The notes under the pieces are model-generated. The model did no database searches. It saw only the letters and a list, made by a program, of their open reading frames with translations, and was not told where the DNA came from. Shown here one piece after another: positions 1 to 64,000 of a stretch of 64,000 nucleotides of DNA. The position numbers and the translations under genes are program-made. Source of the stretch: Trichosphaerium sp. ATCC 40318 (taxonomy: Eukaryota; Protista; Tubulinea). Each line of letters begins with the position of its first letter. Positions within the stretch are counted from its first letter, which is position 1. The stretch is from positions 151,810 to 215,809 of the forward strand of contig JALMLS010000343.1 of assembly GCA_038496445.1 (NCBI GenBank). The letters run 5' to 3'.

Positions 1-1303
1 TCTGTTTAGAATTTCAACGTAGCGTGATGCATTTTTTTCCTTGGCTTTTAAATGTATTTAGTGTTTTGGACAAAAAAGTGCAGTGTGCAGTTCTGAGTTT
101 ACGTACTTGTACCAAGAAGCCATTGGTGATAAACCCAAGCGCTTTGATCTTGTGGTGCTGTGTAAAACGCGTGTTTAACCAAGTCAAACTCTATGAGATG
201 TCAGTTAAATGTAAAGAAAAAGAAACATCCTTTAACTTAGCTAAAGTAGTACGTACCATCTTCAAGCGCTGCAATTAATTCCTCTTGTGTTGTATGCATC
301 TTTGGTAGCAAGTAGCTCCTTTGATGCCATGCAGAATAATTTGAAAAATTTTCATCTATTTTTTTGCGAGTATACTCGAACTCTGTTGTGTGAGGTACTT
401 CTGCGCGCTAATATCATCGTTAGGAGGTAAAAAAACAACATAGAGGCAAAAATTAAAAAAACCCTCTGAGGACGTACCATCGCTACATAGCGTCTATAAC
501 ACCAGCAATGAACTAAAAGAACAAAGTGTCAACGGTGTAACAAATAAAATAAAAGAAATTTGCGTACAGTTTCGATGATCGAGGCTAAGCAGCTTGGTAC
601 ATAATCCCAGTTCAATTGTATAGTCTACCTTTGTTTCTGGGATATCTATGATCCATTTCCTGTGGTACCATACCTTGTTCATGTCAATAGAGAAGGAACT
701 CAAAGCAGAAGCCACTTCGGATGAAAAAACATACCCAGTAAGACTTTGGGTATGATTTAATTGCTCTAAAGAGGAACCCAAGCTCACTTTGTAACGTCTT
801 GTGTATTTCTTCTTCTGTTAGTTTATCCCTATATTTGTTAGTTGTTTAAACGAGTTTTTCAAATAAAAGGGGTCTGAGGTGTTATCAATATGAGGTATTC
901 TCGCACTCACTCTTTGTATTGATCGAGCATGAAGGTTATTATTTGTTTTCGGTAATTCCACATGTCATAACATTCAGGGTTTACTTCTAGTACGTTTGCC
1001 GAAGCTGTCAAGCCTGTTGATGTAAAGTCTTTTTCATTACGCTACAAAGCTAACGTCAGCGTTTTCACATATAAATAACGCGTGAAACCGCATCATTCGC
1101 GGTAAATAGGGACATCAAGACAATATCGCCTACTTTATAGATACACACCTTTTTTTGAGCATCTTTAACCGCACTGCAGTATTTTTCGGCTCGTTTCTTG
1201 TCTCGTAACTTCTCTTCGCGTTCTTTCTCGGCGGTCGTCTTTACCTTGCGTACACCGTGCTATGGGGGTAAGAATGGGTCACCTGTCAAGAACGTACTCT
1301 CAT
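1..1303 (-). CDS. RABGGTA: Rab geranylgeranyltransferase type II alpha subunit (multi-exon, 3' end runs off window start)
   Basis: Manual splicing gives MR|HGVRKVKTTAEKE..., VLEVNPECYDMWNYRK, AIKSYPKSYW|VWYHRKW, ELGLCTKLLSLDHRN, IDENFSNYSAWHQRSYLL and EFDLVKHAFYTAPQDQSAWVYHQWLL. These are prenyltransferase alpha (PPTA) repeats with the MHG.K-type start and AF.T.P.DQSAW motif typical of Bet4/RABGGTA. Confidence 0.92.
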
Positions 1304-1440
1304 TTGATTGGTAAAATTGACTGTTTTTTTCTTTCAGCCAAGAACAGCATTGATTACTTTTTAGCGTTGAACAATCACATTGGATGCACGTTATCCCATG
1401 TACCAACGCGTAATAATAACAGGTATTATTTGACATCACC
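1304..1440. promoter_or_regulatory. Probable compact bidirectional promoter (RABGGTA / F-box-LRR)
   Basis: Divergent start codons about 137 bp apart. Confidence 0.5.
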
Positions 1441-3542
1441 ATGAACCCTCAGTTTAACTTGTGGTTTGGAAACACCTTTCAGGTACCGTCGAGTAACTAA
1501 TTGTATTAATATTAACGCTTCCTTTAACTACAGTTTTGTAAAAATGCTATTGAGCGAATTACTGGTATAAATACGCCACAAGAGGTTATAGAAGGCGAAC
1601 CAGACCATAAGAGAGTTTTAATTGTATTACCACTCACCAGTAAGTTCCTTTTTCGTCAAAATCTACGAGCGCTCACGCTGTGGTAGCCATTGAGGAAGTG
1701 CCATATGAAATCTTGGCCGCTATACTTGCCTACGAGAGTGCTCCTTTGAGAACTCTATTATCGCGTCGACGGGTTTGTAAGCGATGGAACTATGTCGTTC
1801 TGAACTACACAAACGAGTTGTACATTTTGGTACGTAGTACATGAACGTTTTTTGCAATAAAGTCTCATAAAGTGATGTAGGATAAAGCATGGGTGCCGTT
1901 CATATCACGGTTTAAACAATTAAATCAACTTGTGTTTCATCTCAGCAATTTTAATGATAGGATAATACGGCATCAATTACGAGAGATCAAGTACGTTGTT
2001 TTCTTAGAAAGCCAGTACAAAGGGGAGCTCCATTTTTTTTGTTTGATCCAATGAAAATGGACTTTGTTTTTTTTTTTTTTTTGGCTTACAGAACACACTT
2101 CAAAAGTGTTGATGTTATATGGCTTAATTTAGTCTCTTAAGCTAATATTTCTAGGCATCTACGCGCTCTCAATATTCTTTTCATAGTTTCAAAGGTTGAT
2201 CAAATGCGTCGGGGTAGGTTACGCACTGCTGGCGAGGGATTTTTTCAATCCTTGTCAAACCTTCGATACCTCTACATAGGCGACGATCAAATCACTCTTC
2301 GTCAACTCATGTCCATTATAAAACACTGTAAATACCTAAAATTTCTCTCCTTGGACATTTGTAGAGGCAATCAGAGGTTGGTCGCATCAACGCTTAATTT
2401 TAATTTCTCGCGTCTCCGATTTTTACACCTTACGGTACGCGAGAACGTATCACCAGCATACTTTGGTACGTCACAGCTTTGAGATTTCAAAGACAAATCT
2501 TTTGGTCGAAATTGCGTTTTTCTTATTCTTTACAAAAGGCGAGATAGTGCGTGGTATATCACAAACTACAACATTGCGGTATCTGGGACTTGATTGGACG
2601 CATCCTCAAAAAACACAAAAGGCGTGGGTAGACACTTTAATTCCTATTGGAGATCGTCTCATAGAGTTCCACACAGACCATTTGAACGTAAGACAGACCA
2701 CAATACTATGAAAACTAACTGATTTTTAAAAAAGGTGTCCCAAGCGTTCCTGAACAGTTTATCGCGTGTAACCGCCCTTCCAAAACTCGATTTTGCAACT
2801 CAAGACTTTGTTGTTACGCATCTAACACAATTGGAGCTTTTATGTTGTTCTTCCTTTGCGCTTGAGGGAGACAAGTCAAATTGGCTAGAGAGTCATTCTA
2901 GGACATTATCAAACTTGAATAGGCTCACTATTACAAATTCTCACATAAAGACGAATGAGCTGTCACAACTCATAAAATTTTCTTCCCTTACACATCTTGA
3001 TTTGGTGACCGTTAATGGTAGTCTTGAGCCATTAATAGGCATGAATCAGTTGCGTAGACTTGTTGTAGCATCAACAGAGACGCCTCAAGCCATCAGCAAC
3101 GTCATTGGTCAAATGACGCAACTCTTTGATTTGGGGTACGCCTCGCGGTTTTTTTTTGAGTATCTTTTTGATGTCTACTCGAGCGCGTAGATGATTGAGC
3201 TAACTCTTTTTTTTTATTTTTAGGCTCGTCTACAACGGTAGTGTATTGATCGACAGCCTTACTAAGCTTACACAACTGGCAATGTTGAGTCTTTTGCCTA
3301 GCTTAGTGGAAGACGCTACTCCATTCTTAAACACCTTGGAAACGATGACGTGGTTGTCTAATCTCACCATTGGAAAGGAGCTCATACCTAGCAACCTTGC
3401 TTTACTTCAAAAAATAGACTTTCTAGAAGTTTTAGCTATTATTTCTGTTGCTGATGAGCAAAATGACGGTGTTCAGCCTAATACTATTTGTGCTATACGT
3501 GAACACTTACCATTGTGTAAAATAATTGTAAAACACGCCTAG
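1441..3542 (+). CDS. F-box / leucine-rich-repeat protein (multi-exon)
   Basis: An exon near 1687-1829 encodes IEEVPYEILAAILAY...RRRVCKRWNYVV (F-box). Later exons have LxxLxxLxL repeats (LSNLRYLYI, LTQLELLCC, LSNLNRLTI, SSLTHLDL). The start codon is inferred. Confidence 0.8.
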
Positions 3543-4655
3543 AGTGATGTACATTAAAGATTAGTTTGTTTTAACGCTATAAAATTACTAAGTGATAGCA
3601 CAGGACATTGATAACAATCAGTTAAAAATACTTTCTCGGATTTTTTTTTTTCCCCTTCGTTTTTTGTTAGATGTGAGAAAGTGAGAAGGCTGAGAACTCT
3701 TTTCGAAAAAGAAAAGTAGAAAATAAAGTTGCACGTAATGCATTTAAGGGAATTAACATGTGTTCCACGTTGAATACTGCATAGATTATCGACTTTTTTT
3801 TTATTTTTGTGTTTTCCTGTTCTATTGCTTTTATTCGCGTAGAGAATACGTATAATGCTGTTTTTTGGAGTTTTATTTTTAAAGTGTCTCACATTTTTTA
3901 TTTATTCTGTAGTATAGTTGTTACATTTTTGGGTATTTTTAACTCACTTATTGTAAAACAAACAGTTTGTACAGTTGTAACGGTTTGTATCCACAAAAAA
4001 TAGCTTTTTGAAGAAAGTTTATCCAAAAGCATTTTTACAAAATAAAAAAGATCTAAAAAAACACCGATCTTAGCACTTACAACGTGAACTGTTATATATA
4101 CTTGCACTCTGTGTCAATTACGCGGACTATCAGAAAGTCTCAAGGTTGAAATAAAAATGTTTATTTTTGTCGTTTCTTTTCACGGTTTTCGAAACGTCGC
4201 AGTTGTTTTTTTTAAGAAAGGGTGCCGAAGTGAAACTGTTTAACATTGTATACGATTGTTTGTTGATTATAGCTTTGTTTACCTTTTTTAGTCGTAAGTT
4301 CTGTTTTTGTCCGAAATTCGACCTCTTTAGGTAGTCTGTCATCTGCAATAATCTAAAAGGCAATTCAGACATGGGTTACGTTAAAATCCAGTAGAGGTAA
4401 GTCTACAATCTCATATTCTGACCACTTGTTGTAGTTTTAGGGAACAATCACTTTTTTCCGTTTAAAATAAAAGCAACTTTGACGCATTGAATACGATAGG
4501 TGTCCGCGTTATAGACGTTGTTGTAAAATAGTAATTTTACCATTTTTTGGGCGTTTTTTTTTTTCAAGGGTTTTGAAATTTCGCCATTTTTCAAAGTCAA
4601 AAATACTATTTGAAATTTCATAATCAAAAAACAACCATTGGCTTCGCAACACCTC

Positions 4656-7606
4656 ATGACCTTAAAGCCGAAAACTAATACAGCGATATTACTGCTAATA
4701 TCAGTCCTTGTCATCGTATCTGGACTTGAAATAGAGTTTGGAAGAGAAGCTACTGGACCGATTAGTTTCCAGACAGGTACACCCTTCACCAATGTTGCTC
4801 GCTTGCGTCTCCATTCCTCGTCTTCTCACTTTGCGTAATGTCTGCTCACTTTCTTTATTTAGCTCAAAATGTGTTAATGATGTACATTACTGACGCTGGA
4901 GTACCTTTATTCAGTGGACAAGTGCGTATTCAATTTTTTGCCTCCGGAAATTTTTTTTTTCGTATTTATTACAAAACGACAATCTCCACAGGTTTTCAGA
5001 TATTCATATTTATATTTTTTTTAAGGAACAATGGGCGATAGGAACTGCTAATGATAACGCTGTTTTCCATGATTGGACAGACTTTACTTTTTCAGATGGG
5101 TTAGTTGTCACTGCAGAGTTTTCTGGATCTTCTATTTTGCCAAATTGCTTGGAAGGTTCGATTGGTGATGCCGTATACTGTCCTGGTATCAAAGCATACA
5201 TCCGTGACACAAGTGGCGTATTAGCCTCGTACGTAATAATCGAAAAAAAATCGTCATTTTTCGTAAACATTGTGTCGTGGTGAGCGAAAACTAACATTGT
5301 TTTATTACAGGAGCGCTGAAATATACACTGGAAGCAATAATACACTTTCTTGTGATGGAGAGTTTTGGTCACCTTCAGGTGTTTACGACAATGGATTAGC
5401 TTTTGAACAACCTCCTCAACCTTCTATGACATTTAACTTTAACGCTGCTACTCAAGAGTTTGAGTTTGATGTAGATGCTGCGTAAGTATTTTCTGTTCAT
5501 ATCATTTTTTTTTCTGGATTTTTGCTTCGGCTTTTTTTCTTTTATTACATTCCGCCACTTTTTCCGTTATTCATGTGTTTGTTTTAGGTACCTCGGTCAC
5601 GGATACACTTGGGTTATTGACTTCCAACCTTTTGATAATACCGTTGACAGTACTACTTCATACAGTCTCGGAAAAGGTTCATGTGAAAACAGAGATCTTG
5701 GAGACTTTGCTAGTTCAACTTATTCTTTCTCTGAAATGTTCAACTCTGCTCCTCGTTCTGATAAAGCAGATGTAGATGGTGCTCCACCAGCTGCGCTTGA
5801 CTCTGATAGTTACATGGCATACAAACAAGGTGGAAACGGATGGGCCTTGACAAGCACATCTTGCTTTGGTATCCAATACGCAAGGACTTTCTCTGCTGCT
5901 GCCATCGAAGCTTGTGCAGCTGATGTAGCCAGTCCAGGAAGCAATACACTCGTATCAGTAACGTACGTTCACTTGTTTCCCCTATGAAATCTCGAAAGCG
6001 CAGATCTGTTGCTTTGTTGTTTTTTTTTATTTGTAGCGCTATATTGACTTGTCTTAGGAATAATGGTACTTATCTTGAGTTTGCTGGTACTTTGTACGTT
6101 ACAGCTATTCGTCCAAGAGACCTAAATACATACGACACTGGAGCATTAACTCCATACCTTGCTGCTGAGTTTACATTCCCATGGCAAGTTCTTTTCAACA
6201 TGCAAGTTGAAACTTTGGCTGGCGCTACAGCCCAGAGAGAACTCGGTGTACGAAACACTTTCTGCTTATTTTAGTATCAGCGCTGATAATGATTGTCAGG
6301 TTGTATTTGATAGCATCGGTCTTGTAGACGTTGGTAACGGTGAATTTAAATTGGAAGTTGAATTGACAACTGATACTTTGGACTCTGATTATCATCTACT
6401 AGACGCCCCAACTTTTACAGATCCTGTCCCATTGGTTGTCGCATTTACTACAGTAGCAACTGTACGTATTCCCAAACTTTTTTTTTAATGAAATGAGTTA
6501 TTTCTAAAACACGTGACCTTTAGCCTGATCAAGTACAACAATGGGCTTTTGAATCTGACGCTCAATCAAACTTGCTTGATTTCTCTGGTGAATTTATCAT
6601 TCAGTTTACAAGATTCGCTACAAGCGATAGTAGCGAAAAGAACATCACTATTACATTCACTGTTAGTATCACACCACAACTAACACAACGTGAAGAAACA
6701 TCTTTCCTTATTGATATTACATTCCACTCTGACTCAACCTTTAACGATCCTAAATCAGTCTTTGTTCCAGAAGACAGAATATTCGTTTTAACACAAGCAC
6801 AAGGTACTACTTGAAAACCCAAAAAAAAAAAGACTATCCCTCTGTCATACCCACTGAACCATTTTTTTCTAATTTTTTTTTCAAATAGGTAATGATGGAA
6901 GCGGAAACAAAGTTCCTTTTGACGTTGCTGATGTAAATGCTTATTCCAACAGTATCAAGAACGTTTGGATTTGTATAACTACTGATGATTCTGAACCGCT
7001 TAATGATGGTACAACCGATACAGGTTGCAGATCTTTTGCAGGAAAAGTAAGACCAAAGGCTCAAATCGTATCAGACTTTTCAGTAAGCACAGACGATAGC
7101 CTCACCACTGCTTTGGATGGTACTATCCATGCTACCCCTGCAAGTCAGAATATCAATGAAGGTATTTCTTTCTCTGCAACACCTTTGACAAACCCTGCTG
7201 TCGGTCTTTCTGACTCTGGTATATTTTGGATTCATGTACGTTCTAATACCTTTTTTTTTTTTTTTGGTCTGTACTCAAAAAGAAAGAACTTGGCACTGAT
7301 ATCTTTGCTTTAGATTGAAAACATTGTATCTCAAGCCAGCGTCAAAAAGAGTGTCCATACATTCTACAAAAGGGTACGTATCTGAACAATTTTGTTAGCC
7401 CAAGATGCTGGCGTTTGATCAAAACCTACCCAAGAATTATTACTAACTTACAATTTTTGTAGGGTTTGGAACAAAACGGAGATGATGTTCAAGCACTTCT
7501 AAAAGCAAGACTCGATATGTCTATTAACGCAAGTTCACCAGCATCTAACATGTCTGTATGCTTTGTATTGATTCTATGTGCTGCTTTGACTGCTCTATTA
7601 TTCTAA
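4656..7606 (+). CDS. Secreted, probably GPI-anchored surface protein with FRAS1/FREM2 C-terminal-like region (multi-exon)
   Basis: N-terminal signal peptide (AILLLISVLVIVSG). C-terminal SINASSPASNMSVCFVLILCAALTALLF* looks like a GPI signal. Internal motifs QVQQWAFESD..DFSGEFIIQF, SIKNVWICI, GC, EGISFSATPL, FWIH. Confidence 0.75.
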
Positions 7607-7912
7607 ATAATAGCCTCAAGTACCCCCACCTCGACGAGCTCCAACCATTGTAAATATGACTACTAAGTCATCAAAAAATTGTTAATAAAAACATTGTCTT
7701 ATGAATAATAATTGCCTCAATTGTTTGTTTTAGTACGTACCCCTCGCGATCACACTTGCGAACACCAAACTTCGATACCACAAAACCGCTTGTTCCACAA
7801 AATAGTACTTTTCTTCTTTTTTTCTTCGCTTCAAGCGCAAGAAATCAACATATGTTGAATGCTCGATAACAACACGTGAAAGTGCTACAATAATTTTGTT
7901 TATTTTTATTTG

Positions 7913-9178
7913 TTATCTAAATAAGTAATTTAATCTACACATCAAACATTGGAGGCCCTAGTTTCAAAGCACGTGGTGTTTATGTTGATCAAGAGAACAA
8001 ACACCCCTCCTTAAAAACAGTGCTCAGGTTTTGTTTCTGTTTTGGAACAACAATACAAATACGAGGTTGACAATCTCTTCGAATTCTAATGATCCACTTT
8101 TATCAACATCAATTGTCTTGAAAAGCGAATCGACCTAAAGATAAAGTTGACACAATCCAACACAACAAAAAAAAAGTCACTTAATAACATTCTGCTTAAG
8201 TTAATGTACGCGTACAATATCTTTACGTGTTGGGATGTTGAGCGCTTTCAATAAAGGAACGAATTCTTGTGGATCAAGTCCACCTGAGTGATCTAGAAAC
8301 TAGGGTTTAGATCAAAGGAGAAGTGACGCCCCAGGTACCTTTGTCCGCAGTTAAGAAAATAACTCTACAAAACCTATTGTATGTCAGTATTTAAACATTA
8401 CAACAAGGGTTCGGTACCTTAGGAACAAAGACAAACTGTGAAATTCAGAGAGTTCAATTTTGCCAGAATTGTCGCTGTCAGCCATCTTTATCGTGTCAAC
8501 TAGGGATAGACACTGCTAAAGGGGTACCTTGTACAATACTTTCAATTGACCCTCAGAGAAGTTATACCCAACAGCGCGAAGTGCTTCGCCAAGTTCCTGC
8601 AGAGTGAGTAAGCGTGCAGAGTCACCGACTAATGACTTTGTTTTCTTACCTTTCGGTCAATGTGGCCGTCCGCGTTTTTATCAATGTCATTGAATGCCTA
8701 TACGATATTAAACTTTATAGATTGACAGTGTTGTCGCCACTTACTTGGTCCATAATGTACAAGTAGCCTACGCAAAGAATAAATTCAAAAAAAATAAATT
8801 AAGGCTACTAAAATAGGTTTAAATAGACGCTATTACGTACCCATAAGCATAATAAACTCATTAAAATCTACTGCGCCATTATGATTTTGGTCGACAATCT
8901 TTAGTATCGTTGATACGTTTTCCTTGCTGAATACATAATCGCAAGCGCGTAGGGCTTGTTCAAGCTCTTTTTGCTAACCGAGTAAGCGAAATATTAAATT
9001 TAACAACACGTGGTTCTTTACATCAATATCACCGCTTCCATTCTTATCAAATTTACTGAATATTGCAGCAAATTGCTTTTTTGTGGCTCCATCCAAAACC
9101 TCTGAGAAGTCGAGTTCTGCGGTTGCGTTAAACGTTGAAAAGTAAATTACGCTCTAATTTAGTTACAGTACCACTCAT
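7913..9178 (-). CDS. Calmodulin-like EF-hand calcium-binding protein (about 6 EF hands, multi-exon)
   Basis: Spliced EF loops: DKNGSGDID, DQNHNGAVDFNEF, DKNADGHIDRKEL, DSDNSGKIELSEF, DKDHSGGLDPQEF, DVDKSGSLEFEEI. The last exon is ambiguous (stop at about 8024 or about 7913). Confidence 0.88.
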
Positions 9179-9289
9179 TTGTTACAACTACTTTCTTGTC
9201 GGCAGTTTATCGGCAAAGATAACGGAATGCAACATTATGACTTAAATTGTGTGACTTAGACCGCGAGACATTCCAAAAAAGCAATTTGA

Positions 9290-12200
9290 GTCAAAATGTA
9301 AGACTTTCATTGGTCTTGTCAATTTCTCTCAGCGAGATCTGCCCCAGTACTTTCGAGCCACCGTTAGTGTATTCAACAAACAGACTCGGTACGTACACCT
9401 GCCCAGTCAGTGGCAGCTGAACCAGAGACTAATAAATGTGTTGCCTTTTTTCAAAGTTTTTTTTTAATTATTATTTTATCTGTTTTACAAGGAGGGTAGT
9501 GTGACACTGCTCAGAGAGTAGAAAAAAAAGGGGGTTGAGGCAATGCACAGTGAAAAAAAATTTGACCACTCTACGCGATCATCCAATAAATGCTTTTGAG
9601 TGGCCATTCAATTGATAGAATTGATTGAAGCACCTTCGCTATTCAAGGAGCGCCCTCTTAAGCGCTTACGACCACCCACTGGTACTATATCAGGTTGTGT
9701 TTTTCTGCTTATGCTTTCAGCTTCTCTAGTAGACATACGTGATGCTGAGAAGTCAATAACTAAGCCTTTCATAGATAAAGGAGCAGAATTGATCTAGATA
9801 CAAAATGTCAATGATTTGAAAAATAAACATCATAACTTCGAGTAAAATGGCTAAAAACGTACAGAAAGTGATGATCTACTCTGCATTGACGTGTTTTCTC
9901 TTGCAACAGCACATAAATTTGCTGAAGCGCCATACTCGGACGATAAAGAGCCATTGAGACCCATTACTTGTGAATACAACTTTGTTGCAGGATTCTTTCC
10001 GTTGTCTCCTCTAGAAGAACAAAGTAAGTAACAAGATACGAAAAGGTTTTGAAAAAACCACTTACAGTGCTGACACATTGGAGCAACTATAACTACGACT
10101 GTTTGTGATAACATTCTCTCTACCAGCGGATGATCTTCTAACTTTTTTGTAGAACAAAGTACGCCTTGATATCTTATCGTAAACTGTCTTTTTATCTACC
10201 AGAAAACATTAGACATTGAGGTCCGAGGCGAAGAAGGGCTTGTGACAAAAATAAAAAGAAAATCCCAAATGGTTTTGGTCTTGTTTTTACGTACTGTGAC
10301 GATCTCTCTTTAATTTCTTATCTGATGGCTTCCAAATAGAAAATAATTCATCTATACATGTGGTGTCAGAAGATATTTTTCGAGAAAATTCAAAAAAGGA
10401 CAGTAGGCCAAAAATTATACGAAAAAAGAAAAATAAAGTCGATAGAAAATACGAAAGGGTTTTTCCTTACCTTCTCCAGAAATAACGAAAATACCGCTAT
10501 CAGGTTCGGGAACACTGACACTACGTATACGACCACCAGCGGACTGAAATGCGCAAATAAACGTTTTTTGATCTAAATGCAGACGATGAGCTAAAACTCA
10601 AACAACAGCTTTTAAAACACATTAAACGTGTTACGTACGTGCTGTATGAGCATGCCATATACTTACAGCTCCGTTTTGACTTCCAGTAACCAAATATCTG
10701 TTGTACAACAAACAAGTAGAAGTGATGCGATAACGTCTGAGGAACACCATTAGCATGATAAGAAAGTGAAGGGAATTAAATTCACTACTTCAGAAAAAAA
10801 ATTGTGAACAGTTTTTCCGTTCAATAAGACATTAGTCCAAAAAAAAGTAAATGCACATAGTGTTAGTCTACGTACGTGTCTCCAAACTTGTATGGACGTG
10901 AGCGTGATACTTCGTATATTGGGCAAATCTCTTTAGAAGCTACACTCAATACAGATACACCACCATCAGCGTAACCAATAACGAACGAATGAATGCCATA
11001 TTCGTATGTTAAACATGAAATTGGCACTTTTCCTTCAATAGCCTTTGTCTTTGACACTCCTTTATCATCCTAAATGGTTCACAATAAGTATTAAACTACG
11101 TATTATATAGTTACTGGATCTTTTTTATGAACGTAATAATAACATACCCTGTAGAACAAGTATAATGTATCAGTCGTACAACAAGCTATAGTATTACCTC
11201 CATAGGCTACTGCCATGATAGGAAGAGTTAACTCAAACGAATCTTGTTGGTTAGGTGTCACCTGACCCTAAAACCGGAGTGTGAGTAGATTAGGAAGGTA
11301 CAGAAGGTTTGAATTTAGAAGGCGGAAAATAATGTACTTACCGATAATAGGGCTACACCAGTATCAAGATCCCATAGTTCTACTTCATATATAGAAGCTA
11401 GAAGTAATGTATTTCCCTAAAAAAGGATCTCAGTATACTTGTTTTGCATAAAAAACTACACAAAGTAGTGCGTACCTTAACACTGCTTAACTTAGTGAAT
11501 TTCAAGCTTTTTGGCACTTTTCGCTTGAAAGTTTTCTTAAAGACTGTGAGTTCTTTTACCTTGAGACGTGGGTATGTCTCGAATGGCACTTTTAATACCG
11601 CTTTATCCATTACGATAATAATGTGTTGAGAGTTGCTCACTACGAGCTTTATACCTCCTTTACGGAATAACATAACAGAAGCCTGTGACTGTTGTTCTAG
11701 CAATGATGTTACTCATGAAACATTTCAAAAAAAAAAAGGTTTTGCTTTACGCACCAACGTTAAATATATGTAAACGAGGGCAGTTATCCTTCCAGTATAC
11801 AGAGCAAACCCACGGATACGCGCAGTTTACAAAATGCGGTTGAGATAAATCTAAAACGAAATAAGGTCAGGCTACTTTAGAATCGGTTTCGGTTGTGTTC
11901 CTCACAAGTATTGAAAGCGTTTACGGCATAAAAAAAAATAAAGTCGCCAAACTACAACCCGAAAAAGAATATTGGCTATAAACCAAGCTCAAACCCCGCC
12001 ACATACCTGCGTTAAGTTCTATATCGTGCTTTTTCTTTCCAACTGAATCCCACACCAAGTATCTACCAGTGTTTTTGTATAGAGCCACAAGGTGCTTGGC
12101 GCCAAGTACTTTCACCCTTTCCAAACTCATAGAGCGAGAATTTAAAGAAGGGACAAAAGCTTGATCAAGATCTAGTGTTTTAAGCTCTTTGGATGACTAT

Positions 12201-12393
12201 AGTGTATTAGTGGTTGTTTTAGTTCTTTAAACATTGGTGGCGGGCAATTAGCTGGAACTCCTCGTTTTTGTTTTCAGTATTTGCGTACGAGCTTCTTAGG
12301 CATTGTGTCTTTGCGAATAGCCATCTTATCAGAATTTGACCACGAGGAACGTCTAATTGAGTTATCTTGCTTGAATTCTTTCTTAGACTTCAT
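9290..12393 (-). CDS. Multi-exon protein of unknown function, possibly WD40/beta-propeller-like
   Basis: Start MKSKKEFKQD followed by a run of GT-AG-bounded exons. Beta-rich segments include IMAVAYGGNTIACCTTDTLYLF and ISCLTYEYGIHSFVIGYADGGVSVLSV. The 3' end is uncertain. Confidence 0.5.
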
Positions 12394-14411
12394 GTAGTGT
12401 AGTGGGTAGTGGTGTTGGTGCGCGTGTGTTCGATTTTGTGATCACTGGGAGCAGTGTTTCTATGCTTTGTGTAAATTTTACGAATAATAAAAAATAAATC
12501 TAGCTTAATAAAATTGTGTTCAGTTCTTCTGCTTGTATCAACGAGTGTAAAAACGTTGTTTGGAAACTATATAACCCAAACGGTAGTTGATCAAAACTAC
12601 ACAGTCCCTGACGCTCTCTAATACGCTAAACCATCGTACCTTCGGTAAGGCGTCTAATACGCAAAAGAGGAATGTGGTCTCCAACAAAACTCCATACAAC
12701 CGAAAAGCAATCTCTTGCGCTCTTTCATGACGCTTAAAGTTAGAAAATCGTAAAAGAAAGCCACGCCAATCATTTTCAATCATTTTAAAAAGCGCATTCA
12801 CAGTTTGCAATTAAAACAACTATTACCATATCGTAGATATTGCATACGGCCAGCATACTATGTAGTTCAAGAACATTCACCAGTTTATCGGCGTAGAAAT
12901 AAGCTTTTATCCTTTTTTGCTTTTGTTATTCTGTAAAGTGTACTTGAGCTTTAAAAGCACCCCTATCGATAATTCATAGTACTTTAGGTCTTACTCAGAG
13001 CGTTTTAATGTTACAGAATACCCAATAATACGAAACGATTTTCTTGTACTCACACAACATAAAGTAGAATTCAGCACTTACGAAAACCTCGCCCTGTTCA
13101 CCTGATTTAACACCACGTTACTTTGTAAGGAAATACATAGGTTTAATTACGTTGTAAGCTCGTACCTGTAAGGAGTAGCGATATAGCTCAAGCCCATAAC
13201 AAGTAGGTACAATCCGAAAAATGGTCAAATGTCGGGTTTAAGATTTGAGAAAGTGAGAGAAACAAGCGAATGGTTACAAATGGTTATTTATTTTAATAAG
13301 AGTATCGTCCTAAGCGTAGGACTAAAGTTGCGTCTGCACAAGGTACAAGAGACGCGTTTGCTACTTCTTGCAATTTGAAAGCATACTCAGGTTTTTGAGC
13401 GTCATACGCAATCCTGAGTGGTAGTTTATAATCATGAGACTTCTGCCAGTGGTGTAGCACTACGTTTGTCAGCGTTTGTCACGTGAAGAGAAAGGAAAGA
13501 ATAGGGGTAAAAAAAAGTTGTTTCATAAGTAATAGTTAGTGCTTCATTTATCCTCAGAAGTCGTCATCTGTAATCATAGATGTTTTGGAAGGAAAAAAAA
13601 ATGTTCACCAAAGAAAACGTACCAAAAAAAGTCTCATAGTGTCACCGTGACAAAGCTGCTTGTCATTGCGTCTTCTGGCGAAATTTTGGAGATTGGAGCA
13701 TCAAGGCGTTACACCCTGTGACGTCCATGTACTGCTCACGTGTGTGCAATCAATGTTAGATAGCTGTTATAAGCTATACGCATGTTGGTTTTTTTGATGC
13801 GTTGCGATAGCATTTAGAGATTTACTGTTGTAATCTCAGAAATGACACGACCTGACTTGGTCAACTATGCATAATTGTCTCACACAAGAAAATCTGGTGG
13901 TGTACTGCGTGTCATTGGGTTTGTGCTGCGTTCCCAAAGTTATAACCGTAAATTAGATACTTTCTTGATTGTTACCAAACAATTGACTGTTACTCCTCAT
14001 CTCGTAATCGGAGTACTAAACAAGCCTGTCACCTCGAACTACAAAATACGTTATCGAGAGTGGTCACAACCTCATTCGCAGGCTGCGCGCATATAACGCT
14101 TTTTTAGGAATACACTCAAGTGTGTTACCAAACTAGGTGCAACAGCTCTTTCACCTCTCGATTTCGAACAATCTCGGACTTCGCTCAAATTTTGTTTGTT
14201 GAGCTTGCTTTTACTCCAATACCACATACTAGATAAAGGTTGTTTTACTATTTTCTCGTATTTACAAGCTTTGCTTTGCGCTCCTAGCGGTCATGCACGA
14301 TGATTACGTTGTACAAGTCCAAATATATACTTTTTTTGAGAGTGCAATGTGAGAATATTTTTTGCTTTCGGAGCAATCTGTCAATCCCTTTGGTTATCAC
14401 ATAATACCACG

Positions 14412-15563
14412 TTACAAGATTATGCAGCGCTTATCGGGGTCATTGGTATTACCGCTTTGATGGCGTTTTATTTCATTTATGAGGAGTAAAAATGCTTGCT
14501 CTACAAAAAAAAATTAGAACAAGTAAACACAAGTGAACAACTACGCGCGAGAAAAAACGAAACCCAAGAAAAAACACAAGAATGTCGTGCGTGCAATAAT
14601 TTATACGCCTTTGCCAGTACGCCACAAAAAGGTAGTGATTATCACTACGAATTAGCGGCATTGCGTCATGCATTCACAAAAAAAAAAAGCAGAAAAAAAA
14701 AATCTCAAAAGTGTCTACACACTTTCAGAAAACTTTTTTTCTTGCGTACCAACATTAACGTTCTCTTTAGCACTAGTTTCTACAAAAGCACATCCCCATT
14801 CTTCCGCCTTTGCTTTTCCTTCTGCAGTAGTTACTTTCCTAAAGGCGCCAGGCTCGTAAGAATTGAAATCTGTGTAAAGAATAGTACTTCGTCACCAACA
14901 TACCTTTGCCCTTCTAAATCAATTTTATTGCCCACTAATATTCTTGGCACTGAATTGCATCCAGATTCGTTTAGAATCTTCTCATTGATTATCTCAAGCA
15001 TTTCAAATGAATCACGAGAGTTTACTAATGGTTTAGCGTAAGTTAACGCAAATTGAAGATAAAAATACAAAAAAAAAAGCAAAAAAAAAAAAAGGTTTTT
15101 GCTTTGATTCGAGTTTTACCTGCGTATATAAGGATATAACCATGCACACCAACTACGTAGCGGTTTGTAAAGGGCGAATATTCATCCTACGTCAGATGAG
15201 CGTAAAATCAGGTGCGTGTGCTTACTTGACCGGCTGTATCGAGTATTGCGGTATCATAACTAACGCCATTCTCCTCTATGACTTTGCGGAACGTGTCTTC
15301 AATTGTCTACGAGAAGGTTTTAGTGATCTGTTTTTACTTGCTTTTTTCGACTCAAGGCGAACAGGGAGATGTAGGAGTTACGTATATGCCTGTCACAATG
15401 GTTTTAAAAGACGTACTGGATGGTAATTCTCGCTGCAGCTGCCTTGTGTAAATTGCTGTGTTACGCTTGATTTGCCTTATTACGTGTTAATAGGCAATTG
15501 GAATTCTATCACGTATTTACCTACGGCTCTGAAGCCCATGACGACTACCTTTCTTGTCTTCAT
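14412..15563 (-). CDS. RHEB: Rheb-family small GTPase (multi-exon)
   Basis: MKTRKVVVMGFRAV|GKSS has the Rheb-specific Arg at the Ras G12 position. Also YHP|TIEDTF, DTAGQ|DEYS, ILVGNKID, ETSAK and C-terminal CAAX CIIL. Confidence 0.85.
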
Positions 15564-16344
15564 TGTTACAATATGTTTTGTAATTCTCCAGGAGGAGGAA
15601 TTACATCTTATGGCTCCTTTACAGGGCGTCAATTGTTTTTTTACTCAGGTTGAAAAATTAATTGCGTAGATTTTTTGCAGCATTCGAATAAAATTGGTAT
15701 CAGCGATGTATTCGCTGTAATCAATAGATCTTCAGGAACTATGCTATGCGCGACTTGACGTCGGGTCTTCCTCAGGCTTAACAGCTACAGTACCGGTTTT
15801 GTTGCAAAAAACAAGCTTTTTGTTGCACTTATTCTTAGGCTATTCACTCGGAGCACTATGGAATGTAGTGCGCCTAACGCAATTGCTATCTAAATATTAA
15901 CTACGCCATCACGTGTGGCTACCACAATCTGACCCGCTCGCACTGTAATGTTATCTATTGTAACTAGTAACAACGAAGCGTCAAAATTGAGTGACGTAAT
16001 GTCACGTGTTGTTTCTGTAACAGCATCGTAAATGTTGCGCTCGGGAGTTGTTTGTGTTTCCAAAACTAATCGAGTCTCTGGAACAAATGAGAGCGAGCGT
16101 TTTTAGACGTCACGCAACCTCTAAAAGGCGTCATTCAAGCTACAAGGAGCCCGACGCCAGTACGACCTTACACGCCAAATAAGGGTAAAAAGATTGCTCA
16201 CGTGAGGTAAGGTGCCTGTGGGAGCGGTAGCAAACAAAAACCAGCTCCAGCTGAAAGATTTCAGGTGCGCTGAGTGAAGTGTGAACTACGAAAACTCATA
16301 AAAAATCAATCGATTCAAATCAATTTGGCGACTAGAGATAAACA

Positions 16345-18241
16345 ATGCCTAGAAAGGTACGTACTTGATTTTAGTCGTGTTGCGCCAAAATATCAACCTC
16401 AACCAGTTACTACAAGTGCTAAACGATACGTCCTACCACTGTAGTACCTGGTGTTGGTGCCGTGTGTGCCGTTGCGGCTTCCAAATGCGTTCTTTTTTGT
16501 ATTTATGCGAAACACAGTAATGTTGCAAATTCTATCAGAATAAGCTATTTTGATGCTTTTGTTTGTGTTTTCGTGCCGTTGAGTCTTTCAACGGTTAGTT
16601 TTTTTTCATCGCCAAATTTTTTTACCGTTACATGTGTTTTGGTACGTACTAGTACCCATTCCCTTTAAAACCTAATTTTAACTCGAAACGCGAATTATGG
16701 GTTTCCAGCTCTACAAAAAGTGCAGTACTCCTTTTTAAAAGCTCGCCACAGGCCTTTTTTCTCTAATTACCATAACTGCAGCTCTGTTGAGTATTTTATA
16801 ACGCAGGACGATGTGTTTAACACAAACGTCGTTGTAGACCAGCCAATCACATTAATTTTTTTACAAAACGAGCACCAAAGCGCAACAGCCCCTAGTTTTA
16901 TACTTCGAAAACAAAAGTTCAACTTTGCTTTTTAATCTCACTGCTACTTATAGAACGCTTCAGACCCTCAGAACCTCGTTGGTAAACGTGTAGAAATTTT
17001 CTGGGAGGATGAAGACGAGTGGTTAGCTGGTACCGTGACTAAATACAACAAGGTGCGATAAATAACTCTATCTACGCCATTGGTTAACGTTTCGACACGA
17101 CGCAAACTTTTTTTTTCGACTTTCTTTTCTTCCTTTCGCTTTTTTCTCTTCGTTTACTAACGCTTTGTTAGAGGAAAAAGCAATACGAGGTGAACTATGA
17201 TGATGAACCTAGCGATGAGGAGGATGTTTTGGAAGAGTACGATGAGGAGATTTGGAGAGTTATCGACGATGAAGATGAATCCGAAGACGAAGGTGAAGAG
17301 GACGTAGGAGAGGAATACCAAGGTGATGAGTATGAAGAAGATTCAGTCTCTGACACGAGAAAACGCAAAAGAAGCTCTAGAAGTACTATTTTACCGTAAA
17401 ATTTGTTTTCTGACCTGTTACAACTTAGGTTCTACTGGACCAAGTTCTAAGAAGCTAAGAAGAAGCCCAAGAGCACGTAAGCCAAGACGATCACGCGATC
17501 TTGACGATGAAGCGCCTGTTACTCGCAGACGCAGCTCGCGCACAGTACGCCTATCTTGCTTAGAGATGCTGTATTCACCAATTTTTAGTCTCCTGCCAAG
17601 AAAAAGCCAAAACCAAAGCCAAAAGCAAAGCCAAAGGCTAAGCCAGCAACTAGAGGCCGTAAAAAGGCACCACCTACAAGACGCAGGAGTGGTAGAAAAG
17701 CAGCTAAGAAAGAGGAATCTGTTGAAGAGTCTTCTGTACGTGGTAGCACTCATGCACGTCATGTTTGTTTTATTAACGCTTTGTACTTAGTCTGAAGATG
17801 AAGCACCTCCAACACCACGACGAAGCCCAAGAAAGAGCAGAGCTTCAAAGAAAAAAGAGCCTGAATCTGAATCTGAATCTGAATCTGAATCGCATGAAGA
17901 CAACGTAAGGGCTGCTGAAAGAAAACAAAAAAAAATATCGAACATTTTTTGAAGAGTTCAAAACCTTTCACCTTTTTGTTTATTTTGTGCTTATATTATA
18001 TATTTAGCCTGGTGAAGTAGTTGTCTATGACTTTTCTGCAAAGATACCTTCATGTAAATACGTCAAATCTGGATCAAAAGGGGATTTCAGCCTTGAGGCT
18101 GATGAAGAAGGTTATCAATTCAGTTTGAAGATTCCTATCAAGGGCAATGAAAAAACTAAATGGATGCAGAATCTATTAAATGAATGCTTCAAGGAGACTG
18201 GATTATCGGCGCTTCCTAAATTTAAAGGATTGGCAAAGTGA
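16345..18241 (+). CDS. Tudor-like domain nuclear protein with acidic and Arg/Lys/Ser-rich tracts (multi-exon)
   Basis: MPRK|NASDPQNLVGKRVEIFWEDEDEWLAGTVTKYNK|RKKQYEVNYDD fits the Tudor pattern. It is followed by an acidic tract, RKRKRS and RRSPR motifs, and a small C-terminal globular region. Confidence 0.75.
17863..17892 (+). repeat. (GAATCT)n coding microsatellite encoding an ES repeat
   Basis: About 5 copies of GAATCT inside an exon of the Tudor gene. Confidence 0.9.
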
Positions 18242-18853
18242 AAGTCTTTCTAATAGAAGAAAAACATGAATTGCTCAATGAGCGCCCAGGGTTTTTGTTT
18301 TGTTTGTAATACTTTTTTTGTTTTTTCAGTTAAAATAAAAAAGGCTGTTGTTTATGAATCACGTGTTGTTTGTATGAAATGGTGATTGGTAGTGAAGCAG
18401 TATTTACAAGCCTTGAAGATTATATTCTGATAAAAAAAGAGTACTTTTGTAGTTTGTTTTTGTTCAAACACCAAATCTTGTCCTAAATCGACTTGGTTTT
18501 TGTTGCACTGAGTTTCGTTTGATGTACTACTCAAATCTGTGGACGGCCTATTTATTTAGCGCCTAGTATGGTAGATTATGATCAATATTTATTAGTCAAG
18601 CACTCAACATTAACTCAATAGTTGTTTTTTGTCATCTGCAATCACAGATTTCCAATTGATCGCTACCCAACTCTATAAAGCGTAAACAATAGTCTTATAT
18701 GATGTAGTTAGGATGTCACATCCCTAAACAAGATTAGCGTTGCAACGTCTTATTCTTTGCTTGTTGTCTTTTGTAGGAACAAGCGCTCAAATTTGCTGGT
18801 TGCAAGCGAACTTAATTGTACCTTAAGTATCTAAACGCTTATTCTTGAGAACT

Positions 18854-19637
18854 ATGATGCAGCTATTAACTCTATTCGTTTTGTGCTTTGCTGTATTAAT
18901 ATCAGCGCAAACGAGACCACAACCTTCCGAAACATTCTCAGGTACGTCAAGCCAAAAATTACAAAAAAACTTTTCGCAACACGTGTTAACTAATACAAAA
19001 CGGTAGCCGTTACTGTTGTTGAGATTCAGGTCGCCGGAAAAAAGGTTCTAGGTAAAGGCTCAATAGCAAAAGATTATAAAAAAGGCATGTACGTTGCCAA
19101 AGAGACGTTTGAAGACGACCACGACTATGATTTCTACAAGTTGGAGCGCTTTGACCTGGTAAACAAACTTTTTTTTTTGTGAACGAACTTGGCCTTGTTT
19201 CTAGCTTCTCACGTTTGTTAAAGGGAAAATCTTACGATATCTCTGCAAATGGTACAAAGTGTAAGCAATCATCTTTGAGTGGTAAGATACCTTCTTCTTG
19301 GAGTTGGATAGCAGACGCTAAAAAGCTTGGTAAAAGACACTATCAAGGTTTAACAGTTGATTTATGGACATTAACTGTGCGTCATTTGTAAACAGCTTGT
19401 TTCTTTTTTTCTGACAGTTATCAGGTCGGAAAAACAACACATGGTATTGGAGTGGACGAGGGTTATCCCAATGCACCTGTTGTCATCATAGAGGAAAGTG
19501 CATTCGTCAACTATACAACACTGGTGAGTTTTTTTGTTTTGTTTGAGTACTAAATGACTCGGTTATAGATTATTGATTGGCAAGTTAGTGACCCTCCAAT
19601 GGCAAATTTTCAAGTACCAACAGAATGTAATAACTAA
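18854..19637 (+). CDS. Secreted ependymin-related (EPDR/LolA-fold-like) protein, copy 1 (5 exons)
   Basis: Signal peptide MMQLLTLFVLCFAVLISA, then QTRPQPSETFS. Beta-strand core, VDLW, and C-terminal PPMANFQVPTEC matching the F.vP..C ending of EPDR-like proteins. Confidence 0.65.
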
Positions 19638-21474
19638 ATTATTGCCCTCATGGCCATTGGTTACTAAAACAAACGCTTTCTTAGATATGTTTTTTCATGT
19701 TTTTTTATTTCTCAAGTTGCTTTTGGGAAATGACCGTGTACTTCATTATTGGGTGTAATTGGCTGCTTCCCAAACTATTTATGCTAGTACACTAAATGGG
19801 GCGAACCAAAGATCGAGATGAATCACATTCCATGCAGACACAGCAAAGGTTGGTTTTTTTTTGATAAGCGTGCGTTAATTTGAGGGATTGGTTGACAGTT
19901 GAAACAATTTGTTGTGATGAACAATTTATTCAATAGCTAAGTGCTTGGTTATTACAAATGGCTTGTAAGCGTTTCAAGCACGGAACTATTAGTGATAGAG
20001 CGTCAGCGCGTGTAGTTTACTTCTTATAACAAAAGACTGGCTCTTTTGAAATTTGCCTGGCATTTTGTGGCTCAAAGGTTCAAAAAAACGTGATTTGCTC
20101 CTTTGAACCTATGTACTTTCCTTTTAGCTGGAAAAGGTTGTTTTATTGTTTAAAACCATGGAAGAATACGTGCCATAGCGTCAGAACCCCGCTTGAATCT
20201 TTTCGGTTGTTTTCTGTTCATGATTCCAAACGTGATAGCGTCTTTTGGTTTGTTGTGTTCAGTGTGACATTCTTTGTATAACGTCGTGGCCATCACTTGT
20301 GCTGTTAGTGAATTGATGTCAAAGTATAGTCATAGCTACGCCAGACGCGCAGCATGCTTTGTGAGATGGTTTTGCAGAGCCACGAGCGAAATCACGCAAT
20401 TTGTGACGAATAATCTGCAATGGTTATGGAACGTACAACCAGCTTTGTTGCTTGTGGTTGAAGAGGTTTTTAAGCATGTACAACTTAACGTTGACTGCTA
20501 AAAAGTTGTAGATACATTCGTACCTCATCGTATGGCCGTACATGTGTAGCATAAACAGGTTGAGCATTTGCTGACAAATAAATTGAGACGGATGATTTTT
20601 TACTTACGTCCTGTGACCTTATGTGTAGCCTTCGTGCGTTGGTAGCGTATGAGACTATGAGCGAAGCTTAAATTAACTTTGTATCATTGGAAGAATCCCA
20701 AGCCATTGAGGTACGCCCTTGCTAGTACGGTGTGAGTGATATCAAGCTACTTGAAAAAGTAGTTAAATATAAACGGGTTTTAATGCTTCTCACCTCACGC
20801 AGTAGTCTTTAGATTAGGCGCAAACATATAGTCACTCATAGAGATTCAAAGCTCTGTAAAACACTGGCTACTTGCATCAACGAAATACGTTTCCAGTAGA
20901 ATAAAAAACTTTAAGGAGCATAAGGTTTTGTTTAAAAGCAATGCTAGGAGTCAACAGCATCAAAAGCCAGTTCATACCGGATTTAGTCCGCAATTCTACT
21001 TTGTACTTTTACGGTATTACTGTACAGAAAAAACCCCCGTTATGCGTAGGTGTGTCTGTGTTCCATACCGCACCAATTTGCGTCGTTTGTCAATAAATTT
21101 GTAAGCGGAAAAAAGGAATAATCGTTTAGTTGCACGTTTGTTGCAAAACATCGCCGAAATGGTTCTCACGCGCGTAAATAGGCTTAAGAAGGCTTTAAGA
21201 GTGTTTTGAAATGTGCATTATCCATATTTGAGTATTTTAAAAGGATATTTCTGTGAAGTGTATCCCACTATTTATTTTTTGGATAGTTCATCATGTATAA
21301 AAGTCAGGCAGTTTTTATTTCTAATGGATCGGCATCCTAGCGGTGCTGATCTGTCCTTCAATGGGCGCCGTCCACTGACTTATAGTTGCACGTTATTCTA
21401 GAACCTGATGTGCAATAGTCGTCGTAGGTCTTAAAGTGGCATAGGCGTCTAGTAAGGGCGATGTCTGGGATCCT

Positions 21475-21587
21475 TAAAGGTACGTTTCTAATCTCCCTAG
21501 AGGCACGACGGATGGATGACATGATAAAGGTACGTTGTTAATCTCCGTAGGTACAAGATGGATGGATGTCACAATAAAGATACGTTG
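21475..21587 (+). repeat. Imperfect 50-bp tandem repeat, about 2.3 copies
   Basis: Units TAAAGGTACGTT..TAATCTCC.TAG...GGATGGATG start at 21475 and 21525, with a partial unit at 21575. Confidence 0.8.
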
Positions 21588-21813
21588 TATAAAATATCAA
21601 AGTCCTGCAGGACTAAAGGCCAATGAGTGGCCGTGACTTTTTTATATTTTACATTCAAAAAAAAAATACCACAGCTTAGATCTGCCTCATATTAATTCGA
21701 GTATTTCGCGCTTATCTATAGTGTCTGTGGAAAGAGCAACATGGAAAAATCTTGCTGGCTCGTTAAGTTACCGCACCTTAAAATAAGTTTCAAAACGCAT
21801 ATTCTTGATAACT

Positions 21814-22594
21814 ATGATGCAGCTATTAACTCTATTCGTTTTATGTTTTGCTGTGTTAATATCAGCGCAAACAAGACCACAACCTTCTGAAACATTTTCA
21901 GGTACATTAAAGCCAAAAAATTACAAAAACTTTTCGTACCACGTGCTTACTACAACACTGTAGGTATCACTGTTGTTGAGGTTCATATCGCGGGGAAGAA
22001 GGTTCTAGGAGGTGGTACATTCGCAAAAGATTATAAAAGAGGCATGGAGGTTGCTAGAGAAACGTTTGAAAACCATGACTATGATTTCTACAACTTGGAG
22101 CGCTTTGACCTGGTAAACAAACTTTTTTTTTATGTCACGAAGTTGGCCTTGTTGACCACGTTTCTTAAAGGGAAAATCTTACGATATCTCTGTAAATAGT
22201 ACAAGGAGTTGTAAATCGTCGGATTTGCATGGTGAGATACCTTCCTCTTGGAGTTGGATAGCAGACGCCAAAATGGTTGGCAAAAGACACTTTCGTGGAG
22301 CAACGGTTGATTTGTGGACCTCAACTGTACGGCATTTGTCAGTTTGTTGTTTCTCACGTTTCTCAGGTTGGTAAAACAACACATGGTATCGGTGTGAACG
22401 AGGATAATCCTAATAGGCCTGTTATCATTGTGGAGGAGAGCGCAATCGTCAACTATACTGCATTGGTCAGTTTTTTTTTCTCAAATCTTTTTGATTTTGT
22501 ATATTACCATCTGACTTGGTTATAGATTATTGATTGGGAAGTTCACGAGCCTCCATTAGAGTATTTTCAAGTGCCAAAAGAATGTAATAACTAA
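21814..22594 (+). CDS. Secreted ependymin-related protein, copy 2 (tandem paralogue of 18854-19637)
   Basis: Same signal peptide, same four intron positions, recognisably homologous introns and 5' flank. Ends PPLEYFQVPKECNN*. Confidence 0.65.
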
Positions 22595-22738
22595 ACTTGT
22601 TACTCCCATTGCCATTCACTGTTTTCTTAATTTTTCTCAATAGTTCTTGTTTTTCGTTTTTTTTAAGGGCAGGAAGGAGTCACGTGAAAAAACCGCAACG
22701 ACAATAAGTAGCTTGAGTCTTTTATTGGATTCTTTAAG

Positions 22739-24095
22739 CTATACTTTTAAGTTACTCATATCTTTCTCCAGAGATTCTACTGCATTGTCATCTCCCTCTT
22801 TTTTGGTTGTGGGTTTTCCTTCTTCTTTCTTAGTTTCATCTTTCTTGTTTTCACCTTCTTCTTTCGTTGTTTTCTTGTCTTCTCCTGTTCCGGCTATTTT
22901 ATCGTACGACGCAATAATTTTAGGCATGATTTCTCCTATCTTACCACGAATAATTATATCAGCAATCTAAGAATAGAATATTGTAAGCAAAGAATTGGAT
23001 GTGAAAATCTACATACGTGGTCCATATCTGTTGGGTCTTTGTTCAAAAAGATGACTTTAGCGCCAGCCTTTTTAGCTGTCAATGGAAGCATGTTTGCTGG
23101 TGTTACAGTCAAAGATGATCCAGTCATTATGAGCTAGGTATTTAACATTAATGTTTAGGTACAAGTGTTAAAAGTGAACGTACCACATCGCATGTCTTAC
23201 AACTAATAATAGCATTTGAAAGAATATCATCGGGTAATCCCTCACCGAACATGATGACATCAGTCTTTACTTTGTTACTACCGCATTTAATACAAGCTGG
23301 CGGCAGTGATTTCTAATATTATTACTTAGTAAACGTCTTGTTGCACAATCACGTGATAAAAAAACCAAAAAAAAAAACCAAACAACTTTTATTTTCTCAA
23401 AAACAAATTAAAATACGCACTGTGAAGAATGCTTTCACCTCATCGGCAGTGTACTTTTGGGAACAGTTGAGACATGTTCCTGTTTTAGCGTGGCCATGTA
23501 CTTCATATACAACCTTACTTCCAGCTGCTTGATGAAGCCCTAAGATGCGGGTTAACCCCAACATGAAATGGGAAAGAAATTTAAAAAAAGAATCACAAAA
23601 AAATCCAGTTAACTCTTTTCTGAACTCATTCTGTACCATCAATGTTCTGTGTGATTATAGCCTTTACCTTTCCATATTTTTCTAATGTAGCAAATCCTTT
23701 ATGACCAGGGTTTGGGAATGCTTTGCTCAAAATTTCGCTAACGGCTTTTGACATGTCCCAGAATGGTTTAGGATCCTTCATAAATTGCTGTTTGACGCGT
23801 TAGCGTGAAAACCGAAAAAGAACCGAACCTGATAACTCGCACAAACGTTTGGATCAAATTTCGACCATAGTCCGCCCTTTAAGAACGTTTTAGAGCAAAT
23901 CAATGAGAAAATACCTACCTCTGAACGGAAATCGGGTATGCCACTCTCAACAGACATACCTGTGTTATCTTTAGCCTTTCAACGCGTATAAGAAGTGATT
24001 TATGTACCTGCTCCAGTAAATACAGTAACCGACTTGGATTTAACGAGTATTTCAGCTACTTGTTCTATTTGTGCGTCTATTGTTGGTTCTGCCAT
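22739..24095 (-). CDS. NAD-dependent deacylase, Sir2/CobB family (multi-exon)
   Basis: VFTGA|GMSVESGIPDFRS, IITQNIDG|LHQAAGS, EVHG, Zn-binding CLNC and CIKC, DVIMFGE, GSSLTVTPA, LNKDPT. Confidence 0.95.
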
Positions 24096-24652
24096 TGTGT
24101 AAATTTAGTTCTATTGAAATTTATTTTGTGCCAACCTTTTAAACGATTTCAATGAAAATAATTCTTTTGCAGTTAAAACTCGGCCAAGTTTGTTGAGTTG
24201 TGCCAACTTGTGTTTTTTAAAAGTACATTTAGGCTGTGTGTCTATGTCCCAAGGTACTTATTTCATACATGCGAAGGATGAGGGTAACTTGTAGGTATTT
24301 ATAAATGATGTTTCACAAAATGACATTAATGGCAAACAAATTTCTTCCAAAAAAAACAATAACAGGAAAAAAACCTAGCGAGCCGGCTGTGCTAATATTA
24401 CCTTGCTACAAACACGTGTTTGTACTTTTCGGTGCTATGTTAGTTGGTCCATCCATGTAACAATTTTATATACACTACTTTAACACGCATTTCGCCTTAT
24501 CCAAAATGCACGTGCTCTATGGTAGGGAGCTACGCAAACAATAATCGTTTGGTTTAAAATAGTACCTATCCTTATATCTTTATGATTAAGACGATTTCCA
24601 ATGTCACCAACCAATCAATGAAACGCGCTTGTGCCAAGATAATTTTTTATTA

Positions 24653-26817
24653 TCATTTTGCTAGTTGGATACTTTGACTGACTGCAGTGATGACTTGGTT
24701 GTTTGATAGTCTTAATGAAATCTTGAAAAAACACGTGTCACCTACGAAAGGTATACTTGTTTGGATTTTACCACCTGGTGGCGTATTGCTAACAAGTGTT
24801 TGGAATGGACCTGCGCTTGAATGAGAAACTTCCAAGCCAATAGTTGCTCCTTAATTTTCATCAGTTTGTAGTTAAGATGATTCGAATGTACCAGGTCTTT
24901 GAGCATCAGGGATAGTTGCTTGGTATTCTATGAATTGCACAGCAGGTGTAGATTTAAAAGTACGATCTTTAGGTAAGTTTATAAACCGAATATTTGGCAA
25001 AGTAGCAACGGAGGTCTCACGAAAGACGTCTGGTCTGTTTTTACCTAGGATTGTTTAGCTTTCTTTTTGGTTATTTTCTAGCTTGCAAAAGAAGACCGTA
25101 CTAATAGTCTGGACGATGGCAATATCTGCAAATCCATTGTGATCTATAAAGTAGATTTAATAAGTGATAGAAGTAGTGTCTTCGGGAAGTTGTCACAAGA
25201 AGAAAAATCTACTTTTTGTTGGTTTTTTATACACGTACCAACATCACCCACTGTCAAAGCGCGTCCTGTAGAAGCTTGTGGATCCGTATTTAAAGTATAT
25301 AGAAGTTCCCAGTCATTACTATTATATGTAAATATGGAAACTTTTCCAACTCCTAATGCAACAAGGTCATTTTGCCCATCATTATCCATGTCCCAAATCA
25401 TCGTCTCTAAGGATCAGCTGTTATCACAGTTATATCAAAATTTTTATTACACACCTCTATATCCGCTCTTATCGCTTCCATCAGGTAATCCAACAGAAAT
25501 ATTCTTCCACGCGCCATCCCATGTGTAAGCCTTACAATTGACCGTTAAAACAAATTTAAGTATTTGGCAGTTTTAAAACGCACTTGTATGCCTCCAGCGT
25601 TTGTACACATTACAATCTCATCGCCAGGACCTCCGAAAAAGTGACCTATTGAAGCACCGAAAGGACCAAAATTATTAGAAGGTAGCCCAGAAGTAATATC
25701 TAGACAGAAAAGAGTAAGATACTCATAGGTCAGTTGAAAACTTAGAATTTTGTTGAACCTTTAAATCCTCCTTTCCCATCCCCCATATACGCAGTACCCC
25801 TCGAGTTGCTTTTGTAAATTATTATATCAAAAAAAAATACAAGCAAGAACGTCAATACCTTGTCCCAAAATCGAGAGTTCCATCATTGTTAAAATCAGCA
25901 AATGAGAACCTAGCAATCAAAATCATTTAATACAAGTTCGCAAAGTGGATGTAGATTGTAGTACCACATATCTGAGTTACCACCAACCCAACCAAAAGAT
26001 TGCTTCCATTCGCCAGTTCCACGTTGGTTAAGGTAAATATGAGTCCCAGCACAGCACCCAAAGCTGTTGGAACCTATGTCGAGCCAACCATCGGAATCTA
26101 CATCTCCAAGATCAGTACCAAACATACCCCATTCTTCGCCTATGTCACGAACCAAGTAATAAGTATGTGAAGTGAGAGAAAGAAGAAATTACCGTTTTCT
26201 GCAAGGCCTTTGTTAAATGCTGTCCACTTTCTACCAGAACCATCACCCAAGCCAGCGCTTAGAATACGTTCTCCCAAAGGATCTTCTTTGTCATAGTCGT
26301 GGTGTACCCTATCGAAAACTTTAGTGCCATGAACGGAGGTGTTGTACCTACCCAAAGGCAGCATCAGGTTTACCGTCATTATTGATATCGCCAATTGCTA
26401 CGCCACCATATCCAAAACGACCTATCCTTTTTCGGTTAGATTGGAGCTCTTTTTTCTTGTGACAAATACGCACCGTACTGATACAGGTCCCAGTTGCCTT
26501 TACCGTCACCGAAGTAACTCATTATACCATGAATTTGGGTATTAATATAAGGCGAACCATGGTCGCCAACGCTAATAATATCAACCTGGAAGAAAGAGCT
26601 TGTTAACGGTTTTTTTTGGTGTTAATTTTTGTTTTTGGTATTTTTCTTAATTAATCACGTGATTGCTTACATTTCCATCCATATTAACGTCTGCCATCGT
26701 CAGTGTCGTTTTCCCTTTGTCCCACGCTATATTATGCATCCCCATTGAACTTTGCACGTATTCTAGACTACTTACAGCCAAAATACAAAGTGAGAAAGCT
26801 AATAAGAACCGTAACAT
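24653..26817 (-). CDS. Secreted FG-GAP/VCBS-repeat beta-propeller protein with C-terminal Ig-like domain (multi-exon)
   Basis: Signal peptide MLRFLLAFSLCILAVSS. Repeated Ca-binding loops ADVNMDGN, GDINNDGKPD, GDVDSDGWLD, ADFNNDGTLD and WDMDNDGQND. Confidence 0.88.
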
Positions 26818-27008
26818 TGAGAACTATACAAAACAATTTTTTGTGACAGATTTTCTAGAAATCAGTTTGACTTTGAAGCTCGAGTGTGACACTCCTTCAT
26901 TAGAACAAAGTGAATATCTTCAATACTGACTTAATACGGACACAAGCGTTAGAGATGGTGACTAGGTAATGAAGGCAATGCTGTGGCTTATGGTACACTG
27001 TTTCTATT

Positions 27009-27701
27009 TTAAAAATACAAGTTTGCTTCATTTTTTAGTATGTAGTCTGCCATACCCTGTCCTATCCATCTGTTCTTAACCATCTCGTTTAATAGTGTCT
27101 TTTTAGATGTAGTACTGCTTGCTGAGTGAATGACTTTAAAAGATTCACGTATTTTTGTAGATGAGATATCTGCTAGTTCCTCTTCTACTAAGAACACGCG
27201 TTGTTGCTGTTTTTTTCGCGTTTTACGCGTTTTGGCACTGTTGTTACCAAATTCTTGTTTTAATCTTTCTGTGTCTCCCTTTCGTGCTATCATTACTGAG
27301 TAAAACGCTGAAGAGTTCCTGGCCCTTGATGGGTTGGCACGATCTCCGCCCGTTACGATTACTTTGTTTAATTCACCATGTTCGCTTTTTAACTCATCTG
27401 CGTACTGACTGAGGCATGCTTTTGCACATCCGAAGGTATTTTCGCAAGGCAGTATCCATTCCGCTTCCTCGTTAACCAACAATCGTATTAACGCCAGTCT
27501 ATGCTTTTTGGGCATAGCCAAGGCACCTAGCTTCTTTTTGACGTATCCATTCGGTGCTGCAGCCAAAAACCCGTGCAAAACGCAGCCTTCGCCAAATTCA
27601 ACCTCCAGAGCCTTCTTTGCTGCCTCTAAAGCGCGCAAATGACATAAATGTACGGGATTAAACGCACCTCCAATACACAATATAAATTTGGTCTCAGCCA
27701 T
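27009..27701 (-). CDS. Intronless HIGH-superfamily nucleotidyltransferase, NMN/NaMN adenylyltransferase-like
   Basis: GGAFNPVHLCH (GxFxPxHxxH), HRLALIRL, VTGGD, and C-terminal ISSTKIRE. Confidence 0.82.
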   Translation of the reverse strand: MAETKFILCIGGAFNPVHLCHLRALEAAKKALEVEFGEGCVLHGFLAAAPNGYVKKKLGALAMPKKHRLALIRLLVNEEAEWILPCENTFGCAKACLSQYADELKSEHGELNKVIVTGGDRANPSRARNSSAFYSVMIARKGDTERLKQEFGNNSAKTRKTRKKQQQRVFLVEEELADISSTKIRESFKVIHSASSTTSKKTLLNEMVKNRWIGQGMADYILKNEANLYF

Positions 27702-27790
27702 GCTATACTGCCTTGCTGTAGAGTGTTGCAGCTTGACAGGTTGCCGCTTAACGTATTAAGCTTCGCTTTTTTTATTTAACAACTGCTGCC
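27702..27790. promoter_or_regulatory. Probable compact bidirectional promoter (NMNAT-like / CCX)
   Basis: Divergent start codons about 89 bp apart. Confidence 0.5.
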
Positions 27791-30501
27791 ATGCTACCGT
27801 CACTGGCGGAGTTCATGTTGGGTAATAGCAGCGCGCCAACCTCTGGTTCAAATAGTACTTATGATAAATGCGCGTGGGACTCTGGACCAGCTTATATTGG
27901 TACCCGTAGTGTATAAACGTCATTGACAGTAGTAGATTATCGTTATGTTCATGAATGCATGTTTGATGGCAAATGGGAAGCAACACTGCTGTTATTCGTA
28001 TCCTTACATACTTCATCGCTGTTTTATGAAAACGTCAGTCAAAATTTCATCTACTTTTATCCTGAACGTTTGAGATAATATGGATGGTGTTCTTATTCTA
28101 TGTACTTATCAGTACTACAACAAAGTACGCGATTATTTGGTTTTAAGCGTACTTTAATATTTATTCGCCAATAGGTATTTCTGCCCTGCTCTCTCACGCA
28201 TGTCTGAGCGTCTACGCTTGTCAAACCACATAATCGTAAGTATTTTTTTCTGATTTTTTGGTTGTGAGCCAAGCGACAATCCATCTACGTAGTTTATTAC
28301 TAGAGGAGCTCGCGGATTAAAATCACAAGCAGCGGAAAAATGCGATTTTCCTTCTATGAGGCTTGTCGTTAACTTTTTTTCTCTCTTCTCGTAGGGCGTT
28401 ACGTTTGTTGCTATAGGAAATGGTGCTCCTGATTTATTCACAACGTTCGCAACTGTCAGGTTTAACGAATTCGATATCGCCTTCGGAGGGCTTCTAGGCG
28501 CTGCAGTAAGCAACCATTAACCGCTTTTACAATCCTGTTTTTTTATTTTAGAACCTTCAACGAAAACAGTTTTTTACCTGTTGCTCGCTGGGAACCTTTC
28601 TTGGACTTATGAGGCTAAACCTAGATATTCTCTGTTACCATGCTTGTAGCTGTAACAGTACTTGCTTCTAAAGGGAATGATCCAAGTATCGCCAGGCGTC
28701 CTTTCTTTAGAGACTTGGTTTTCTTTCTTCTTTCACTTGGTGCAGTTGTTTACATTTTTTCAAATAAAAAGGTGCGTTCGTTGGTGCCCTCTACCTTCAA
28801 GTAGGCTTCGTGAGACCTGTGACTTGGATTTATCGGACATATTTTAAAAATATCTTCGCCTGTCTGAGCACGTGTGATAAACCGATTGTGGGTTTGTTTA
28901 ATTCGTTTTTTTTTAGGTTGAAGTTTGGGAAGGAGCCATGTTAGTTTGTTTGTGGGTATTGTATATTATCTTTGTGTTGGTTGCAAGAGTAATATACCAA
29001 ATGCGTCAACGCGCAAGGCGTAAGGAGTTTGGTATACTTGACGGAGAGGACGAAGAACTACTGAACACCGTGTGCGTTATTAATTCTTTTGAAGGCGTTT
29101 TTATCGTTTGAAAAAAAACCTGATGAACTGTCATTAGTGATGCAGGTGCTGCAGGAGATACATTACTGTTCGAAGATATCCTGTATTTTACAAATAAGAG
29201 AGAGTCAAAACAAGGTACCTTTGTGTTCTTGAACCATCGGATTTTTTTCTAATTTTTTGTTGCTTAGATCCGTTCCTTCGCAATTCAGGTACATTGTTTA
29301 TCCATAATGTGCTCTATGTTGTGCTTAATTTGTAAAAATTATAGAGCTTGCGTTTCAGCAAGAGGATGATACAATGTGGTCGCGTTTCAAGAGATATGTC
29401 CAGAGGAATGTATCTAGACTTGGATGGCATTCTAAAACAACACGTGAAAGAGTTATTTTTGTTCTTCAATCACCTCTCACTTTTCTAAGAAGCGTTACAG
29501 TACGTTCACACATTCGTTAATCACGTCACGTCTTAATCGCTTTCAGATACCTCCAGTACAAGAGTCAACATGGAACAAACTTCTAGCAGTGGTTTGCATG
29601 GTTGGAGGTCCTACTTTCCTTCTCTTTGCTACTAAGAGTGAGTTTTTTCTTCAGCATCTTTTTTTCAACTTTTTGTTCTTGGCTTTCTAATGGTTTGTTT
29701 TAAGCGATTGCCTTGGGTTTCACAATAAAGAGTACTGGGGGATTCTTTCCTATAGTATCTATTGCTATTCTATTGGGTATCATATTAGCTATCGTTGTAG
29801 CACAAACAACACAAGAAACGGAGCCACCAAAGTTCTTTGTTGTGCGTTTTTTACCCTTTTCTTTCTGTTCAAAGAATACGCTCTCCTCCTCGGTTTTTTG
29901 TCTCCCTGTGTGTTTAATTTTATGATAGGTTATCGTTATATACGGATTTATAATATCTGCATCGTGGATGTATTTATCTTGTCTCGAGATTGTATACATG
30001 CTTAAAGAAGTATGTGAAATTATGCATTGGTCAAAATCTATCATTGGTCTATTGATACTCGCTTGGGGTAACGCTGCATCAGATCTAGTTGCTAATATTG
30101 TTCTTGCAAGGTACGTTAACGTATATATAATGATCACGTGTCAGTGGTAGTGAATGTAGACGACTAAACAAGTTTTCATTAGGAGAGGATTTGGATCTAT
30201 CGCTATCGCTGCTTCCTATGCTGCGCCTACATTTAATATCTTGCTTGGACTTGGTCTTGGGTTCTCTTTTAGAGCTGTTACAGATAGAGGAAGTATACCT
30301 GTTACTATTGATAATAACACATTGGTTGCTTTGGTGTTTTTAGGCGTTATTGTACTTCTTACACTTATTATTGTTCCTTTGTCAAAGTGGAAGATTAGGT
30401 TACCTTTTGCTTTAAGTATTGTCATAATCTATATCGTTTTTATGATTGTTTGTGTACTTACTGAGCTTGATGTTATATTCAAAAAGCCCATATGGACATA
30501 G
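27791..30501 (+). CDS. Cation/Ca2+ exchanger, CCX/NCLX (SLC8B1-like) family (multi-exon)
   Basis: Alpha-1 repeat GVTFVAIGNGAPDLF, PFLRDL, alpha-2 repeat GLLILAWGNAASDLVAN, ASYAAPTFNILLGLG, and many TM helices. Confidence 0.9.
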
Positions 30502-30800
30502 AGATAAGGTAGTACTTACTTTTAATAAACATTTGTACATAGCAATAAAAAATTAAATTTCAAAAAAAATGACTTAAGGAGTTTTTTGTATTGCTTTTGA
30601 CACGTGATCTTTTTGTGAAAAATTATCTATACACTTTTGCATAGTGCTTCTTACGTATTATACACTCCGAACAGATTTAATTAAAAAGATAGCGAGAAGG
30701 TACAGGAAAGTTGTTTTGTTTTATTTTTTTGAAAACGGCTACTATTTTTTGTTTGCTTCTCTCTCGTGTGGAAGTCAAAATAATACATTTATACAAGACT

Positions 30801-31562
30801 TTAAGCATCGTACTGGGGACCTTGATATGTCCACCAAAAGTATGGACCACCAAATGTTTGTGTCCAGTAATGATTAAACTTCTTCTGTCCGTCGTCGTTT
30901 TGAGAATAATAATACCCAATCCCAACGTCATAAAAGTAAGGACTAAGCATGTTCCTTAGATGTCCGCGGCTACCTAAAAGCCTTGTAACAGCAGTAATAG
31001 GATCAGATATACCTACAGCAATATTCTCTCCAGTATGATGGTACTTTACAGTGTACCCTGCGTTATCTATTCTCTTACGAGAAGCAACACCATCAGGTGT
31101 CAAATGTGATACATAATCTCTTGTTACCATATCTACTGAATGTAGTAAAGCAGCTATAACGAGTTCTCTGTTTAAATAAAAAGGTCTCAGCTTACGCTTT
31201 TTCCTTTCTATATTTATAGCGTTTAAGTGTAATACAGTCATGTTGCAATGATCACGTTTAGAAGACTCAACATGAGACAAAGCGTCATTTGTTTTTTCTT
31301 CTTGTTGTTCGGCATATGGTTTAATAACTCCTTTCTCCCATGCTTTATGTGCTTGTAGGTCATCACCAAATAGTCCGTTTCTTCGATAACCTTTATCGCT
31401 GTCTATATCATGCTTAATACCGTCGTATAGGTTTCGGTAGTACGTCAGCGTGTTGTTGACAATGTCTACTGCTTCTTCGCATATGTCTAGGGCTGTTTTT
31501 GCTTTAACTGTAACGATTATACAAACGAGTATTGTTGTTGTTAAAAAATAACCCAGACGCAT
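30801..31562 (-). CDS. Intronless secreted CAP/SCP-domain protein (bacterial YkwD-type motif set)
   Basis: Signal peptide, INIERKKRKLRP, AALLHSVDM..RDYVSH, GENIAVG, SRGHLRNML, VGIG, YWTQTFG. Confidence 0.88.
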   Translation of the reverse strand: MRLGYFLTTTILVCIIVTVKAKTALDICEEAVDIVNNTLTYYRNLYDGIKHDIDSDKGYRRNGLFGDDLQAHKAWEKGVIKPYAEQQEEKTNDALSHVESSKRDHCNMTVLHLNAINIERKKRKLRPFYLNRELVIAALLHSVDMVTRDYVSHLTPDGVASRKRIDNAGYTVKYHHTGENIAVGISDPITAVTRLLGSRGHLRNMLSPYFYDVGIGYYYSQNDDGQKKFNHYWTQTFGGPYFWWTYQGPQYDA

Positions 31563-32212
31563 GTCTGTGGAGATGTAAAGCTAAATAAGGTCAGTTGTGA
31601 AACGTTACTAATTTAAGCCATTTTTAGAATAATTGCCTTATTGGAATGAGAAACTGCGATTTTTCGGGCATTTTATGACTATCTATTCAATAGGAATACG
31701 TGAGTCGCCTTCGGTCTTAAAAAATAATTTGAAGCAAAAGGCGTCAAGTTAAGAACCTGGACAAAACAAGGTTTACGGATACTCGTAATAATCTGGAACG
31801 ATCGTGGAGGATTAACACGGTTGTGTTGCATTAGCACCAACAAGAATCAAGCTTGGTCTTCTGCTTGTACGTTCTAGGAGATGTGGATTGTAGATTCAAT
31901 GGATGCAAATAAATGATGGTTCAACATTTTTATGGTATTCTTTTCGTACGCACTTGCTTTCGTATATTAAACGTTAACCAAGAGGTACCGTAGCTCTAAG
32001 TAGGTATAGAATTCAATGAGTCTAATGGTAGTGAGATAGGGAACAGTCCAACATCATCTCACATATGATATGTGCGGTGATACATTATTTTGCTTACACG
32101 TGTACTTTGTATCCGGTGATATAATCCAAAAGTTGCAAGAATACTTCTTTTGCACCTTCAAATCACCACTGTGAGCAACTACACTCACACTATTATCCAC
32201 TGTTGTTAAGGC

Positions 32213-33775
32213 ATGTGTTTAAGTGTTTGCATAAGGTTACACGCCCTACGACCATCAAACATGTCTGCATCACCTGTAAAACAAATATGCATTACGCCAG
32301 GGGCTACTATCACTTCATCACAGTACTTTAGACAACTTCCACCGGAGCTATTTGAGATGATTGTATTCAGACCACCATCGGACCCCATTTTAACCCCTAT
32401 AGCGATTAAACGCACTTGTAAGTATTTCTACAACCAGATATCTGCTTCAAGCCCTCAGTGCTTGATAGCCGCTCACAGAGAGCATTTCCCTTTCTATACC
32501 ACCGATTTTCCATGTTTCAAAGGCCAAGACTTTACTTCATACTATTGGCAGTACCTGCCGTTATTGTTAGGCTACGTACGCCCTAATTTACGAGAACAAG
32601 TGCTTGATTACGTCACAGTATCAACTATTGCTCACGATATTGGTCAAGACTACAAAACAGAAGTAAAATTCTCTGTAGAGGCAGTACTCATACTACTTCA
32701 TGCTTGTCAGCGAGTATGTTCTGGCACCATAGATCACGTGATAAATACGGATAAGTTAGTTGGGTATTTTGATCCGGAGTTCACAGAGACTGTTGAGGAG
32801 GGCGAATATCAGTGTTCAGATAATGATGAAGTTTACCCTGAGGAGTTCGAATATCCTGACGCCTATCCCAAACATACAGGTGGTATCATATGTGATACTA
32901 TTTGTATTCATGATATTTGGGACGAATATATGACTATTGAACAGGTTAAAGCATGGCACAAGCATCTTGGCAATAATGATATTTTTCACAAAAGGGATGC
33001 TTTCGGCAGAACATTGTTGATGCGTTATATTAGATCTTTCATTGACTTCGATGGCAACTCTATTTTCGATGATCCTGTTTATCAGTACATTGTTAAACAT
33101 AGCAATACTAGTGCACGTGATTTATCAGGGAAGACAGCGCTCATGTACCTTGGTAATGTCATTGATGATTTTGATATACAAAGAATAGACAATGACTACA
33201 ACTTGATAAAAAGAGATAACAAGGGATGGACTTGTTTATATCATCAACCGAAATGGATAAATGAAGAAAACTTGGATTATATCTTTTATGATATGCTTGG
33301 AGAGACTGAACTTTTTTGGCTTTTGCTTAGGTTACGTATGTTTGATAAAGTTGAGTTACTATGTATACATGCTCCCAACTTTCAGGAGATGGAGATTCAT
33401 AAACCTTTTGGTCCACATAACAAAACTGTTGCTTTTGTTCTTGTAGAAATGGCCCAAGAAGTAGTTAGCAAGGTCTTGCCAACTGCCAACATGTATCCTC
33501 GCTATTCAGCTGCTTATGATCTAGTTAGAAGAAGAGAGAGATTCCCTGTGTCTTTTGTTGATAGAATATGTTGTGATCACAAAGGATACAATCCAAACCA
33601 CCAAGATGATGAAGGAAATACAGCATGTATGCTTGCTTATAAATATGGAAACCATGAAATTGTAAGGTCCTTGATAGTAAACAAACAGACAGATTGGAAT
33701 TTAAAGAACAAACAGGGAGAAAGTTTAAGAGATATACAAGAAGCTGCGTATAAGAAATTGAGAGAAGAACAGTAA
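32213..33775 (+). CDS. Intronless F-box-like plus ankyrin-repeat protein
   Basis: LPPELFEMIV...IKRTCKYFYNQI is F-box-like. Ankyrin-like units: RDAFGRTLLM, RDLSGKTALMY, RDNKGWTCLY, QDDEGNTACMLAYKYGNHEIVRSLI, KNKQGES. The true start may be 32261. Confidence 0.8.
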   Translation: MCLSVCIRLHALRPSNMSASPVKQICITPGATITSSQYFRQLPPELFEMIVFRPPSDPILTPIAIKRTCKYFYNQISASSPQCLIAAHREHFPFYTTDFPCFKGQDFTSYYWQYLPLLLGYVRPNLREQVLDYVTVSTIAHDIGQDYKTEVKFSVEAVLILLHACQRVCSGTIDHVINTDKLVGYFDPEFTETVEEGEYQCSDNDEVYPEEFEYPDAYPKHTGGIICDTICIHDIWDEYMTIEQVKAWHKHLGNNDIFHKRDAFGRTLLMRYIRSFIDFDGNSIFDDPVYQYIVKHSNTSARDLSGKTALMYLGNVIDDFDIQRIDNDYNLIKRDNKGWTCLYHQPKWINEENLDYIFYDMLGETELFWLLLRLRMFDKVELLCIHAPNFQEMEIHKPFGPHNKTVAFVLVEMAQEVVSKVLPTANMYPRYSAAYDLVRRRERFPVSFVDRICCDHKGYNPNHQDDEGNTACMLAYKYGNHEIVRSLIVNKQTDWNLKNKQGESLRDIQEAAYKKLREEQ

Positions 33776-34237
33776 TATGCACAACACTAGCAACTATGAT
33801 AATGTTAAGGAAATGTTAACAAAGACACAGCCATGTACTGTATTATATATTTTTAAACCAACAATGTGTTGTTAAATGTTCTACATCTCATGTGCCACAA
33901 GTTTAAGGGTGTGCACTCAGCAACGATTTGCCTCACAATAGGGAAATACAACGCATTGCAATGGTCAATGTTATTATGCTAAGCAAGAAGGTAGTATAAA
34001 TAATGGCGTTGTAGCGGACATGTGTTAAGAATATTCTCATGTCACTTGTAAACAAAAAGTGAATATTGGTCACGGAGTTCAGCCGACAGATGGATATAAA
34101 TCGGTGATCAAGTCTTAGAGTTTCTACAAGTTCGGAAAATATGCTGTTCTATGATTTTCGCAAAATGTTTGTCTGGAAAACGTGTTGTCATCTGTAACTT
34201 ACGGTTCTTAAACCAACAGTAAACTAGTCGCAACAAC

Positions 34238-35063
34238 ATGAGCACCTCTTCATTTCACCTATCAATTATATACGCACTTGTAATATTTGCGTTGATATCT
34301 CTTTCACTTGGAGCTATAAGTACGTTGTTAACAGTGGTCAGTAAGCACTAAAGCTACTGTTGTTAACCTTTTTGAATTGTGTTAATCTTACAGCACTCAA
34401 GGCGAGGGTGATAGTGGACTATGCTCTTTGGCTATTGGTCTTCCCCCACACCGTAGCTACTTTGACCCGGATTTTGGAGTGACGACTGCACCAAACTTTC
34501 CACACTTTATTGTTGATAATGACGTTAGAGAATACAGCGCTGACTCTAACCCTGATGCCCCTAACAGTCGGCTTATGATAATTGACTTCACAGATAATAT
34601 AGTAGAGTATAGAGTCGTTCTAGGAGAAGGTGTAAACATCCAAATATTGGAATGTAGCTTCGAAACTGCCACTTTTGATGGTACACAGCATATTTCTAAC
34701 AATAGACACCCCTAATTATATACACTATGGTAACCTTGTTTAACAGGTTTTACTATCCTTGAAAACTCACTTAATGTGGAGGTAACAAACACAATGAATT
34801 CATTCAGGTTTGTATTCCTTAATTTTTTGATAATGCTACACGTGTCATAGTTCACGAATTGATAGTTTTATTGTAGCGCAACCTTTCCTAGTCAAAGTGC
34901 TTTTAATCCAAACATTGTACTCAGAATTCTATTTGACGACTTACCACCGCCATCGACCGCTGCGCCTACAACACCACCACCAACAACGTCTTCACCAACT
35001 GCACCACCTGTATACGCAAATGGCAGAAAGCCTTGTATTCGGAGGCTATCTCAAATAAATTAA
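34238..35063 (+). CDS. Secreted protein of unknown function with Pro/Thr-rich tail (multi-exon)
   Basis: Signal peptide MSTSSFHLSIIYALVIFALISLSLG, three GT-AG introns, ends in PPPSTAAPTTPPPTTSSPTAPP. The 3' end is uncertain. Confidence 0.6.
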
Positions 35064-35365
35064 CTATCCATTCTTCACCTTATAGACCTTTAAATAGAAA
35101 CCAATGGTTCCTAGCCTTCCCTCTACACTACGGGTGGTAAACGTCACTTCTAACCAGACAATCGTAGCTATCCTAAATAGCACAACACTTTGAAACTCAA
35201 TCACAACACGAAGCACCAGGTTGATTGATCTTGATTTTAATCACAAAAACTATTTCCTAAGTTCGTAGTTACGGAGGCACCAGATCGGATAAAAAAGTAT
35301 ATCTCCGAGATAGAAGCTAATAAGCTTACAGTATACATCTAAAGCTGTTTAAGAGCATTTTATTC

Positions 35366-36636
35366 TTATATTTCAGCTATTAAATACAGTATCATTCTAC
35401 CCGACACCCTATGTTTCTTCCCTTTTGAGTCAGTATCACACAACCTTGTAGTGATCTGAAGAGAATCGCTGTGAGTCTTAAAAGCACCTAGAATAGCCAA
35501 AGCACGTGCTTCAATATGAACACTACCCATAAAATCATCTGAACCGATTTTGTCTTTATCAAATATTTGTATCACTAATTTATCCTTTCCACTAACATTA
35601 AACTCAACAGAACTTAACTCTTGTTCCTTCCACATAGGACTTGTCTCTTTTTTTTGAACACTAGACTTAAACAGAATCTCATTTTCCTTTAAAACTAGCA
35701 AGTATGGATCGCTTGTACCACCTATGTCCTTAGCAGCTAAATCATAGCAACAAATTCTTTCCATTTTGATCTTCATAACTGTATCACGAAGACTCTCATA
35801 TTCCTCTTTTGATTCGTCCGATAAACAACTACCATCAATCTAAAGAAGTCAAGTTAGCACTGAGAAAGACATAAACTGAAGTCGTTTACCTTGAAAGGAC
35901 AAAGAAACTCTTTGTTTGCAACGAGATCAAGAGACCTCTCACACTCGCTTACTAATTGGAGGTCTTGAAGCTTCTTGGAGCGTATCTCATCTGCAGTGAG
36001 TACTTTAAGCTTTTGCTTGTTCCCTGCAGCTCTCAAGATGTTAACAATAGTTGAATCAAGAGTTTTATCTATGTTCAGAGCTTGGAGAGGTTCAGATTCA
36101 GCAAGAAACTCGTCCATCCCATCAAACAACTTTTTTACATCATAAGATGAATACATACGCAAGAAATTCTTAGCTGCTTTGCTAATACCATGAACACTGG
36201 CGTAGATGACCACAGCTTCAAGAACGTAGAAAAAAGATGTAATGATGTCCGTTGACTTTTCTCTTTTTTCGGGGTTCTTATAAACTGGCTTGTTTCCTGA
36301 CTTGAAGCCCATTTTGCGGTTGTTGGATACACCGGTTTTGTGGTACTCCACTTTTACAGTTTTAACAGTGCCAACACGCTCCTTTTCTGTTTGTTGTAGT
36401 ATAAAACCGCGTAATAACGCGTTTAAAAGCCTAAACGCTATGTCTGGTTTCTTATTGAGGAATTCATACGCCGCTGCTATGTTATCGGCAGTTAAATACG
36501 TATTTCTGGTTTTGACGCTCTCTAGACCAGTGCCAGCTTCTTCTAGCCATTGATCCACCTTTATTTTGAAGAAGTTGCTCTGCACATGCAAGCTAGAGAG
36601 CCCTCGTTCCTTAATCCATGCTTTATCCGTTGCCAT
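35366..36636 (-). CDS. C2-domain protein with unassigned helical N-terminal region (2 exons)
   Basis: DLAAKDIGGTSDPY, KKETSPMW and IFDKDKIGSDDFMG form a Ca-binding-type C2 domain. It joins ORF 35854-36636 through an intron at about 35841-35889. Confidence 0.85.
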
Positions 36637-37297
36637 TGCTTTTCATGAGATAGTACATATTTTAAGTCCCGTGCCATTGTGGGAAAATTCGATAATTTGA
36701 AGACAAGTTTGTTGTTTTGTTTCGTACTTTCGGTAGTTTTGCACCCGCATATAATCTACCGACTAAAACTCCACAGTCCTCATTTTTATATGCTTTAAGA
36801 TTCCACAAGTTCTAACATTAATGTACACTATTCAGAAAACTTAAAAGAACAGTTATTGCATTGATGGTTTGTAGCTCGTATGTCGACAATTGAGTCACGA
36901 ATTGTGCAACTAGCGAACCAACACAAAAAAGTTGCAATAATGTGCGCATAGTATCATGTACGCACAGCGACCCAAGTAAAATACTCAACTATACCATATC
37001 TTGAATCTACATTTAAGAGGTTATTATATGAGAACTTCCAAGGTAAGGAGGAAACAACCAAATATAATATGGAACTTCTAAAACAGGAACGGAAATTCCG
37101 TTTTTCGAATAGTTAAATTAAACACAACTTTGTGAACGTGTACTGTGAGTAAAAGATGAAGGTATAACTATAAAAAAGAACAGAACATTTTAATTTTAAC
37201 TGGAATTTACTGGCCGATAAGTAGTCCGAAAACTGCGGGCTTGTTTTTTAAGTCAAAAATTAATCAATTCTAAAATCAACAACCACAGACACAACTA

Positions 37298-38115
37298 ATG
37301 ATGTCTATAGCTTCACGCACTCTAATATTGCTCATTGTAGTACTAGCCATTACCTACGTAAGTATCTCGTAACTAGAAGTAATCTATCGTACTCTGCGCC
37401 CTAGCTCATGCTTCTCTAGTGTTTCGCTGAGGAACAACACCGTAGACAACGCAAGCAAGGCGGAAGGTATCATAGACGCAATCGCGATTCTATGGAAGAT
37501 GGTAGTGAACGAAGAGAACGTCATATGCGTAACCGTGGAGATGAAGATAAAAACGGTGACCGTACAGAACGTCCAATGCGTGGCCGTCAGGGTAGGAAAA
37601 TATATGACGAAGAAGAGGAAGATGAAGCTGAATACTTAACGAGCGACATGAGCGACATGAGCGATGTGGATGAAGACGAGGATGACCGTGAAGAGAATCC
37701 AATGGGCAATCGTAGAGGTAACCGTGGTAGACGTAACAGAAACGGTGGTCGTAGAAGACGCCCTATGGGTGAACGCAACAATGAAGACGATGAAGAAGAA
37801 CGCCCAATGGGTCGTAGAAGCCGTGGCAGACGTAACAGGAAAACCAAACAAGACAGAGAACAAGGCCGTAGAGGCGAGAACAACGGAGAAGAACGTTATA
37901 GGGGCGGTCGTAGAGGCAATGGTAACAGTGAACGCAAAGAGCGTCCTATGGGTGGCCGCAAGAACAGGCGTCAACGCATGCAATCTATGAACGAACGGCT
38001 TCCAGAGTCATGCTCAGGTTGCAAAGAAGAAGCTGAAGAGTGTTTAGACTCTAATCTCCGTGGGTGTTTCAGAGCTTTTCGTAGATGTGTCAGAGAGTGT
38101 TCACAAACTGAATAA
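37298..38115 (+). CDS. Secreted Arg/Gly/acidic low-complexity protein with RPMG repeats and Cys-rich C-terminus (2 exons)
   Basis: Signal peptide MMSIASRTLILLIVVLAITY|VFA. Repeated (R/N)PM(G/R) units among basic clusters. C-terminal CSGC-x6-C-x7-C-x6-C-x3-C. Confidence 0.75.
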
Positions 38116-38409
38116 CAAGCTGTTCCTCCTTAAATAAACTATACTTTATATCTTTAACAGTGCTTCTATTTCATGGTCCTCTATCACTTCAAGCTTTTCA
38201 GTAGAGTGTACAACCTACACCTGTAGTTCCGTACTTATAAAATTGTTGTAAAAAAATCCTACCCTCACATGGAATGAACGAAACAAAAGAAATTTATGAG
38301 TTGATTGTTGTTAGTTACATGAGTTTTAGCAGAATCCTGAATTACCAAATACATTCAGAGCGGAGTTCAATCATCTTTGATGTACTGACAAGAGTTAATA
38401 CAATAAATT

Positions 38410-39066
38410 CTACATGACAACACATCTGCGATTGTTGCCTGTTGTTTGTTTTTTTGGTACTATCTTTGCAATACACTCAAAAGCTTCCGTCAGATTATCA
38501 CGTGTTTTAGCAGATATCTCAAAGAAAGGGCAATCCATCTTGGAAGCCAAATTTGATATGTCTTCACCTGAAACTTGACGATTTTCTTCAATATCAAGCT
38601 TATTTCCAACAAGTACAACAGGTATATGTGAGCAGTCTGATAACCTTAAACATGCGTTACAAATAAGAGACAAAAAAACATTTCATTTCAATCAAGGCAT
38701 CGTACTCTAAGGCTTCATTGTACAGAGAAGAGATTTTATCGAAAGTTTTTTTATCAGTCAGTGAAAATGTTAAAAATAACCCATCAACGTTTTTAAAGCA
38801 CTAAAAATCGGTTATAAGGGCAAAAGAAATAAGTCTAGTATATAATTAGTTCGTACATGCTCGTATACAGCTTGAAAGGTGGATTTGCTTAGTTCAATTA
38901 GATCTAAAATGATCGTTTCACCATCCACATTTACTACGTAGCGATAGGCGTCTTCAATTCCAGGGTCGTATGTTTGCGGGAATACGTTTTGAGTCAATTG
39001 AGTTAGAATAGCCGATTTGCCGACACTAGGTTCGCCCAGTACGATAATTCGAACCACCGAAGACAT
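38410..39066 (-). CDS. Atypical Ras-family small GTPase (3 exons)
   Basis: GEPSVGKS, YDPGIEDAY, VGNKLD, EISAK and CAAX CVVM. G3 DTAGQ is replaced by ELSKS. Confidence 0.85.
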
Positions 39067-39199
39067 AGAGACCAAGAGGAATCAATACAAACTGAAAAAT
39101 TTTGACTTCAAGCCTGTAGGGTTCTCCATTTTACTTTACGAATACGTTTTCAAAGTAGATTAGAAAAACTATTTCCCAAGTATTTACTAAACAGATAAG

Positions 39200-39365
39200 T
39201 AACTCAAACTGCCATTATAAACGAGACGGGGAGTGCAAGGAGTGGACCACTAAAGGTGTTGTAAAACAGCATTGGTACTATCCAACGGCAAACTAGTTGG
39301 CCCTTACAAGGAATTCTATCGAAATGGTAATGTACAAGGGAGTGTAATTACGTTAATGGTAAAGA
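39200..39365 (+). pseudogene. Frameshifted MORN_2/YwqK-like repeat remnant
   Basis: Reading across frames gives KRDGECKEWTTKGVVKQHWYY / SNGKLVGPYKEFYRNGNV / ECNYVNGK, the G....yy.nG......y.nGk repeat pattern, broken by indels. Confidence 0.6.
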
Positions 39366-39695
39366 ACTCCCGTAGTGCCGAAGATTGTACGAAAAAAATA
39401 GGAAATATTTATCTTCTTCTTTATTGTATGGCTCTGCAATGCAGTGATATACCCAGCAGCACTTTAAACTATGTGAGCCTACCAGGTGTTATATAAGTTT
39501 CATATTCTCTCAACAAACAAGAGACGACAAAAGAGAAGCTACACCTGTGTTGTACCGTTTTATCTGAGAAAGACGCAAGCTACTTTCTACTTCATTAACT
39601 TCCCAAAATATAAGGTCACCGGAATCATGGTTAAGTCAAGTACTTTAAAGCAACTCAAGAGCGTTAGAATAAAAAACTTCCCAATTTATTTACTT

Positions 39696-40529
39696 TCAAT
39701 TATTGCTTTGTTTATCTTTCCAAGAACTCTCTTTAGCTAACTGAACTAAGCTGTTAGCAGCCAATTCTTCATGATAAAACCGTATTTGATACATAGCATC
39801 TACGGCTAGCAACTCTGATTGTTGCATAGCACTGTTTGCCTTTAGCCTTTCCTCCAGCTCCTTGTTGTGCTTATTGAGGTTGTCATTCTGAGCTCGAAGA
39901 TGGTTGTTGTTACACAACAACAGTGCATTATCATTCTCAAGCTCCTTATTACGAGTTTTGAGAGAGTCATTGACTATTCTAGAAGTCACAGTTGAGGCTT
40001 CAAAACTCATAACTTTTTTCACAAGGGAACTGTTGATATTGTCTAGACAATCACAGTCTGCGACTAGATCTGCTGAAATAATTACGCCTTTGGATCCTCG
40101 TTCCAAAGCAATCTCTGTACGTAGCATATCTGCTATCTTGTCAAACTCAAATTGTTCAACTTCAAGGCCACAGCACACAACAAACTCCACGCAATTTTTT
40201 TTGTACATAGGAATACTCGGCTGACTCCTATTTTCGTGGCAGTACTGATTACGGCCATCGACAATGAGTGTTAGAAGCTCGAAAGCTCTTTTTGGATTCG
40301 GAATCATCCGAGCAAAAGTGCTTTTCCAGCAGTTTGTGGGAACCCACTTGCCACAAACTTTTACTTGCAGCAATTCGCGGTAGACAGAAATGTCTGATCC
40401 TTTTAGTGGGCGATTCCAGCGCCAATCGGATACTCTGACTTTCGTATATACTCTCCAAAGAGCTTTAAGTACAAACCACCTTACATAGACGCCGGCTGCA
40501 CTTTTGATTGGCGGAACTTTTATCGCCAT
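39696..40529 (-). CDS. Putative HEPN (Swt1-like) domain plus coiled-coil protein; possible extra 5' exons up to about 41071
   Basis: NCWKSTFARMIPNPKRAFELLTLIVDGRNQYCHEN has an Rx4H motif at a helix end. It is followed by a heptad-rich segment (LKTRNKELENDNALL...HNKELEERL). Confidence 0.6.
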   Translation of the reverse strand: MAIKVPPIKSAAGVYVRWFVLKALWRVYTKVRVSDWRWNRPLKGSDISVYRELLQVKVCGKWVPTNCWKSTFARMIPNPKRAFELLTLIVDGRNQYCHENRSQPSIPMYKKNCVEFVVCCGLEVEQFEFDKIADMLRTEIALERGSKGVIISADLVADCDCLDNINSSLVKKVMSFEASTVTSRIVNDSLKTRNKELENDNALLLCNNNHLRAQNDNLNKHNKELEERLKANSAMQQSELLAVDAMYQIRFYHEELAANSLVQLAKESSWKDKQSNN

Positions 40530-42762
40530 TGACTCAGAGCCTGCGTACGTTCCGTTTCGAAACTCTGGAAATTTCAAAGCCGTGTTTCTACAAAAATTTA
40601 GTCGGTAATCTAGAACTAGTACAACAAAAATGGTAGTGGACTCACTTTTCACTAGATACAATTGGCAGTTTGTTTCTAGGTAACACATCAAAACAGTGAT
40701 ACATTAAAAAAAATAAGACAAAAAAAATGACGCACCTTTTGCGCTTAGGTCCATTCTCACGGTGTCTCTATCCCTTTCACCCGTTGGATCGAACCTACGT
40801 TTACTACGTGTGTGAGAAACGAAAAAAAATAATATCACGTTGTTTGTAGTGACGTACCCACGTGAATTGTTCTGTTTCTTAGGCCTGGTACGTGTGGTTG
40901 AGTATTTGTCTATCCTTGGCGCCGAAGTGCAGTGGCGTCTACTTCTACCATCATCAATTTTGCTATCTACAAGGCAGTTAGATAGTGAATACAAATACTG
41001 TAACGTGCCACCAAACGATATTGATTTGGCTCCTTCCCCCAACGTATCATTTGATTGCTTCTTGGATGCCATTGGTTCACGTGTTGTTCTTTTTGTGGTT
41101 GTAGCAGTTGGTTTTGGAAGCCTCAAGCAAGTGAAAAAAGATTCACAACAACTAAACAACAAACTTGGGTTTTTTTTACACCTACTCTTTTTCTTTTTAC
41201 GCTTAGAAATACCTTTTAGACCCTAAATGCGCGTGTTTTAGATTACTAAACATAAAATACTAATTGGTTTTCCTTATTAACCACTTAACACATACTTTAT
41301 CAGTTGTCATAGCGCGTAGTAGTGGTTTAAAACTTGAATTAATTAAATCCAGAAATTCGTTTTATCAAATCAATCAAAACGTTTTTTTTTTGATTTTTTG
41401 TTTTTCGCAACGGTTGGACCAAGCAAAATTCAGAATAAAAGGTAACTAGAGACAGTATCTAACGCTTTATTAAAACAACGTAGTTCATTAGCAAACTTTT
41501 TTTTTTGCCTCCAGCACATGAGAGGGTTGTGAAAGGATATTGAAATTGTGTCAAAGTTAGTTGATACTTGATAGATTACAGACGAATATCGCAGTACTCA
41601 CCAATGTTGGTAAACAAACAGGGCAATTATTTATAAATAGTGGGACAAAACTATTCGCCTAGACTAGCAGCTACTGGTGCTACCAACAAAAAGTGAAAGA
41701 AAAACTCACAGTGGCATACTTAGTAAAACTCGGATGGCCTCACATCTTGTAGTAAGCACCGTCGCTCCCGTTTCAGAATATGGTATCGGTTTTTATGCAG
41801 GTTATAGTCTTCTTGCAGTTGCCACAGTTGTTATTACAGCTGGTCTTGGGCGGTTTATTCTGCTATGCTGTTCAAGGACGGTGTTCAAAGTGCCTGGGCT
41901 ATTTACGACACTGTAAATCTATATTAAAGGACAGTTTAAAAGGAGTACAAGCAAAGGATGAATAGCTAAATACTCAAGTAAATAGTATGTGCGCCCAAGA
42001 TTTTCACAAGGCAAAATTAATAATTTTTGTACAGATGTTTCCATACACGATATTGGTCCTGTGTTTGATGATCCCGCATATGTGCAACTATATATTGAAG
42101 TTCTAGTTATTTGAATGGATGGTTGAATGCTATTCTCGTTGAACTGCATTTGTTGCTTCAGCACGTGAGAAGTAGGACATCACATGCAACATTGGCTTTC
42201 TTTTGTTTTTTACCCATTGTCACGGTCACCGTGGCCTTTTGTCGGCAGCTTTATTGTGCTGCTTGCTTTTGTTGTTCGACATTGTCTCACATTCTTTCTA
42301 CGAATCTCACGGCAGTTCTGGCAGCTGGTACTTCAGAAAAAGCAAGTGTTGCATAAAAAACAAATTACTATTGTACATTTTATGTTGTAAGATGTAATGA
42401 TTCGATGCTCTAAGTGAGAAACGTTATGCCATCTCATTGTAACATCCACAAAGAGAGTGGTCGATTACCGCTCTCATATCTACACCAGCTAATAGGTCAG
42501 GTTCTTTATTCTTTTTTTTCCACAACTTAATATAAACTTCAGTATCATACGTGTTAGCTTACCCAAGAGTAGTTGTTAAAAAGCTGGCTCGGCTTAGAGC
42601 ATAGATCACTATTCAGAGCCAAACAAAAATAGGTTAACGACTGAACTAACCAAAAAAAAACCATAATAACCTGAGGGTTAATCTACGACTAGAACTTGGG
42701 TTAATATTTTTCGTATCACCCACAATGGTTTATTTGTTATTACAACAATTAAATAAAGCCCC

Positions 42763-44543
42763 TTATTTCTCAACATGTAAACAAATTGGACAATGGCTAC
42801 AACAGTTAGAGAAAAACAAAAGCAAAGAAAGACTCTAAATTTTTTTGTAAAATCACATACTCTGAGCCTTGAATGAAAGGACGAATATAACTTTCTTTCA
42901 CTTTTGGCATTAATCTCTCAGACACAACAAAGTAGTCAAGACGCCAACCAATATTCTTTTTACGACAGCTGAACTTGTAGGTCCAGAAAGTGTAACAATT
43001 CAGCTCTTCTGGATTGAACTCTCTACAAAAAAAAACGTGTTAACAACTGTATTCTCAGTGGCTTTTTTATGTTACCTGTATGTATCTACAAATCCATCTT
43101 TTAGGAAAGAGTCGAAACTCTCACGTTCTTTATCAGTAAATCCAGAGGTTTTACGCTGTTTTGAGAAGAAAAAAATAAGAAAACAAATTCTAACTTAGAC
43201 TGAGTTTTTAACGTACGTTTGTTTTTGGATTGCAAATATCGAGTTCTAGACGGCCTACCTATTGTAACAAGTATTAGAATATATCATTCCCAATTAAACA
43301 ATATAATTGTAGTAAAATAAGGCATACATTGAGATCACCAGTCCATATAATTGGCTTTTTTTTATCGAGTTCTTTCAAATAAGCGAAAAAGTGCTTATCC
43401 CAATCAAGACGCTTTTCAAGGTTCTTTGGCCTTCAAAAATCACGTGTCAGTAACAAAGGGTAACACAAAAGAATTAACATTACCATCCCTTATCATCTCC
43501 TTCCTTGGATTTAGCACCTACAACAGTTTTAACAAGACATGAGAGTTGGCTGTATAATCGTACCAGAATTAGGAATATATGTGGCAATGAGATAGTAGGA
43601 CTCATATTCCGCTGTTATAGCCTTACGTCACCGCTTAGATATTTAAACAAAAAGAATGTTCTTACCCTTCCTTCGGTATCATGATCTGGCACACCCATAC
43701 CTTTAGTTACTTTGATGGGTTTCTCTTTTGAGAAAATCCTAAACATGGATTCAAAAAAAAATTCCAAGAAAAAAGTTAGTTTGTTTCCAAAGCTTACGCT
43801 GTCCCAGCATATCCAGCATTATAACTAACAAACAAGAAGTTAATACACTACCAATATATATATCTTATTAACGTACTTGCAGGAGTAAAAATAGCCTTCA
43901 TAACCTACAAAGTGACCTTTAACTTTTGCTTCTGAAATTGTTTTTTTTTTGTTGAAACTTACCGAGGTCTTTGAGGTAGTCTTTGTCCTTTGTTGTATCG
44001 ACTATCTTTGTTTCTCCAAGGCAAATTATATCAGGGTCTTCTTCTTCAATGTACTCTAAGCCGTTGTGAGAGGTTGGAGTGACAGTTTTGTACTGACCTT
44101 TAAAACCCTTCTTTTTGATAGCGTTCCAGCTTGCTACGTTCCACGATACGATTTTAAGCTCGCCACTGGGTTTTTGAGTAAGTTTAAGCAAAAAAATACA
44201 CAACTTGATAATAATGGTTTCAGGCGAATACCAGCGCGTAAAAAACACCACAAACGCAGTTTTTAGCGTTTGATGCGGGTTTTATTTTAAAAGGCGTACT
44301 CTCCTAATTCTGGTGTTGAGAAATCAGTCTCAGGTAATGGATCTGGGAATGGAGCAGGTTTCTACAAATATTTGAGCGAGTGTCAAAAAAAAAAAAGCAC
44401 ACGTACCTCATGGTCTTCGCCTGGGCGCTTTACACGCTTCTGTCTCTTCTTTGCTGGCGTTTTCTAAACAATGTTAGCAAGATTTGACAATCTTCGTTGA
44501 AAACGCGTTCTTTTTTTGCTGGTGCTGCTCTCTTCTTACTCAT
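42763..44543 (-). CDS. APEX1: AP endonuclease, ExoIII/APE1 family (multi-exon)
   Basis: Basic N-terminus, LKIVSWNV, EEEDPDIICLGETK, GYAGT, EGR, ATYIPNSG, GDLN, GWRLDYFVVS, GSD|HCPI. Confidence 0.93.
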
Positions 44544-44807
44544 TGTAGATAGTACTATAAGATGTGATGGTTTATTGCGCGCTTCTCCTAACTTGAACAA
44601 AAATAAAACAGCTGACTGAAAAAAAAAGCCCGCGAAAGTAAGCGGTGTTCAGTGATTGTGTTTCACGTCGACAACATTTTTTTAACGCCCAAATAGAAGA
44701 CCATTTAACAACACAAACGTACAACTTAAAATTTATGAGACAAAGGTAATTATAGGCTTTACAAAAAACCGCCTTTACAAAACAGGATTTTAAAAAAATC
44801 CTTTGAA

Positions 44808-47800
44808 TTATTTCTTTGGTCCAATGATGACCCTCTTACGGGCGTATTCGCCTTTTACTTCTTCTTCTCCACTTGATGAAGATGAGCTTGAAGATGATGA
44901 GCTTGATGAGCTTTCTTCGTCTTTATTATCGTCCAGTTCGTCTTTTCCTTTGAATTTGCTCTTGTTTAGAATTACTAACCATTTCTTTGTCCACTCTTCG
45001 TTTGGTGTTCCAAAGCGGTACCTACGTGTACAGATTAGAAAAAGAACACTGTAAGACTTGTATTTGAATTTCTTTCACAATAAAATCACGTTTTTATCCA
45101 CGTGGTTAACTACGTACTTTCGGCCCTTGTTTGTAATAACATAGAGGACATGTAGTTTCTCAATTTTAGTTCCTTTGACTTCTACTTTGTCCACAGGACC
45201 TGCTTCTCCACCAGTCAAATCGTAGTGACCGTATGGGCTCTTAGACTTAGCAGATTTGAATTTGTAGAGGATTCCGTTACGGTAAACCATCCTAAGAGGT
45301 CAACGATTAGAGAAATGTCGAAAAACTCATTCAAACTTTTGTTAAAATACGTACCACATCTTTTTGGTGTTGTAAGTCTTCTTCCTGTCATCACCACACT
45401 TGTGCATGTATCCGCAGTACTCACGTACTTTGGTTGTTGTAACACCGACCTTGTTGAGAACAAGGAAGTCTTGTACTTGTCGTGAATCGAGGAGCTCAGG
45501 AACTTTCATTACGTCTGATAACCTAGAATAGAAATCAACAAAAAGTCCTCACACCTTTTTTTTTAAAAGACGTACCAAACACCAAGTTTGGCTTGTCTCT
45601 TATCAGCATGGGCTGGTACTAGCGTACGACGCAATTTCTTTGATACGAGGCCTTTAGGTACTTTACCTTTAAACTGTGTCTTCAACTAAGAGAAAAAAAT
45701 CAGTAACTTTCTTGAATAGGTTTTGTTTTCTCTTTGAACGTACGGTATTGTTTAGGTTATTAAAGTGGTTATAACGACGATATACAACCCATCTTGTGTA
45801 TCTTAGATCAACCAAGATTTTAAAGACAGTGTATCGGCGACCCTTTCGTTTAAGTAACTCATTGTCTAAAATGAGAACTTCAAAGTCTCCTTCTACTTTT
45901 TGGATACCAGTAGATTCGCCGTCACTATCACGTGTTAGTAAAAAAAAATTCTATTTTATTCTTTTCTTTAATCTTGCTTACCCTTTCATTGAACTCAAGC
46001 GCCATAGCTTCTTATCGCGGGCAGTAGCCTTGCCAACGTTTGCTTTTCCGCTTGCTTTCAAGTTCATCTTTCCTTTGTGACCTTTTTTGCCTCCGTCAGA
46101 AGAAGAGCTAGAGCTTGAGTCATCAGAACTATCTCTTTCGCCCTTTCCTTTGACCTTTAGGTTCATCTTTGCAGAACCTTTGGCTTTAAAACCGCCCTAA
46201 AACGCAACAATCAATAAACAGAACAAAAAGTTTCCTCCTTTAGAATAAAAAACACCACAAAAATCGTACTTGAGCTTTACCGCCCTTCTTTCCGCCAATT
46301 TTGCCTCCGACAGAAATGCCCATTTTTCCGTGTCCTTTGGACTTTCCTTTGCCTAACAACGGAGTCAGTCTTTATTCTTGTTGGTTCGAAAAATAAACCC
46401 AAAATTGCCAACGTACTGTCTTTGCTTGACGAAGAGGATGACGACGATGATGAGCCAGAATCGGAAGTATCATCTGTACTATGTGTTCCTCTTCCTTTTC
46501 CTTTGACTTTCATGCCTCCAGAAACCTTTGGGCCCTTGGCTTTTCCAAAACCCATCTTGCCTCCTTTGCCTTTTCCTTTAACATCACCGCTTACTTTAAG
46601 ATCTCCACCGACTTTAGCTCCTTTGTGACCTTTTCCTTTACCGCTTAAGCCTAGTTTGAATCCACCGCCACCTGATTTCTTCTTGTGACCGCCTAAACAA
46701 CGATTAGAGACACGTGACATCCAAGATAAGAAAGAAATAAAAAAAAAGGTTCGTACCACCAGATGATGAGCTTCCAGAAGAAGATGACGATGAGGAAGAA
46801 CCGGAGTGAGATCCACTTCCTTTTACTTTACCGCCAAATCCGAATTTACCCTTAGGCTTATCGACTTTGACTTTAACGTCTCCGCCGACTTTGACATCAG
46901 CGTCAACGTCTACACCGCCTTTGGCTTTGACTTTCTTTCCCTTAGACTTTCCAAGAGATCCGAAACCGAATTTTCCTTTTGGTTTGTCGCCCTTGACTTT
47001 GACATCTCCGCCAACTTTAGGTCCTTTGACATCGACGTCAGCGCTTCCCTTGGATTTTCCTTGACCACTAAAGCCAAGCTTGAAACCAGCGCCGCCTGTT
47101 TTATTCTTTCCACCGCCACTAGAGCTGGACGATGAAGATGAGGATGTGCCAGAGTGAGATCCACTTCCTTTCACTTTTCCTCCAAAGCCAAATTTGCCTT
47201 TTGGTTTGTCGCCTTTGACTTTCACGTCACCGCCGACCTTTGGTCCCTTGGCTTTTGCGCTTCCTCCAAGTCCGAATCCAAAGCCACCTGACTTTTTCTT
47301 CTTGCCATCACCTGAAGATGAAGAGGATGATGAGGTTCCTGAGTGAGATCCTCCACCTTTTCCTTTTCCGCCGAAACCGAAGCCAAACTTGCCCTTTGGT
47401 TTATCACCTTTGACTTTGACATCTCCGCTGACTTTAACATCAACATCGACATCTCCGCCCTTGGCTTTACCTGAACCGAAACCGAATTTACCCTTTGGTT
47501 TGTCGCCCTTTACATTGACATCTCCGCCAACCTTGACATCACCGCCGACTTTTGGGCCTTTGGCTTTACCGCCGAAACCCATCTTGAAGCCGCCACCGGA
47601 TTTGCCTTTTCCTAAAATACTCTTAGACAACTACATAAGTCAAACAATTATCGTACCGTCACCAGAGCTAGAACTAGATGAAGAGGATGAAGAAGTGCCA
47701 GAGTGAGATCCACCTGCTTTTACTTTTCCTCCGAAACCGAATTTACCCTTTGGTTTATCACCCTTTACCTTGACGTCTCCGCCAACCTTTGGTCCTTTGG

Positions 47801-50800
47801 CTTTTGCGCTTCCTTTGAGACCGAATCCAAAGCCACCTGACTTTTTCTTCTTGCCATCACCAGAAGACGAAGATGAGGTTCCATCTCCGCCTCCTTTTCC
47901 TTTTCCGCCGAAGCCAAATCCAAATTTTCCTTTTGGCTTGTCGCCCTTGACTTTGACATCGCCACTGACTTTAGGTCCTTTGACGTCAACATCGAGATCA
48001 GCACCGCCTTTTGTTTTACCGCTGCCACCAAATCCAAATTTACCCTTTGGTTTGTCGCCCTTAACCTTGACGTCTCCACCGACCTTGACATCGCCACCGA
48101 CTTTAGGTCCTTTAGCTTTTCCGCCAAAGCCCATTTTGAAGCCTCCGCCGCCTGATTTCTTACCTGTGAATGTACAAGTTAATACAACGCTAACATCAGT
48201 AGATTATTTTCTACTACGTACCATCAGAGCTTGAAGAGGATGAAGATGATGAAGTGCCAGAGTGTGATCCGCCACCTTTTCCTTTACCACCAAAACCGAA
48301 ACCGAATTTTCCTTTTGGTTTGTCGCCTTTGACTTTGACATCTCCGCCGACTTTAGGTCCTTTGACATTAACATCGACATCAGCGCCGCCTTTGGTCTTT
48401 CCGCCGGCACCAAATCCGAAATTGCCCTTTGGCTTGTCACCCTTTACCTTGACGTCTCCGCCAACCTTTGGGCTCTTGCCTTTGGCACTTCCTTTGAGTC
48501 CAAATCCGAAGCCACCTGACTTTTTCTTCTTTCCATCACCGGATGAAGAGGATGAAGAAGAAGAACCGGAGTGAGATCCACCTCCTTTTCCTTTTCCTCC
48601 AAGTCCAAATCCGAACTTTCCTTTTGGCTTGTCGCCTTTGACTTTGACGTCTCCGCCGACTTTAGGTCCTTTGACGTCGATATCAACATCAGCACCGCCT
48701 TTTGTTTTACCGCTGCCACCAAATCCGAACTTTCCTTTTGGTTTGTCTCCTTTAACCTTGACGTCTCCGCCAACTTTAGGTCCTTTGGCTTTACCGCCGA
48801 AGCCCATTTTGAAGCCTCCGCCACCTGATTTCTTTTTACCTGAAAAGAAAGAATAAGATAAATAATATGTTAAAATAGTGATAACTTACCATCAGAGCTA
48901 GAGGATGAAGATGATGAAGTACCAGAGTGTGATCCTCCACCCTTTCCTTTTCCACCGAGACCGAATCCAAACTTGCCCTTTGGCTTGTCACCCTTGATCT
49001 TGACGTCACCGCCAACTTTAGGTCCTTTGACATCTACGTCAACATCAGCGCCGCCTTTAGTTTTACCGCCAGCGCCGAATCCGAATTTGCCCTTCGGTTT
49101 GTCGCCCTTGACTTTGACATCTCCGCCGACTTTAGGTCCCTTCGCTTTACCGCCGAAACCCATTTTGAAGCCGCCTCCAGATTTGCCTTTTCCTAAAACA
49201 ACGAAAAAGGTAAGATAAAGCTAGACATACTGAACAAGGTTAGTATGAGCCACGTACCGTCACCAGAGCTGGAACTAGATGATGAGGATGTGCCAGAGTG
49301 AGATCCACCTCCTTTTCCTTTGCCACCGAAGCCAAATCCAAATTTACCCTTTGGTTTGTCTCCTTTGACTTTCACGTCTCCGCCAACTTTTGGTCCTTTG
49401 ACGTCGATATCTACATCTGCGCCGCCTTTGGTCTTTCCGCCAGCGCCAAATCCGAATTTTCCTTTTGGTTTATCGCCCTTAACCTTTACGTCACCGCCGA
49501 CTTTGACATCGCCACCGACTTTAGGTCCTTTGGCTTTGCCTCCGAAACCCATTTTGAAGCCTCCGCCGCCTGATTTCTTTTTACCTTAAAAGAACAAGTT
49601 AGCAACAATAAACTCAGAACCTAAACTTACCATCAGAGCTTGAGGAGGAAGACGAAGAGGATGAACCAGAGTGAGATCCGCCACCCTTTCCTTTGCCACC
49701 AAGACCGAAGCCAAATTTGCCTTTAGGTTTATCACCTTTTACCTTGACATCACCGCCGACTTTAGGGCCTTTGACATCAATGTCAACATCAGCGCCGCCT
49801 TTAGTTTTACCGCCGGCACCGAAACCGAATTTACCCTTTGGCTTGTCACCTTTGACTTTGACATCACCGCCGACCTTTGGGCTCTTGCCTTTGGCGCTTC
49901 CTTTGAGACCGAATCCAAAGCCGCCTGACTTTTTCTTCTTTCCATCGCCTGAAGATGACGACGAAGAAGAGGAACCGGAGTGAGATCCACCTCCTTTTCC
50001 TTTTCCGCCAAGTCCAAATCCGAATTTGCCCTTAGGTTTGTCGCCCTTGACTTTGACGTCACCGCCAACTTTAGGGCCTTTGACATCAATGTCAACGTCA
50101 GCACCGCCTTTAGTTTTACCGCCAGCGCCGAAACCGAATTTACCTTTTGGTTTGTCACCTTTGACTTTTACGTCTCCGCCGACCTTTGGTCCTTTAGCTT
50201 TTCCGCCAAAGCCCATTTTGAAGCCTCCGCCGCCTGATTTCTTTTTACCTGAGAACAAACAAGTCAGCACAATACAAACTGAAAAAGATAAGTGTTGTTT
50301 TTTGTTTACCATCAGAGCTGGAGGATGAAGATGAGGAAGTGCCAGAGTGAGATCCACTTCCTTTTACTTTTCCTTTGCCACCGAGTCCGAAACCGAACTT
50401 TCCTTTTGGCTTATCACCCTTGACTTTGACATCTCCACCGACTTTAGGGCCTTTAATATCAACATCAACATCAGCGCCACCTTTGGTTTTACCGCCGAAA
50501 CCGAATTTACCCTTTGGCTTGTCGCCCTTTACCTTGACGTCACCGCCAACCTTTGGTCCTTTGGCTTTTGCGCTTCCTTTGAGACCGAATCCAAAGCCGC
50601 CTGACTTTTTCTTCTTTCCATCACCTGATGAAGAAGAAGATGAAGAAGAGGAACCGGAGTGAGATCCACCACCTTTTCCTTTTCCACCAAGTCCAAATCC
50701 GAATTTGCCTTTTGGCTTGTCGCCTTTGACTTTGACGTCTCCGCCAACTTTAGGTCCTTTGACATTAACATCGAGATCAGCGCCGCCTTTTGTTTTACCG

Positions 50801-53800
50801 CTGCCACCGAATCCGAATTTGCCTTTTGGTTTGTCGCCTTTGACTTTAACATCACCGCCGACTTTTGGGCCTTTAGCTTTTCCGCCAAAGCCCATTTTGA
50901 ATCCGCCGCCGCCTGATTTCTTTTTACCTACAAAAAAAGATTAGAATAATACAACAAGGAAGAAACTTATTGTACCATCAGAGCTTGAGGATGATGAAGA
51001 CGAAGAGGAACCAGAGTGAGATCCACCTCCTTTTCCTTTACCACCAAGACCGAATCCAAATTTGCCTTTAGGCTTGTCACCTTTGACTTTGATATCACCG
51101 CCAACTTTTGGGCCTTTGACGTCAACATCAACATCAGCACCGCCTTTGGTCTTTCCGCCAGCACCGAATCCGAATTTGCCCTTTGGTTTGTCACCTTTGA
51201 CTTTTACGTCTCCGCCGACCTTTGGACCTTTAGCTTTACCGCCAAAGCCCATTTTGAAGCCTCCGCCGCCTGATTTCTTACCTAATAGAATAAGTTAATA
51301 AAGCAAACAAAGTTATGAAGCATCCGTACCATCAGAGCTAGACGAAGAAGATGATGAAGTGCCAGAGTGAGATCCGCCACCTTTTCCTTTACCGCCAAAA
51401 CCGAAACCGAATTTTCCTTTTGGTTTGTCGCCTTTCACCTTGACGTCTCCGCCAACCTTTACATCACCGCCAACCTTAGGTCCCTTAATGTCAACATCGA
51501 CATCAGCGCCACCTTTGGTCTTGCCACCGGCACCAAATCCGAATTTGCCCTTTGGCTTGTCGCCTTTGACTTTGACGTCTCCGCCAACCTTTGGTCCTTT
51601 GGCTTTTCCGCCGAAACCCATTTTGAAGCCTCCGCCGCCTGATTTCTTTTTACCTGAGAACAAACAAGTCAGCACAATACAAAACGAAAAAGGTAAGTGT
51701 TGTTTTTTGTTTACCATCAGAGCTGGACGATGAAGATGAGGAAGAACCAGAGTGAGATCCACTTCCTTTTACTTTTCCTTTGCCACCGAGTCCGAAACCG
51801 AACTTTCCTTTTGGCTTATCACCTTTGACTTTGACATCTCCGCCGACTTGAGGTCCTTTAATATCGACGTCTACATCAGCGCCACCTTTGGTTTTGCCGC
51901 CAGCGCCGAAACCGAATTTACCCTTTGGCTTGTCGCCCTTTACCTTGACGTCTCCGCCAACCTTTGGTCCTTTGGCTTTTGCGCTTCCTTTGAGTCCGAA
52001 TCCAAAGCCACCTGACTTTTTCTTCTTTCCATCACCTGATGAAGAAGATGATGAAGAAGAGGAACCGGAGTGAGATCCACCTCCTTTTCCTTTACCGCCA
52101 AGTCCGAAACCGAATTTTCCTTTTGGTTTGTCGCCTTTGACTTTGACATCTCCGCCAACCTTTGGTCCTTTGACATTAACATCGAGATCAGCGCCGCCTT
52201 TTGTTTTGCCGCTGCCACCGAATCCGAATTTGCCTTTTGGTTTGTCGCCTTTGACTTTAACATCTCCACCGACCTTTGGGCCTTTAGCTTTTCCACCAAA
52301 GCCCATCTTGAATCCGCCTCCGCCTGATTTCTTTTTGCCTATTGTTTAAATAATAAGTACCTTGTATCACTAAAATTAAACAATTTACGTACCATCACCA
52401 GAGCTAGAGGAAGAAGATGATGAAGTGCCAGAGTGAGATCCGCCACCTTTTCCTTTACCGCCAAGTCCGAAACCGAATTTGCCTTTTGGTTTGTCTCCTT
52501 TTACTTTGACGTCTCCGCCAACCTTTGGTCCTTTGACATCAATATCGACATCAGCGCCGCCTTTGGTTTTACCGCCAGCACCGAATCCAAATTTACCCTT
52601 TGGTTTGTCGCCTTTGACCTTGACGTCACCACCGACTTTAGGTCCTTTGGCTTTGCCTCCGAAACCCATTTTGAAGCCTCCGCCGCCTGATTTCTTTTTA
52701 CCTACAAAGAACAAGTTAGCATCAATAGGTTTAGAAATCAAATTACCATCAGAGCTTGACGAGGACGATGAAGAAGAGCCAGAGTGAGATCCACCTCCTT
52801 TGCCTTTACCGCCGAGACCAAAACCGAATTTACCCTTTGGTTTGTCGCCCTTGACTTTGACGTCTCCACCGACTTTAGGTCCTTTAATATCAACATCAAC
52901 ATCAGCGCCACCCTTGGTTTTACCGCCGAATCCGAATTTACCCTTTGGCTTATCACCCTTAACTTTGACGTCACCGCCAACCTTTGGGCTCTTGCCTTTG
53001 GCACTTCCTTTGAGTCCGAATCCAAAGCCGCCTGACTTTTTCTTCTTTCCATCGCCTGATGAAGAGGATGAAGAAGAGGAACCGGAGTGAGATCCACCTC
53101 CTTTTCCCTTACCGCCAAGTCCGAAACCGAACTTGCCTTTTGGCTTGTCGCCTTTAACCTTGACGTCACCACCAACTTTAGGTCCTTTAATGTCGACATC
53201 AACATCAGCACCGCCTTTAGTTTTACCGCCAGCACCGAATCCGAATTTGCCCTTTGGTTTATCACCTTTGACCTTTACGTCGCCCTCGACTTTAGGTCCT
53301 TTGGCTTTACCACCAAATCCAAGTTTAAAACCTGCGCCGCCTGACTTTTTCTTTCCTAAAAACAGCAATTAGACATGTCAATGAATGACCAAAAATTAAT
53401 AAGAAAAAAACTTACCGTCACCGCTAGAAGAGGATGAAGATGACGAGGAAGAACCAGAGTGTGATCCACCTCCTTTTCCTTTTCCGCCAAGTCCAAATCC
53501 GAATTTACCTTTTGGCTTATCGACTTTGACTCCTCCACTAACTTTAGCGCCTTTTCTGCTTGAACCCAAGTTGAATCCTCCAGAGTTGCCCTTTTTACCC
53601 TTAGCAACAACTCCTTTTTCAAATGAAGCATCAGCGTCAACATCAACGCCACCCTTGGCTTTACCGCTGCCGCCGAAACCAAATTTTCCCTTTGGTTTAT
53701 CAACCTTTATTTTAACGTCTCCTTCAGCTTTAGGTCCTTTAGCTTTACCACCGAATCCAAGTTTGAATCCAGCGCCTCCAGATTTCTTTCCTGTTAAAAG

Positions 53801-56800
53801 AAGAGTTAGTCACAGAGTTGATGGTTGTGTACGGGATAAAGAGGTATACGTACCGTCACCAGAGCTTGAGGAAGAAGAGGATGATGAAGAGGAACCAGAG
53901 TGTGATCCACCTCCTTTGCCTTTACCACCGAGACCAAAACCGAACTTGCCTTTAGGCTTATCGCCTTTCACTTTAACATCTCCACCGACTTTAGGGCCTT
54001 TGATATCGACGTCTACATCAGCGCCGCCTTTTGTTTTACCGCCAGCACCGAATCCGAATTTGCCTTTAGGCTTGTCACCTTTGACTTTGACATCTCCGCC
54101 GACTTTTGGGCTCTTGCCTTTGGCGCTGCCTTTGAGACCGAATCCAAAGCCGCCTGACTTTTTCTTCTTTCCATCACCTGAAGATGACGACGAAGAAGAG
54201 GAACCGGAGTGAGATCCTCCGCCCTTGCCTTTACCGCCGAAACCGAAACCAAATTTGCCCTTTGGTTTGTCGCCTTTGACTTTGACATCTCCACTGACTT
54301 TAGGTCCTTTGATATCAACATCTACATCAGCACCGCCTTTGGTCTTACCGCCAGCGCCGAATCCGAATTTGCCTTTTGGTTTATCTGCATTGCCTTTAGC
54401 TTCAGCTCTACCGCGGCCTTTGAACTTGGCATCTCCGCCAACGTTTACATCACCTCCAATCTTAGGACCTTTAGCTTTACCGCCAAAACCTAATTTGAAG
54501 CCTGCACCGCCTGATTTCTTTTTACCTGTTGGAAAACAGGAATTAGAACAGAGTCACGTGTAAAAAAATAAGTTACTTACCATCACCAGAGGAAGAAGAT
54601 GAAGACGAGGAAGAAGATCCAGAGTGAGATCCTTTTCCTTTTCCTTTACCGCCAAGTCCGAAACCGAACTTGCCTTTAGGTTTGTCGCCTTTGACTTTGA
54701 CGTCTCCACCGACTTTAGGGCCTTTAATGTCGACATCTACATCAGCACCGCCTTTGGTCTTTCCGCCAGCACCGAAACCAAATTTACCTTTTGGTTTATC
54801 ACCTTTGACTTTTACGTCGCCGCCAACTTTAGGTCCTTTAGCTTTACCGCCGAAACCCATTTTGAATCCGCCTCCGCCTGATTTTTTACCTACAATAATC
54901 AATAGATTGAGCAAATATTAGCATTATTACTTACCATCAGAGCTTGAAGAGGAAGATGATGAAGTGCCAGAGTGAGATCCACTTCCTTTTACTTTTCCTT
55001 TACCACCGAGTCCGAAACCGAACTTTCCTTTTGGTTTATCACCCTTTACTTTGACGTCTCCGCCAACCTTAGGTCCCTTAATGTCAACATCGACATCAGC
55101 GCCACCTTTGGTCTTGCCACCGGCTCCAAATCCGAATTTTCCCTTTGGTTTATCGCCTTTGACCTTGACGTCTCCGCCAACTTTAGGTCCTTTGGCTTTG
55201 CCTCCAAAGCCCATTTTGAAGCCTCCGCCGCCTGATTTCTTTTTACCTACAATTAAAGGGTAAGAATAATTTCTTAGTTAGTAAGGTCTCAGTCACATAC
55301 CGTCACCAGAACTGGAAGAGGAAGATGAAGAAGAGGAACCAGAATGAGATCCACCTCCTTTTCCTTTGCCACCAAGACCGAATCCGAATTTGCCTTTAGG
55401 TTTGTCTCCCTTGACCTTGACGTCTCCGCCAACCTTTGGTCCTTTGACGTCAATATCGACATCAGCACCGCCTTTGGTTTTACCGCCAGCACCGAATCCG
55501 AATTTACCCTTAGGCTTATCAACTTTAGCTCCGCCGCTGACTTTTACGTCACCGCCAACTTTAGGTCCTTTGGCTTTTCCACCAAAGCCCATCTTGAAGC
55601 CTCCGCCGCCTGATTTTTTACCTAATACAATTAAATAAATATTTAATAAATAACAAAGAGGAGCCTTACCATCAGAACTGGATGAGGAAGATGAAGTGCC
55701 AGAGTGCGATCCGCCACCCTTTCCTTTTCCACCAAAACCGAAACCGAATTTTCCTTTTGGTTTGTCACCTTTTACCTTGACGTCTCCGCCAACCTTTGGT
55801 CCTTTGATATCGACATCAACGTCAGCACCGCCTTTGGTCTTTCCGCCGGCACCGAATCCGAATTTGCCCTTTGGCTTGTCACCTTTGACTTTGACGTCTC
55901 CACCGACTTTAGGTCCTTTGGCTTTACCGCCGAAACCCATTTTGAAGCCTCCGCCACCTGATTTCTTTTTACCTACAATTAAAAGTTAGGAAACAGAAAA
56001 ATAAGTTTAGAGCCAAAACCTACCATCAGAGCTGGATGAAGAAGATGATGAAGAACCAGAGTGAGATCCACTTCCTTTTACTTTTCCTTTACCACCGAGT
56101 CCAAAACCGAACTTTCCTTTTGGCTTATCACCTTTGACTTTGACATCTCCGCCGACTTTAGGTCCTTTGATATCGACATCAACATCAGCACCACCTTTGG
56201 TTTTACCGCCAGCGCCGAATCCGAATTTGCCCTTTGGCTTATCGCCTTTGACCTTGACGTCTCCGCCAACCTTTGGTCCTTTGGCTTTTGCGCTGCCTTT
56301 GAGACCGAATCCAAAGCCACCTGACTTTTTCTTCTTTCCATCACCGGATGAAGAAGAGGATGAGGAAGAAGATCCAGAGTGTGATCCACCTCCTTTACCT
56401 TTACCGCCAAGTCCAAATCCGAATTTTCCCTTTGGTTTGTCGCCCTTTACTTTGACGTCACCGCCAATCTTTGGTCCCTTTACATTGACGTCAACGTCAG
56501 CGCCGCCTTTAGTCTTGCCGCCAGCACCAAAACCAAATTTTCCCTTCGGTTTGTCGCCCTTGACTTTGACATCACCGCCGACTTTAGGTCCCTTCGCTTT
56601 ACCGCCGAAACCCATTTTGAAGCCGCCTCCAGATTTGCCTTTTCCTAAAATACTCTTAGATAACTACATAAGTCAAACAATTATCGTACCGTCACCAGAG
56701 CTGGAACTAGAAGATGATGAACCAGAGTGTGATCCACCGCCTTTACCTTTGCCACCGAAGCCAAATCCAAATTTACCTTTTGGTTTGTCTCCTTTGACTT

Positions 56801-59800
56801 TGACGTCTCCGCCAACTTTAGGTCCTTTAATATCGACATCTACGTCAGCGCCGCCTTTGGTCTTGCCGCCAGCGCCAAATCCAAATTTGCCCTTTGGTTT
56901 ATCAGCCTTTACATTGACGTCACCGCCAACTTTAGGTCCTTTGGCTTTTCCGCCGAAGCCCATCTTGAATCCGCCACCACCTGATTTCTTACCTAATGCA
57001 AATCTGAGACGAAGAACTTATGAAAGTATATACTTACCATCAGAGCTTGAAGAGGATGATGAGGAGGTGCCAGAGTGAGATCCGCCACCTTTGCCTTTTC
57101 CGCCGAAACCAAAACCGAATTTGCCTTTTGGCTTGTCGCCTTTGACTTTCACGTCTCCACCAACTTTAGGTCCTTTGATGTCGACATCTACGTCAGCGCC
57201 GCCTTTGGTTTTACCTCCGGCACCGAATCCGAATTTGCCCTTTGGCTTGTCTACTTTGGCTCCGCCACCGACTTTAACATCAACATCAGCACCGCCTTTG
57301 GCTTTACCTCCGAATCCAAACTTGCCCTTTGGCTTATCACCTTTGACCTTTACGTCGCCCTCGACCTTTGGTCCTTTGGCTTTACCACCAAATCCAAGTT
57401 TGAAACCGGCGCCACCTGACTTCTTCTTTCCTAAAGAACAATCAGACAAGCCAAAGATAACATTCAAAAAGAAAAGGAAATGTATATTAGCCACGTACCA
57501 TCACCGCTGGACGAAGATGAAGACGAGGAAGAGGAAGAACCAGAGTGTGATCCTCCACCTTTACCTTTGCCGCCGAAGCCGAATCCAAATTTGCCCTTTG
57601 GTTTGTCGCCTTTTACTTTGACATCACCGCCGACTTTAGGTCCTTTGATGTCGACGTCTACGTCAGCACCGCCTTTTGTTTTACCGCCAGCGCCGAATCC
57701 GAACTTCCCTTTTGGTTTATCTACGTTTGCGCTTCCGCCGACTTTGACGTCTACATCAGCACCGCCTTTGGTCTTTCCGCCAGCACCGAATCCGAATTTG
57801 CCTTTAGGCTTATCACCTTTGACTTTTACGTCGCCACCAACTTTAGGTCCTTTGGCTTTACCTCCAAAACCCATTTTGAAGCCTCCACCACCTGATTTCT
57901 TTCCTATATAAAGCGTGAGACTAAGAACAAAGGGGATAGTAAATACATACCATCAGAACTGGAAGAAGATGACGAAGAAGAGGAACCAGAGTGAGATCCG
58001 CCACCTTTTCCTTTGCCGCCGAAACCGAATCCGAACTTGCCTTTTGGCTTATCGACTTTAGCGCCTCCACCGACTTTGACATCGACATCTGCGCCGCCTT
58101 TGGTCTTGCCACCAGCACCAAACCCAAATTTCCCTTTTGGTTGGTCTACTTTGACGTCTCCACCGGCTTTACCGCTGCCACCGAAGCCGAACTTGCCCTT
58201 TGGTTTGTCGCCTTTAACCTTTACGTCGCCCTCGACTTTAGGTCCTTTGGCCTTTCCACCAAACCCAAGTTTAAATCCAGCGCCGCCTGACTTTTTAGAT
58301 CCTAAACGTTTGGGTTAGCTATTGTTCAACCTCTTCATAAATATAATTCAAACTTACCATCACCGCTAGAAGAGGATGAAGATGAGGAAGAAGATCCAGA
58401 GTGAGATCCACCACCTTTTCCTTTGCCGCCGAAACCAAAACCGAATTTGCCTTTTGGCTTGTCGCCTTTGACTTTGACGTCTCCACCAACTTTAGGTCCT
58501 TTGATGTCGACATCTACGTCAGCACCGCCTTTGGTTTTGCCGCCAGCACCGAATCCGAATTTGCCCTTTGGCTTGTCTACTTTGGCTCCGCCACCGACTT
58601 TGACATCAACATCAGCGCCGCCTTTGGCTTTACCTCCGAATCCGAATTTGCCCTTTGGTTTATCAGCCTTTACATTGACGTCACCGCCAACTTTAGGTCC
58701 TTTAGCTTTACCACCGAATCCCATCTTGAAGCCACCTCCGCCTGATTTCTTTTTACCTGAAAACAAAGAATAAGAAAACGTAAATGCTGACATAATATTC
58801 TTGATAACGTACCGTCACCAGAGCTTGAGGAGGACGAAGAGGAAGAGCCAGAGTGGGAGCCCTTTCCTTTACCTCCAAAACCGAAACCAAATTTACCTTT
58901 AGGCTTGTCACCCTTGACTTTGACATCACCGCCGACTTTAGGTCCTTTAATATCGACGTCTACATCAGCACCGCCTTTTGTTTTACCGCCAGCGCCGAAT
59001 CCGAACTTGCCTTTTGGCTTATCGACTTTAGCGCCTCCACCGACTTTGACATCGACATCTGCGCCTCCTTTGGTCTTGCCGCCAGCACCAAACCCAAATT
59101 TCCCTTTTGGTTGGTCTACCTTGGCTCCACCACTACTTTAACATCGCCGCCAGCTTTTCCACCGCCAGAACCGAATCCGCCAAATCCAAACTTTCCTTTT
59201 GGTTTGTCGACTTTAGCTCCGCCGCTTACTTTGACGTCTCCACCAGCTTTAGGTCCTTTGGCCTTTCCTCCAAAACCCATTTTGAAGCCTCCGCCACCTG
59301 ATTTCTTTTTACCTTAAACAACCAAGTTAGTTTTGGTGTAAAACAGATCGTTACAATACAACGACTTGAGTACTTACCGCTACCGCTACCGCTAGAAGAC
59401 GATGAGGATGAGGATGAGGAAGATGATGAACCAGAGTGAGATCCACCTCCTTTTCCTTTACCACCTAAACCGAATCCAAATTTACCTTTTGGTTTGTCAC
59501 CTTTTACCTTGACGTCTCCGCCAACTTTTGTCTTTCCGCTAGATCCGAAACCAAACTTTCCTTTTGGTTTGTCTACATTAGCGCCACCGCCAACTTTGAC
59601 ATCGACATCTGCGCCGCCTTTGGTCTTGCCACCAGCACCAAACCCAAATTTCCCTTTTGGTTGGTCTACCTTGGCTCCACCACTTACTTTAACATCGCCG
59701 CCAGCTTTTCCGCTGCCACCGAATCCACCGCCGAAACCAAACTTTCCTTTTGGCTTATCGACTTTAGCGCCACCGCCAACTTTGACGTCGACATCAGCGC

Positions 59801-61534
59801 CGCCTTTGGTTTTACCGCCGGCGCCGAATCCAAATTTACCCTTTGGTTTATCAGCCTTGACGTCTCCGCCAGCTTTCGCTTTGGCACCAAAGTTCAACTT
59901 GAATCCGCCTTCGCCAGATTTCTTTTTACCTGAAAACTTGTCAGCAAAAAAACACGTGGTATTTTCTTTACTACGAAAAAAGGTAATTTCTATCTAAAAA
60001 TGTACCTTCGCTTGACGAGGATGAAGAGGATGACTTTGAGCCACTTGCTTTACTCTTCTTAGCTCCAAAGCCAAATTTTGCTGAAATGTTTCCTTTTGGT
60101 TGTGAGCCTCCTCGTCCGTAGAACGCTTTTGTACCAATGCCAATATCAGCGCTCTTTTTAGGTCTGTGGCCCTTCTTTTTGCCACCGCCAACCTTGAATA
60201 CAAGTAAGATCGTGAAGAATAGAAAAGAAATCTTTCAAAAAGGAAAAACCACAAAAACAAAACAAAAAAAAAAAAAAAAAGATCAATCTTCGTACCGATA
60301 CACCTCCTGAACCACCTGTGCGGAATTGTGCAGGAACTTCGGAGAATTTTATAGCTAAACGAGATTATGTGAGTATTTGAAGTATAGTTAACGCTTAACT
60401 GGGATTCGAAATCTAAAATTAAACCGAATTTCTTTTTGATCTTTTTTTTATGGTTTTGGATCACAAAAAATCAAAAATGAAAAAAAACTCCAGCGTACCT
60501 GGTTGGCCTGTCTCGTAGGCAAATATAGATAGTTTAAATTCAATTACTCGCTTTATATCGTCATCGGACTCTATCTTTACAAGCTTTCTAGTGCCGTTTA
60601 CCTAAGTTAAAACATGAGTAAATTTCCATCGTTTAGAAAAAAAAAGATATCGATTCTGTTTAGAAAACCTCAACTACAAGACACTCACCGACCAAAAGTA
60701 GTAAATATATCGCTTGAATTTGTATCCTGGTATTAATTTTATAGAACGCCATACTTCTTCGAGAGTAACAAAGGCTTTAAGAGTAATCTCTCCTGTACTA
60801 TTACCTCGTCGAACGTCTAAAAAAAAACGATAAGCGACCAACAACACAAAAAAAAAAACCTTCAAAAAACTTGAAAAAATACTGCAGTATTCCTAGCTCC
60901 TACAAAACCCTTTTCGTAAAATAATCACGTGGTCGTTTTTACATTATCACGTGATTGTTATTTTTTAGATTAAATAACCAGATACGCGCTTTGGTTGTTT
61001 TCACAAGAAAATAGGTAACGTACATTCGTGTGGTTTTGCCGAAGCGCCTCCGCTTACTTTTGCGCTAAAAAAAGTGAGTTTAATGGCGTTTGATAAGATA
61101 AATGACGTATAAAAGATTAGTTCACATACCTAGCGCTACCGCCGTGGAACTCTTTGGCTCCGAATTTATATCCAGTTTGTACTTTTACGCCGTGTTTCGC
61201 TTTACCTTCACCGAGCAAGTCAAAAAACGGTTTTTTAAACGAAAAGTACTGTACCTGAGCCCTTCTTACTTCCATGTCCCTTCTTATGATGGCTACCGCT
61301 GTCCGACCCTGAGGAGGACGACGAAGAAGAGGACGAGGAAGATGATGAAGAGGAGGAGGACGAGGACGATGAGGACGATGAAGAGGATGAAGAAGACTTC
61401 TAAAAAAAATAAGCGATAGTGAGCTATCTAAAAAATTCCGGCTAACGGCAGTGTACGGTAATAGTACAACGCCTATTTTTTGTATCTTTATCTCGTATAC
61501 ATAATGTACGTACCTTCTTCTTTTTACCAAACAT
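44808..61534 (-). CDS. Giant multi-exon protein: poly-Ser, PB1-like domain, AHNAK-like Gly/Lys repeats, PX domain, PH domain
   Basis: Start MFGKKKK|KSSSS... at 61534. PB1-like exons at 60499-60816 (TLEEVWRSIK...LVKIESDDDIKRVIE). About 27 repeat exons. PX at about 45470-45900 (YTVFKILV..RWVVYRRYNHFNNL...KRQAKL...VQDFL). PH at about 44960-45430 (YCGYMHKCG...WMVYRNGILYKFK...YRFGT..EWTKKWL). Stop at 44808. Confidence 0.85.
46277..60193 (-). repeat. Coding tandem repeat array (KGPKVGGDVKVKGDKPKGKFGFG / GGADVDVD / GGSHSGSSSS units) organised as duplicated exons
   Basis: Dozens of near-identical peptide units with mostly synonymous nucleotide variation, separated by short (about 45-70 bp) introns. 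Confidence 0.97.
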
Positions 61535-62347
61535 CGACGTGCTTCGCCCTTGGGAACAACTGTTTTTATAAATGTGCTTTCAAACAAAAAAAGTGTCTAA
61601 AAATCGCGAGAATTCATACACTTTTTGTGCACTCAATAGTAACGCAAATGCAATGAAATAAATACGTTCAAACCGCTTTCAGGAGTTCTTGTGCATTTAT
61701 TTTTGACGTAGTGTCAAAAGTTGAATTTTCATTGTGTTTTTTGATAGAGCGATAATTTTGGGCTGAAAGGCTAGTTGGCGCTGTTTATCTGTTTCACCAT
61801 ACACACCGCTTTTCAATTTGGCCTTCGTAGCTCTTATTAGCGTCAGCGTATTCTCTGCATTTGGAGAAAATTATTCTCTGTGTTGACACAAGTACACCAC
61901 TAAGACCCGATGTAACGCAGTTGTGTTCATGTACCTTTTTTCTAAAAACAACTTTTGGTTCTTTCTGTTTCACAATTGTGCTCCTATAAGGCTAATAGTG
62001 CCGCTTCAACATTCACACACACGCTTCGGGTGCGTGGAATGGGTTTATAACTGTTTTCGGAACTAGTGAGAACACCTCACTTTTGTAAATAACGTTATAC
62101 GCGCATACACATAGACCTACAAGCGTATCACTGCTGCGTTCAACATTGTGTCGCAATTCCATCACAAATAACAGCTAGCGGTACCCATTACCACCGGGTA
62201 ACCCTGGAACGCATTAAACACGTGTAGAAATGAAGTCACCCCAAAAAACTCAAACAATCCAAAAAAAAAAATTTAGCTTTGAAACAACACGTGGCACCAA
62301 ACGTCACTTTAACAGATACAACGCTCTTTATTTCTTTACATACACTC

Positions 62348-63391
62348 TTATACGTCTTTTATGTACTGAGCATACTCTTCCTTGTGCTCTTCACTCCACC
62401 TAGCAAGCGGTGGTCTTCTCTTGATAATGTCGTCTGCAGTCCATTGAATACACTTGTTGAACTTTTCGTTAGACATTTCAGCATCAGGACAAATCACATA
62501 AAACTGGTTTGTCTCATTAGCATTTATAGCCTCAACCAACATGTCCACAACTTGGCTTGGCATCCACGCGCCAGGGTGTGGCTTGTCCTCAGAGAAAGGA
62601 ACATTCTTAGCATCAAACTTTTCGCCAGCCTTACGCCTTATCTCCTTTAAGGCAATACTCGTATTAACCCATCCGGGAACGAGCAAAAGAGCACGGACTT
62701 TGCATCCTGGAGTAGTACGCAGTGTATGCTGTAACCCCTCAGTCACAACTTTAACTCCTGCCTTTGATACGTTGTAAGCGCAATCTCCTGGGGGAACGTG
62801 ATGCCCTGTTTGGATCCTGTATTGACAATAACTGCTTCAGTGCCTTGGTCGATCATGGCCTTGTTTGAAAGAGTCAGCTTTGAGAGAAGTCGTAAAAGAA
62901 GAAAAATTGTAGATTGCGGACAAATTGTTTTTAGCGTACTCACCTTGGAGAATACCTGTACGCCATATATTACACCGAATAGGTTAACTTGGAGGACTTT
63001 ATGCCATCTTTCAAGGTTTTCGGTTGGAGCTAGAGTTTAAAGTTATGAAACAACCATGAAGTGGTTTTTCTCTACGTGGGGTACCTCCTCCGCCGACTAT
63101 TCCAGCGTTGTTGAATAAAAAGTCAACTTTGCTCCATTTGGTGTAAACAGTATCTTTCAATGCCTGGACGCTCTCAAGCACAGAAACATCTGTAATTGAG
63201 CTTATAACGTCGTTTGAATCTGCAGCTAACGTCTTGACCTTCTCGATTGCTGTTTTCAATCCGCTTTCGTCGATATCGGCCATACACACCTTCATGCCTT
63301 GTTTGGCGCAGTACTTGGCTGTAGCCAGACCAATACCAGATGATGCGCCTGTAATAACAGCAACGTTTCCTTTAGATAGCACGCTTGTCAT
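62348..63391 (-). CDS. Short-chain dehydrogenase/reductase (SDR), with an apparent 1-nt frameshift at 62790-62794
   Basis: TGASSGIG, FNNAGI, VNLFG, VNTGSKQGIT, YNVSK catalytic motif, LLVPGWVNT. Confidence 0.9.
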
Positions 63392-64000
63392 TTCCGTGTA
63401 GAAGGGAGTAAATTGGTTTCAAACTGAAAACAACTTTTCGCCGGTTGTTAAGGAGGCGTGTACATAGTTCACAAGGTACGTATTCGCTCCGACACCCAAC
63501 AAAAACACCCATGAGAGTACACATGTTAAATTAAGCGCCAAAAACCTCAAAAGCGTAACACTGCGTTCTCAGATTTTATCAACATTTTATCACGTTTTCG
63601 ACTGATTCCATACTTTTTTTCATGTAGAGTCGCTGTTATTTTTCTAATTGTAGTGTTGTAATTGCTGATCTACATTCACTTTGGAACTCTGGGATCACGA
63701 AAACCGAACCTGCAGACCAATACTTACAACATTGTAAAACCAACAAAATTGATTTAAAACGTGGAAGCACCAGCGCTTCCAAACGTCAAAACATGTTTAT
63801 ATTATAGTAGAACAATAATCAGCAAGGCTACTGAGTTTGTAAACACTTAAAATCAGGCACGTAAAACAATGCAGATAGGTAAAAAATGATAGAGATGGTT
63901 TTTTTATAAACGTGTATTTGTATTAGTACATTAATAATAACAGCCAAAGCCCTATCTTAAATTGAACCTTTGGGCGACGCCCTCAATGTATTTATCAGTT

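Follow-up and report, generated by a model that had tools for sequence, protein, structure and literature searches.

An amoebozoan surface protein with a predicted ZP-like module, a candidate dibasic cleavage site and a GPI-type anchor signal

The closest described systems to the protein reported here are animal proteins built on the zona pellucida (ZP) module. Among them, uromodulin is made as a GPI-anchored precursor with a consensus cleavage site; its C-terminal propeptide contains the EHP strand, and polymerisation is triggered when this propeptide is released (PMC7737619). The module is described as conserved from hydra to humans (PMC7737619), and a review regards its canonical form as a synapomorphy of metazoans, the choanoflagellate Salpingoeca rosetta having no more than incomplete look-alikes (PMC13361971). 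Our search of the literature turned up no paper that connects ZP domains to Amoebozoa. S. rosetta, with its ZP-like domains, is a holozoan and so among the nearest kin of animals, whereas the family described here is in Amoebozoa, outside Obazoa.

Here we examine a gene of Trichosphaerium that lies in a 64-kb stretch of DNA (64,000 nucleotides, referred to below as the window), and whose predicted product shares with uromodulin both a likely fold and the order of the elements at its C-terminus.

Gene structure, product and relatives

The window is AT-rich (G+C about 37-38%) and clearly eukaryotic in character; the Trichosphaerium assembly as a whole has 37.69% G+C, a mean intron length of 75 bp and 8.7 introns per gene (PMC10521059), values with which the window agrees. 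The gene occupies positions 4656-7606 of the + strand and in our splice model has 11 exons and 10 introns, giving a spliced frame of 703 codons without a break and a product of 703 residues. All ten introns are of the GT..AG type and are 52-106 nt long, beginning mostly with GTACGT, but also with GTAAGT, and ending in YAG.

4656-4776, 4863-4921, 5026-5228, 5311-5481, 5588-5962 and 6058-6247, + strand: exons 1-6 (splice model)
6300-6461, 6524-6803, 6889-7235, 7314-7373 and 7463-7606, + strand: exons 7-11 (splice model)
7604-7606, + strand: stop codon TAA (translation)

A preliminary description of this DNA had placed the protein at 5860-7340, a span that runs from part of exon 5 to part of exon 10 of what is a larger gene. 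The motifs that it listed are all found in the spliced protein and in the order given, namely C...AC (C277..C294), GTLYVT, KLEVELTT, QVQQWAFESD..LDFSGEFIIQF, VFVPEDRIFV, SIKNVWICI, GC, EGISFSATPL and FWIH, after which come KK, KR and then the hydrophobic C-terminus. There are no paralogues of the gene inside the window. Its upstream neighbour (2400-3542, + strand) appears by eye to be a spliced leucine-rich-repeat protein gene with a TAG end near 3540, and further away, between 46000 and 60000, the G+C content is raised to about 46-48% with a strongly negative GC skew.

Outside the two C-terminal domains that are discussed below, the product can be divided as follows.

4656..4724, + strand: signal-peptide-like N-terminus, about residues 1-23; hydrophobic core at 6-28 (hydropathy scan)
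4725..6247, + strand: N-terminal half, about residues 24-373, beta-rich and with six cysteines
7526..7603, + strand: GPI-type attachment signal (rule-based reading)

The N-terminal half carries the family motifs PPQP, TWVIDFxPF, CENR and GTLYVTA. The ectodomain contains eight cysteines (101, 112, 142, 217, 277, 294, 549 and 567) and the product five N-glycosylation sequons, and no internal repeats were found in the spliced protein. At the other end, a candidate omega site at N678/A679/S680 (small residues N-A-S-S) is followed by a 7-residue polar spacer and a 16-residue hydrophobic stretch, after which the chain ends without a cytoplasmic tail. Both the signal-peptide-type start and the hydrophobic ending are common to all full-length family members. 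By this rule-based reading of its two termini the precursor combines a signal peptide with membrane anchoring, and the mature product is probably a secreted surface glycoprotein with a GPI anchor.

Relatives of the protein were sought with single exons or homologues as queries. A phmmer search with exon 9 against 1.84 billion representatives of any length returned five proteins at E ≤0.001, four of which constitute a single family. The fifth, which was also the best-scoring (P0001, E 2.5e-7), is a 263-residue low-complexity repeat protein that matches through four short WICITTDD-like stretches, and we judged it to be a spurious, artefactual match. The member of the family that we use as reference, P0002, has 653 residues, derives from a transcript-like 2-kb contig, and is laid out like the window protein: a signal peptide comes first, the shared motifs follow in an unchanged order, and the end is hydrophobic. 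Exons 5, 6 and 8 match it collinearly by BLASTP (E 7e-17, 5e-5 and 3e-7, respectively), as does exon 9 in the phmmer search of the 1.84 billion proteins (E 5.5e-7). A word search with P0002, together with a family-profile search at E ≤1 among proteins of about 360-1,140 residues, brought the number of relatives to about 20, none of which has Pfam domains; one is from Vermamoeba vermiformis (EukProt EP00029), which belongs to the amoebozoan group Tubulinea. End to end, the window protein can be aligned with the family at 26-30% identity over about 630 positions, and it keeps 90 of the 168 family-invariant columns.

Other searches were uninformative. Pfam and NCBIfam gave no match exon by exon, PDB sequences gave nothing meaningful with exons 5, 8 and 9, P0002 or the family profile, and neither exon 8 nor exon 9 had a usable match when features were searched in the ESM Atlas. 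A word search with exon 9 likewise gave no match, as expected given the length window of that search.

Because the protein aligns at full length with the family and the exons match P0002 collinearly, we conclude from these comparisons that the gene is real and belongs to a small amoebozoan family. We think it exceedingly unlikely that the model is artefactual, or the gene a pseudogene, and that no protein is made: an exact look-up of the ORF at 5475-5984 found no identical protein or ORF on record, as this would have it, but the model has eleven exons and ten canonical introns with the frame unbroken, it aligns collinearly with full-length relatives over its whole extent, and several of these relatives are on transcript-like contigs of about 2 kb with one complete ORF each. 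The family is undescribed and consists of proteins of roughly 650-700 residues, with members also in Vermamoeba vermiformis and among related environmental sequences. Homologues are also present on a 608-kb JGI metagenome contig (L003:4510-6879) and in the NCBI assembly GCA_049309705.1 (L001:963-3122), where each has only about three coding blocks as compared with the eleven exons of the window gene. Two of the database members of the family, P0027 and P0030, contain read-through intron insertions.

Predicted fold of the C-terminal domains

The part of the protein that invites comparison with ZP modules is the C-terminal pair of domains, located as follows.

6300..6685, + strand: Ig-like sandwich at the ZP-N position, about residues 374-481 (exon 7 and the start of exon 8)
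6698..7340, + strand: ZP-C-like domain, about residues 486-645 (end of exon 8, exon 9 and the start of exon 10)

The first of these, which is free of cysteines, contains the motifs KLEVELTT and QVQQWAFESD..FSGEFIIQFTR; the second contains VFVPEDRIFV, SIKNVWICI, GC (with Cys549 and Cys567), EGISFSATPL and FWIH. The fold was predicted by AlphaFold2 for the homologue P0002, which shares only about 29% identity with the window protein, rather than for the window protein itself, using family alignments of 19 rows among which are the window exons. The full model is all-beta with four domains and is of middling confidence (pLDDT 64), its N-terminal part being of lower confidence; the two C-terminal domains folded alone (residues 340-625) reach a pLDDT of 81.6. 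Comparison of this 340-625 model with 48,161 PDB representatives by VIA-align, without a Foldseek pre-filter, gave the following scores.

ZP-C of mouse ZP2: 12.1 (rmsd 3.1 Å, 132 of 159 residues, about 83% coverage)
Uromodulin: 10.6
Betaglycan ZP-C: 10.4
ZPD egg-coat filament: 10.1 (189 residues spanning both domains)
ZP3/ZP1: 10.1
ZP3: 8.8
Best non-ZP match for the ZP-C-like domain: 8.2

An independent search by shape in the ESM Atlas points in the same direction. All ten of the listed matches among the thirty nearest models carry Pfam Zona_pellucida, and these listed matches include ZP2, TGFBR3, uromodulin, GP2 and ZP3, with up to 227 residues aligned over both domains together at a TM of 0.55. 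Foldseek also places uromodulin first (E 6.6e-7), with scFv pairs close behind, and is therefore less discriminating. Taken alone, the domain at the ZP-N position is best matched in VIA-align by generic Ig-like ear domains. The predicted structure of the homologue nonetheless has a bipartite ZP-N/ZP-C arrangement, and we consider it likely, from the models, that the two C-terminal sandwiches fold and pack like an animal ZP module. The preliminary description had noted that the second half of its span looked ZP-C-like, and with this the predicted structure and the family conservation agree.

The sequences themselves carry no ZP signature. Neither the exons nor 14 family members match the Pfam Zona_pellucida (PF00100) or ZP-N (PF23344) models at E ≤10, and the family profile finds no PDB ZP chain. 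The eight canonical ZP cysteines, which form four disulfides, are not in evidence, as there are none at the ZP-N position and two in the ZP-C-like domain (C508 and C527 of P0002, the counterparts of C549 and C567); a ZP-type cysteine pattern was rejected. Because the canonical cysteines and a ZP sequence signal are both absent, we describe the protein as ZP-module-like and do not file it as a member of the ZP family. Against uromodulin, GP2 and the tectorin-type proteins there is no detectable sequence similarity, with 8-15% identity in the structural alignments, and the window protein, in contrast to these, shows no sign of the four canonical disulfides and has neither EGF nor D8C domains. 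Its cysteine pattern also differs from those of the ZP-C domains of mouse ZP2, betaglycan and endoglin (5bup, 3qw9/4ajv and 5hzv). Betaglycan and endoglin do not polymerise, and a ZP-C fold alone is therefore no proof of filaments.

These features raise the question as to whether the product could be an ordinary GPI-anchored Ig-like adhesin or receptor, in which the resemblance to ZP-C is convergent, the dibasic motif described below has no part in processing, and polymers do not form. Convergence on ZP-C may have occurred, ZP-C being an Ig-like fold, and such a protein would be consistent with the lack of ZP cysteines and ZP sequence signal, with weak sub-threshold Pfam matches to Big_9, Cadherin_5 and Ig_GEX2_N, and with the many multi-Ig proteins that score in Foldseek. 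The VIA-align scores of the ZP-C chains, however, are about 2-4 Z units above those of all other Ig domains, most of the ZP2 ZP-C is covered (the 83% given above), and both domains superpose on ZP modules simultaneously, such that we regard an adhesin or receptor of this kind as rather unlikely. Recent transfer from animals also seems unlikely, because no sequence similarity to any animal protein was seen.

Comparison with FRAS1 and FREM2

The preliminary description had proposed a different affinity, with the membrane-proximal region of FRAS1, FREM2 and sea-urchin ECM3, of which the protein would be a stand-alone version; the implication was that this module arose before animals. The basis for this was a series of collinear motifs that it attributed to FREM2, and the family consensus QxWxF..DYSGxYxIxFTR does resemble the string so attributed. 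There is a general likeness too, in that both proteins lie outside the cell, tethered to the membrane, and have a beta-rich region next to it. None of our sequence or profile searches, however, returned a FRAS or FREM protein. Exon 9, which contains four of the motifs listed in that description, gave no FRAS or FREM protein among its five phmmer matches in 1.84 billion proteins, and the family profile, searched at E ≤1 among proteins of about 360-1,140 residues, found the family alone. Pfam detected neither CSPG nor Calx-beta in any exon or in 14 family members at E ≤10, and the window protein differs from FRAS1, FREM2 and ECM3 in having no CSPG repeats, no Calx-beta domains and, in place of a transmembrane helix with a cytoplasmic tail, a GPI-type anchor signal. 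The nearest Atlas structures, among the matches listed, all belong to ZP families, in a library that includes chordate proteins. A literature search found neither a solved Fraser-complex structure nor a description of the FREM2 C-terminal region. Taken together these results leave the proposed kinship with FRAS1 and FREM2 unsupported, and we consider it very improbable.

Candidate cleavage site, last strand and possible assembly

Between the ZP-C-like domain and the anchor signal are three features that bear on how the protein might be processed.

7344-7349, + strand: KK, residues 647-648 (mini-exon 10)
7368-7373, + strand: KR, residues 655-656 (last codons of mini-exon 10)
7481..7513, + strand: candidate EHP-like last strand, about residues 663-673 (aligned to P0002 610-620)

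Mini-exon 10 (7314-7373, 60 nt, 20 codons) encodes just the loop that bears the two basic pairs, and its final codons are those of KR, which leaves the candidate blocking strand and the anchor signal to exon 11 as a separate unit. The KK/KR region aligns with the invariant LP..KR motif of the family (K603 and R604 of P0002), and we regard it as a candidate proprotein-convertase cleavage site; at the motif level, a basic cleavage-site consensus thus lies between ZP-C and the anchor. In the P0002 model, residues 610-620 are predicted with confidence as a strand (pLDDT about 86), which comes after the low-confidence loop holding the basic motif and closes the sandwich, in the manner of an EHP strand after a cleavage site. 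The window counterpart is weaker, its VQAL aligning with the family IQAF, and the post-site segment DDVQALLKARL is less clearly strand-like, such that a helix is also possible.

The stretch beyond the domain core is variable in the family except for the L-P..K-R motif and F618. Across the family K603, R604 and F618 (P0002 numbering) are invariant, and such conservation argues for a functional site and strand; residues invariant amid a variable C-terminal stretch also speak against the adhesin or receptor considered above. The structural alignments divide at the same place. The ZP-C crystal structures of ZP2 (5bup), the uromodulin polymerisation region (4wrn) and endoglin (5hzv), which we take to be precursor-type constructs retaining the last strand, align through that strand, whereas for cleaved uromodulin and the egg-coat filaments the alignment stops at the basic motif. 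In the model, the order of dibasic site, last strand and anchor is that of uromodulin, GP2 and the egg-coat proteins. The presence of basic sites before a GPI-type anchor, remarked upon in the preliminary description, is thereby borne out by the KK/KR pairs, by family invariance and by the predicted structure.

On balance we favor the interpretation, as somewhat better than an even proposition, that this is a probably GPI-anchored, ZP-module-like amoebozoan surface protein, which would be cleaved at the dibasic site and polymerise into coat filaments. The protein would consist of two beta-rich N-terminal domains followed by the ZP-N-position and ZP-C-like sandwiches, with one more beta strand past the dibasic site completing the ZP-C-like sandwich, and then a short linker and the anchor signal. 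Its two termini suggest that it would be secreted and the precursor held at the membrane by GPI. A kexin- or furin-type protease would then cut at the dibasic site, as the invariant residues and their position suggest, the blocking last strand would stay with the anchor, and the ectodomain would be freed. Head-to-tail polymerisation into filaments of a cell coat or fibrous test could follow, by analogy only. Cleavage and polymerisation, which in this amoebozoan host are predictions, as compared with the animal uromodulin, GP2 and tectorin-type systems, are the more tentative parts of this scheme, and taken by themselves we think them somewhat less probable than their absence.

Amoebal coats are, to our knowledge, poorly known at the molecular level, and this protein is a candidate structural component of them. 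The preliminary description had raised a possible coat- or matrix-forming role, which gains support from the predicted structure and the family conservation, although the role itself is one that we only infer. Gamonts of Trichosphaerium have a fibrous test (PMC10521059), and a role there, or in the coats or cyst walls of Vermamoeba, is our guess.

The relatives in Vermamoeba are evidence that a ZP-like module is present in more than one species. It is nonetheless doubtful that a homologous ZP polymerisation module, complete with cleavage site, blocking strand and GPI anchor, exists in Amoebozoa. If it does, the ZP assembly mechanism would be older than animals and even than Opisthokonta, and would build an amoebal fibrous coat or test. 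A cysteine-less ZP-like module in amoebae would reflect either a far earlier origin of the device or a clean convergence on its activation logic, and both outcomes can be tested directly in culturable amoebae such as Vermamoeba.

We also note that an invariant E-x-Q-F (P0002 553-556 and the equivalent family columns) is predicted to form a short helix, located among the late strands of the ZP-C-like domain. It recalls the FXF/alpha-EF element of uromodulin, which contacts the EHP (PMC7737619).

Follow-up and report, generated by a model that had tools for sequence, protein, structure and literature searches.

To our knowledge, giant repeat scaffolds of the AHNAK type are poorly understood, in part since all known examples come from a single lineage. 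PX domains, as a family, bind membrane phosphoinositides, and those of SGK3/CISK and SNX16 are PI3P-binding and endosomal. PX occurs together with PB1 in p40phox and Bem1, and as a tandem PX-PH pair in phospholipase D. Such a pair is also present in Bem3, in which the two putative lipid-binding faces are oriented alike and could jointly engage a single membrane (PMC5931145).

The AHNAK repeat domain is encoded in an intronless gene and consists of 128-aa units built entirely of heptads, within an overall layout of 251 + 4,392 + 1,000 aa; the protein associates with membranes, and a 'polyionic rod' or beta-strand model has been proposed for it (PMC2196192). The PDB holds PDZ entries for periaxin and AHNAK2 (PMC5567927). 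Here we describe a locus in a 64,000-nt stretch of the Trichosphaerium sp. ATCC 40318 genome (contig JALMLS010000343.1), the whole of which was analyzed and is called the window. The best explanation of the locus as a whole, and the one towards which we lean, is one gene that is expressed and encodes a protein of about 452 kDa, with a PX-PH membrane anchor, a cationic disordered repeat and a docking N-terminus.

Gene Structure and Expression

The short minus-strand open reading frames between 46 and 60 kb of the window join via 41 introns into a single reading frame (Table 1). Each of them has GT-AG borders and preserves the frame; their lengths are 45–207 nt (median 58). The coding sequence measures 14,015 nt in the window, or 14,016 nt with a missing base added (see below), and predicts a product of 4,671 aa (452 kDa, pI 10.3) composed of 29% Gly, 21% Lys and 13% Ser, with a net charge of about +650. 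It is laid out as an N-terminal region of 253 aa, a repeat of 4,136 aa and a C-terminal part of 282 aa. This model agrees exactly with the original prediction that the short frames form one spliced gene with ends at 61534 and 44808, and the lengths forecast for the protein (4,500 aa) and for its repeat part (about 4,000 aa) came close to those obtained. By eye, no hydrophobic signal-like or membrane-spanning stretch was visible in the N- or C-terminal sequence, and no described relative of the giant protein was found.

Table 1. Features of the giant gene and its neighbors (window positions).
Feature	Position	Strand	Remarks
Whole gene	44808..61534	-	Spliced model, 42 exons; ATG 61534, TAA 44810-44808
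Exon 1, MFGKKKK	61514..61534	-	Start codon 61534; in-frame stop 17 codons upstream
Exon 2, Lys + 29 Ser, then Gly/Lys/His stretch	61255..61399	-	Phase 1 end
Exons 5-7, compact non-repetitive segment	60296..60816	-	60816-60689, 60601-60499, 60354-60296
Exon 8, first repeat-like exon	60006..60192	-	KFGFG, poly-Ser, phase-1 end; bridges N-terminal part and array
Repeat array, exons 9-35	46417..59929	-	27 consecutive phase-1/phase-1 exons, 276-855 nt
One-base deletion, exon 10	59133..59134	-	GTAGTGG vs GTAAGTGG in paralogous exon 9
Exons 36-37, degenerate Gly/Lys and Ser/Asp stretches + linker ...KATARDKKLWRLSSMK	45982..46352	-	Linker conserved in relative
PX domain, exons 38, 39 and first part of 40	45450..45924	-	RRYNHF, VPKGLVSKK, DKRQAKLGVWL
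Probable PH domain, end of exon 40, exon 41, start of 42	44961..45431	-	Sub-threshold PH matches
C-terminal tail	44808..44960	-	Acidic stretch, 16 Ser, basic end RKRVIIGPKK, stop codon
SDR-like neighbor gene	63014-63418	-	Flanks giant gene
AP-endonuclease-like neighbor gene	from ~44540	-	Flanks giant gene

Public RNA contigs matched the E2/E3, E3/E4, E4/E5, E5/E6, E6/E7, E8/E9 and E10/E11 introns base for base. A 915-nt contig of run X6, in which the 76-nt intron between exons 8 and 9 is seen, extended from exon 1 to repeat exon 9 with 0 differences, and a 660-nt contig of run X1 likewise had 0 differences; together they carry the predicted N-terminal joints. The 49-nt intron between exons 2 and 3 was supported by contigs of both runs, the 87- and 144-nt introns within exons 5–7 were supported by RNA contigs, and the E10/E11 joint was present in a further X6 contig. 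Contig arithmetic agreed with the gene model. An X6 RNA contig reached 61514–61546, and depth was 0 beyond 61570. RNA-type runs contained 0.54–0.56 of the 31-mers from 44700–46800, the expectation for a fully spliced mRNA being 0.58–0.63. Short-read contigs jump among the repeat copies, and among the public short-read RNA contigs no transcript was seen that crosses the 13-kb array or joins the repeat to PX.

A relative of the gene is present on a metagenome contig from another organism (P0001/L001, hereafter L001). Its spliced C-terminus aligns over 253 aa with 44.7% identity (E = 1.7e-67), and three intron positions are common to the two genes. In L001 a phase-1-ending KFGFG/poly-Ser exon lies 44 nt upstream of the exon with linker and PX, and the linker motif TARDKKLWRLS is conserved there, contiguous with PX; the arrangement of repeat exon, linker-PX and PH is common to both genes. 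From the reading frame, the intron phases, the word share of the RNA runs and the gene of this relative, we infer that the transcript continues across the 13-kb middle into the PX-PH exons.

The sole frame interruption in the window is a single-base deletion in exon 10, which measures 500 nt, whereas all other repeat exons are multiples of 3. If this frameshift were real, there would be no giant protein but a product of about 500 aa or a decaying gene; a further version has three separate transcription units. In their favor are the deletion itself and the want of read-level proof for a 14-kb mRNA. We consider both readings improbable. A contig of run X7 carries one extra T behind 59133 (+ strand), which is the missing, frame-restoring base, and an X6 contig terminates exactly at 59134. 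Exons past the break are expressed and spliced, as seen from the E10/E11 joint and the C-terminal word share, and a dN/dS of ~0.04 across modules downstream of it is incompatible with decay. Introns of 45–76 nt leave no space for internal promoters between the parts, and in the relative one exon encodes both linker and PX, with a repeat exon only 44 nt away. Skipping of exon 10 would also preserve the frame, because the flanking introns are phase-1.

Sequence and Conservation of the Repeat

The array comprises about 36 modules of ~102 aa each (period 102–104 aa, sub-period 38 aa) over a total of 4,136 aa, each symmetric phase-1 exon carrying one or two of them. Within each module are Gly/Lys-rich sub-repeats (...GGDVKVKGDKPKGKFGFG...), and the module end is formed by GSHSG, a poly-Ser tract of 8–11 Ser and (G)D. 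The repeat core includes DVDIKGPKVGGDVKV, with DVDIKGP found 16 times and KGPKVGGDVKV 46 times; KFGFG occurs 79 times, poly-Ser tracts number about 36, and the composition is 31% Gly and 22% Lys.

As protein the modules are about 95% identical, and their synonymous sites are largely scrambled (pN 0.045, pS 0.58, dN/dS ~0.04 for ten canonical exons). Identical residues share a codon in 0.58 of pairs, with a random expectation of 0.44; the codons of the modules have thus covered about three quarters of the distance to random use. On this sequence evidence, strong selection is acting on the amino-acid sequence of the modules, beyond composition alone.

AlphaFold (AF2) gave a two-module exon a mean pLDDT of 43 with no secondary structure, a result from seven near-identical rows that is not proof of disorder. 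An ordered repeat, with V/K and D/V stretches as beta strands stacking into a rod or fiber, would make the protein a rigid spacer or a cytoskeleton-like polymer. This would accord with the strict alternation in DVDVDIKGPKVGGDVKVKGD and with the AHNAK beta-strand model in the literature (PMC2196192), and residue-level conservation of this degree (dN/dS ~0.04) is seldom seen in disordered linkers and is commoner in structured repeats. However, strands were absent from the AF2 model, and 31% Gly, 22% Lys and a charge of about +650 disfavor compaction without a counter-ion or partner, so we regard an ordered rod as unlikely.

Terminal Regions

The N-terminus reads MFGKKKKK followed by exactly 29 Ser, much as had been predicted (MFGKKKK and about 29 Ser). 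The segment encoded by exons 5–7 (about 97 aa, residues 95–191) is without an assigned fold, and with exon pieces as queries no family, structure or relative was found for it. It had been described as PB1-like, which the searches did not bear out: the exon 5 and 6 pieces (42 and 34 aa, a weak test) had no match to PB1 (PF00564) in Pfam (E<=10), the PDB or the Atlas. By eye, YYFWSVNGTRKLVKIESDDDI is spaced like an OPCA motif without the first acidic cluster, and a Lys in ITLKAFV can be compared with the beta-1 Lys of type B PB1 domains; both are resemblances only. If the N-terminal segment were PB1, the PX and PB1 pairing of p40phox and Bem1 would be a precedent, but both of these carry SH3 domains, neither has a giant repeat, and PB1 here is without search support.

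At the other end of the protein, the exon 38 piece matched the PX domains of SGK3 (6edx, E = 1.1e-5; 1xtn, E = 2.4e-5) and SNX16 (5gw0, E = 1.3e-3) in the PDB. Single exons compared with Pfam PX (PF00787) scored 14.1 bits for the window and, for the orthologous exons of two relatives, 19.7 (L001) and 21.9 (L002), the gathering cut-off being 21.6. The motifs RRYNHF, VPKGLVSKK and DKRQAKLGVWL were read in the spliced sequence and are conserved in L001 and L002; RRYNHF (R-[RK]-[YF]-x-x-[FL]), the downstream Pro/Lys loop and the helix Arg are what we take to be the PI3P contacts of PX domains. PX identity is confirmed at the level of sequence.

The PH identity is probable, all matches being to PH and all below threshold. 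For Pfam PH (PF00169), the window pieces alone had no match and the orthologous L001 piece scored 18.8 bits (E = 0.0024, profile 68–102 of 105; cut-off 25.1). The sole PDB match of the region was the beta-spectrin PH domain (1btn, E = 0.46). PF00169 clusters made up 36 of 100 Atlas neighbors of exon 41, and the other family-bearing sets shown were all PH variants (scores 0.86 or less). The conserved Trp of the PH C-terminal helix lies where EEWTKKWL of the window aligns with ADMERWMKAF of L001, and the strand pattern was followed by eye. Of the expected succession of PX (RRYxxF) and PH, the first part stands, with RRYNHF and the SGK3 match, and the second is only probable, given its sub-threshold matches. 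The L001 tail has the same poly-Ser and ends RRRIVIGK.

Possible Function

The PX-PH pair would bind phosphoinositides, most likely PI3P via PX, in which the PI3P-contact residues appear to be present, and would hold the C-terminus at a membrane of endosomes, phagosomes or vacuoles. From there the repeat may reach out as a long chain that is strongly cationic and has no fixed structure. The KFGFG motifs and poly-Ser tracts could supply weak cohesion and numerous potential phosphorylation sites, and the repeat could form a brush, coat or condensate with adjustable charge. The N-terminal segment might dock the free end to a partner, which is a guess. A putative phosphoinositide-anchored disordered scaffold is the best available reading because the repeat is predicted to be without structure.

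The Lys-rich stretches and positive charge would also suit nucleic-acid binding. The main ligand might be nucleic acid or another polyanion, bound by a giant Lys-rich polycation in the nucleus or RNA granules, with PX-PH as a regulatory part and not an anchor. A pI of 10.3, 21% Lys and KKKS/KKKK stretches that resemble nuclear-targeting sequences fit such a ligand, as do Gly/Phe-rich motifs in the style of RNA-binding low-complexity regions; yet the members of the PX family bind phosphoinositides in membranes, Pfam searches of the pieces revealed no domain for binding RNA or DNA, and we give this assignment little chance of being right.

A more daring extension of the anchored scaffold, possible but doubtful, is that the modules are more than a spacer and form a sequence-specific membrane-tethered polymer of an undescribed kind, which would serve on PI3P membranes as a switchable coat or condensate and could have its length tuned by exon skipping. 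The ~95% protein identity of the modules in spite of their codon drift fits this reading. Along the chain, polycationic KFGFG blocks take turns with poly-Ser tracts, and phosphorylation of these tracts could turn the net charge of about +650 negative and so provide the switch, and the 27 same-phase exons would permit the length tuning. In a still bolder variant, the window family and AHNAK would have a common ancestor predating animals.

Read as an anchored scaffold, the locus would be an independent or very distant example of a giant scaffold with a clean modular design: a lipid anchor at one end, a domain without assigned fold at the other, and between them a low-complexity-looking repeat under strong purifying selection. 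It bears on what is selected in "disordered" repeats, with charge pattern, Phe-Gly contacts and phospho-sites as candidates, and the module types and the 45%-identity relative are natural variants for the study of such selection. With one or two modules per phase-1 exon, isoform length is directly testable by long-read RNA sequencing.

Comparison With Known Systems

AHNAK, AHNAK2 and periaxin are of the same size class as the predicted protein, and the three-part layout is alike: a short N-terminus, repeats exceeding 4,000 aa, then a C-terminus of unique sequence. With AHNAK it has in common the K-[AG]-P-K-V and D-V-D-V type of heptad, the alternation of hydrophobic and charged residues and, as predicted here from PX-PH, the membrane association reported for AHNAK (PMC2196192). 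A true distant homologue of these animal proteins would have kept a common ancestral heptad repeat and swapped the terminal domains, PX-PH here and PDZ in animals. The heptad [DE]-h-x-h-K-[AG]-P, which fits the AHNAK motif as described (PMC2196192), occurred 30 times in the 4,136-aa repeat (0.02 in shuffles), one per ~102-aa module, and the layouts are similar (AHNAK 251 + 4,392 + 1,000 aa, here 253 + 4,136 + 282 aa). AHNAK fragments were the nearest clusters in the language-model Atlas search (ranks 1, 2 and 4), with dehydrins also among the neighbors of the repeat. Among the 8,000 best word-sharing candidates (proteins of 114–362 aa), the 207-aa repeat exon had a single weak match, the metagenome fragment P0006 (E = 3.3e-3), in which heptad runs (VEVKAPKVDVDVKEPK...IDIHAPK) precede the same GFGLGGKKHSGSSSSSSSS module end.

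Homology to AHNAK nevertheless seems quite unlikely to us. The Atlas scores (0.62–0.67) are below those often reached by shuffled proteins, no AHNAK-like protein appeared at E<=1 among the 8,000 candidates, and the Pfam families listed on AHNAK clusters had no match to the repeat exons tested. Heptads make up only ~5% of a repeat with 31% Gly, one in each 102-aa module compared with a 128-aa unit of heptads throughout, and KFGFG and poly-Ser are not in the AHNAK repeat as described (PMC2196192). The array is spread over 27 symmetric exons, unlike the intronless AHNAK repeat; the PX-PH end is absent from AHNAK, and single-exon N-terminal pieces had no PDZ match in Pfam or the PDB. Short periodic low-complexity motifs also converge easily. 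The likeness to AHNAK appears to be a resemblance in style only, with kinship not demonstrated. The original comparison with AHNAK/periaxin holds for the type of heptad and DVDIKGPKVGGDVKV, but there was no significant sequence match and the unit and exon structure differ; the membrane-anchored disordered scaffold proposed with it gains from the PX match and the AF2 pLDDT of 43, though AHNAK homology was not shown.

FG-repeat nucleoporins and other cohesive low-complexity proteins are alike in having many Phe-Gly motifs in a long predicted-disordered region. No homology to them was detected, and the protein described here differs in its strongly basic spacers, poly-Ser punctuation, KFGFG motif and lipid-binding end domains. 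The PX domains that the first PX exon matched best are those of SGK3/CISK, a kinase, and SNX16, a sorting nexin; both proteins are of ordinary size, and the likeness is limited to the PX fold.

Bem3 and phospholipase D share the order of PX directly followed by PH; exon pieces gave no sequence match to either. In Bem3 (a yeast Cdc42 GAP) and phospholipase D the module lies beside a catalytic RhoGAP or PLD domain, whereas here it forms the C-terminal end without a catalytic domain. The domain combination had been called unfamiliar, which is too broad for the tandem PX-PH, already known from Bem3 (PMC5931145); what is new is that a 4,100-aa repeat ends in a PX-PH module.

A 42-Exon Gene Encodes a Giant Repeat Protein

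Across 46–60 kb the GC content is 0.46–0.48 (about 0.38 in the surroundings) with a GC skew of about −0.24, and many short minus-strand ORFs all give the same Gly/Lys/Ser-rich peptides. The minus strand was read in three frames and the gene was modeled by a greedy spliced-ORF walk followed by hand correction (exons 1–2, 6–8, 31–32, the last exon, and two in-frame introns of 45 and 48 nt). The original prediction had spliced the short ORFs into a single gene; the 42-exon model bears this out, its start and stop being identical to the predicted ends at 61534 and 44808. All 41 introns are GT-AG and span 45–207 nt (median 58). A donor of GTA[AC]GT type was seen in many of them and a CTAAC-like branch site close to the acceptor in several. 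There is an in-frame stop 17 codons 5' of the ATG. An alternative exon 7 starting at 60412 was rejected because its phase is incompatible with exon 8; RNA contigs have a 144-nt intron instead. As both neighbors are separate minus-strand genes, the ends of the giant gene are well bounded. The genome is compact, with only ~270 nt from the giant-gene stop to the start of the downstream gene, and Rfam and tRNA scans of the window gave no matches.

Features of the giant gene, its protein and its neighbors
Feature	Position	Strand	Description
SDR-like (short-chain dehydrogenase) exon	63014–63418	minus	VITGASSGIG; upstream neighbor
Giant gene	ATG 61534 to TAA 44810–44808	minus	42 exons, spliced model
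Exonuclease III/AP-endonuclease-like gene	43922–44648, start ~44540	minus	begins MSKKRAAPAKK, then IVSWNV exon; downstream neighbor
N-terminal region	residues 1–253		MFGKKKKK, 29 Ser, Gly/Lys/His stretches, ~97-aa segment, first repeat-like exon
Non-repetitive segment, ~97 aa	residues 95–191		exons 5–7
Repeat array	residues 254–4389		exons 9–35

The spliced model encodes 4,671 aa (452 kDa, pI 10.3), made up of G 28.7%, K 21.1%, S 12.7%, V 8%, D 7% and F 5.8%, with 1,021 Lys+Arg against 365 Asp+Glu. The N-terminus, predicted as MFGKKKK followed by about 29 Ser, has one further Lys and a Ser run of exactly that length. The 27 exons of the array follow one another with phase 1 at both ends and lengths that are all multiples of 3, and autocorrelation of the array peaks at 102–104 and 38 residues. 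A typical module reads GKKKSGGGGFKMGFGGKAKGPKVGGDVKVKGDKPKGKFGFG / AGGKTKGGADVDVDIKGPKVGGDVKVKGDKPKGKFGFG / LGGKGKGGGSHSGSSSSSSSSS(G)D. A second module type begins GKKKKSGGFGFGLKGSAK and adjoins the first without an intron in two-module exons. KFGFG occurs 79 times in the protein, DKPKGKFGFG 75 times and GSHSG 35 times, alongside 40 poly-Ser tracts of at least six residues.

Transcript Evidence Joins the N-Terminal Exons to the Array

Over 44700–46800, 11 public sequencing runs held the sampled 31-mers at shares of 0.46–0.56, against 0.58–0.63 expected for fully spliced mRNA, which suggests that exons 35–42 are all expressed and their introns removed. The introns of this stretch were absent from every run among X1–X20.

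Read contigs were then examined over 58700–61650. The joints of a 915-nt contig from run X6 (one other letter in the listed pieces) and a 660-nt contig from run X1 (no other letters) lie at predicted exon borders and skip 49, 65, 207, 87, 144, and 76 nt, matching the exon model exactly; the joint across the 56-nt intron between exons 10 and 11 is present in another X6 contig. Contig spacing is consistent with the 59-nt exon 7 (61 nt between exons 6 and 8) and with exons 1–4 (283 nt) plus a short leader (301 nt ahead of exon 5), and read coverage drops to zero past 61570. One RNA therefore carries both the N-terminal part and the array. Inside the array we infer transcript continuity, because short-read contigs jump between repeat copies. 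A word-based protein search with the start of exon 9, for a protein called on an RNA contig, gave no match.

Runs containing the C-terminal exons carry no fewer than eight different coded organism labels and include marine and other metatranscriptomes. This would mean either a wide distribution of the organism or its presence in other cultures as a companion or contaminant.

A rival reading is that the locus is broken or split, and exon 10 (500 nt) bears on it. The exon shifts frame near 59134, where it reads GTAGTGG, with one A missing relative to GTAAGTGG in the paralogous exon 9; an X was placed here in the protein model. An X7 contig covering 59038–59197 has one extra T behind 59133 (plus strand), which restores the frame (one other letter differs), and an X6 contig without mismatches stops precisely at 59134. 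This leaves two explanations for the break, an error in the assembly or an allele. As both flanking introns are phase 1, skipping of exon 10 would also preserve the frame. A 97-nt intron concealing the frameshift was ruled out, as its phases are mismatched.

A PX Domain and a Probable PH Domain at the C-Terminus

Pfam and PDB comparisons were made on single-exon pieces. In the PDB, the first PX exon (60 aa) matched the PX domains of SGK3 (E = 1.1e-5) and SNX16 (E = 1.3e-3). The Pfam PX profile, with a cut-off of 21.6 bits, scored 14.1 bits on the window exon; the orthologous exons on two metagenome contigs reached 19.7 and 21.9 bits. The PX domain expected from an RRYxxF motif is thus recovered, with the motif as RRYNHF. 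The region also contains VPKGLVSKK and DKRQAKLGVWL, and all three presumably correspond to PI3P-contacting elements of other PX domains.

Directly after the PX domain the original prediction had placed a PH domain. By eye, the region follows the classical PH pattern, reading EYCGYMHKCG...KKMWMVYRNGILYKFKS...PYGHYDL...LHVLYVITNKGRKYRFGTPNEEWTKKWLVIL. On the orthologous 62-aa piece, Pfam PH gave E = 0.0024 over profile positions 68–102, below threshold, and the sole PDB match was the beta-spectrin PH domain (E = 0.46). When exon 41 was compared with the Atlas, a protein-cluster collection, 36 of the nearest 100 clusters were PF00169 and the other family-bearing sets shown were PH variants (scores at most 0.86). 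Every tool match was to PH, although all were below threshold, and we regard a PH domain here as very probable.

The non-repetitive N-terminal segment had been called PB1-like. Searches of Pfam, the PDB, the Atlas and the protein collection with its exon pieces returned nothing, nor did a word-based protein search with the exon-5 stretch, which leaves the call unsupported. Within it, YYFWSVNGTRKLVKIESDDDI has OPCA-motif spacing by eye with the first acidic cluster missing, which is a resemblance only.

Pfam matches to Coa1, IMUP, FAM104, and SR-25 on single exons were rejected as low-complexity artefacts. The Coa1 match (PF08695, E = 2e-5, above its cut-off) lies at 52393–53353 on the minus strand as three pieces in Gly/Lys/poly-Ser sequence, and looks artefactual. 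A profile of three orthologous pieces gave only noise against the PDB.

Relatives in Metagenomes

Searching the PX exon against 1.84 billion representatives returned five matches, two of them plausible relatives, with identities of 61% and 48%. The two come from a single JGI metagenome as ORF fragments, and neither is full length. A metagenome scan with a PX-exon profile gave 95 pattern matches with none confirmed, and a degenerate DNA pattern over the exon 40/41 junction, designed to detect cDNA copies or copies lacking the intron, matched metagenome sequence six times by chance.

One metagenome contig, L001, was spliced by hand. Its C-terminus aligns with the giant protein over 253 aa (44.7% identity, E = 1.7e-67), with three intron positions in common, one gained and two absent. 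An upstream exon ...GSADVDVKVGGGASGDVKVKGGGGGKAKFGFGGKKKSHGGSSSSSSSSSSSSGDEQ(G) has a phase-1 end 44 nt 5' of the exon that carries the linker TARDKKLWRLS and the PX start. The C-terminal ends are poly-Ser and RRRIVIGK in L001 and RKRVIIGPKK in the window. The repeat-linker-PX-PH junction is thus shared with another organism and conserved there.

Contig L002 (1352–2070; Ga0316160_117978) carries a second PX-PH gene that is more distant, its PX exon being 48% identical. Upstream of its PX the contig has 1.35 kb in which no Gly/Lys repeats are seen; this stretch contains instead a 207-aa ORF rich in Pro and an exon rich in Lys/Arg. Its PH strands beta-1 to beta-3 lack the splitting intron found in the window gene and L001.

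For the repeat itself, a word-based protein search with a repeat exon gave one weak match, a 131-aa metagenome fragment (P0006, JGI+NCBI sample 3300059473). It reads VEVKAPKVDVDVKEPKAKGGIDIHAPKIGFGLGGKKHSGSSSSSSSSDSDGKKKK, with a module end as in the giant protein preceded by AHNAK-style heptad runs. This fragment could belong to the family as a remoter member and serve as a link in deciding whether the repeat is related to AHNAK.

The Module Peptide Is Under Constraint

Array units are 70–94% identical in DNA, and Tandem Repeats Finder gave 73–82% matches at a period of ~309–363 nt. Because of this divergence, the array is assemblable and not a recent expansion. Among ten canonical exons (~100 aa each), median pN was 0.045, pS 0.58, dN 0.046, and dS 1.13, a ratio of ~0.04. 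Identical residues share a codon in 0.58 of pairs, against 0.44 under random draw from the gene's usage, which places codon scrambling between modules at roughly three quarters of full saturation. The module peptide sequence itself is thus conserved, either through old duplications or through selection against identical DNA repeats.

Two array intron pairs (56645–56689 with 47612–47656, and 51654–51714 with 50249–50309) are 98% and 95% identical, all others reaching at most 76%. Together with the 94% DNA identity of exons 25 and 28, they mark one or more block duplications that are younger than the rest of the array, which is old.

In a rival reading, the repeat would form an ordered beta rod. 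AlphaFold2, run on a two-module exon aligned to six sister exons, returned a mean pLDDT of 43, a pTM of 0.11 and no secondary structure.

Proposed Working and Comparison With Known Systems

The analysis shows a single gene that is expressed, its PX domain, the conservation of its junction and the constraint on its repeat. The likeliest reading of how the protein works is a membrane-held scaffold. The PX-PH pair would jointly bind phosphoinositides and hold the C-terminus on a PI3P-type membrane, from which the ~4,100-aa polycationic KFGFG/poly-Ser chain would project as a brush, coat or condensate. Putative Ser phosphorylation could reset the charge of the chain, and the N-terminal segment may bind a partner. 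In a rival reading, the protein is a nucleic-acid-binding polycation; its Lys/Arg excess would suit this role, and the PX-PH pair would suit the membrane scaffold. Joint lipid binding by the pair would have a parallel in Bem3, in which the two putative lipid faces of PX and PH point the same way (PMC5931145).

AHNAK consists of 251 + 4,392 + 1,000 aa, its center being 39 units, mostly of 128 aa, each built of a 7-residue motif in which Pro is central and residues alternate; its gene has no introns, and no relative other than periaxin is known (PMC2196192). The likeness of the repeat core to AHNAK repeats holds up, as the giant protein has 30 copies of the heptad [DE]-h-x-h-K-[AG]-P (0.02 in shuffles). 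The two proteins are similar in style and layout, but here the heptad comes once per module (~5% of residues), whereas AHNAK units are built of it. True homology, which had been proposed as an alternative to convergence, found no such backing. A search with a 207-aa exon gave no AHNAK-like protein at E ≤ 1 (among proteins of 114–362 aa, 8,000 candidates), and none of the Pfam families found on AHNAK fragments matches the repeat exons tested. By language-model features AHNAK fragments are the nearest Atlas clusters, at scores (0.62–0.67) under those frequent for shuffled sequences. Homology with AHNAK is unproven and quite unlikely.

No paper in the literature searched has the repeat motifs, and no described orthologue appeared in the protein collections or papers searched. 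The domain combination had been put forward as unfamiliar, and this stands for the whole and not for its parts: taken separately, giant repeat scaffolds and tandem PX-PH modules both have precedents, and the novelty lies in combining them, in the module and in the pattern of selection on it.
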